From a virus (lineage: Duplodnaviria > Caudoviricetes): a stretch of 36,098 nt of DNA. Below are positions 1 through 36,098 of the stretch, piece after piece. The stretch lies in IMG/VR virus record IMGVR_UViG_3300020368_000002, positions 1-36,098 of that record; one strand, given 5' to 3'. Under the pieces are notes generated by a model, which saw only the letters and a program-made list of their open reading frames with translations, was not told the origin of the DNA and did not search any database. The position numbers and the translations under genes are program-made. How positions within the stretch are numbered: the first letter of the stretch is position 1; the number at the start of each line of letters is the position of its first letter.

Positions 1-115
1 ACGAACGCCTTCTTCTAGGAAATAAACTGAGAATCCCAACAACAGGCAAAACCCCTGCCTCGGGAATCGACGTATACTCATCTTCCCACAAACCCAAATC
101 AAAAAGGAGCATCTC

Positions 116-421
116 TTGCCCACTTTCACCGAAAGCAACGAATGGATCGACGAGGAGGTCATTTTGCTCGATGGCCTGGAAGAGGCTTTGATTGGGATCG
201 GTGAGCAGAATGGCGGCATCGGGCAGGTAGCTACCTACAGCGTCAGAAAAATACTGGACATCCTGATGACCAGAGACGACATCTGTTGGGAATGCGCTTT
301 CGAGTTTTTCAACTTCAACATCGCTGGCCTCGGCCTTGGCGACAAGACTCCCATCTTGGTCCACGACCTCAAGCGCGACGACGCTATCCGGCACTCCGAC
401 ACCTGTAGCTGCTGCGATTGA
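116..421 (+). CDS. Conserved phage hypothetical protein
   Basis: AAAAAGGAG RBS before TTG; pattern LLDGLEEALIG...YSVRKIL..L...AFEFFNFNIAG...GDKTPI resembles a common family in aquatic phages. Only credible plus-strand gene. Confidence 0.75.
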   Translation: MPTFTESNEWIDEEVILLDGLEEALIGIGEQNGGIGQVATYSVRKILDILMTRDDICWECAFEFFNFNIAGLGLGDKTPILVHDLKRDDAIRHSDTCSCCD

Positions 422-600
422 GCCAATCGTTGTTGAGAGACCCAAGACAAAATCCAATGACTCTTTGCCGGCAAGCGTAGAAACAACAGTAAGAGCCAAC
501 GTAAGACGCTGGTTCTTGGCACTGATTTCTTTGCATCGACCCTCGCAATCAGAGAGCTTCTGAGATTCTTCAGCCTGTCGCTCTTCGCACTTGGGGCAGG

Positions 601-819
601 TCACTTCCGCCCTTTCCAGTTGACACGACCAGGTCCGGTTTTGCGTTTGACAGCCGATTTTTTGCACTGGGCCATGGTTGGCCGGCAGGCGGGGTATGGG
701 CGGTTTTTGTCTTTTTTACCGCTTCTGCCGCATGGTTTGCCGGTCTTGCAGTCAATCCAACCCTTGCCCTTGTTCTTACTGAACCAGGTACGCAGACTGT
801 TGGCTTTTCTCTTTGCCAT
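601..819 (-). CDS. Small basic Cys-containing phage protein
   Basis: 72 aa, K/R-rich; SLRTWF...GWIDCKTGKPCGR...RPYPACRP pattern seen in aquatic phages; start overlaps the upstream stop. Confidence 0.75.
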   Translation of the reverse strand: MAKRKANSLRTWFSKNKGKGWIDCKTGKPCGRSGKKDKNRPYPACRPTMAQCKKSAVKRKTGPGRVNWKGRK

Positions 820-974
820 TACTTACGCTTCTTGCTCTTGTTGCCATAGTTGGCCGCACCAACTTTGCGACATTGCACAATCCGACCAGAGGCGTACGCA
901 GAAGGAAAGACCTTTGCCTTGGCTTTCACCTTGTGGTAGCAAGCGTCTTTTTTACCTTTTTTCTTTTTAGCCAC
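819..974 (-). CDS. Small basic phage protein
   Basis: GTG start at 974 preceded by GAAAGAAGG; KKDACYHKVK...FPSAYASGRIVQCRK. The ORF track extends it to 1070, but that extension overlaps another plausible ORF. Confidence 0.7.
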   Translation of the reverse strand: MAKKKKGKKDACYHKVKAKAKVFPSAYASGRIVQCRKVGAANYGNKSKKRK

Positions 975-1089
975 GGCGTGCCTTCTTTCGAGGTTTGGTC
1001 GCCTTCCGCCTGGCGGAGGGCGCTCGCTTGATGGTTTTTGCGTTCCGCTTCTTGGCGGCTGCGAACTCACATCGACCTGCGCCGTGCAT
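967..1089 (-). CDS. Tiny basic protein (40 aa), not in ORF track
   Basis: Hand translation MHGAGRCEFAAAKKRNAKTIKRAPSARRKATKPRKKARRG*; fills the gap between neighbours with short overlaps. Confidence 0.5.
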   Translation of the reverse strand: MHGAGRCEFAAAKKRNAKTIKRAPSARRKATKPRKKARRG

Positions 1090-1192
1090 TTCCAGCCTTC
1101 TTTGTGACTTTCTTCTTCTTCTTCTTAGCAGCCCTTGCCGCAGCCATACCAGCCTTGGTGTAGGGGTACTTCTTACCGTTTACATTTGGCAT
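1067..1192 (-). CDS. Tiny basic protein (41 aa), not in ORF track
   Basis: Hand translation MPNVNGKKYPYTKAGMAAARAAKKKKKKVTKKAGNARRRSM*; GAGGA RBS just after the terL stop; MPxVxGKKxPYT pattern recurs in aquatic phages. Confidence 0.7.
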   Translation of the reverse strand: MPNVNGKKYPYTKAGMAAARAAKKKKKKVTKKAGNARRRSM

Positions 1193-1200
1193 GAGAATCC

Positions 1201-2868
1201 TCAGTGTTGTATAAATCTTGGAGCTGGCATGCATGCGAGACCCATTGCCTCGTAATGCTCACGGAGAGCCTGCTCCTTGGCTTCCGATCTTCTTCTCTCC
1301 GCAGTGATCTGGGGGTCGACGCCCATCGACTCTTGCCACATTTTGACGCACATGGCAAGTGCTTCGATCTCGTCATCGTGCTTCAGGCAGTTGCGTTCTC
1401 GGGTGAGTCGCGTGTACTGCCGCTGAAACTCCTGATCCGTGGCGATCGCCGGCGGAATGATCAGCCGGTGTTGGTTCGTGATCGGCTCCAAGGCGGACAG
1501 AATCCGCACTTCCTTCTGGCCGGCAACCCGAACCGTGTTGATTGACGCTCCCCAATCGTCGTCAAACAGTCGATGGATGTATGGCTGGAACAACTCCACG
1601 AACATCCCCTGCCCGAAGTTGTCTTCGACGAAGATCTCGCGTACACCGTGCCGCTTGGCCTCGTTCGCCAGCGAAGACAGCACGCCAGAGGAGTAGCCTC
1701 CCTCGAGGCCAGACAGCCGCAGGACGTGCAGATAGCCGTTCAGCTCGCCAATGATGGCGAATGCGGTCTTATCAGCGCCTCGGCCAGAGGGGTCAACCCA
1801 CATCTTGACGCCCGTGTACTCGGACCAGTCATCGGAGTACATGATTGGGGAGTGGAACCCGTCTGATCCGAAGCCCAGACTGGGGATCTCCTCCATCCGG
1901 GTCGAAGATCCGTACTTGTCAGTCATCCCCCACGCTACGGTCATGGGCGCTGAACTGGTTTCGGTGTGCATGCAGACCAGGTCCGCCAGCTTGAGCGGGT
2001 ATTCAAGACCATCAGTCAGCTTGGTCATGAGCATGTACTGCATGGCAAACAGAGATCGACCCTCAGAAGCCTCACGCTCAGTCAGTTCGTCGTCATCAAA
2101 CCGTGCCGGCCATACGGGCGTTCCTGGCCTCATGCCGTCGTACATCAACTCCTGAATCTCAGGGGCCAGGTCGTCGGTCTGCTCGCTCTCCTGCGGGATC
2201 CTAGCGGGGTAGCACTGGAACTTGTAGCCCGCGTCCATCATCTTGTCGTACAGCGACTCTTGGTGAAACGGCGTCCCTAGGAAAATCACGTCACCGCCAG
2301 GGACGATGATGTTGTCCAGCTCGGTGACTTCGTTCCGAAGACGCTCTCGCATCTCGTAGGTCATCGAGTTCTGCATCGATTCGATGTCGTCACCGATGAT
2401 CAGGCTTGCTCGAGACCCAGTGATCTGGCCCGTGATGGAGGCGGCGGTGAATGATGGCGTCCGGTCGTTGTCCGAAGTCCCAATATCAAACTTGGTGGCG
2501 CTATCCCGCTGCCCCCCCTTGCGGTCGGGGGTCATGTGCTGGAGCCATGGCACTTGTCCAATCCACTTTCGCACCATGTACAGGGAGTCTTTGGAGTGCT
2601 TTTCTGACTTGGAGATGATCAGAACCCGCTCGTTGGGGTTCCTGAAGAGACGCCAGGTGGCGTATCCCAGAGTCACAAACGTCTTCGACGCCCCACGGAA
2701 CGCTCGTATCCCCCGCCGGCGTGGCCCGTCTTGGAGGAACCTCGCGATCCACCTCTGGTGTTCTGCGATCGGCGGTAGTCCGATCTCGACCCAGAGCGTT
2801 TCAAGGAAGAACTCGAAGTCATTCGCGAGTCTTGAGATGAGTTCACGGGCCTTCTCCTCTTGGTTCAT
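1201..2868 (-). CDS. terL: Terminase large subunit (T7 gp19-like)
   Basis: AFRGASKT (Walker A), GSRASLIIGDDIE (Walker B), LGTP, VDPSGRGADKT nuclease motif, HDDEIEALA. Confidence 0.95.
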   Translation of the reverse strand: MNQEEKARELISRLANDFEFFLETLWVEIGLPPIAEHQRWIARFLQDGPRRRGIRAFRGASKTFVTLGYATWRLFRNPNERVLIISKSEKHSKDSLYMVRKWIGQVPWLQHMTPDRKGGQRDSATKFDIGTSDNDRTPSFTAASITGQITGSRASLIIGDDIESMQNSMTYEMRERLRNEVTELDNIIVPGGDVIFLGTPFHQESLYDKMMDAGYKFQCYPARIPQESEQTDDLAPEIQELMYDGMRPGTPVWPARFDDDELTEREASEGRSLFAMQYMLMTKLTDGLEYPLKLADLVCMHTETSSAPMTVAWGMTDKYGSSTRMEEIPSLGFGSDGFHSPIMYSDDWSEYTGVKMWVDPSGRGADKTAFAIIGELNGYLHVLRLSGLEGGYSSGVLSSLANEAKRHGVREIFVEDNFGQGMFVELFQPYIHRLFDDDWGASINTVRVAGQKEVRILSALEPITNQHRLIIPPAIATDQEFQRQYTRLTRERNCLKHDDEIEALAMCVKMWQESMGVDPQITAERRRSEAKEQALREHYEAMGLACMPAPRFIQH

Positions 2869-3575
2869 CGTCGGGTCCGAAGCCTTCCAGCAGTTCCAGC
2901 CAGCCGATCACGGCCACATGGCTTGTTTGCGTCTAAACCCTTGGGGAATGTAAATACAAATGTCACCGCGCCACCAGTATCCAAACTGTTGAAGCTACTG
3001 GCAAAAGCATTTGTATGGTCTCTGACAGCCATAGTTAGTTTGGGAAGAGGACCAGCATTAGTTGAGCCAATGTAATTTTCGATCGTTTGAAATTTTACAT
3101 CACCATCGATGGTGGAATCTCCAGCCGAAGCGCCGTCTGGTGGAACAGCATTTGGCCCCCCTGGGAAAATAAATTGAAACACAAAGCTGCCGAACAAAAG
3201 GTCTCGGTAAGCACCATAAATTTCTACAAATGGGTTGCACTCTCGGAAGACTTCTCCCGATTTGTACTGACTTTCGCCTCTGATAATGAATTCCAAAGTG
3301 ACTATCGTCTGATCACCGGAATCTATATCTCCAGCGATGAATTGAAAAGATCCTCCGGGCAGCACTGACAAAAACAAACCGCTACTCGAACCGGGGAAAT
3401 CAGAAGCAAACTTGCCATCAATTGTGTCATTTGGATGAAACAACTCTCTTTTGTTGTTGCTGAGATTTTTGTTAACCACTCCATCCAACCGAACACATGG
3501 ATCGGAGTTGACATCTACAAATTGCAGCAAAGTTTTGGTATCAGTGTTGCTGCTATCTCCAGTTGCAACTGCCAT
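2865..3575 (-). CDS. Hypothetical protein, beta-rich, possibly virion-associated
   Basis: 236-aa ORF coupled to both neighbours; AT-richer than flanks; no recognised motif. Confidence 0.65.
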   Translation of the reverse strand: MAVATGDSSNTDTKTLLQFVDVNSDPCVRLDGVVNKNLSNNKRELFHPNDTIDGKFASDFPGSSSGLFLSVLPGGSFQFIAGDIDSGDQTIVTLEFIIRGESQYKSGEVFRECNPFVEIYGAYRDLLFGSFVFQFIFPGGPNAVPPDGASAGDSTIDGDVKFQTIENYIGSTNAGPLPKLTMAVRDHTNAFASSFNSLDTGGAVTFVFTFPKGLDANKPCGRDRLAGTAGRLRTRR

Positions 3576-4432
3576 TAGTCAGCCCTCACTACTTGATGTT
3601 TGATGTGTGTTCCGTCTCGGTAAAATCGTAGCCACTGAGCGCCGATTGGCTTTGGGGGTCCGCCACGTTCAATGTGCCAACCGCCAAATCCATCGCCGTA
3701 CTCGTCTTTGTATGTCCCGCACCGAATGTGCGTCTGCTCGTCCATGAAAACCTCGCCATTTTTGGCCAGACGCTCACGGGCGATTGGGACTTGCCACTGA
3801 TCGTGCGTGTGACCAGACACGACCAGGTGGGCGTCCGGTAGAAACACGCTCATTCGGTTGGTCTGAATCACGCCACGGGTCACAGGTCCGCCGCCCCCAG
3901 AGCCATGGAAGTACTTCAGATTGATTCTTTTCTTGGAAGTGTTGGTCCGCTTGAAGATAAACCGGACCCAGCCTCCATATCCGCCGGCATGGACCTCTTC
4001 CCCCGTCTTCGTCATCAGAGCTTGAGTCAACCGATCCGTCAGATCCGTCTCGTGCCGTTTGCAGATCGCGGTTTCGTGGTTGCCTCGCCCGATCAGCACA
4101 AACTGCCTGGCGTACGGGCTGTAAAACTCGGTCGCGACCTCGACCAATCGGTCCAGGTACTGCCCATACTGGTACTCCTCTCGCAACGCCGACCGATCGG
4201 CCCGTTTGTCCCACTTGCCCTGCATGGCGCAGAACAAATCGCCAACGTCGATGATGCCAGCTCCACGATCTACGCACTGATCCAAGTGTCTTTTTTCGAG
4301 ATCCCAGTCGGTGTGTGCGTTGTCGTGATGCCTGTCCGAAGAAAGCAAGAACCATTGCTCGAATTTGGGAGATTGTGCGTCGATATGGACATTCATCACC
4401 GTTCTGGAGATGGGTTCCAGTAAATACTTCAT
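3575..4432 (-). CDS. Calcineurin-like metallophosphoesterase
   Basis: SDRH, VGDLF, GNHE, FHG and GHTH motifs in canonical order. Confidence 0.9.
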   Translation of the reverse strand: MKYLLEPISRTVMNVHIDAQSPKFEQWFLLSSDRHHDNAHTDWDLEKRHLDQCVDRGAGIIDVGDLFCAMQGKWDKRADRSALREEYQYGQYLDRLVEVATEFYSPYARQFVLIGRGNHETAICKRHETDLTDRLTQALMTKTGEEVHAGGYGGWVRFIFKRTNTSKKRINLKYFHGSGGGGPVTRGVIQTNRMSVFLPDAHLVVSGHTHDQWQVPIARERLAKNGEVFMDEQTHIRCGTYKDEYGDGFGGWHIERGGPPKPIGAQWLRFYRDGTHIKHQVVRAD

Positions 4433-4710
4433 CCCACAATCTCTTTGTCATCCGCAGGTTGCAAATATCTGATGGCAACGACCGCGACCCTGGGGATCGT
4501 GATCACATAATCGTAAGTCTCTAACTGAGGCTTGATTGCACCTGCGATGGTTACATGGTCCTCGGCGTCCGCCACCAAGAAACCAGCTTGGAAGATCCTC
4601 TGTGGCTCAGGCAACTCGTATGCGGTGATATCAGAGTTGGGTACTGGCTCACAACTGTCGACCCAGTCGACAAATACGAAGGGGTATCCTTCGCTACGAG
4701 TGTCTTCCAT
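4429..4710 (-). CDS. Conserved phage hypothetical protein
   Basis: AGGAG RBS; VFVDWVDS...AGFLV...ITIPRVAVVAI pattern of a small beta-barrel-like phage family. Confidence 0.7.
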   Translation of the reverse strand: MEDTRSEGYPFVFVDWVDSCEPVPNSDITAYELPEPQRIFQAGFLVADAEDHVTIAGAIKPQLETYDYVITIPRVAVVAIRYLQPADDKEIVG

Positions 4711-4718
4711 GAATGCTC

Positions 4719-4988
4719 CTATGCAGTAGCGGCATCGTCAGAGGCGTCTAAATCGTGAAGTTTGAAGCCGGTCTTGGACATCTGCTCAACGATGTTGGCA
4801 ATCGGGCTTCCCTGAGTTGGGACCGACGTAACACCGCAATCTTTGAGCCGCTGACGAATGACCTGGAGGTCTGCCGCCGATGCCTCAACCTGCTGCACCT
4901 CGCCGTTTTTGTCCATTATCCGGCGACCCTCACGCAGAATCTTGAGGAGCGCTTGGTCAAACTCATTTCCCATGTTGTCGATGGTCAT
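4719..4988 (-). CDS. terS: Terminase small subunit (T7 gp18-like)
   Basis: 89 aa; ASAADLQVIRQRLKDCGVT...SPI pattern like terS of marine T7-like phages; lies upstream of terL; GGAGG RBS. Confidence 0.75.
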   Translation of the reverse strand: MTIDNMGNEFDQALLKILREGRRIMDKNGEVQQVEASAADLQVIRQRLKDCGVTSVPTQGSPIANIVEQMSKTGFKLHDLDASDDAATA

Positions 4989-7900
4989 TGGTCAAGACCT
5001 CCAATCAGTGCTTCGAGTCTGCGATTCACTTGCTGTCTGGCATTACTAGATCGTTTACGCAGCGGCGAACCTTCAGGAGTGTTGGTTTGGATGTTTTGAT
5101 CCAAAGCGTCAATTTGCTGTTGCTTCAGTTCAAGCCAAGCAGCCTTGAGTTTTGGGTTTTCTTGAAGAGTTGTTGCCCAAGCCAGTTGCCGGAAGCCCGA
5201 AACGATTGACTTGATGCTGTCCGCTGGCATCTTGCCAGTTACAGGGTCTGGGTCAAATCTCAAGAATCCTGGGGCTTTCTCGTCCATCTCATCAATAAAG
5301 AGTTGCAGAGTGCTTCTGAGGGTTACTGGGCCTTTTGGTGATGGGTATGTTTTGGTCATGTTCCGCATCCACTGGTCGTAGGCGGTGAACTCTCCCACGG
5401 TGGCCGGAATCTCACGAAGGTCCAGCGTGCCGAGGTAAACAGGTTTGGGTGGTCGTAGAACCACGCCAGCCCGATCAAGTTCTTTCAAGATGGGATCGTC
5501 GGTCATCAGAGACAACTTGCTGACGTTGATTCTGTTGTTGAAGTTTGCCGGCATGCCAAGAATTGAGGCGTCCATCGAAGTCTCGGTCATAGCTCGAACA
5601 GGCTCGCCCAAGGCGTTGTACTTCGGTGGGATGCCTTCGTTCAGGTTCCCGAACATCGCGGTCTTACCACGCAAGAAGTCGAGGTAGGTTCGATAGTCTC
5701 GGACAATTGGGTCTCTCGCCATGGCAATCTGAGCTTGAGCTGACGCCAATGGTATGAAGCCTTGGGTCTGACCTCGCAAGAAGTTCTCCAGCATTCTTGG
5801 GTCTGAGTCCTGCATGACCTTCGCCAGGTTTGAAATGCCTTGAATGTATGGCTTTTCGTGCATCTGAGCGCCGAAAGTGTGGATCATCGATGAGATAAAT
5901 GCCGCGCCTTCGTTGTCTGAAAGATTGTCAGCCTGATCCTCGAGGTACTCAAAGGTGTCAGCAGCCATAGCCAAGTACTGAGCCAAGGGATCCCACCCCG
6001 TGTAGGACAGGTACTTGTAGACCGGCTCGCCCTTCTCATCATCGCCAGTCTTGATACGGAATGAGTATGGTTGCCAACCAGTTTCTCGAAGCTGTGCGCG
6101 TTCGTTGAAGTCCATTGGACCACCGCCAGTCAAACCAACCTCTTCGTCTTGGGCAATGTCGTATGCGAACAACGCAAAGCCAGTGCCAAAGATCTGTCGA
6201 CCGCGTGCTTCGGCAATACGTCTTGGGTCACCAGAAGCCAAGTCAGCCATGGTGTCTCTGTGAACGTTGAAAAGAGCATTGTCTCTTGAAAGAGTAAATC
6301 CTTCGCCGCCTACCAGTCTTCTGGTTCTGTTGACAACTTCAGCCAGCACGTTGGTCGGAGCCAACGAGAAGAACTTTTCTTGAATCTTCCAAGGTGTTCT
6401 GAAGAATGGCACAACGAATCGCAGCGCGCCGCCCATGGAGTTGTCGAGGAAAGACTGAATCTGCTTGCCAAGAGGACCAAGTTCCCCCTGGAACACCGCA
6501 CGGGTCGCATAGTCCTTGCCGTATCCCACGTTCCTGCTGTGAGTGTCGGTGTGTTCCGTGTTGTAATAGTCTTGGATCGCCTTGATCCTGTCGACTTCAT
6601 TGTCAATCGCAGCGATCTCCGGTCTGTTGACAGCTTCATCAATGATGGTGTAACCGTCACGAAGTCGACCGTCACGAATGACATTGTCCACTTCATTCTC
6701 GACCAGTCGAGAAATGTCTGATCGGTTCTGTGCGATGTAAGACTGCCGTTGCAGGCTGGTCGGTTCTGGCGGCAAGTCCCCTCGATCGATTGCAGCCTTG
6801 ATAACTCGCTCTTGAACTTCCGGCATGAACTTCTGAGACAGAGCAACCCTGGCGTTCATCTGACGGAAGAACTCGTCAAACGTCATGATCGCGCGGGATG
6901 GAGTGCGAACAATTGCACCAACTCCGTTGACAGCACCACGAATCAGTGGGTTGCTTGAGTCTGATCGGATGGCTGGGCCTCTGGTCGCGTCATCCAAGTG
7001 GACGCCTGGCATAAGAGTGGCCTCGCCAGTCTTGAGTGTTCGGACCATGTATTCAAACGAAGCAGCAAGTGACTGGCGAGCGTAGCCAATAGCGTTGAGT
7101 TGCTCACGAATGACTTGCGTGCCTCCAGTGATGTTTCCAGTGGCCATCATTCCCATAGCCCCCATCGTCTTGCTCAAAGAGTCAACGGTTTGATTCAGCA
7201 TTGGTGAGAACACACTAAGAGTGAAGAACGTCTTTGGTCCTGAAAGCAAGTTGTTGACGTAGTACTCTCGGATCATGCTCATTGCACGATTGTTGACTTT
7301 GCCTCCGTTCTTGCCCATCTCACGAACAACCTTGCCAACGAAGCCCAAGTCATCAGGCAATTCGACTTGAGTCAACGCTTCAGCAAGAGCGTTGCTGTCG
7401 CCAACCAAAGCACCTTCGTCCATGCCAAGTGAGACCAAGAATGCGTCAGCAGTTTGGACTGATTGCAACTCGTCAGGAGATGGCAGCTTCACATTCTGCA
7501 TTGCCACACCAGCACGTCCCCAGTTCGTGCCAGCAGCAGCGACGGACGATTGAACAACCTGGTACTCCAGCGCCGCCCTGTGCATTTCTGCGATCGCCAC
7601 CTTGTCGCCAGCCTTGGCTCGCTTGGCAGCGGACACAAGTGCCTGTGCCTTCATGGCCAGCAGCATGTTTGAAGCCATGACTCTGGAGTCCAAAGCCCCT
7701 TGCCCAGTTGTGACTCGCATGTCAACGCCACTGAGCAGTTCGCTCATGGTCTGCTCGATGTCGACATTGTCTCGACCAAGCGCCATGTTCAACCGCTCGA
7801 TAGCCATCTGACGCATTGCGTCGACGTTGCGTGGTCGGACCAGAACGTCCCGTTCCATCAGCTCACGGGTGAATGCGTTCATGTACGCGATCATTCTGAG

Positions 7901-10900
7901 AGCATCTTCTGGAGTCTCCGCACTAAACCTTTCAGCCAGTTGTTTGTCACGGGTCGTGCCGAGGATGTCCTCTGGCTTGACAATCTGAGTCCAGTCCTCG
8001 CCTGCGGCCTCTGCCTCTTCGATCTGCTTGATCAATTTGTCAAAGTTGCCCATGCGAACGTACCGACCTGGTGCGTACTTCTGGGGCAAGACATTGTTTG
8101 CAAGCAAGTCGTCGAGCATCTTGCCGGCAGTTGCATTCATTTTGACGCCAGCATCCCGAGAGTCTTTCAGAACTTCTCGAGTATGTGCGCCAGCGAATTC
8201 AAATGCATCTTGGACACCTTCCGGCAAGTCACGGTGGAGCTGGCCTCGTGGTCCGCCGTCCGCAATCCAAGCCACAAAGTCTTCAGCGAACTTCTCTTCT
8301 TGCGCCCGAGTCCAGTTGCCGCCTTTGACGCCGTACTGCTCTTCGACACGGAGGACAGATTCCTCCTGTACTGGCCCTATGCCTGCTTTGGAGCGTCGTC
8401 CGAAGGCGGTGACTCTGATGGCGTGTCCCGCTTCGTGGATGGCTGTTGTGCCATCGGCTGCTCGGTAGAAGCCGAGGATGGCGACTCCTGCGTCTTGGTC
8501 GACAATCGCACGCCCGCCTGGGTTGACGATTTCTCCGCCCGGCTGCGAAGGGTCTGACTGGTAGAGGGTTTGGTCGCCACCGTCTGTAGGAGGATCCGGT
8601 TCTTCTCTTGGGCCTCCGGCGTCTGGGCTTTCCGGCGGTTCAGTGCGGCCTGAAGTTCTTTCGTTCCAGGGTCGTCCGTCCCAAACTTCTCTAACGACTT
8701 CTTCAGCATCTCGTTCAGCATTTCCTAATACCTCATCAGCTTTCTGTGTGTATTGCAGGCTGTCGCCTATCACGGCAGTGTCAACAGCGATTGGATCGAT
8801 CCGTGCAACACCGTCAACTAGAGCAACGTCACGGAATATATCAACATAGTACTCTTCAAACTTTTCAGCCATCCGCAGTTTGTATGTGTTTGCGTCTAGC
8901 GCTTGCTCTGTTGGACCCCATACATACTCGGGAATGAACTGAGTTCGGATTCCAATAATCCGGTCTGTTGATTCTGCGGCCCTTGTTGCACCAGGCTGCA
9001 CATCCAGAATCGTTTGGAGACCTTCTACTCGCCCGCCCATGCGGCCAATTAGTGCAGAAAGTTCTTCTCTGGTCTTTGGTGAATCAAAGAATATTTCCAG
9101 ACCAGGTCGTGCGTTGGGGAACTGAGTCAGCAGTTCGTCGACCGTCATGTCTCGCGGTACAGCTCCGTCTCCAGTAGTTGTGTTGTCGAGAATACGAGAG
9201 ACAATCACGCTGTCTTGCTGGAACCTCTGTTGCAAATCCGCAGCAACAGTAAGAATGCTTTGCAGTGTAGGTTCTTCCTGCAACGGGTAAACAGTGCGGC
9301 CTGATGCTCTGTCAAACTGCTGTTGGCCAGCCAGTCCTCGGAATCTGCCATATGTGATTTCGGCAGCAATCGAGTCTTCGCCTTCCTTGAGGAACAATCC
9401 AGTGTTCTTGCCAACATTGAATCCAAGCACTGTGTCGTCAGCACTCAGAGCAGCTTCGATCATTGTGGTTGCTTCTGCATCGTCCACTGGCAATGCTGCT
9501 CGAACTTCTAAGTCTCCAATTTGTCGAGGTGGATTATCAGTGACTGTTGATGCACCCAGGGTCACACGTCCAGTCAAATCCGATTGAGCATTCGCCAGCG
9601 TTTGGTCTCCCAATCCTCTCGCGGTTTCTGCATTGCTGAAGAACTTATCAGCCTCAAGGTCAAACGATCCATCAGCGCCAGCGGAGTTGGTCCAGCCTCG
9701 CTTGCTCCATCGCTCTTTCTCGAGGAACCAGACCATGGCCTGAAGGTCGTCTGGTCTCATGTCTCCAAACTCTTCTGGGTACTTCTCACGAAGACGTGTG
9801 GCAATCTCGTCCATGGCTCGTTGGCCAATACCAAACTGGCTGGTGGCAGCGCCTGCATCCGATGTAGCATCCAGCCTGAAGTCAGCAGCCTGGTTGGCTG
9901 TAGCAAAGTTGCCGGCCACGCCTTGCTCTGCTGCTGGCGGCACAGGCTTTGAGCCTGACATGCGGTTGAGGAACCGCGCAGCCCACACGTCAATTGTTGC
10001 AGCACGAGTTACAGCGGCTACGCCAGCTCGGCTTCCTTTTCTTGATGCACCCAAGTTCAAAGCAAAGTTGATTGCTTTGGGAGCAGCACCTTCGATAGGG
10101 TTTTGAGCGCCACGATACGAGGCTGACTCGAGGATCTGGAGCAACGCATCTTGAGTCTCAGTAAGTGAGTCCCCTGCTTTTGCTTTCGTCAGAGCAGACT
10201 TCAGATCATCAACGATGGCTCTGAAGCCCATCCGCTCAAACTCAGGAGGCAAATCTTCAAACGCTTCAAGTCCAATTTCTCTCAACGTCTCTGCTTCAAT
10301 ACGACCATTTTCGTCGAACGGTAGTTTCAGGATTCCGCGTCGAACGTAGTCGTCGACCTGGTCAGGGTCAAAGATGAACCTATCGAATCGGTTGGAGATC
10401 CAGTGGCCGGCAAGAGTGTCCATCACCTTTTGAGAGTTGATGCCGTAACGACTGAGTCCCGCTTGGGCGCTGAAGTCAGCGTTGGAAGCCATTCGTCCTC
10501 GAGTACCAATGATTGGGTTGCCACCTTCGACCCAGTCTTTGAAAGAGCCGCCATTGTCCAAGTGGGTGACATAGTCGTTGAGCAGGTCATCAAACGTACC
10601 GCGAGAGTACTGCTGCATCACATCAATAGTTGACGCAAAGTTTTCGGCAACCTTGGTTCTAGGAGACAAAGCCCCAAGGAGTTCAGCAAACAATGGGGCG
10701 CTGTTACCCCACTCTCGGCCAAGACGTTTCCGCATGGCCGCATACCAGCCTCGGGCATGGTAAATGTTTTGAGCCTGCATGTCGCCAGCTTGAACACGTT
10801 GCATCAAAGCATCAATCTCGGCAACGCCGCGTGTTGCAATCTGATCTACCCGAGCGTCTGCTTCAGGTGATCCAAAGCGTACGTTTTTGCCAGTTCTTTT

Positions 10901-12658
10901 TTTGGGATTTGTGTCCGCAAACGAGTAGGGTCGAGGCGCGAATGAAATGTCCACCTGCGGGAGATCTCGATTCCTGGGGTCAAACTTTCCGACCCCGCCT
11001 TCTTTCCACGCGATGAAAGGTGTGGCTCCAGAGGCTGGCTCCAACTTGTCCCACTCCGACAGCGGAAAGTCTTGCAGGGACTGGCTAACACGCTCACGAA
11101 GTGCTTGCACGTTGGCTTTGGACAATCCGTTTTCTTCAGCAAACGCTTTGATCTGTGCCGTCATCTCGGCAGACAGTCTGCCTGGCCCTTGGCTTCGCTC
11201 GCTTCGTGCAACCGTCTCAGCCATGGTGCGTGGGTCTTGAGATTGGTACAGCACCTGATTTGCTTCGCGACCAAGTTCCTCAGTCACAGTGCCTTGAATG
11301 TAGGTTCGGTTTGGGTCAAGCATCTGTGATGCTGCACGGAGGGTTTCAAGAGGCGCTTCCGCTGGGCTACCCAAAACCGTCGTGTAAGCCGCTTGGGCGA
11401 ATGCATCTCTTGCCAAATCATCTATCTCAGGAGATGGGAACTCCCCTTCTATTATGGATTGGACTTTGGCGACAGAGATTTCTGGATTTCTACGAAGAAG
11501 TTCTGCTGCCCTCGCATTTCTTGCGAGGTAGTTTGCGATCAAACTGTTGAAAGCCTTTGCGCCTTCTTGGCTCAACGGCGTGTCTAAGATCGATGCCGGC
11601 AAACCTGTAGGCCCACCTGCTCCAATTTTGTCTCCGCTCACATCCAGAAGTTTTCTGAGCCTAGAGAAGTTTCTAGCATCTTCAACGGCTTCGCTTCCGA
11701 TTCTTCTCAACGCTTTCAAGCTACGGAGGACACTTCTCAAAGTGACATCAGCACCAAGACCCAACGCGCCACCTTCAGCCAAACTGCGAAGTCGCGCAGA
11801 GTATTCGCCATCCTTTTCGTAAACTTCTTTTGCATCTAAGTTCGCAAGGGTTTCTTTGCCAACACCTAGTTCGCGAAGGAACGTGGTGGCGTTGCCATTC
11901 CTTGGGTCAAACGCGCTGTAATCAATAACTGCCCCAACCCCGTATGCCCGAGTAAATCCACCACTGCTGCCCCCAGACATGACAAACGGAACCATGAACT
12001 GAGAGAAGCCCTCAGAAAGTGCGAACACCGTGTCGGCGGCTCCCTCTCCTTCAGCGCCATAATCAACAGGAGTCAAGGCGGTTTGGGGGTTTGGCAGGTA
12101 GTCCAAGTCAGCGCCCATAAAGCTGTACAGGCTGTTGGCAATTGAGATACCGCCCTTTGTAGCACCACGACGCACCGAATGAACAGCGCCCATGAAAGGG
12201 TTGTTGTAATCCTCAATCATCCCATCACCGTTGAATGCCTGGACGGCCCAGAACGGTTCGTCGGCACGGTTGCCCCAGTAGTAGGCGTACTTGAAAGCAC
12301 GATCGGCTACAAACCGACCACCTGGTGTGTCTTGAATCAACCCCAAAGTAGACCCAGGAGCATCGACGAATTCTTGTTTGGCTTCTTCTAGTTTGGTTTC
12401 TTCTTCAAACCTTCTGGCTTCATCTGCTGGCATTGCCTCAAGAGTTGGTCCAGTTGGAATGTCTTCGGGGTCAAAGATTCGACCATCGGTTTTGACGTCC
12501 GGGTTGTTGCGTTGAAACTCAGCGAGCGACTGAGCAAGACGAATCTTGTCGTCCTCTTCTTGTTGCGCACTGGCTTCAAGCGCCTTCGCTTTGGCAACCT
12601 CCTCTTGAAGTCGGAGTTCGTCTTCGTTTGGTCCGATGTCAACCAATTCGTCGCTCAT
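4985..12658 (-). CDS. Giant internal virion (ejection) protein, gp16-like, multidomain
   Basis: 2557 aa, third internal virion gene. C-terminal NNLLSGPKT / DEFF / VPFFRTP / TGGGP...GWQPYS motifs typical of gp16-like proteins of marine T7-like phages; internal HEAGH...EEKFA zincin motif. Confidence 0.85.
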   Translation of the reverse strand: MSDELVDIGPNEDELRLQEEVAKAKALEASAQQEEDDKIRLAQSLAEFQRNNPDVKTDGRIFDPEDIPTGPTLEAMPADEARRFEEETKLEEAKQEFVDAPGSTLGLIQDTPGGRFVADRAFKYAYYWGNRADEPFWAVQAFNGDGMIEDYNNPFMGAVHSVRRGATKGGISIANSLYSFMGADLDYLPNPQTALTPVDYGAEGEGAADTVFALSEGFSQFMVPFVMSGGSSGGFTRAYGVGAVIDYSAFDPRNGNATTFLRELGVGKETLANLDAKEVYEKDGEYSARLRSLAEGGALGLGADVTLRSVLRSLKALRRIGSEAVEDARNFSRLRKLLDVSGDKIGAGGPTGLPASILDTPLSQEGAKAFNSLIANYLARNARAAELLRRNPEISVAKVQSIIEGEFPSPEIDDLARDAFAQAAYTTVLGSPAEAPLETLRAASQMLDPNRTYIQGTVTEELGREANQVLYQSQDPRTMAETVARSERSQGPGRLSAEMTAQIKAFAEENGLSKANVQALRERVSQSLQDFPLSEWDKLEPASGATPFIAWKEGGVGKFDPRNRDLPQVDISFAPRPYSFADTNPKKRTGKNVRFGSPEADARVDQIATRGVAEIDALMQRVQAGDMQAQNIYHARGWYAAMRKRLGREWGNSAPLFAELLGALSPRTKVAENFASTIDVMQQYSRGTFDDLLNDYVTHLDNGGSFKDWVEGGNPIIGTRGRMASNADFSAQAGLSRYGINSQKVMDTLAGHWISNRFDRFIFDPDQVDDYVRRGILKLPFDENGRIEAETLREIGLEAFEDLPPEFERMGFRAIVDDLKSALTKAKAGDSLTETQDALLQILESASYRGAQNPIEGAAPKAINFALNLGASRKGSRAGVAAVTRAATIDVWAARFLNRMSGSKPVPPAAEQGVAGNFATANQAADFRLDATSDAGAATSQFGIGQRAMDEIATRLREKYPEEFGDMRPDDLQAMVWFLEKERWSKRGWTNSAGADGSFDLEADKFFSNAETARGLGDQTLANAQSDLTGRVTLGASTVTDNPPRQIGDLEVRAALPVDDAEATTMIEAALSADDTVLGFNVGKNTGLFLKEGEDSIAAEITYGRFRGLAGQQQFDRASGRTVYPLQEEPTLQSILTVAADLQQRFQQDSVIVSRILDNTTTGDGAVPRDMTVDELLTQFPNARPGLEIFFDSPKTREELSALIGRMGGRVEGLQTILDVQPGATRAAESTDRIIGIRTQFIPEYVWGPTEQALDANTYKLRMAEKFEEYYVDIFRDVALVDGVARIDPIAVDTAVIGDSLQYTQKADEVLGNAERDAEEVVREVWDGRPWNERTSGRTEPPESPDAGGPREEPDPPTDGGDQTLYQSDPSQPGGEIVNPGGRAIVDQDAGVAILGFYRAADGTTAIHEAGHAIRVTAFGRRSKAGIGPVQEESVLRVEEQYGVKGGNWTRAQEEKFAEDFVAWIADGGPRGQLHRDLPEGVQDAFEFAGAHTREVLKDSRDAGVKMNATAGKMLDDLLANNVLPQKYAPGRYVRMGNFDKLIKQIEEAEAAGEDWTQIVKPEDILGTTRDKQLAERFSAETPEDALRMIAYMNAFTRELMERDVLVRPRNVDAMRQMAIERLNMALGRDNVDIEQTMSELLSGVDMRVTTGQGALDSRVMASNMLLAMKAQALVSAAKRAKAGDKVAIAEMHRAALEYQVVQSSVAAAGTNWGRAGVAMQNVKLPSPDELQSVQTADAFLVSLGMDEGALVGDSNALAEALTQVELPDDLGFVGKVVREMGKNGGKVNNRAMSMIREYYVNNLLSGPKTFFTLSVFSPMLNQTVDSLSKTMGAMGMMATGNITGGTQVIREQLNAIGYARQSLAASFEYMVRTLKTGEATLMPGVHLDDATRGPAIRSDSSNPLIRGAVNGVGAIVRTPSRAIMTFDEFFRQMNARVALSQKFMPEVQERVIKAAIDRGDLPPEPTSLQRQSYIAQNRSDISRLVENEVDNVIRDGRLRDGYTIIDEAVNRPEIAAIDNEVDRIKAIQDYYNTEHTDTHSRNVGYGKDYATRAVFQGELGPLGKQIQSFLDNSMGGALRFVVPFFRTPWKIQEKFFSLAPTNVLAEVVNRTRRLVGGEGFTLSRDNALFNVHRDTMADLASGDPRRIAEARGRQIFGTGFALFAYDIAQDEEVGLTGGGPMDFNERAQLRETGWQPYSFRIKTGDDEKGEPVYKYLSYTGWDPLAQYLAMAADTFEYLEDQADNLSDNEGAAFISSMIHTFGAQMHEKPYIQGISNLAKVMQDSDPRMLENFLRGQTQGFIPLASAQAQIAMARDPIVRDYRTYLDFLRGKTAMFGNLNEGIPPKYNALGEPVRAMTETSMDASILGMPANFNNRINVSKLSLMTDDPILKELDRAGVVLRPPKPVYLGTLDLREIPATVGEFTAYDQWMRNMTKTYPSPKGPVTLRSTLQLFIDEMDEKAPGFLRFDPDPVTGKMPADSIKSIVSGFRQLAWATTLQENPKLKAAWLELKQQQIDALDQNIQTNTPEGSPLRKRSSNARQQVNRRLEALIGGLDQ

Positions 12659-14517
12659 GGATTATTCCTATTTTCTTGTGCTTCGCTAGAGAAGTAGTAG
12701 CCAGCATCTCCGGCCTGTGGAATGTACAGCTCTCCAAGCCTTTTCAACTCTTCTCGCAATTGTTTATTGAATTCAACAGGATCAGAATCCAGCAAACTGC
12801 CGTTCTCTCTGAGCCAAGTTGCGTAGTCATTTCTGAAATCGAACAGCAAACTTCTAAGTTTGAGACGCGCTGCTGCTTCGTCAATATCCCCCCCTAATAA
12901 CACAGACAGTACACCATCCAGATTTTCAACGACGGATTCAGTCCCAGTCCTTGCAACGAAAGTTTGCGCGATGTCTTTCTCTAATTCTTTAAGGTATCTT
13001 GTTTCTTTGAAGGCGTCTAATTTCTTTTCCGCCTCTGCTGCGGCCATAATGCTCTTAAAGTCTGCGAACGTAATCTTGCCTTGTTCGACAGCGGTAAACA
13101 CTTCACCTCTCATAAATTCTCTTTGCTGCGTAGGGTCAAACAATTCCTGCATCTTAAGCAGTAGGCCAGCAGCCGTTGCGTCGGTGTCCGCGTTTGAGTC
13201 GCCGGCATACTGCTCTTTGAGTTTGAGTTCTTGGTAGTCGTTGAAGAAGTCTCTTCCGTCACCTCCAAACTTGTCGATTAGCACCTGGCGGTACTGGGCT
13301 TCGTAGCCATCATTTTCGCTGTCAATGTTTCCAACTTTGCCCATCTGAAGCAGCTCAAGTGACATTAGTTTGGCTTGATACTTGTTTTCTTTTCGTGCGT
13401 CAGCCAACTGCTGTGATTCGGAATCTTCGTTAGGAACCCGTGCGATGGCGTTGCTAACTTCGTTCCATGCTGAACTGAACGGCGACACGGTGACCAGCAT
13501 CTGACCAAGTGCAGACAGTTTGTCCTCACGCATGACTCCAGGGTTGACGGCGTATGTGTTAACCGAAACTTTCAAAGCAGAGACCAGCTCAGGATCTTGC
13601 TCGGCTTCACCAAAGAACCTGGCGGTCTGACTCAGGTTTGGGGGGCCAGCCTCCATGTCGAAGTTCATCAGCTCGCTGGTGACTGATGCCCCCACGCTTT
13701 GGGACAATGCTTCTTTTGCCTGGCCGAACGCCCTGTACCAGTTGGCATCTCTGTTTGACTCTGGAACCTGGTCGAGCAGATCGTTTGCTCTGCTGAACCG
13801 ACTCATGCCAACCGCAACAGATGCAGCGTCCACCAGCACCGCAGAAGTTTCAAGATCTGAAAGCGTTCCAACAAACTCAGACTTCTCAGTCTCCGACCTC
13901 AAGTCACCAAAATTGACTGGATCGTTGTTCGCGGCCAAACCTTCCGAGACACCCCGCAGGATGATCCCCTGCTTTTCTTGGAGTTTGCCTTGATACCAGT
14001 CGTTTGCAGCCTGCAACACTGGGTTGTAGAAGCCTGACTCGTAGGTGTCTCTGGCATCGTCAGACCGGAACGAACTCATGGTTGGCTCTGACAGCCCAGT
14101 CAGCCAGTTCTGAATCCCGACCTCTGGGGTGTCAGCATCTCCGATGGCATTGAACAGAAGATCCTCCATCGTGACAGCAGCCACACCGGCTTGGTCGTTT
14201 GCCGGCGAGATCTCAAGTTGGTCTAGCGTGTCGTTGCGAAGGGCCGCGACCAGAGGCACACGGTCCTCCACGGACGATCGAGCAGCGAACCCAGACTCCT
14301 CAAGAGCCTCGGCTTTGTTGTATCTCTGGATTGTCGACCCAAACTGGCCAAGCGACTCTACGACCCCCATGATCTGTCGCAGCTCCTGGCTTGGACGTTC
14401 AGGTCGGATCTGGGTTGCAAGCGACAGCGAAGGAACCTGAGGCGCTGACATGCTCGGGGCGATAGACCCCGGCAAGACCTGTTCTTGAATCTGCTGTCGT
14501 ACGTTGCGCTTTGCCAT
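12655..14517 (-). CDS. Internal virion protein (gp15-like)
   Basis: 620 aa, helical composition, syntenic position between the gp14-like and gp16-like genes. Confidence 0.7.
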   Translation of the reverse strand: MAKRNVRQQIQEQVLPGSIAPSMSAPQVPSLSLATQIRPERPSQELRQIMGVVESLGQFGSTIQRYNKAEALEESGFAARSSVEDRVPLVAALRNDTLDQLEISPANDQAGVAAVTMEDLLFNAIGDADTPEVGIQNWLTGLSEPTMSSFRSDDARDTYESGFYNPVLQAANDWYQGKLQEKQGIILRGVSEGLAANNDPVNFGDLRSETEKSEFVGTLSDLETSAVLVDAASVAVGMSRFSRANDLLDQVPESNRDANWYRAFGQAKEALSQSVGASVTSELMNFDMEAGPPNLSQTARFFGEAEQDPELVSALKVSVNTYAVNPGVMREDKLSALGQMLVTVSPFSSAWNEVSNAIARVPNEDSESQQLADARKENKYQAKLMSLELLQMGKVGNIDSENDGYEAQYRQVLIDKFGGDGRDFFNDYQELKLKEQYAGDSNADTDATAAGLLLKMQELFDPTQQREFMRGEVFTAVEQGKITFADFKSIMAAAEAEKKLDAFKETRYLKELEKDIAQTFVARTGTESVVENLDGVLSVLLGGDIDEAAARLKLRSLLFDFRNDYATWLRENGSLLDSDPVEFNKQLREELKRLGELYIPQAGDAGYYFSSEAQENRNNP

Positions 14518-14519
14518 GT

Positions 14520-15092
14520 TTATGGATTCCTAGGGATGAATTGGAAACCCTGACCAATGCCTGCCGTCTCAAGGCCAGAACCCAAGTTGTATCCGGCAGA
14601 AGCACCACTGAGCGCCCCTGAAAGACCAGAAAGGAATGGGGATGAAAGCATCGACTCCGCCTGAGCCATGGTGTTCTGCATGGCGGCTTCAGTGTCAAAG
14701 ATTTGGTTCTGAGATTGGGAGGCAATCGTCTTCAGGTCAGACATGGTGTTGGACCCGATGGTTGCCATGAGTTCGTCCCGGCGGTCAAACACATTCATGA
14801 CTTGTGTCGCAGTCGTACCGGAGAACCCAACGCCAGCACCAGCCGCAGCAGCCAGTCTTGCACCGCGTTCTCGGGCAGACCTCTTGACGGTCTCTAGGCG
14901 TTGCTGGTCAGATCGCTTGGACACCTGTTCACGCAGAATCAACTCTCGTTCTCGGATCGCCCCATACCGTTTTTCGGCTTGCTGGGCTGCTCGCCTTGCT
15001 GCATTCTGAGCAGCCCGGTTCATTTGGGATGCCTGAGACGCAGAAGCCGCACCGCCCACGATGGCGCTTGCGATTGCGAGTTCAATACCCAT
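14520..15092 (-). CDS. Internal virion protein (gp14-like)
   Basis: Likely start MGIELAIASAIVGG at 15092 with GGAG RBS; A/Q-rich helical body, AAAAGAGVG motif, Gly-rich hydrophobic C-terminus. Confidence 0.8.
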   Translation of the reverse strand: MGIELAIASAIVGGAASASQASQMNRAAQNAARRAAQQAEKRYGAIRERELILREQVSKRSDQQRLETVKRSARERGARLAAAAGAGVGFSGTTATQVMNVFDRRDELMATIGSNTMSDLKTIASQSQNQIFDTEAAMQNTMAQAESMLSSPFLSGLSGALSGASAGYNLGSGLETAGIGQGFQFIPRNP

Positions 15093-15094
15093 GG

Positions 15095-17689
15095 CTACTC
15101 CGTAATTGTGTTGTGCCATCCGTGAGCTTCATACCCACTGATGATCATCTCGTATGAGTTGTTAGAACGAATTTCGATCTTGGTGTCTTCGGCTTTGGCG
15201 TTGACACGAACCGTGATATCCCCTTCATCAACACTTGTTGACGTTCGTTGAGTCACGCGGTTGGGAACTTGCGTTGTTGCAAGAGTTCGGTGGCTCAAGG
15301 TGATGTCGAACGGACCCGAGTTGTTGTGTCGAACCACAACTTTGTCCAAAGTCAATCTTCCATTGACTATTGGTTTGTTCTGAGGGGTTCTGGCAACTTG
15401 CTCAGAAATCACAATATTAGCGTTGACAGACCTTCCGACGATGTACGAACCCGGTGCAAGTCCCGCTGGCACGTTGTAAGTAATACCGTTGGAAGCTGCA
15501 TCATGCGTGATGTTATATTCTGTGCCATCTTGACCCACCATTTTGTCATAGGTTTCACTAGCACTCACATCAGGAATAGTGATCGTGGAACCACTGGTGT
15601 AGTCAATGACAAACATGTGATCCAACGTGATATTTCTAGCGGCTTCAAATCCAGCCGGCAAAGTTGAAGTTACTTCTTCACTATCCAAGTTGATCTGATC
15701 GATCTTCAATCGAGTAACACCCGATGCTGGGCTGGTGTGCTTCCAAAGAACAAGTAACTTGTCTTCCAAACAGAAGATGTCTTGAATAGCGTCACCCTGG
15801 AAGTTGAACTTTGACCACGCGCTTTGAATACGTTCACGTCCTTGGAAGTAGGTGTTGTAAACGTAAATATCAGAAACAATGCTGTCATTTTGCTCTTTGT
15901 AAATCTGAGTGAAACTAGGGGGGTCGTAGTTGCCGTCGAAAGTAACAACGTGACCTGGAGTAATCACCGCGTTTCTGTCTGGACCTGGGGCAATACCTCC
16001 TTGCCAAGTATTAGATTCATACCAAAAGTCGGTTCCGTCCGTATCGTTGGCTCCGTCAAGCACCGATTGGGTAGTGTTACCAACGGGCGGTAGAGTGGTG
16101 TCTCCACTATCTCCCGCAGTGCGAGGCAGAAGGAAAACCATCGATGGCGAAGTGCATGTAGCAATCCGAATCACGTCTTTTGGCAGAAGGTTTGTAACTT
16201 GCAATGACACGTCTTCTGCAACATTTGATACGGCGTTGTCGCTAAAGAAGTATTCAAGAAGTGAGCTACTTTGATCTTTAGCCCCTGCCATGTAAATCCT
16301 GTCACCAAGAAGCTGTGGTCGAGCTGGCCTGATGTCATACTTTGTTGCAGGAGTCACCGTAGCCGTATCTGGAGTAAACACGCCGTTCGATCCAATTTCA
16401 AACTGCCGGCCAGACTTTGTGAAGACCAGAATGCTCCCACGGTATGGGACGCAATAGTCCACGATGTTTACGTCATTGGCGGCAAGCTGTAGATCAATCG
16501 GGTCCGCAGCATTAGGTGCAATCGGTGTTTCCTGAAAGTATGCAAACACATTGTCAGTTCTTGAAAACGAAACAAACTCATCAGATGCAAACGCCAAGCG
16601 TCCCTGAAAGAAAGTTACATCTCGAATTGGAAGACCAAGTTTTAGAAACTCTGGAGCAGGGTCGGACTTGTCATCACCCCGTGTAATAGCAACATTTACT
16701 TCGGGACTCAACGATGAGTCAGGTTCTAAAAGTCTGTCTATCGCAACATCCGCACTGAAGTTAATCTTCACGGGTTCGCTTAGTAACGGCCCGCCAGTGC
16801 ATATGACTTTGCCAAGTGTCATGAATTGATTTGAAGGCGATATACCTCCGTCACCATCACGGGTCATTCCAAGTTTGCCACTTGGCTCTACAACGAACTC
16901 TTCAGTCGGCTCATTTTGATCGTTGACCTTTGTTCGTCTTTCGTCTATTCCGTTACCCTCAATGGCTTCTTGCACTTCTTTCGCACCCGCAGTGTGGGCC
17001 ATGCGAGATGCCACTGACGATTTATACTCAGTAGTTTTGTTAGAACCTGCTGCCACTCTTGCTATTCGCAGACCGAAGGTATCCTCGACTTCAGGGATTT
17101 CAGAGGTTGAATTCGCCATGGTGGCAGTCATAACTTGTTGCCTAAATGATTTGTTTTCAAAAGTTGCAGGCTGACAGTCAAAGACCAATGGCGTAAGGGT
17201 AAGTCTCTTTAACAAGACTGGCATTTTTGAATTGTCAATGACGCTATTGGTGCTAGTCAAAGATGTGTTGACCAGAGTGTTGACGATGAATGTTGTGTCC
17301 GCAATCGTTACCAGTCGGTAGTCGTCGTACTGGGGATTGTTCTGTGCCAAGTACGCTGCCGCCTGGCCATTAAGGTTTGTTGTTGCGAATTCATCATTCA
17401 CCAAATCAAACACTTCCAAGAAGACACTATCGGCTTGCCGACCAATAATCACCGCATACTCTTCATCATCGTCACGTTCAATCTTGTGCATCTTGAACTT
17501 GAAATCGTTTGATATTGGGCTGCTAGCGCCCTTGGTAAATGATCCGTGACGTTTTCGAGCGCCCAAGGCAGTGTCAAAGATTATGTTCGTGGCGTCTTCC
17601 ACCTGAGCTGGAAACCGTAACGCGGCATCCTGTTGGCTGATGCCTTGGTTCAGGTTCTGGACTACGTTGGTGAACTTGTTAGTGGTCAT
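15095..17689 (-). CDS. Tail tubular protein B / nozzle (T7 gp12-like)
   Basis: NLNQGISQQ...R, TIADTTFIVN, FFQGRLAF, DPIDL, RIQSAWSKF, GRLTL motifs. Confidence 0.92.
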   Translation of the reverse strand: MTTNKFTNVVQNLNQGISQQDAALRFPAQVEDATNIIFDTALGARKRHGSFTKGASSPISNDFKFKMHKIERDDDEEYAVIIGRQADSVFLEVFDLVNDEFATTNLNGQAAAYLAQNNPQYDDYRLVTIADTTFIVNTLVNTSLTSTNSVIDNSKMPVLLKRLTLTPLVFDCQPATFENKSFRQQVMTATMANSTSEIPEVEDTFGLRIARVAAGSNKTTEYKSSVASRMAHTAGAKEVQEAIEGNGIDERRTKVNDQNEPTEEFVVEPSGKLGMTRDGDGGISPSNQFMTLGKVICTGGPLLSEPVKINFSADVAIDRLLEPDSSLSPEVNVAITRGDDKSDPAPEFLKLGLPIRDVTFFQGRLAFASDEFVSFSRTDNVFAYFQETPIAPNAADPIDLQLAANDVNIVDYCVPYRGSILVFTKSGRQFEIGSNGVFTPDTATVTPATKYDIRPARPQLLGDRIYMAGAKDQSSSLLEYFFSDNAVSNVAEDVSLQVTNLLPKDVIRIATCTSPSMVFLLPRTAGDSGDTTLPPVGNTTQSVLDGANDTDGTDFWYESNTWQGGIAPGPDRNAVITPGHVVTFDGNYDPPSFTQIYKEQNDSIVSDIYVYNTYFQGRERIQSAWSKFNFQGDAIQDIFCLEDKLLVLWKHTSPASGVTRLKIDQINLDSEEVTSTLPAGFEAARNITLDHMFVIDYTSGSTITIPDVSASETYDKMVGQDGTEYNITHDAASNGITYNVPAGLAPGSYIVGRSVNANIVISEQVARTPQNKPIVNGRLTLDKVVVRHNNSGPFDITLSHRTLATTQVPNRVTQRTSTSVDEGDITVRVNAKAEDTKIEIRSNNSYEMIISGYEAHGWHNTITE

Positions 17690-18333
17690 CGTTCACGTTG
17701 CTGCTGCGGCTGACCCATGCCAGGAACCATGGGCCGCTGGTTGAATGGTTGCGAAGAGATGTCTGCGATGTTGCGTTCGATCTGTGCCTCGGCTTGAGCA
17801 TACTCCTGCATCAGTGCGGTGTCCATGTTCAGGTTGCCCTGCATGCGGCGCTGGAAGGCCACCTTGGCCATCCCGATAATTACGTCCTGCAAGTGAGGCG
17901 TCAGATCCTCGAACGCCAACAGATCCACCTGGTCCACGAACACAGTGCTGGTGCTTCCAAGGTCGAAGGAGTTGAGTCGTGCGTCGAAGATCTTAGGGGT
18001 GCTGCTATCGCTGGTGTCCACCCGAAGTACCAAGGTTCGGTGTTCACTTGGACCGCTGGACTGGATTCTTAGAACAGTCGTGGCAAGATCCACATTGTTG
18101 TTGTCAGATCCATTCGGGGTGTACGCCTTGCCAAACACTGTGTTCTCTGGGAACCCCTGAGATTGAACCCGCTTGTTGTAGCGGTCAATGAACTCTTCGG
18201 CTCTTGCATAAATCGAAGTTGTGTCTGGTGGGGTCAGACCCGATGGCTTAGTGGCTCCGCTCATGGGGAACTCGCCAATGGTCTCCACCACCTCGTTGAT
18301 TGCCTCGACGAATGTGAATCCTGGGCCTGCCAT
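17686..18333 (-). CDS. Tail tubular protein A / adaptor (T7 gp11-like), copy 2
   Basis: EAINEVVETIGEFPM, RVQSQGFPENT, LLAFEDLTPHLQDVI...AKVAFQ. Confidence 0.85.
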   Translation of the reverse strand: MAGPGFTFVEAINEVVETIGEFPMSGATKPSGLTPPDTTSIYARAEEFIDRYNKRVQSQGFPENTVFGKAYTPNGSDNNNVDLATTVLRIQSSGPSEHRTLVLRVDTSDSSTPKIFDARLNSFDLGSTSTVFVDQVDLLAFEDLTPHLQDVIIGMAKVAFQRRMQGNLNMDTALMQEYAQAEAQIERNIADISSQPFNQRPMVPGMGQPQQQRER

Positions 18334-18959
18334 TAGAAGATACTCCTGTTCATTGTGCGGCGACGACCGCGAATCTGAGCCATGTCTTCCGTGTCAAGAA
18401 CGCGAACGTCAGCGTTCCGCATTTCTTCGCGGAAGAAGTTGGATTGTGCAAGTTGCTCCTCGGCCACCAAGACCTGAGTCATGCGGTCCTCTTTGTTGTA
18501 CGACCGATCAAACCTACGAGCAGTCTTACTGACGACCCAGTTCCTAAATGACTCTGGTACGACTGGATCACTGCCTGAATTAGTGACTAGATCGACCTTG
18601 AAGGTGTACTGAACCTTGATGCTGCTGATCTGATCTGTGTTGTCATTAAGGTTGTACAAGATCGAGTCTCGACGAACCACGTCAATGTGAGCGTCTTCTG
18701 CATCAGAATCGATTTGGAAGATTTCACGGGAGCCTTCGATTGTGTCAATGATGATTCTGCCATCGCTGTTGGCAGTGAGCTGCACGTTGCGTTTGCTGTT
18801 GAAGTGCCAACCCCTGGCTTGCAGCTCTCGGTCGGATGCGTCGATCATTCGCTCGACCAAGCCGGCCAAACTGTTGGTGTTTGTGGCTAAGTTAGATACC
18901 GGGAGTTTCCCGATTCGCTCAAGTACATCGTTGACCAGGTCAAGTTTTGTTGAAGCCAT
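18333..18959 (-). CDS. Tail tubular protein A / adaptor (T7 gp11-like), copy 1
   Basis: TKLDLVNDVLERIGKLPVSNL, ELQARGWHFN, VPESFRNWVVSKTARRF. Confidence 0.85.
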   Translation of the reverse strand: MASTKLDLVNDVLERIGKLPVSNLATNTNSLAGLVERMIDASDRELQARGWHFNSKRNVQLTANSDGRIIIDTIEGSREIFQIDSDAEDAHIDVVRRDSILYNLNDNTDQISSIKVQYTFKVDLVTNSGSDPVVPESFRNWVVSKTARRFDRSYNKEDRMTQVLVAEEQLAQSNFFREEMRNADVRVLDTEDMAQIRGRRRTMNRSIF

Positions 18960-19759
18960 TATTTCATCACCGAGAATGCAACCACGATCGTGCCGGTGGC
19001 ATTTGCGTGGTTTGATATTTGGAAGGTAAATCCAGTTGTGGATTTGACGATTGATTCAACAGTTGCTCGAGGCAGGCCACTGGCAACAATCGAGTCCCGA
19101 GGAGAAATGAGAAGGGAGTAGTTTGTGTTTGCGGTAGCGGTAGCAAAGGTGACCGTGTATGTGCCGGCGTTGTGTGACACGTTGCTGATGCCGCCGGAGC
19201 CGTTGGCCAAGGTGGGAGTGCCGGCCAAAGTGCCACTGCTCACCGACTCCTCTACTTCTCCAAACGCATGGAATCCAAACCCAGGCGACAAGCCTTGTTG
19301 CTGGCTAATTGTTCCAGTAACTGTCAGGTCGCCATTAATGGTATGACTGTCTGAGTTTGAATTGCCGAAAGTGCAATTTCCATCTACAGCAAAATTTCCA
19401 CCAACCGCAGCGGATCCGAAAGTGATGTTAGTGTTGCTTCCAAAAACAATACTGGTAACACTTGAATCAACTGTAATTCCAGTTGGGCTGAGTGATATGG
19501 CATTAAGACCATTTGCCTTTTGAATTTCAAAGCCAGTGCTGGTGGGGTAGGTTGATCCATCTAGTGGACCAAGAGTTAACTTAGACCCAGTCAGAGTGAG
19601 TTTCCTGCCCAGCGCAGCACCACTGTTTCTTGTTTCAATAGTAAAGGCTTCATCTACACCTGGCTTGATATCGACGCTGCCAGCAAACTCAACCGCTTGG
19701 CTAAAGGTAACTTTGCCGGCAGTGTTTGATCTAATAGTGTTGACTCTTAATTCTGACAT
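18959..19759 (-). CDS. Short tail fibre-like protein 3
   Basis: MSELRVNTI start, G/S/T-rich beta shaft, C-terminal SHNAGTYTVTFATATANTNYSLL domain. Confidence 0.65.
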   Translation of the reverse strand: MSELRVNTIRSNTAGKVTFSQAVEFAGSVDIKPGVDEAFTIETRNSGAALGRKLTLTGSKLTLGPLDGSTYPTSTGFEIQKANGLNAISLSPTGITVDSSVTSIVFGSNTNITFGSAAVGGNFAVDGNCTFGNSNSDSHTINGDLTVTGTISQQQGLSPGFGFHAFGEVEESVSSGTLAGTPTLANGSGGISNVSHNAGTYTVTFATATANTNYSLLISPRDSIVASGLPRATVESIVKSTTGFTFQISNHANATGTIVVAFSVMK

Positions 19760-20505
19760 TATGCGAATACCATTCCGAAGAAATAGACGTTTGAGTTGCT
19801 GTTAAGATTTGGCCTTTCAATCGTAAATCTGCCTCTTTGCTTTAGCCCGCCCTCAAAGTCCGATCCAAACAATCGATCACTGTTATGCATGCAGCAATAC
19901 TCAAGCGGCCCAACTACTGTGCCTCTCAGTTTTCTGCTTCTGATAAGCACGGTGTAGTTAGTGTTTGGAAGCGGTTCGTCAAAAACCATTTGGAAATACT
20001 TGGGTGCAAAGGTGAATATTCCGTTTTGAGCTTGCGCTCCGAACGGGAAATAAGTCAGCCTGCCGTTGTCTTTCACACTTTCAGGGTCGTCACTTGCCTG
20101 AAAGCCATATCGGGGGTTGAGAGAGTCTGATACGCCACCGCCAAATTTAACTCCAACCAAGCCTTGTTGAATGACTTCATTACCATTCCATGCATAGCAA
20201 AAGTAAGCGTACGGTTGTTTGGCTATATCGCTGCTTCCCGAGATCAGAATGTTGTCGGTAGCGAAGTTGAAGCATTGCGCATTAGACATGTTCAAAGATG
20301 GTGCAGTCAACGTGTCGTCTGGACCATCACACACAAAACCCGCATCAGAATCCACATCGCCAGCACTTGCAGACATTGTGTTTGTCTCAAGATTAATGCA
20401 AGAAAGATTTGTGGTACTAAGGCTTGTCGTCGTGATCGGAGATCCAACGGTGCTTGCACCTGTGCCGTTTGCTGCCTTTATCGCGTTAACGCTAATTTGT
20501 GTCAT
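19759..20505 (-). CDS. Short tail fibre-like protein 2
   Basis: MTQISVNAI start; PYAYFCY...FDEPLPNTNYTVL C-terminal domain related to its neighbours. Confidence 0.6.
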   Translation of the reverse strand: MTQISVNAIKAANGTGASTVGSPITTTSLSTTNLSCINLETNTMSASAGDVDSDAGFVCDGPDDTLTAPSLNMSNAQCFNFATDNILISGSSDIAKQPYAYFCYAWNGNEVIQQGLVGVKFGGGVSDSLNPRYGFQASDDPESVKDNGRLTYFPFGAQAQNGIFTFAPKYFQMVFDEPLPNTNYTVLIRSRKLRGTVVGPLEYCCMHNSDRLFGSDFEGGLKQRGRFTIERPNLNSNSNVYFFGMVFA

Positions 20506-21095
20506 TAGGAAGCCTCAAAGACCACACAGTCAAATTCATCTTGGTTACCCAAACCCTTTGCTTCGAGAATGAAGCCACTGTTGATTTTAGTTATGAGCAA
20601 CACATAGTCAGTTGTCCCGGTTCCGCTGACGCTTGTAAACACCAGGTAGTTGTCATCGCCAGTAGGTCGAGGGGTTTCAAACAAGAAGGTGTATCGAAAA
20701 ATTCCCGAGGACTGTTGAACTGGCGCGGGCGGTGTAGAGTTGATGTTGTACCGAGCAAGAAAGGTCAGCGTATCATTCGATGCAACGTCCACTGAAAAGA
20801 AGGCATACGCCCCGGAACTGGAAAACGTCGTTCCGCCAACAGTTAGGTTAGTGACATCAAGGTTTGTGCAATTCACATTGGTGATGTTTGCAGTCGTCAA
20901 AGACGTAGTGCCACTGCTTTGCAGCGTGCTTGCCGTGACTCCCCCAGTTACTGTTACGTTGCCAGAAGCAGTCACGTTGCCGCTAACAGCAGCGTTGCCG
21001 TTGACCGTTGCGTTGCCTGTGACAAACATGCCAGTCGGGAAATTGACTGATGCTGTTGTCAGCGAGGTAATCGTGTCAGCCCTCAGCTCCGACAT
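20505..21095 (-). CDS. Short tail fibre-like protein 1
   Basis: MSELRADTI start, VxGN-type repeats (VTGNATVNGNAAVSGNVTASGNVTVTG), AYAFF...FETPRP...NYLV C-terminal domain. Confidence 0.65.
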   Translation of the reverse strand: MSELRADTITSLTTASVNFPTGMFVTGNATVNGNAAVSGNVTASGNVTVTGGVTASTLQSSGTTSLTTANITNVNCTNLDVTNLTVGGTTFSSSGAYAFFSVDVASNDTLTFLARYNINSTPPAPVQQSSGIFRYTFLFETPRPTGDDNYLVFTSVSGTGTTDYVLLITKINSGFILEAKGLGNQDEFDCVVFEAS

Positions 21096-21588
21096 CGTCG
21101 CCCTCTTCTTCGACGTTTAGAAACGCCTGGCCTTCACCGAAGCCCTGCTCCCAAGCAGCTTCGATTTGCTTCTTGGTTCCTGGCTTGCGAACGAAGATAC
21201 CGGCGAGCATTGATACACCGCCGACAATCACCGCACCACCAGGTACGGTTTGCATTGGCCCGTTCAGGGCGCTGAGTCCCATGTCGGTCAGGCTGTTGAT
21301 CAAGATCAACGTGGACCGACCCTCTTCGATCTCAGCCGCAAACCGCTCGGAGTTGAGCTTGATGTGGCTGGACCACTCGTTCCATGCGTAGCCGGCATCG
21401 GCCAGAGAGATCTGGCTTTCCACACCAATGGCCTTTTGCACTGCCGGCGGAGTCTTGATCTGGATCAGGTCATCTGCCTTGCATCCGCTCAGGGTGGCCA
21501 GCAGCATCACGACCGCCAGCACAATCACGATGGTGATGGTAGCGGTCTTGTTGTCCTTCACGAACTCTTTGATGTATTCCTTAATCAC
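21076..21588 (-). CDS. Membrane lipoprotein, candidate spanin
   Basis: Hydrophobic N-terminal segment ending in lipobox LSGC; second hydrophobic segment near the C-terminus followed by RKPGTKK. Confidence 0.55.
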   Translation of the reverse strand: MIKEYIKEFVKDNKTATITIVIVLAVVMLLATLSGCKADDLIQIKTPPAVQKAIGVESQISLADAGYAWNEWSSHIKLNSERFAAEIEEGRSTLILINSLTDMGLSALNGPMQTVPGGAVIVGGVSMLAGIFVRKPGTKKQIEAAWEQGFGEGQAFLNVEEEGDDVGAEG

Positions 21589-22079
21589 AGGAGGCCCACC
21601 GTTGCGAATCGTGCCGAGCCGCCAAAGGTCAGCCCAGCGTCACTCATCGTTAGCACCAGGTACTCAGCACCTTGGAGGTCGATAGTCAGCGTGGCGATTT
21701 CGTTGGTTCCGTTGCTGATTCGAGTACTGGAGTCTCCCTCTTCTTTGGCAAAGGTGTCTACAAAGTCTTCATTCTCAGTCAGCACGCCACTGGACACGCC
21801 AGTCTTTGTGCCGAAGGTGCAGAGGAACTTACCAATGAAGTGAGGAACGTATGTGGTGGTTGAACCAGAAGTAAGTGTGTTGACCCCAAAGGCGTACAAA
21901 CGGATCTGGTCGTTGTCTGCTGTACCAGTCGCAGCCACGCTTACCTTGGCCAGATTTGCGTAAGAGCATGAAAGGCCAGACTGGCTGTTGCTCACGCCGA
22001 CAGTTGTGGCATTAGTAAAGGTGCTGGGGTAAAGCACCGCTTTGGCTTTTTCAGTTAGAAGAAGTTGTGAAGTTGGCAT
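21585..22079 (-). CDS. Hypothetical protein, probably structural
   Basis: 164 aa, T/S/G-rich beta composition, lies in the structural operon. Confidence 0.6.
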   Translation of the reverse strand: MPTSQLLLTEKAKAVLYPSTFTNATTVGVSNSQSGLSCSYANLAKVSVAATGTADNDQIRLYAFGVNTLTSGSTTTYVPHFIGKFLCTFGTKTGVSSGVLTENEDFVDTFAKEEGDSSTRISNGTNEIATLTIDLQGAEYLVLTMSDAGLTFGGSARFATVGLL

Positions 22080-22278
22080 TTTGAATTTGGTCCTGCTTGT
22101 CTTCGATTCGGTTGATTCGTTCGATGACCATCTCCTGACGTGTCATGATGACACTCAGTTGTCGGTCATGATGTATGTACACCGCGAACAACGATCCAAG
22201 AATGGTCATGATTGATGCGAGGATGCCGCACCAATCTTTTGCGCTCAGTGAAACTGTACGGTCTGAATTGACGGTCAT
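22051..22278 (-). CDS. Small single-TM protein, holin-like
   Basis: Likely start MTVNSD at 22278; one TM helix (WCGILASIMTILGSLFAVYI) followed by a coiled-coil tail. Confidence 0.55.
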   Translation of the reverse strand: MTVNSDRTVSLSAKDWCGILASIMTILGSLFAVYIHHDRQLSVIMTRQEMVIERINRIEDKQDQIQNANFTTSSN

Positions 22279-22295
22279 GACGATACCCAAAGCCC

Positions 22296-22335
22296 CCACC
22301 ATCCTCTCGGCCCCGAAGGACCGAGAGGTGGCTGG
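22296..22335 (-). terminator. Stable UUCG hairpin after the capsid gene (attenuator/processing or T-phi-like site)
   Basis: Minus strand CCTCTCGGTCC-TTCG-GGGCCGAGAGG; no long U-tract follows. Confidence 0.55.
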
Positions 22336-22357
22336 AGGAGAAGAGAAAGGAGAAGGA

Positions 22358-23545
22358 TTACGATCGGGCCATGTTGATGACGCCGGAACAGAACGGAGCC
22401 AACACATCGAAGCCAACGTGCATTTGAGCCTTCATGAACTTCACGTTACGACGCTCGTCATCTTCAATGACAGTCCGCATACCGGAGGCTTGCACCATGC
22501 CGATAGCGGGCTGACCCATGCCTGCACCGCAAAGTGCAATAGCAGCAGGTCGCTTTTGGCCGGCCGCAGTAAGACCACACTCGAAGTCGTACTTGCTGAA
22601 TTCAGTGTCAATGAATTCGTAACGTCTGTTGGTCGTTCCAGTCCAATCACCAGGAAGGTTATTGGTCAAGATCAACTGGAAGCCTTCAAGCACGCCGATG
22701 GTTCGGGTGTTGAGGGTTCCTGCAACAGATCCGTCGTTGAAGTCACGATTGAAGATGTCTTGTTCGTGACGCAAGATTGAACGGATGTAAGGAGGAATGA
22801 ACAAGAATCGACCTTCTTGCGGAACGTTGTCTTCGTCAAACTGACGAGCCAAAGTGGCAACGTCGTTTCTGAACGCAGTCGAACCACCAGAACTGTCGGC
22901 AAAGAACGAGGCAATACCACTACCGCCGGAAACCGTATTTTCAACAACTTGACCGCCCGGCATCACACCAGCAATAGCAGCGGTGGTAGCAGCCTTGAGG
23001 GCAATCGCCGCAATCTTGCGGTCGAGGTCAGTTGCAAGTGAACGACCCAGCTTCTGGCTGAACGGGGTCAGCACGTCAAAGTGGGTGAGGTCCAGGTCGG
23101 CAAATGGCACGTCAATCGCAGCCACAAGAACGTCGTCCACGCGGACAGTCTTCTCGGACATCTTGATTTTCTTACCAGTGATGAAGTCGCCTGGGTTGTG
23201 GTAGCCAGCCTTGAGGCCACCTTCAGAGGCAACGTCGTCTGCGTCAGTGAAGGGGCCGTCAGTGGTGTCTGCATTGTCTTCAAGCGCGTTGAAGAGATCA
23301 ATGTCATCACCGATGACTGGGAACTGAGCGACGTGTCCGCCGTCAAGTTGACGCTGTGCGATGAACTCGCCCATGCGATCGTAGAAGACGGAGTTGGTGT
23401 AGAACTGCTCAAGCGTTGTGCCTGAGAAAATCTTCAGTGCAAGCGCACGGCTGTCAGCACCGAATTTATCGGAGAGGGTGCGAGTAGCGCCGAATGGGAC
23501 TGCGGTTGGTCCTGCGCCTGCACCTGAAGGGAGATCGAGAGTCAT
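22358..23545 (-). CDS. Major capsid protein (T7 gp10-like)
   Basis: ALALKIFSG, AQFPVIG, EKTVRVDDVLV, LGRSLA..D, FDEDNVPQEGRF motifs; AAAAAGGAAAG RBS. Confidence 0.95.
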   Translation of the reverse strand: MTLDLPSGAGAGPTAVPFGATRTLSDKFGADSRALALKIFSGTTLEQFYTNSVFYDRMGEFIAQRQLDGGHVAQFPVIGDDIDLFNALEDNADTTDGPFTDADDVASEGGLKAGYHNPGDFITGKKIKMSEKTVRVDDVLVAAIDVPFADLDLTHFDVLTPFSQKLGRSLATDLDRKIAAIALKAATTAAIAGVMPGGQVVENTVSGGSGIASFFADSSGGSTAFRNDVATLARQFDEDNVPQEGRFLFIPPYIRSILRHEQDIFNRDFNDGSVAGTLNTRTIGVLEGFQLILTNNLPGDWTGTTNRRYEFIDTEFSKYDFECGLTAAGQKRPAAIALCGAGMGQPAIGMVQASGMRTVIEDDERRNVKFMKAQMHVGFDVLAPFCSGVINMARS

Positions 23546-23590
23546 AATGACTTTCCTTTTTGTAAGAGGTGTAAGAGTAGAGGTAACAGT

Positions 23591-23648
23591 CCAAGGTATC
23601 CGTACGCTTCGGGGCGCTTACGCGGTATCCCTAGCCTTACGGGCTTGA
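23591..23648 (-). promoter_or_regulatory. Structured leader upstream of the capsid gene
   Basis: Nested stems CAAG/CTTG, CCGTA/TACGG, GCT/AGC, GGG/CCC, CGC-GTAA-GCG with two GGATACC bulges. Confidence 0.6.
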
Positions 23649-23657
23649 GTTGATTTG

Positions 23658-24038
23658 TTAGAGAGTGCCTTCGTTCACATCCCAGTCGGCATCGTCATCT
23701 TCAGTAGCCGGCGAATCAGGTTGATCCGTTTCCGTTGCTTCATCAGATTGTTGAGCCGCCAGTTTGGACTCCAGATCCTTGATCTTCTCAGTGAGATCTG
23801 CATTGTCCTTGGTGAGGGTCTCTTCTTTGGTTCCCTGCGGCACGAAGGATTCAAGTGCAAGTCGGAATGAATCTTCTTCTGTTGTACCTTTTGCACTGTG
23901 TACCGCCTTTTCAGTTTTGACATCAACCAGCTCGCATACAACGCCACCGGCGTTGGATAGGTGTGCGAACCTAGGTCTCAAGTTGTGCTTCATTTCAAGA
24001 ACGGCAGCACGCTTTATAAGTCTTGGGTCTCGTCTCAT
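23658..24038 (-). CDS. Hypothetical protein with C-terminal coiled coil
   Basis: 126 aa, AGGAG RBS, ATGA-coupled to the scaffold gene. Confidence 0.7.
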   Translation of the reverse strand: MRRDPRLIKRAAVLEMKHNLRPRFAHLSNAGGVVCELVDVKTEKAVHSAKGTTEEDSFRLALESFVPQGTKEETLTKDNADLTEKIKDLESKLAAQQSDEATETDQPDSPATEDDDADWDVNEGTL

Positions 24039-24811
24039 CGATCAACTCCTCTGATGATGTGTTCGGGTGTGTTTGAAAGCCTCTTCAGATATGCGGCATT
24101 GAAGCCATTCTGTCTTGCCTCTGCCGCTGCTTTGACGTACTCATCGACTGTTTCAAATCCAGACATGGTGTTGGGCATTGGCGTGCCTTGCACCAGTTCC
24201 TGGGTCATGCCACTGCCGCTGGCCTGCTTCCAATCAAACATCAACTCTTTGACCGCCGACTCGTACTGACGTGGGTCGGCAAGCCTTTGGTTCAGCGAAT
24301 CAACTTTGTCGGCAGGCAGATTCTGGCCAGCCCAGTTGAATAGGTTCTCCAACTGCTCTTCGCCGCCGGCAATGGTTGACGCACGGCTCTTTGCTTGCTG
24401 GACTTCGTAGCCAGTGTTCTGCGAGATGGCTGCTTGGCCACGCAGGAACTGGTCGACAATCTCTCTGTTGAATCCAACGCCAGACAACTTCTGGTACTGC
24501 TCGTCGGTGAGCTTTCCGTCGTTGACCCAGTTGGTTCCAATCTCCTCTCCGCTGACTCCTGCCTGCTGCATCAAAGCATCCAGCCCAAGTTGGCTGTTGT
24601 CTGGGCGTTCGCCCATCTTCTTCTGCAACTCCAGGTATGACTTCTCGAGATCCTCTGGCGAGTTGAACTTGCCAGCGTATTGCTTTTGATGCTCGACCTC
24701 GACGGACCCAGTGGCTGGCATAGCAGCCTCTTCGACCTGGGCCTCTGCTTTCGGCGCACCGCCTGGCGACTGGATCGAAAGATCCGTGCCTTGAACTTCT
24801 CCTTCAGACAT
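24035..24811 (-). CDS. Capsid scaffolding protein (T7 gp9-like)
   Basis: YAGKFNSPEDLEKSYLELQKKMG, GKLTDEQYQKL, IAGGEEQ...WAGQNL motifs; lies between portal and capsid. Confidence 0.9.
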   Translation of the reverse strand: MSEGEVQGTDLSIQSPGGAPKAEAQVEEAAMPATGSVEVEHQKQYAGKFNSPEDLEKSYLELQKKMGERPDNSQLGLDALMQQAGVSGEEIGTNWVNDGKLTDEQYQKLSGVGFNREIVDQFLRGQAAISQNTGYEVQQAKSRASTIAGGEEQLENLFNWAGQNLPADKVDSLNQRLADPRQYESAVKELMFDWKQASGSGMTQELVQGTPMPNTMSGFETVDEYVKAAAEARQNGFNAAYLKRLSNTPEHIIRGVDR

Positions 24812-26399
24812 TTGGATTCTCCATTTGGCCCATCGCCGCTTCGACGAGGGCTTGACCTCCAGACTGTGCCACCTGTTGGCCGGCAGTCTGCATGATTTGT
24901 TGTTGCTGTTGCTGGGCAGTCTCCTGCTGCATTACCTCTTCGGACTTGACCAGACCAGGTTCGTAGACCCCAGAGTGCCTGACCAAGATGTCGAGCAAGA
25001 GGCTGCGGTCGAATCGCTGCATCATGTCCGGCCCCATCTGTGCGATGGTCTGCAACAGTTGCAGCAGCTTCTGCTGGTCGCCCTCTCGAGACAGGGCCGA
25101 GATGCCGGTCACAGCCTCGACCTCGACCGAGTCTGCCGGCAGGGCTGGCATGACCCCGTCCCGCTCCAGGAGGTGCATCAGACGCTCGACCAGTGGGATC
25201 TGAAGGGCATCTGCTATCGGAGCGTAGACGCCGCCCAGAGCGCCTTCTAGTTCCATTGCGACCCTCTCAACGTGGAGCCGGGAGGCACGTTCATATGTCG
25301 GCAGTTGCTCGGCTTCCATCATCATGACCTTGGACAGGTCACGCGACAGAGATTCCCGCACGTTCTGGACCACGCCGAAGTCGCCGGCACGGTCGGTGCG
25401 GAGGATGCCCACATCGGTGACCTGCCCTCCCTGAACCCTCGCTTGGAATACGGAGCCGGTTGGCAACGCCAGATCCTGGGGTCGGACCTGACTCGAGTAA
25501 TCCAAGGCGAAGAGGTGCTTGGAGCTGAGGGCGGCAAAGTCAAGAAGCCGCTCGGTCAACTCGTTGATGGCACGCACGTCGCCCAGATTCTCCTCAATGA
25601 TTCCTCGACCGTAGTGTCCAGTCGGGGGCAGGGAATACGGGATAGCAAAGTACGGTGAGACCTTCTCCTCGGAGGTCACGATCGTCACATCTTTGACCTG
25701 CTGCTCCACCACCCAGCGTTTGGACATCGGGTTCCACTCGCACTTGGTGTAGAGATCTTGCATCCGGTCGTAGGCCGGAGTGTTCATCTCGGTCTCCAGA
25801 TCCAAGCCAATCATTTCGATCTGCTCGGGAGACAGAGAGAGTGAGTCCACCTGCTCACGGGTGATCATGTACATCACATCACCCGAGGTGCTACGCCGCA
25901 CGACATAGTTGTCCCGGCGGTGGATTCGGATCTGGTACTCATCCGTCATCTGGATCAGCACGTCCCCGGTCACCAGAAGCTGCGAGATAGCAGACCGCAT
26001 CCGAGACCTGAAGCCAGCACGGCGGGCGTTGGTCCCACCATCGCTGTCGTCCTTCTCCAACTTGGCAAGCATGATCATTTCATGGATTCTCAACTTGTCT
26101 TCAAATGATTGGAGCAGGCTGGGGTCCACCTCTGGATCGAACTTAAACTTGGTCGCTGGCTTCAGCCGGAAGAATGGCTGGCCAGTTGGGAACAAAGCCA
26201 AGAGGAGGCGACCCTCCAGGTTGGTGATGCCACGGCTTGCAAGGGCGCTGAAAGCCTGGGGCAAAGTTTCACCATCGTTCCAGCCCTCGGGGGGGAGGAT
26301 GTGAGGCTTGGTCAGTTCGGCACACAAGCGTGCCTTGTCCAGAGAATCACCGCGTTCGCTGTCATCTCGCTCGAACGCAGCACGGATTGATGGAAGCAT
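24804..26399 (-). CDS. Portal / head-tail connector (T7 gp8-like)
   Basis: RGITNLEGRLLLALFP..PFFRL, LLVTGD, YGRGIIEENLGD, ELEGALGGVY, VTGISALSR. Confidence 0.95.
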   Translation of the reverse strand: MLPSIRAAFERDDSERGDSLDKARLCAELTKPHILPPEGWNDGETLPQAFSALASRGITNLEGRLLLALFPTGQPFFRLKPATKFKFDPEVDPSLLQSFEDKLRIHEMIMLAKLEKDDSDGGTNARRAGFRSRMRSAISQLLVTGDVLIQMTDEYQIRIHRRDNYVVRRSTSGDVMYMITREQVDSLSLSPEQIEMIGLDLETEMNTPAYDRMQDLYTKCEWNPMSKRWVVEQQVKDVTIVTSEEKVSPYFAIPYSLPPTGHYGRGIIEENLGDVRAINELTERLLDFAALSSKHLFALDYSSQVRPQDLALPTGSVFQARVQGGQVTDVGILRTDRAGDFGVVQNVRESLSRDLSKVMMMEAEQLPTYERASRLHVERVAMELEGALGGVYAPIADALQIPLVERLMHLLERDGVMPALPADSVEVEAVTGISALSREGDQQKLLQLLQTIAQMGPDMMQRFDRSLLLDILVRHSGVYEPGLVKSEEVMQQETAQQQQQQIMQTAGQQVAQSGGQALVEAAMGQMENPNV

Positions 26400-26400
26400 A

Positions 26401-26580
26401 TCAGTTCGGGTTCACACCAGAACCAGCCCCGTATGTTGGAATTCTGAGGGCAGTTCGTGAGCCTCGACGACGGGTGTCATCGTCCTCGTCCGTCTCTTTG
26501 AACGGGGCAGGCTCGGTGGTTTTCGCTGGCAAAGGTGGGGGTGGAGGTGGCGGTGGAACTTCGATATCAGGTGCGCCCAT
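26401..26580 (-). CDS. Small virion protein (T7 gp6.7/gp7.3-like), not in ORF track
   Basis: Hand translation MGAPDIEVPPPPPPPPLPAKTTEPAPFKETDEDDDTRRRGSRTALRIPTYGAGSGVNPN*; directly precedes the portal gene. Confidence 0.75.
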   Translation of the reverse strand: MGAPDIEVPPPPPPPPLPAKTTEPAPFKETDEDDDTRRRGSRTALRIPTYGAGSGVNPN

Positions 26581-26779
26581 TGCTTTCCCTTTCTAAGAGT
26601 CTTAAGAGTTCGTCGACAACCGACCTCCTGCCGGCGTCAAATATCAGATGATTCGGTTGGTTCAGACAGCCCGGAGTCTGCACAATCGGAGGCTTTACAA
26701 CCTGGTCCAGCTCCCGTATCAGTTGATCCACCGTCAGTGGTAGCCTTGTCGGCAACGAGGATGTTCCAGACATATCCAT
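26567..26779 (-). CDS. Conserved small pre-portal protein
   Basis: GGAG RBS; LIRELD...AGRRSVVDELL pattern typical of this position in T7-like phages. Confidence 0.65.
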   Translation of the reverse strand: MDMSGTSSLPTRLPLTVDQLIRELDQVVKPPIVQTPGCLNQPNHLIFDAGRRSVVDELLRLLERESNGRT

Positions 26780-27317
26780 TCTCCAAAAGCCAAGTGGCCA
26801 GTACTGGGCCAGCCCAAACGTGGGACGGAACTTCGATCCCAGCCCCCTGCTTCATGGCCACATAAATGTTTGTGAGGCAAGTCTTTCCCTGCCAAGCACC
26901 CCAAGTAAACAGGGTTCCGTAGTATCGCACGTTGCTCAGAATAAACTCGAGCCACATAGGACGGCGCTTGAGATTCAACTCGTCGAAAGACCAGCAGCGG
27001 CGTACCGGGATATCAACCCACCCAATGATGTTGGGGTACGCCTTCGCGAACCGCTGCTCATCCATGACGAGTGTCGTCCTGAACTGGTGGTCGACCACCT
27101 GCCCATCGCATGCCATGACGACGTGCCGCATATCACTGTGAAATACCTTGGCAATCACAGAGGATCCAATGCAGCCAAGCAAGACACCTGGTCGTCGCAT
27201 CGTCCAGCGCCAGCCCATGCGGCGAATGAAGTCTCCTAAACCCCAGCCTTTAACGAAGTAAAGCCTGAGCGGTTTTGTTCCATTATCCGGGGAACACTCA
27301 AGAGAAGAAGTAGTCAC
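26637..27317 (-). CDS. Permuted papain-like NlpC/P60 (YiiX/YaeF-type) protein
   Basis: His-before-Cys order: IAKVFHSDMRHVVM ... KTCLTNIYVAMKQGAGI...GPVLATWL; AGGAG upstream. Confidence 0.55.
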   Translation of the reverse strand: MTTSSLECSPDNGTKPLRLYFVKGWGLGDFIRRMGWRWTMRRPGVLLGCIGSSVIAKVFHSDMRHVVMACDGQVVDHQFRTTLVMDEQRFAKAYPNIIGWVDIPVRRCWSFDELNLKRRPMWLEFILSNVRYYGTLFTWGAWQGKTCLTNIYVAMKQGAGIEVPSHVWAGPVLATWLLENGYVWNILVADKATTDGGSTDTGAGPGCKASDCADSGLSEPTESSDI

Positions 27318-29709
27318 TGTTCATAATCTCCTGTAAATCGAGTTTGCCTTTCGGCGGTGGGGGTTCAATATCCGCGAGAGGGTAGTTGAATTTCCAGAAC
27401 TTGTAGATCTCATCAATCTGATCTTGGTCATGCAGCTCGATGAATTGTTCCTTCGTGATTTCAACCACCCGGTCCATGTTCTCAGCGTGGGCAAGGTACG
27501 CATCGTGGATGCCGGCAAAGTCAATCTCCTCATCAAAGCAGATGATTGCAACCATCCCTTCGTGAGCGCCATCCCAAGAGTGGACTATGTTTGGCGGGCC
27601 ACCCTGACGCTGCTTGCCCTTGGACACCGGCAGGTCTTCACGCCTATGCCCCAGGATCACACGCTGCATTACGGTCTTTACCTCGACCCGCTTGGTCTGG
27701 CGGTATGGCTGGACAGCCACCACACCCATGGGAGTCTTCCACTTCAGGCCAACGCTGGGGTACACCTTGCAGATTGACTTGGTCGATTCCTCGATCCAAC
27801 GCATCAACTTCTGCGGGCCAGTGAACACGTCGCCAAGAGAGTCCAAGGTTACGTTCGCCAAGTACATCGAGCAGGGCTTGAGTCGTTCGTTCGGGAACTC
27901 AGCATCCTTCAGCTTCTGCTTCACCTGGTCCTTCGCACCAATGCGAGTGACGTTGTAGTTGGAAGTCATGACCGGCTGCTTGATCACGCTGCGGGTGAGG
28001 TACGGCAACACCTCGTCCGACATCGGGTTGGAGTCAGCCTCGATATTCAACTGGGCCACTCGCCTCACTTCCTCGTATGCATCTTGAGGTGAGTCGCTTG
28101 GGATCAGGTTCACCCACTTGCCACCTTCGGCATCCCGAGCTGCGGCACAGTAGTGCTGAGTCCCGTTGCAACTTCCGTCAATGTGGACCGCAAGACGTGA
28201 GCCATACCTGTCATCGCAAAGCGCCTTGCATGCGGCAAGAAACTGGAACGGCTTGTCTGCCTGGCTCCACCACTCCACCATCGACATGGGATCTTTGGCC
28301 GTCATCTTGATTTGAGATGCCATGTCTTTCACATACTGGATGCGACCATCGAAGTCTGCCTTGTCGTAGCCCCACATGTTTGCGGCGTGGATCAGTAGCC
28401 AACGGCGACCGCTGTCTGTCAGCTCAACTTGCTTTGCAAAGTGAAGCAGCCCACGGGATGAGTCGTTGCCATGGTGATTCAGCCAAACCGGGATCGGGTA
28501 GTACCTGAATCGAAAGCACATTTGATGCGGAAAGTAGAACGCATCCTTCTCAAGCATCCGCTGTGCCATCGATATCTTCTGCACGAACTCAATCCGCTGG
28601 CCTCTGATGCTGGCGTTTTTGCCATGGATATCGTGAGCCTCCTGCTTCCATCGCTTCAGGCTTTCTTCATTGGTCTCGATATCGATGGGCTTCGGCGGCA
28701 TCGGAACCAGGTCGGCACGCGGTATGCCAGCAGACCCTCCGCCTTGGTCCCAGAGTTTGCTCATCACATCCAGCACGAAGTCATTAACCTTCCAAGCTGT
28801 GGAGTTGATTGCGTTCAGGGACTGGTACAGCACCTCGGTGTTGCTCTCCTCCAATGCAGTCATCTGGTCGGAGGTCGGCTTGGAGATGAGAGGGGTCTTG
28901 ACATTGACATACCCCCCACGCAACTCATCGCACCACTCGTATGGTGGGACCAGCATGGGCATGAACCTTGGCCGCAAGTGCTGACGGAACATGTGTCCAT
29001 CCTCGATGGCCCTGAAGGTTGCGTCACTCAAACGGATGCAGCCTTTCTGCTTTTTGTCCCGCCACTGCCGCTCGTGAATGAATGACTTCTGCATGACGAC
29101 CTCGTCGTCCACCTCTGCCGGCAAGGTGCAGATCTCAACGGCACAGTTGATCAGGATGGAGCCAGTGGTCACGCAGGCTTTGCGATTCCATAGGTGGTCA
29201 TCCAGAGAGTTCTTCGCCCAGTGGTTCACGCGGGCTGGCGTGATCCGTCTGAACCTGGAGTCGAGCGCCTCCATGTCCCGGCGGTCGTGGTCCCTGATCA
29301 TGTCGTGATGGATCTCTGCGATGACTGCGTTGCCAACGGCATACGCCATCTTCATGAACAGATCGCCAGCAGGCTCTTGGACACAGCGACCGAGCATGGT
29401 GTTCAGTGTGATCACAGCCAAGCGGTCGACATCTAAAGAACAAACGACCGGACCTCCAATGGCCCGGCCGTTGCCTGCGTTCCCTGCAAGTATTTCATCT
29501 TGCTCATGCTTGATTCGGTTGACCAGCCATGGGAACCAACTGACGATCAACCGCTCGACTGGCTTCAAGCTGCCAGCTTCTCCTCGAGCCACCGCTTCAT
29601 CGCATAACTTGCGATACCTTTGGACTCCCATTTGGATAGCGTCAATCTCAAGTGATATCTGCTCTCCAAGTTTGGAGTCGACCAGTGCGTCACCTACTCG
29701 GAGCGGCAT
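27298..29709 (-). CDS. Single-subunit DNA-dependent RNA polymerase (T7/mitochondrial family)
   Basis: Motif A DGSCNGTQH, motif B RSVIKQPVMTSNY, PNIVHSWD, motif C IHDAY, C-terminal YFFS; GGAGGTG RBS. Confidence 0.97.
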   Translation of the reverse strand: MPLRVGDALVDSKLGEQISLEIDAIQMGVQRYRKLCDEAVARGEAGSLKPVERLIVSWFPWLVNRIKHEQDEILAGNAGNGRAIGGPVVCSLDVDRLAVITLNTMLGRCVQEPAGDLFMKMAYAVGNAVIAEIHHDMIRDHDRRDMEALDSRFRRITPARVNHWAKNSLDDHLWNRKACVTTGSILINCAVEICTLPAEVDDEVVMQKSFIHERQWRDKKQKGCIRLSDATFRAIEDGHMFRQHLRPRFMPMLVPPYEWCDELRGGYVNVKTPLISKPTSDQMTALEESNTEVLYQSLNAINSTAWKVNDFVLDVMSKLWDQGGGSAGIPRADLVPMPPKPIDIETNEESLKRWKQEAHDIHGKNASIRGQRIEFVQKISMAQRMLEKDAFYFPHQMCFRFRYYPIPVWLNHHGNDSSRGLLHFAKQVELTDSGRRWLLIHAANMWGYDKADFDGRIQYVKDMASQIKMTAKDPMSMVEWWSQADKPFQFLAACKALCDDRYGSRLAVHIDGSCNGTQHYCAAARDAEGGKWVNLIPSDSPQDAYEEVRRVAQLNIEADSNPMSDEVLPYLTRSVIKQPVMTSNYNVTRIGAKDQVKQKLKDAEFPNERLKPCSMYLANVTLDSLGDVFTGPQKLMRWIEESTKSICKVYPSVGLKWKTPMGVVAVQPYRQTKRVEVKTVMQRVILGHRREDLPVSKGKQRQGGPPNIVHSWDGAHEGMVAIICFDEEIDFAGIHDAYLAHAENMDRVVEITKEQFIELHDQDQIDEIYKFWKFNYPLADIEPPPPKGKLDLQEIMNSDYFFS

Positions 29710-30244
29710 TGATCACCTCCACTTCTTTGAAGCCTGAACCCTGGCGCTTAACGATCTTGAGTTTGCCTCGACCGTACGCAGCCCAGAGTTTCTTGTCCTT
29801 TTTGAACTTGGCTGTCTCGACTCCCTTCACATCAACGTACCACCCCATGCCAATGGACGGGTGAGGTATTACGAAGAAGTCTGGAACGTACACGTTCTCA
29901 GGTACGCCAAGCCAGACACGGGGCTGGCAAATGTAGTCCATGATCGAGCCAGTCTTGACAGAGTCCTCGAGCATCTTGCAGTACTCCATCTCTGCTTTGG
30001 AGCCGAAGGTGCGACCGAGGTACTGCCTCTCGTTCGCTGGCGATACTTTGTACTTACTCATCCTTGAGTCCTCCTTGGGACGGAACAGTGTGCCGGACTT
30101 CTTGTATGGCACTATGACATATCCGCTCGGTGGTGTGTTGCTTCTCATGCAAAGCAGTGCGCCGTCCGGGGCGACTCCACACCAAGATTTCTTACCGCAG
30201 ACTACGCATGGATTCCTCGCGTCAACCCGCTTCCACCCTTTCAT
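29690..30244 (-). CDS. Zn-finger plus PD-(D/E)XK nuclease (DUF1064-like)
   Basis: N-terminal PCVVCGKKSWC...LCMR; C-terminal FGSKAE...QP...YVPDF...DVKG; second RBS and in-frame ATG at 30061. Confidence 0.75.
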   Translation of the reverse strand: MKGWKRVDARNPCVVCGKKSWCGVAPDGALLCMRSNTPPSGYVIVPYKKSGTLFRPKEDSRMSKYKVSPANERQYLGRTFGSKAEMEYCKMLEDSVKTGSIMDYICQPRVWLGVPENVYVPDFFVIPHPSIGMGWYVDVKGVETAKFKKDKKLWAAYGRGKLKIVKRQGSGFKEVEVINAAPSR

Positions 30245-30256
30245 CAATCACCTCCA

Positions 30257-30442
30257 TCAGTCATCGAGCCGCACAGCCCGGCCACAGTTTTTGCAGACCA
30301 TCAGACCTGGTTGAATCTCTTCGTCCATGTGAAGGCACTCTCTTTGGTGCTGGATCTTTTCGTTTGCTTCAGTAATGTCACCAACCAAGTATGGATCGGT
30401 TTCAGGTTCGGTTGCTTTGGGTGGCTTACTAAAATCAGACAC
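30257..30442 (-). CDS. Small Zn-ribbon-like hypothetical protein
   Basis: GTG start with GGAGG RBS; CLH...CKNC. Confidence 0.55.
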   Translation of the reverse strand: MSDFSKPPKATEPETDPYLVGDITEANEKIQHQRECLHMDEEIQPGLMVCKNCGRAVRLDD

Positions 30443-32072
30443 TTTGCTTTCCTCCGTTGATGTAGTAGTCAATCAGCTCACTGGCTTTCGCCTTGGTAAT
30501 CTCGGTGTCTTGAACACCGTACGCTTTCAGAATCCTGCACTGTGCGATGGTGCAGAGTCCGTGCTTCTGCCGGCGGAAGATCTCCCTCTGCAACTTGGTG
30601 GCATCTGACTTACGCATAAAGCGTGCGTCAACTTTCCACTTGCTTAGGAAGTCACACTGACGATCGGTCGCCAGCGCCTCGTCCTCGGATGGCAGAGTCG
30701 GTGCATCCATGTCAAGCACAGCAAACGGATCAACCACGGTGGAGCCGAAGTCAACCCTTGCTCGGACCACCGCCCGCCGCTCCTCACGTTCCCGCTCCAA
30801 CTGACGTGCGTCCTCCTCCAGGGATTCGTCTGCTTCTTCGAGGCAATCCTCGAGGTCGACAGCCTCATCCTTGGTGGCGGCGATACGCTTGGCACGGTTC
30901 AACCTTGGCCCAGAGTCAGGCTCGATCAGGTCGAAGGCGTTGGCCAGCCGGTGCTTTGAGCAGTTGCCAACGAAGTCAAGCACCAAACATTCTGGCTTGT
31001 CAGAGCTGGCGATCGCGGCCCGTCTCTCCCCGTCAGATCCACCCGCCGACGACAGCACGTCAGGGAGAGGACGGAGACCGCGACCAACCATTTGGGCATA
31101 CAGCGCCCTGCTCTTTGTTGGACGTGCGAGTACCACCACTTCACACTCGGGGCAGTCCCATCCCTCGGTCGCAATCATGCAGTTGCAGAGGTATCGGATC
31201 TTGCCTTCCGAGAATTGTTGGAACGAGATCTGTCTCTCGTCCGCTGGAGTCAAGCCGGATACGGCAACGGCACTGTCAGGTTCAGCGCGGTTGAGTATCT
31301 CTGCCAGGCGTGTGGCCTGATCGACTGACACGCAGAAGATCACCGCCCGCTTGCCGGCAGCAAGTTCCCGTGTTGGTTCAGCCACCGCATGCAGGTGCTT
31401 CTCCTGCCCCATGATTCGGGAGACCTCCAGCTTGTTGAGGTCACCGGCAGTGCTTCGCACCTGGTCCAAATCAATCGACTTCACCTCGACCACCCGGTAC
31501 TTGATCGGGACAAGGTAGCCGTCATCCATCGCCTGCTTGAGCGTGTACTCATGGGAGACGGTGTCGAAGATCTCGAGGAGGCTCCGCTTGTCCATGCGGT
31601 CAGGGGTAGCCGTAACCCCGAGCAACTTGTGGCTGGAGTTCTTGAACATGTGCGCCAGGATTTTGCGGTACGACTTGGCCGCAGCATGGTGGGCTTCGTC
31701 AATGACGGTCAGGCTCCAGTGGTCTGGGTTCGTGACCACATGCTCAAGCCTGCTGCCGCTTGTGATGCTGGCGACTGATGCGACCACAACCCGTGGCCGG
31801 GATAACAATCCCTGATCCAACGTGGTCTTGGTGTTCATCTCAATGCCAACATCGATGCCGGCGTCGGTCATCGTTTGCCAAAGCTGCATCACCAACTCCT
31901 CGCGGTGAGCCAGCACCAGCACGTTGCCCGCCCTCGCCTTGTCGACGATGGAAGTGATGATTACGGTCTTGCCTGTGCCGGTCGGACTGATCAGCAATTG
32001 GGATGGGTGGCGACGGAACCCCGTCACCACCGCATCCACTTGCTCCGATTGAATGGGTCGGAGTTCACGCAT
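30435..32072 (-). CDS. Superfamily 2 DEAH-box helicase (Irc3/ResIII-like)
   Basis: LRPIQ, PTGTGKT, DEAHH, TATP, TEGWD, ARPTKS..LYAQMVGRGLR, VLDFVGN. Confidence 0.93.
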   Translation of the reverse strand: MRELRPIQSEQVDAVVTGFRRHPSQLLISPTGTGKTVIITSIVDKARAGNVLVLAHREELVMQLWQTMTDAGIDVGIEMNTKTTLDQGLLSRPRVVVASVASITSGSRLEHVVTNPDHWSLTVIDEAHHAAAKSYRKILAHMFKNSSHKLLGVTATPDRMDKRSLLEIFDTVSHEYTLKQAMDDGYLVPIKYRVVEVKSIDLDQVRSTAGDLNKLEVSRIMGQEKHLHAVAEPTRELAAGKRAVIFCVSVDQATRLAEILNRAEPDSAVAVSGLTPADERQISFQQFSEGKIRYLCNCMIATEGWDCPECEVVVLARPTKSRALYAQMVGRGLRPLPDVLSSAGGSDGERRAAIASSDKPECLVLDFVGNCSKHRLANAFDLIEPDSGPRLNRAKRIAATKDEAVDLEDCLEEADESLEEDARQLEREREERRAVVRARVDFGSTVVDPFAVLDMDAPTLPSEDEALATDRQCDFLSKWKVDARFMRKSDATKLQREIFRRQKHGLCTIAQCRILKAYGVQDTEITKAKASELIDYYINGGKQSV

Positions 32073-33022
32073 CAGAACGGCAGATCATCTTGCGAGGCGA
32101 CCGGCTCGATCACCTCTGGTTCAACGGCCTTGCCAGATTCGGGCAGGATAACTTCGTGACCCTCAAGGTCACTGCCCCACTGGGTCTCGGTGTACTCGAG
32201 GCGGATTGGCTTGCCAGCCTCGTAGTCATTCATCACCTTCACTGCGACCCACCGCTTCATGGTTCCCATCTTGGAACCGTCAGCAAGGTGGACGAAGTGC
32301 TTCGTGTATGTCTTGCCTGCCTTGCTTTGCAGCTCGACATCAAGTTCGACTTGGACAATGTTGTGACTGCCGTCTTCGTTGACCGCATCGCCACCCCCTG
32401 CCCCCGACGCCAAGGGTGGACGAGGCGTCGGGGTTCTGGGAGGTGACTCGGAGGTACGGTTCCCGCCGGAGTGGGGAGCCTCCGGCGGGGGAGATGCAGG
32501 CAATGACTCCTGCGTAGCCTTGTGTTCTTCAAGTGATACACCAAGTTCGGTCTCACCTTCAGACTCAACATACACGGGTGCAGCACCCAGTGCATCAGGG
32601 CAATGCTCACGATAGCCTGCACTGATCGCTCTTGCAAACAACATTGCCTTGGGAAATTTTTTCCAGTTGGCCCCACCCAGACCGGCCCTGCCTGCATCCT
32701 GCATCGAGAACTCTGTGACCCCGATTTCTTCGCCGGTCCCAAGGTTCACAAAGGTGATGCGGCAATACTCGGTCGTGGTCTCAGCACGATAATCGTACTT
32801 GCCCGACCGCTTGATCGCAGCAGCCATAAGGTTCGCAGCCAAGACGACCTTGCCATTGATGACGTGAAGGCCAGCCATGGCGTCGTACGGAGTGAGGCCC
32901 AAGCCTTGCCCGACCGCCAACTTGGTGGCACATTGGGCAGCGTTGCGGGCGTCAGGGAACATGCCCGACTGGGCGAAGATAGCACCCAACTGAACTGGGT
33001 CATACGGTTGAATCTGGTTCAT
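32072..33022 (-). CDS. RecT-like single-strand annealing protein
   Basis: Start MNQIQ at 33022 (GGAGG RBS, ATGA overlap); GLGLTP..AM..LHVINGK, AGL...NWKKFPKAMLFARA...PDALG; acidic DDLPF tail. Confidence 0.8.
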   Translation of the reverse strand: MNQIQPYDPVQLGAIFAQSGMFPDARNAAQCATKLAVGQGLGLTPYDAMAGLHVINGKVVLAANLMAAAIKRSGKYDYRAETTTEYCRITFVNLGTGEEIGVTEFSMQDAGRAGLGGANWKKFPKAMLFARAISAGYREHCPDALGAAPVYVESEGETELGVSLEEHKATQESLPASPPPEAPHSGGNRTSESPPRTPTPRPPLASGAGGGDAVNEDGSHNIVQVELDVELQSKAGKTYTKHFVHLADGSKMGTMKRWVAVKVMNDYEAGKPIRLEYTETQWGSDLEGHEVILPESGKAVEPEVIEPVASQDDLPF

Positions 33023-33465
33023 TTCAAACCTCCTATGGTTGTCTTGTACTCTGCTTGTCCCCAACTTGCAAGCGGGGAATTGTCAATTGCACGGATAACT
33101 TTGCGAGCGTACTCCAGTGATGACTTACGCCACGGACCTCGAGGACCACCCACCCAAGTGCGTGCCTTGTCCATGTTGGTGGGCTTCCTACCCAGGCGTT
33201 TCTCTGTGCAGTACCGGGCCAGATACGCTCGCTGAATCTTGAGTGAGTACTCCAGGTGCTGGCAGTCCTCGTACTTGCCACCGATGCTGGGGTCGAATTC
33301 CAGCGCGTCGTGGTGGCACGCTCTTGACACCTGAAGAGGCCCGAGGCTGCGGCCTTGGTCTCCCCAGATCATTCCCTCTCTGCGGCTGGTCTCAACGAAC
33401 CACACCGCGTCTTCAAACTTGGTCATGTCGACCGTTGCAAAAGCTGCAATCAATAAAGAAATCAT
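33019..33465 (-). CDS. Lysozyme-like muramidase (i-type/destabilase-like)
   Basis: Hydrophobic N-terminus; VETS...GD.G.SLGPLQV...DA...YEDC...YLARY...ART..GGPRG...Y..KV. Confidence 0.75.
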   Translation of the reverse strand: MISLLIAAFATVDMTKFEDAVWFVETSRREGMIWGDQGRSLGPLQVSRACHHDALEFDPSIGGKYEDCQHLEYSLKIQRAYLARYCTEKRLGRKPTNMDKARTWVGGPRGPWRKSSLEYARKVIRAIDNSPLASWGQAEYKTTIGGLK

Positions 33466-34505
33466 GAGTAGTGTTCCTCCGATACGGATAAGTAATGCTT
33501 CTGAGCAACGCGCTCAGAGTGTCCAAGCCACACGTTGCAGACGTGCGACGGATACGTTTGATGCCAGACCACATCGCGGGTGCGGCGTAGATCTGCGAAC
33601 GTGAACGGTTCTACATCGACCACTTCCATGGCGTCCTTTACCACTCGGTATGGATTCGATGGCTTTTTTCCCATGGTCTGGAGGTACTTGCCATGCTGCT
33701 TCCACCAGAGGCGAAGGGTCGGCTCGATGCGGATGACCCGCTGCTTCTGTTTGGTGGTCTCGTACTCGCCACGCGGGTACAGGATGTACCGATCCTCGTC
33801 CAACTCTTGGTGTCCGTGAATCAGAATACCGGCGGTGTGTCGGCACTCGCCCGTACGCATGCCGGTCCAGTACCCAAGTTGGACCATGAGCGCCACGCCA
33901 GCACGGGTCTTGAATCCCTCCCACCCAGCGGCGGTCTTGGGCTTCTGCTCCAGCAGATACTGCGTCACCTTGGTCACGTCCTCAATGGTGACGTGCCGCT
34001 CCCGCTGGGCTGGCGTTGGCTCCGCGCCGGATATGTGTGCGAATGGATTCATGAGAACCTCGCCTTCGTTGAGGGCGTGGGTGAACACGGTCTTCGCGAT
34101 GCGGACCCACTTGGCCACGGTGGCTGGACCCACAAGCGTGCGCCAGGAGGCTACGACATCGTTGGCTCGGGCAGGCGTGAGCGCCATGACCAGTTCGTGC
34201 GATCGGTACGCATTCTCGGTCAGAAGCCTGACCACCTGATGGTGCATGGCAATCGTTTTGGGCATCAACTCCGCAGTTCGATTGACCAAGTATCGCTCGC
34301 TCCACATGACCCAAGGGGACCGAGCTGAACCCTGTTGTCCTCGATTTTCGTTGAGGCTGATTTGCAATTCGAGTCTGCGGGCTTTCGCAGTCCTGCGGTT
34401 GACCTTGGATTTGTGGCCGATGCCACGCCGGATACGCTTCCCGGTGGGGTCTGTCCAAGACAATTGCCAGTAATCCCCATTGGAATTTAGTTGTACTTCA
34501 ATCAT
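33462..34505 (-). CDS. int: Tyrosine recombinase / integrase
   Basis: Likely start MIEVQ at 34505; TGMRTGE, TKQKQR, FADLRRT, WLGHS, AQKHY catalytic motifs; N-terminal arm-binding-like WQLSWTDPTGKRIR. Confidence 0.88.
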   Translation of the reverse strand: MIEVQLNSNGDYWQLSWTDPTGKRIRRGIGHKSKVNRRTAKARRLELQISLNENRGQQGSARSPWVMWSERYLVNRTAELMPKTIAMHHQVVRLLTENAYRSHELVMALTPARANDVVASWRTLVGPATVAKWVRIAKTVFTHALNEGEVLMNPFAHISGAEPTPAQRERHVTIEDVTKVTQYLLEQKPKTAAGWEGFKTRAGVALMVQLGYWTGMRTGECRHTAGILIHGHQELDEDRYILYPRGEYETTKQKQRVIRIEPTLRLWWKQHGKYLQTMGKKPSNPYRVVKDAMEVVDVEPFTFADLRRTRDVVWHQTYPSHVCNVWLGHSERVAQKHYLSVSEEHYS

Positions 34506-34533
34506 TGGTTGGTTCCTGATATGCTTGCTGCTG

Positions 34534-34596
34534 ATCTCCGTGGTAGGGATCCGACACCCCCGCTCAATGCGGGGGTGTCTTCTTCCCATCGGAGAT
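34534..34596. promoter_or_regulatory. Long imperfect inverted repeat upstream of the integrase
   Basis: Perfect 11-bp stem GACACCCCCGC-TCAAT-GCGGGGGTGTC (34553-34579) inside outer arms ATCTCCG-TGG / CCATCGGAGAT. Confidence 0.65.
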
Positions 34597-34803
34597 TTAC
34601 GCTGGTCGTGGGTACACCCGACGAACCACTTCACCATCCTCATCCATGATCAAGATGGAATACATTTCCCCGAACTTTTTGTTCCGGGTGCGGACAATGT
34701 TGTAGGTCCAATCCGAGTCAAACTTGTCGAGCATCTTGACAGCCTCCTCGCAAAGGTCGCGATTGGTGGTCCAACCGTCAGGGATAAGTTGGTCAATGTT
34801 CAT
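34597..34803 (-). CDS. Early hypothetical protein
   Basis: 68 aa, GGAGGA RBS. Confidence 0.7.
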   Translation of the reverse strand: MNIDQLIPDGWTTNRDLCEEAVKMLDKFDSDWTYNIVRTRNKKFGEMYSILIMDEDGEVVRRVYPRPA

Positions 34804-34806
34804 CGC

Positions 34807-35019
34807 TCAGTCCTCCGTGAATTCTGCTTTGCGGGACAGCCGCCGGTTGGCTTTGGTCTGGCCCGTGGTCTGGTTGTACTGCCGACACATCTCCCGTGCC
34901 TGCCCGATGGTCTGGCATCGACCGATGGTCCGCTTCGGCCCGATGCAAGGTTCCAGACCATCGGGCCAGTCTGGGTTCTCTCGCCACCAAGTACGTGTGA
35001 ATACTGTAAACTTGTTCAT
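34807..35019 (-). CDS. Early hypothetical protein
   Basis: 70 aa, ATGA-coupled; VFTRTWWRENPDWPDGLEP pattern. Confidence 0.7.
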   Translation of the reverse strand: MNKFTVFTRTWWRENPDWPDGLEPCIGPKRTIGRCQTIGQAREMCRQYNQTTGQTKANRRLSRKAEFTED

Positions 35020-35474
35020 TGGTCATCCCTCTCTTCAGGCTTGACTTCATCCAAGTCGTATGGCTTGGTTACACCGTCGTTGTTGGGCCAGCCGGTGACG
35101 AACGTCGCACCGCAGAAGCCGCCCTTGCTGCCAGCCCACGTTGTGGGGTACTCGGCAGGCGAGATAAACACATCCATCATCTTGGCCTTGCGAGAATCAA
35201 GGCACTGCTTGAAGAACTGCTCACCGTCGAAGTCGGGGTTGTCATACCCAAATTCATCTGCGATCTTCTGGCAGGTTGCATTCCAGATGCCCATGTGCCG
35301 ACAGAACGTGTCGATCTTCGTGGCTTTGACATCGCAGCCAAAGTAGTCCTCACGGGTGTGCGAGTCTTCCAACCCGAACCACTTCTGCGGGTCGGGCATC
35401 TGCTCCCGCAGCACTGCTGCGATACGGTACGCGGGGATGGTTTCGTCAAGTGGCATTGGTTTCCAGCAGGTCAT
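35016..35474 (-). CDS. Early hypothetical protein
   Basis: Start MTCWK at 35474 with AAGGAG RBS; IADEFGYDNPDFDGEQFFKQC resembles a DNPxFDxxxF phage motif. Confidence 0.7.
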   Translation of the reverse strand: MTCWKPMPLDETIPAYRIAAVLREQMPDPQKWFGLEDSHTREDYFGCDVKATKIDTFCRHMGIWNATCQKIADEFGYDNPDFDGEQFFKQCLDSRKAKMMDVFISPAEYPTTWAGSKGGFCGATFVTGWPNNDGVTKPYDLDEVKPEERDDQ

Positions 35475-35746
35475 TGGTCGTTCTCCTTTTCTTTGATGGA
35501 CCACTCAATCTCGATGTCTTCCACCGGGACGTGGTTGATGTCAAATTTGGTTGGCTTGCCCAATTGGCTATTTCGTTTTCGCCATCGGTAAGCCTCCTTC
35601 CAGCCCAGTTGGTCGCACTCCTCGGCAATGTCGTAGGCAAGAGTTACGGAATCCTCGGCAAGGTCAGGCACAGTGATCTCCCACGTCTTGACGACCTCCA
35701 CCATCTGGGATGAGGTCACGATGAATTTCTTGGTTGGCTTGCTCAT
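35471..35746 (-). CDS. Early hypothetical protein
   Basis: Start MSKPT at 35746 with GAGGTG RBS and ATGA overlap. Confidence 0.65.
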   Translation of the reverse strand: MSKPTKKFIVTSSQMVEVVKTWEITVPDLAEDSVTLAYDIAEECDQLGWKEAYRWRKRNSQLGKPTKFDINHVPVEDIEIEWSIKEKENDQ

Positions 35747-36042
35747 TTGGTCACCTCGCATTCGGTGTCGGTGCATTCGTTCCAGTTGTAATATCGGTTG
35801 CATTGCTCCGTGCCGACGAACACCGTCTTCTCGCGGGCCACCGGCCCATCCTCCGGGTCATCGTTGTCGTACTGGATGGCTGCATCCTCTTCAGCCTGCT
35901 CAAGCAGGTCATCAGCAAGATTGTCAGCCTCGATGTCGAGGATGAAGTCATCGGGGTCTCGCCCCTCAGGCACATCCATGTAGACCTCGGTGGTCTCGCA
36001 GACGGTGGCGTACATCGTTCGTGTAACTTTGATTCTTGGCAT
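35743..36042 (-). CDS. Early acidic hypothetical protein
   Basis: 99 aa, D/E-rich, coupled to the next gene. Confidence 0.7.
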   Translation of the reverse strand: MPRIKVTRTMYATVCETTEVYMDVPEGRDPDDFILDIEADNLADDLLEQAEEDAAIQYDNDDPEDGPVAREKTVFVGTEQCNRYYNWNECTDTECEVTK

Positions 36043-36057
36043 GGTTAGTTTTCCATT

Positions 36058-36070
36058 TGGTAGGGATACG
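36058..36070 (-). repeat. 13-bp motif CG(T/G)ATCCCTACCA, also at 34541-34553
   Basis: 12/13 identical copies, both intergenic and both upstream of minus-strand starts. Confidence 0.45.
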
Positions 36071-36098
36071 GATATGGCAGGCTCATCAGTCCGGGGAT

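Follow-up and report, generated by a model that had tools for sequence, protein, structure and literature searches.

A T7-like phage RNA polymerase whose deep clade is probably the nearest viral relative known for the mitochondrial enzymes

The RNA polymerase encoded by the virus record studied here is likely, as judged by sequence comparison, the closest known viral relative of mitochondrial RNA polymerase, and we are confident that the clade to which it belongs would rank as the closest relative of the mitochondrial enzymes among the sequences sampled. The window, by which we mean the whole 36,098-nucleotide stretch of DNA analysed, is a linear virus record judged to be 92% complete. An earlier note made from its letters alone had described an intact virion-encoding phage (a T7-like virion module lies at 1201..26399) and had suggested that the polymerase may lie near the phage ancestor of mitochondrial RNA polymerase. 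The nearness held in six of six trees; however, what takes the sister position in those trees is an entire deep clade and not just the query, as a sister lineage rather than an ancestor. We also think it probable that the two parts of our reading hold jointly, namely that an intact T7-type polymerase transcribes the virion genes alone and that its clade is sister to the mitochondrial enzymes. A phage origin of mitochondrial RNA polymerase is accepted and the defined sister clade is what is added. The accessible parts of PMC9169541, PMC10877234 and PMC10201439 name the source only as 'T-odd' or T7-like phages, and those of PMC10386132 (the supplement of which includes an RNA polymerase timetree), 10.1101/2022.04.05.487141, PMC6963530 and PMC4176174 also trace the enzyme to T-odd phages in general. 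No description of the query clade was found in the literature searched, which covered few subscription journals. Cermakian 1997, Filee and Forterre 2005 and Shutt and Gray 2006 are cited in this literature.

The minus-strand open reading frame that runs from 29709 to 27298 encodes 803 residues with no internal stops, and all of the sequence blocks quoted in the earlier note are present in its translation. The protein matched the Pfam families RNA_pol (366 bits, cut-off 22) and, in its N-terminal domain, RPOL_N (115 bits), as well as PHROG 414 (E 8e-180), and retains the catalytic residues D511 of motif A, K577 and Y585 of motif B and H735-D736 of motif C. Comparison with three gene copies that are 97-98% identical, two of them near-duplicates, gave dN/dS values of 0.044, 0.068 and 0.044, and the five changes in a fourth copy are all silent. 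The gene is under purifying selection. Hence, the product of 27298-29709 on the minus strand is an intact single-subunit RNA polymerase of the T7 type (a PF00940 member), not a mitochondrial RNA polymerase. Its features are as follows.

27298..29709, minus strand: single-subunit RNA polymerase of 803 residues without an N-terminal extension (open reading frame, Pfam, PHROG and predicted model)
28177..28179, minus strand: motif A catalytic Asp511 (Asp in 528 of 528 sequences)
27952..27993, minus strand: motif B (R573, K577, Y585, N586), with YN replacing YG (alignment counts)
27502..27507, minus strand: motif C His735-Asp736 (alignment)
28468..28479, minus strand: NHHG block with H412, common to the query and eukaryotes (alignment counts)
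27595..27723, minus strand: specificity-loop segment of 43 residues (663-705), with QPY (length comparison)
29029..29082, minus strand: residues 210-227, predicted to form the intercalating beta-hairpin (modelled as two strands; gapless alignment to the matching stretch of yeast Rpo41)

Residues 210-227 are presumed to be the intercalating hairpin from the anatomy of T7 RNA polymerase. The predicted model (pLDDT 92) shows a right-hand fold that includes the hairpin and the specificity loop, and has a TM score of 0.86 to T7 RNA polymerase (1msw). The structural comparison with the T7 and mitochondrial enzymes that the earlier note had proposed thus confirmed the fold but failed to discriminate: the query model gave an rmsd of 3.6 to 1msw, the T7 elongation shape, and 14-18 to mitochondrial structures, and a eukaryote control with an equally deep alignment gave 4.0 and 14-22, respectively. 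As both proteins were modelled in the T7 elongation shape, predicted structure was discarded as a means of telling T7-like from mitochondrial enzymes. By sequence, the solved structures closest to the query were yeast Rpo41 (364 bits) and human POLRMT (294 bits), with T7 at 240 bits; the query aligned from residue 20 of its 803, and the gene context is that of a phage. The nearest of 2750 matching cultured-phage records was 29.8% identical and none exceeded 30% over the full length, and ESM Atlas matches were to generic phage RNA polymerase clusters only.

The tree sample was assembled from the best 150 of 7994 representative matches to the query (mostly proteins of 790-860 residues with longer ones intermixed, two of the ten longer ones looked up being named as eukaryotic, Cyanidiococcus and Fabomonas), 120 matches of a red-algal query, named phage and prophage references, and viral loci found with the clade alignment and with the eukaryote alignment, scans that covered 17/64 and 15/64 parts and contributed 80 loci each. 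Linear-plasmid enzymes were gathered with a plasmid seed and 52 of 121 were kept for coverage. Rows of fewer than 640 residues and identical rows were removed before tree building, and the alignment had one refinement round. The sample over-represents red algae, contains some redundant clade rows and is without animal, land-plant, N4 and giant-virus enzymes. Bacterial genomes were scanned with query-specific patterns only.

The query clade was sister to the nucleus-encoded mitochondrial RNA polymerases in all six trees (FastTree, LG, PMSF mixture and recoded), with the T7, SP6-like, phiKMV, pelagiphage, cyanophage and plasmid enzymes outside the pair. Nesting of the query among ordinary cyanophage, pelagiphage or phiKMV polymerases, an outcome that the earlier note had named as refuting, was not seen. 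In a FastTree analysis of 418 rows, support was 0.989 for a clade of 179 phage-sized enzymes, 1.0 for the 139 eukaryotic enzymes and 0.994 for the two jointly; with 528 rows, 180 of which formed this large clade of uncultured phages, joint support was 0.978. IQ-TREE under LG supported the pair at 100 with 68 taxa and again at 100 with 117 taxa, where the clade had 95.4. Under PMSF LG+C20+G4 (68 taxa by 767 columns) the pair had an SH-aLRT of 100, was present in 1000 of 1000 ultrafast bootstrap trees and sat on a branch of 0.64, with eukaryotes at 100/100 and the clade at 92.9/98; the guide tree used for the site profiles already contained the grouping, and the search used a shortened stop rule. 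Four-state recoding gave 99.5/100 for the pair and 99.2/100 for the clade. In both the PMSF and recoded trees the query lay in the sister clade and did not fall inside the eukaryotes. Addition of six divergent enzymes from archaeal bins left the pair unchanged (100). In AU tests of 5000 replicates, which is below the advised number, with constrained trees from a fast search, placement of the eukaryotes with the T7/Rhizobium/pelagiphage group and with the three next-nearest phage enzymes was rejected (delta lnL 242 and 108).

These trees bear on the rather unlikely alternative that the grouping, although real among the sampled sequences, reflects either an unsampled phage or prophage lineage closer to eukaryotes or a signal inflated by shared slow evolution. 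The viral scans of 17 and 15 of 64 parts and the use of the best 150 of 7994 representatives leave room for such a lineage, as do the initial gathering of the clade by similarity to the query and the deep divergence involved (27-37% identity). However, searches with eukaryote queries gave nothing nearer: 58 of the 60 new full-length non-plasmid viral polymerases and references that followed from them fell outside the clade, two fell inside and none came nearer to the eukaryotes. Also against this alternative are the persistence of the grouping under mixture and recoded models and the loop length and 19 alignment columns that eukaryotes and clade have in common. Moreover, tip branches in the clade exceed those of the eukaryotes in length, and hence the clade is not a short-branch group.

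The reading of the clade as sister also finds support in individual residues. We compared eukaryotes (n=139), the query clade (n=180), other phages (n=157) and linear plasmids (n=52); counts are given in that order. The earlier note had pointed to an organellar pattern in many blocks, and for five of these the claim stands: NHxG (79/99/0/0), KQ.VMT (139/77/5/8), QPY (132/112/5/2), PPN (115/54/8/2) and HD[SA][FYW][WL].H (93/92/0/0) are rare in other phages, although the query fits the last through HDAYL.H and lacks the W of the eukaryotic block. Other blocks failed as diagnostics owing to their occurrence in many of the 157 other phages: PM..P..W in 54, VNL.P...P.D.Y in 65, the YFF end in 85 and W.TP.G in 107. 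The histidine at query position 412 is found in 132 of 139 eukaryotes and 159 of 180 clade members vs 8 of 157 other phages. The short specificity loop noticed earlier was confirmed, the median segment being 43 residues in eukaryotes and in the clade (interquartile range 43-43), 45 in other phages and plasmids and 47 in T7. Given these counts and lengths, the signatures are beyond chance, and the key ones, which would have meant little had they been common among phage polymerases, are rare outside the query clade. Nineteen columns join eukaryotes and clade against other phages, compared with three that join eukaryotes and other phages and five that join clade and other phages; since the groups were drawn from a tree of the same alignment, these counts describe the signal and are not independent of the tree.

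The organellar pattern does not extend to the whole protein. The query has C398 where 139 of 139 eukaryotes have D, and carries F401 (eukaryotic G), T517 (L), P579 (T), N586 (G) and L739 (W), being unlike all eukaryotes at C398, F401, T517 and N586. On this alignment the query is a derived clade member with several private changes. The clade enzymes further resemble Rpo41, POLRMT and plant RpoT in their sister position, 43-residue loop segment, PDB scores and NH, KQ.VMT, QPY and PPN blocks, and the query differs from these nucleus-encoded mitochondrial and plastid enzymes in being phage-encoded, in its size of about 800 residues without N-terminal extension, PPR or targeting peptide, in a palm insert of 23 rather than 30 residues, in C398, F401, P579, N586 and L739, and in having no mtTFB gene nearby.

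Residue N586 raises a very improbable alternative, in which the gene of the nuclear enzyme was acquired through a mitochondrial linear plasmid, the plasmids being either sister to the nuclear enzymes or derived from inside the clade. The asparagine of the motif B YN is present in 48 of the 52 plasmid enzymes and, within the clade, in 43 of 180 sequences (2 of 157 other phages and 0 of 139 eukaryotes), and three placements of the plasmids beside the eukaryotes or the clade were only weakly rejected by the AU test (delta 53-72; p 0.034, 0.040 and 0.022); these constrained trees had a fast search only, and the unconstrained search still improved by about 35 units once round one was complete. Against this route, none of 1000 bootstrap trees contained any of these placements or grouped the query with plasmid enzymes, and the plasmid enzymes have a 45-residue loop and no NHxG or HDS.W blocks. 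Identity to them is only about 21%, and they form their own long-branch clade outside the pair. The query gene, moreover, has phage genes as its neighbours and not a protein-primed PolB.

It is extremely improbable that transfer ran in reverse, with an ancestral phage capturing an early eukaryotic mitochondrial RNA polymerase gene. The base of the pair is unrooted in these trees and the best solved relatives of the query are eukaryotic, as such a capture would allow. However, eukaryotes and clade are both monophyletic, all of the outer groups are phages or mobile elements, and the clade lacks the N-terminal extension and keeps phage states at five columns; Q413 (85 of 180 members) and P579 (121 of 180) are likewise phage states. 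Median identity is 34% between clade and eukaryotes, 29% between other phages and eukaryotes and 28% between clade and other phages; within groups it is 37% for the clade and 43% for the sampled eukaryotes, making the clade the more diverse. The retained phage states and this diversity are in keeping with a sister lineage and not with a gene captured from eukaryotes.

Given a phage lineage beside the mitochondrial enzymes, we turned to the genome that carries the gene. All annotated genes of the window lie on one strand in the order integrase, RecT, SF2 helicase, resolvase, RNA polymerase and then virion genes, and the features outside the polymerase are as follows.

29690..34643, minus strand: early module of integrase, lysozyme-like ORF, RecT-like annealase, SF2 helicase and Holliday junction resolvase (profile searches)
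26637..27317, minus strand: ORF directly after the polymerase gene (kept in 26 clade loci)
1201..26399, minus strand: T7-like virion module (profile matches; order conserved in relatives)
23595..23646, minus strand: in the leader of the capsid gene, tandem GCCC-N(8-14)-GGAYAMC element whose copies flank a hairpin (leader comparison)

The virion module contains portal, scaffold, major capsid, two tail tube proteins, nozzle, internal virion proteins and the small and large terminases. The window is a T7-like podophage, probably temperate, and its own single-subunit polymerase together with T7-like virion genes on one strand places it in the Autographiviridae sense. It resembles T7 and the Autographiviridae (PF00940, PHROG 414) in polymerase fold, catalytic residues and virion module, and phiKMV-type phages in having the polymerase gene directly before the virion genes, as do the clade phages generally. 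Unlike T7-like phages it has integrase, RecT and SF2 helicase in place of T7-type DNA polymerase, primase-helicase and SSB, and its polymerase belongs to a separate clade with a shorter loop and at most 30% identity to the 2750 cultured records. The label of the lysozyme-like ORF was given by eye, with no family matches, and the ORF at 26637..27317 has a weak resemblance to the permuted papain-like (YaeF/YiiX) fold (TM about 0.5) that is below the naming threshold.

In phiKMV-type phages the host polymerase transcribes the early arm. From this biology and the gene order, host RNA polymerase would transcribe the early arm including the polymerase gene, following which the phage enzyme would read phage promoters of the virion genes with its own specificity loop and hairpin. 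The virion module at 1201..26399 is the likely target, and the enzyme would probably transcribe the late genes without a cofactor. In T7 the hairpin and specificity loop bind and open promoters, according to the accessible part of PMC4176174. Profile searches for an mtTFB/KsgA-family (PF00398) gene found none in 16 clade records. In evolution, an ancient member of the lineage leading to the clade may have donated its polymerase gene to a pre-LECA eukaryote, where the N-terminal extension and a dependence on mtTFB would later have been acquired. The sister clade makes testable which changes created that dependence, and its enzymes should be small, likely cofactor-free comparators for POLRMT biochemistry.

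A T7-type replisome (PolA, primase-helicase and SSB) is typical of T7-like phages. Profile searches of the early module at 29690..34643 found no DNA polymerase or primase-helicase. For the clade, 69 loci of at least 9 kb scored with it, five of which scored better as eukaryotic, leaving 64; portal was found in 59, scaffold in 56, SF2 helicase in 29 and integrase in 16. T7-type DNA polymerase, primase-helicase and SSB were found in none of these 64 loci, 30 of which have at least 5 kb upstream and many of which are redundant, vs 81, 91 and 92 of 101 other phage loci. Among 16 whole clade records, four of them at least 90% complete, none had PolA over the cut-off (one weak match, 17.6 bits) or a DnaB-type gene, and four of four control phages were positive. 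As neither gene was found, host proteins presumably copy the phage DNA. The upstream modules of clade phages vary (RecE/RecT, Erf, Sak4, DnaC-like, methyltransferases and one primase-helicase), and two relatives, L190 and L220, have a primase or primase-helicase of non-T7 type. The L190 primase-helicase was considered as a Twinkle-like helicase and rejected, since it matched none of the solved chains and lacked the N-terminal domain of T7 gp4.

The missing T7-type primase led us to consider an added role in which the polymerase also makes replication primers, as described for mitochondrial RNA polymerase in the accessible part of PMC6963530. The lack of PolA and DnaB-type genes in the 16 records would fit, but the polymerase gene lies after the replication arm, a host primase could serve, L190 and L220 do have such an enzyme of non-T7 type and no origin was found; we consider this role unlikely.

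A wider interpretation is possible, and we put it forward tentatively: the clade would be the living sister of the viral donor, its phages would probably infect Planctomycetota, and the polymerase would have reached eukaryotes by a route of its own, distinct from that of Twinkle and Pol gamma, rather than through a prophage of the alphaproteobacterial endosymbiont. Separate entry is suggested by the lack of a T7 replisome in clade phages and by these supposed hosts; because present gene content and hosts may differ from those of the donor, we treat acquisition from a non-alphaproteobacterial phage as a hypothesis. The clade makes it testable whether RNA polymerase, Twinkle and Pol gamma were acquired in one event and which bacterial hosts supplied phage genes to early eukaryotes. 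The suggested host comes from 30 clusters looked up, 20 of them from the clade; two of the 30 include a protein labelled Planctomycetota bacterium. These proteins lie on metagenome-binned contigs (39.9 and 6.8 kb), and bins can collect phage contigs, as seen from an archaeal bin that contains the query phage itself. An archaeal host was rejected: the identical 34-kb phage contig in that bin showed no flanking host DNA, another contig of the bin is from an ordinary T7-like phage, and no other of the 201 genomes of that order has a comparably scoring enzyme. We treat the archaeal-bin copy as misbinned. Near-identical polymerase proteins bear Tara source labels, which indicates a marine habitat.

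Possible regulatory sites were also sought. No repeated T7-style promoter was found among the 20 largest repeat families, a sigma-70 scan gave two sites vs 5.7 expected, and one RNA run, with 6% of sequence words, gave no evidence of expression. The capsid-leader element had no Rfam match. Its GCCC-N(8-14)-GGAYAMC core was found in 34 of 43 clade capsid leaders, with at least two copies in 19 of the 43, and in none of eight other phage leaders. Consensus folding of the leaders gave almost no common structure (-0.04), and single linkers fold as hairpins. The hairpin is variable and often has a GNRA loop, which makes an RNA element more likely than a promoter.

In the leader of the capsid gene we found a short tandem repeat:

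23595-23646, minus strand, tandem GCCC-N-GGAYAMC repeat

Comparison of 43 capsid leaders from the clade, the large uncultured phage group that includes the window polymerase, placed the tandem copies about 60 nt upstream of the capsid gene, with a variable hairpin, frequently having a GNRA cap, between them. The core was present in 34 of these 43 leaders (background, 0.09 per 250 nt); the leaders compared included L193:11877-11959 and L003:16078-16173. A search of Rfam gave no match for the repeat, which is likely to be either an RNA regulatory element or a twin promoter. Phage jiawei (L172, OR464703.1; recorded host Mycolicibacterium smegmatis), which has a T7-like genome, carries a GACAAC/GACAATC variant of the element. 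This phage was the top cultured match of a eukaryote query and was nevertheless placed outside the clade.

The archaeal bin G020 contained one contig identical to the window phage plus a second phage contig that was ordinary T7-like (L100; G020 contigs C49 and C33). Matches to T7-type RNA polymerase above the cut-off were obtained for 13 of the 201 genomes in the order of G020, one of the 13 being the phage-holding bin. Genes for T7-type RNA polymerases of about 1300 aa were seen in archaeal genomes (G123, G124, G074, G186 and G194):

L288:6937-10944, polymerase gene next to PCNA, Nop and fibrillarin
L291:3758-7861, polymerase gene; HMG-box matches found
L292, L289 and L293, further such polymerase genes

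These archaeal-genome proteins clustered with plasmid enzymes (LG tree; 99.8), the branches being long. Under code 4, the 11.4-kb record L175 (NZ_CP110135.1), labelled a Peribacillus plasmid, encodes an RNA polymerase and a PolB-like ORF, and the named relatives are enzymes of fungal mitochondrial plasmids. The record is probably a mitochondrial linear plasmid under the wrong label.

Other window ORFs were as follows:

2-667, minus strand, ORF that on visual inspection ends in a PEP-CTERM-like tail (PEAG, a hydrophobic stretch and a basic terminus); Pfam, PHROGs and NCBIfam gave no family match
4985-12658, minus strand, internal virion protein of 2557 aa, similar in size in several relatives
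17686-18959, minus strand, tandem pair of tail tube A-like genes, each with PF17212
26637-27317, minus strand, conserved ORF in the polymerase-portal interval, weakly resembling permuted papain-like YaeF/YiiX proteins

Upstream of its polymerase gene, the clade member L190 carries a PolX-thumb-like ORF together with a primase-helicase of the CHC2/DnaB type (L190:5476-8140).
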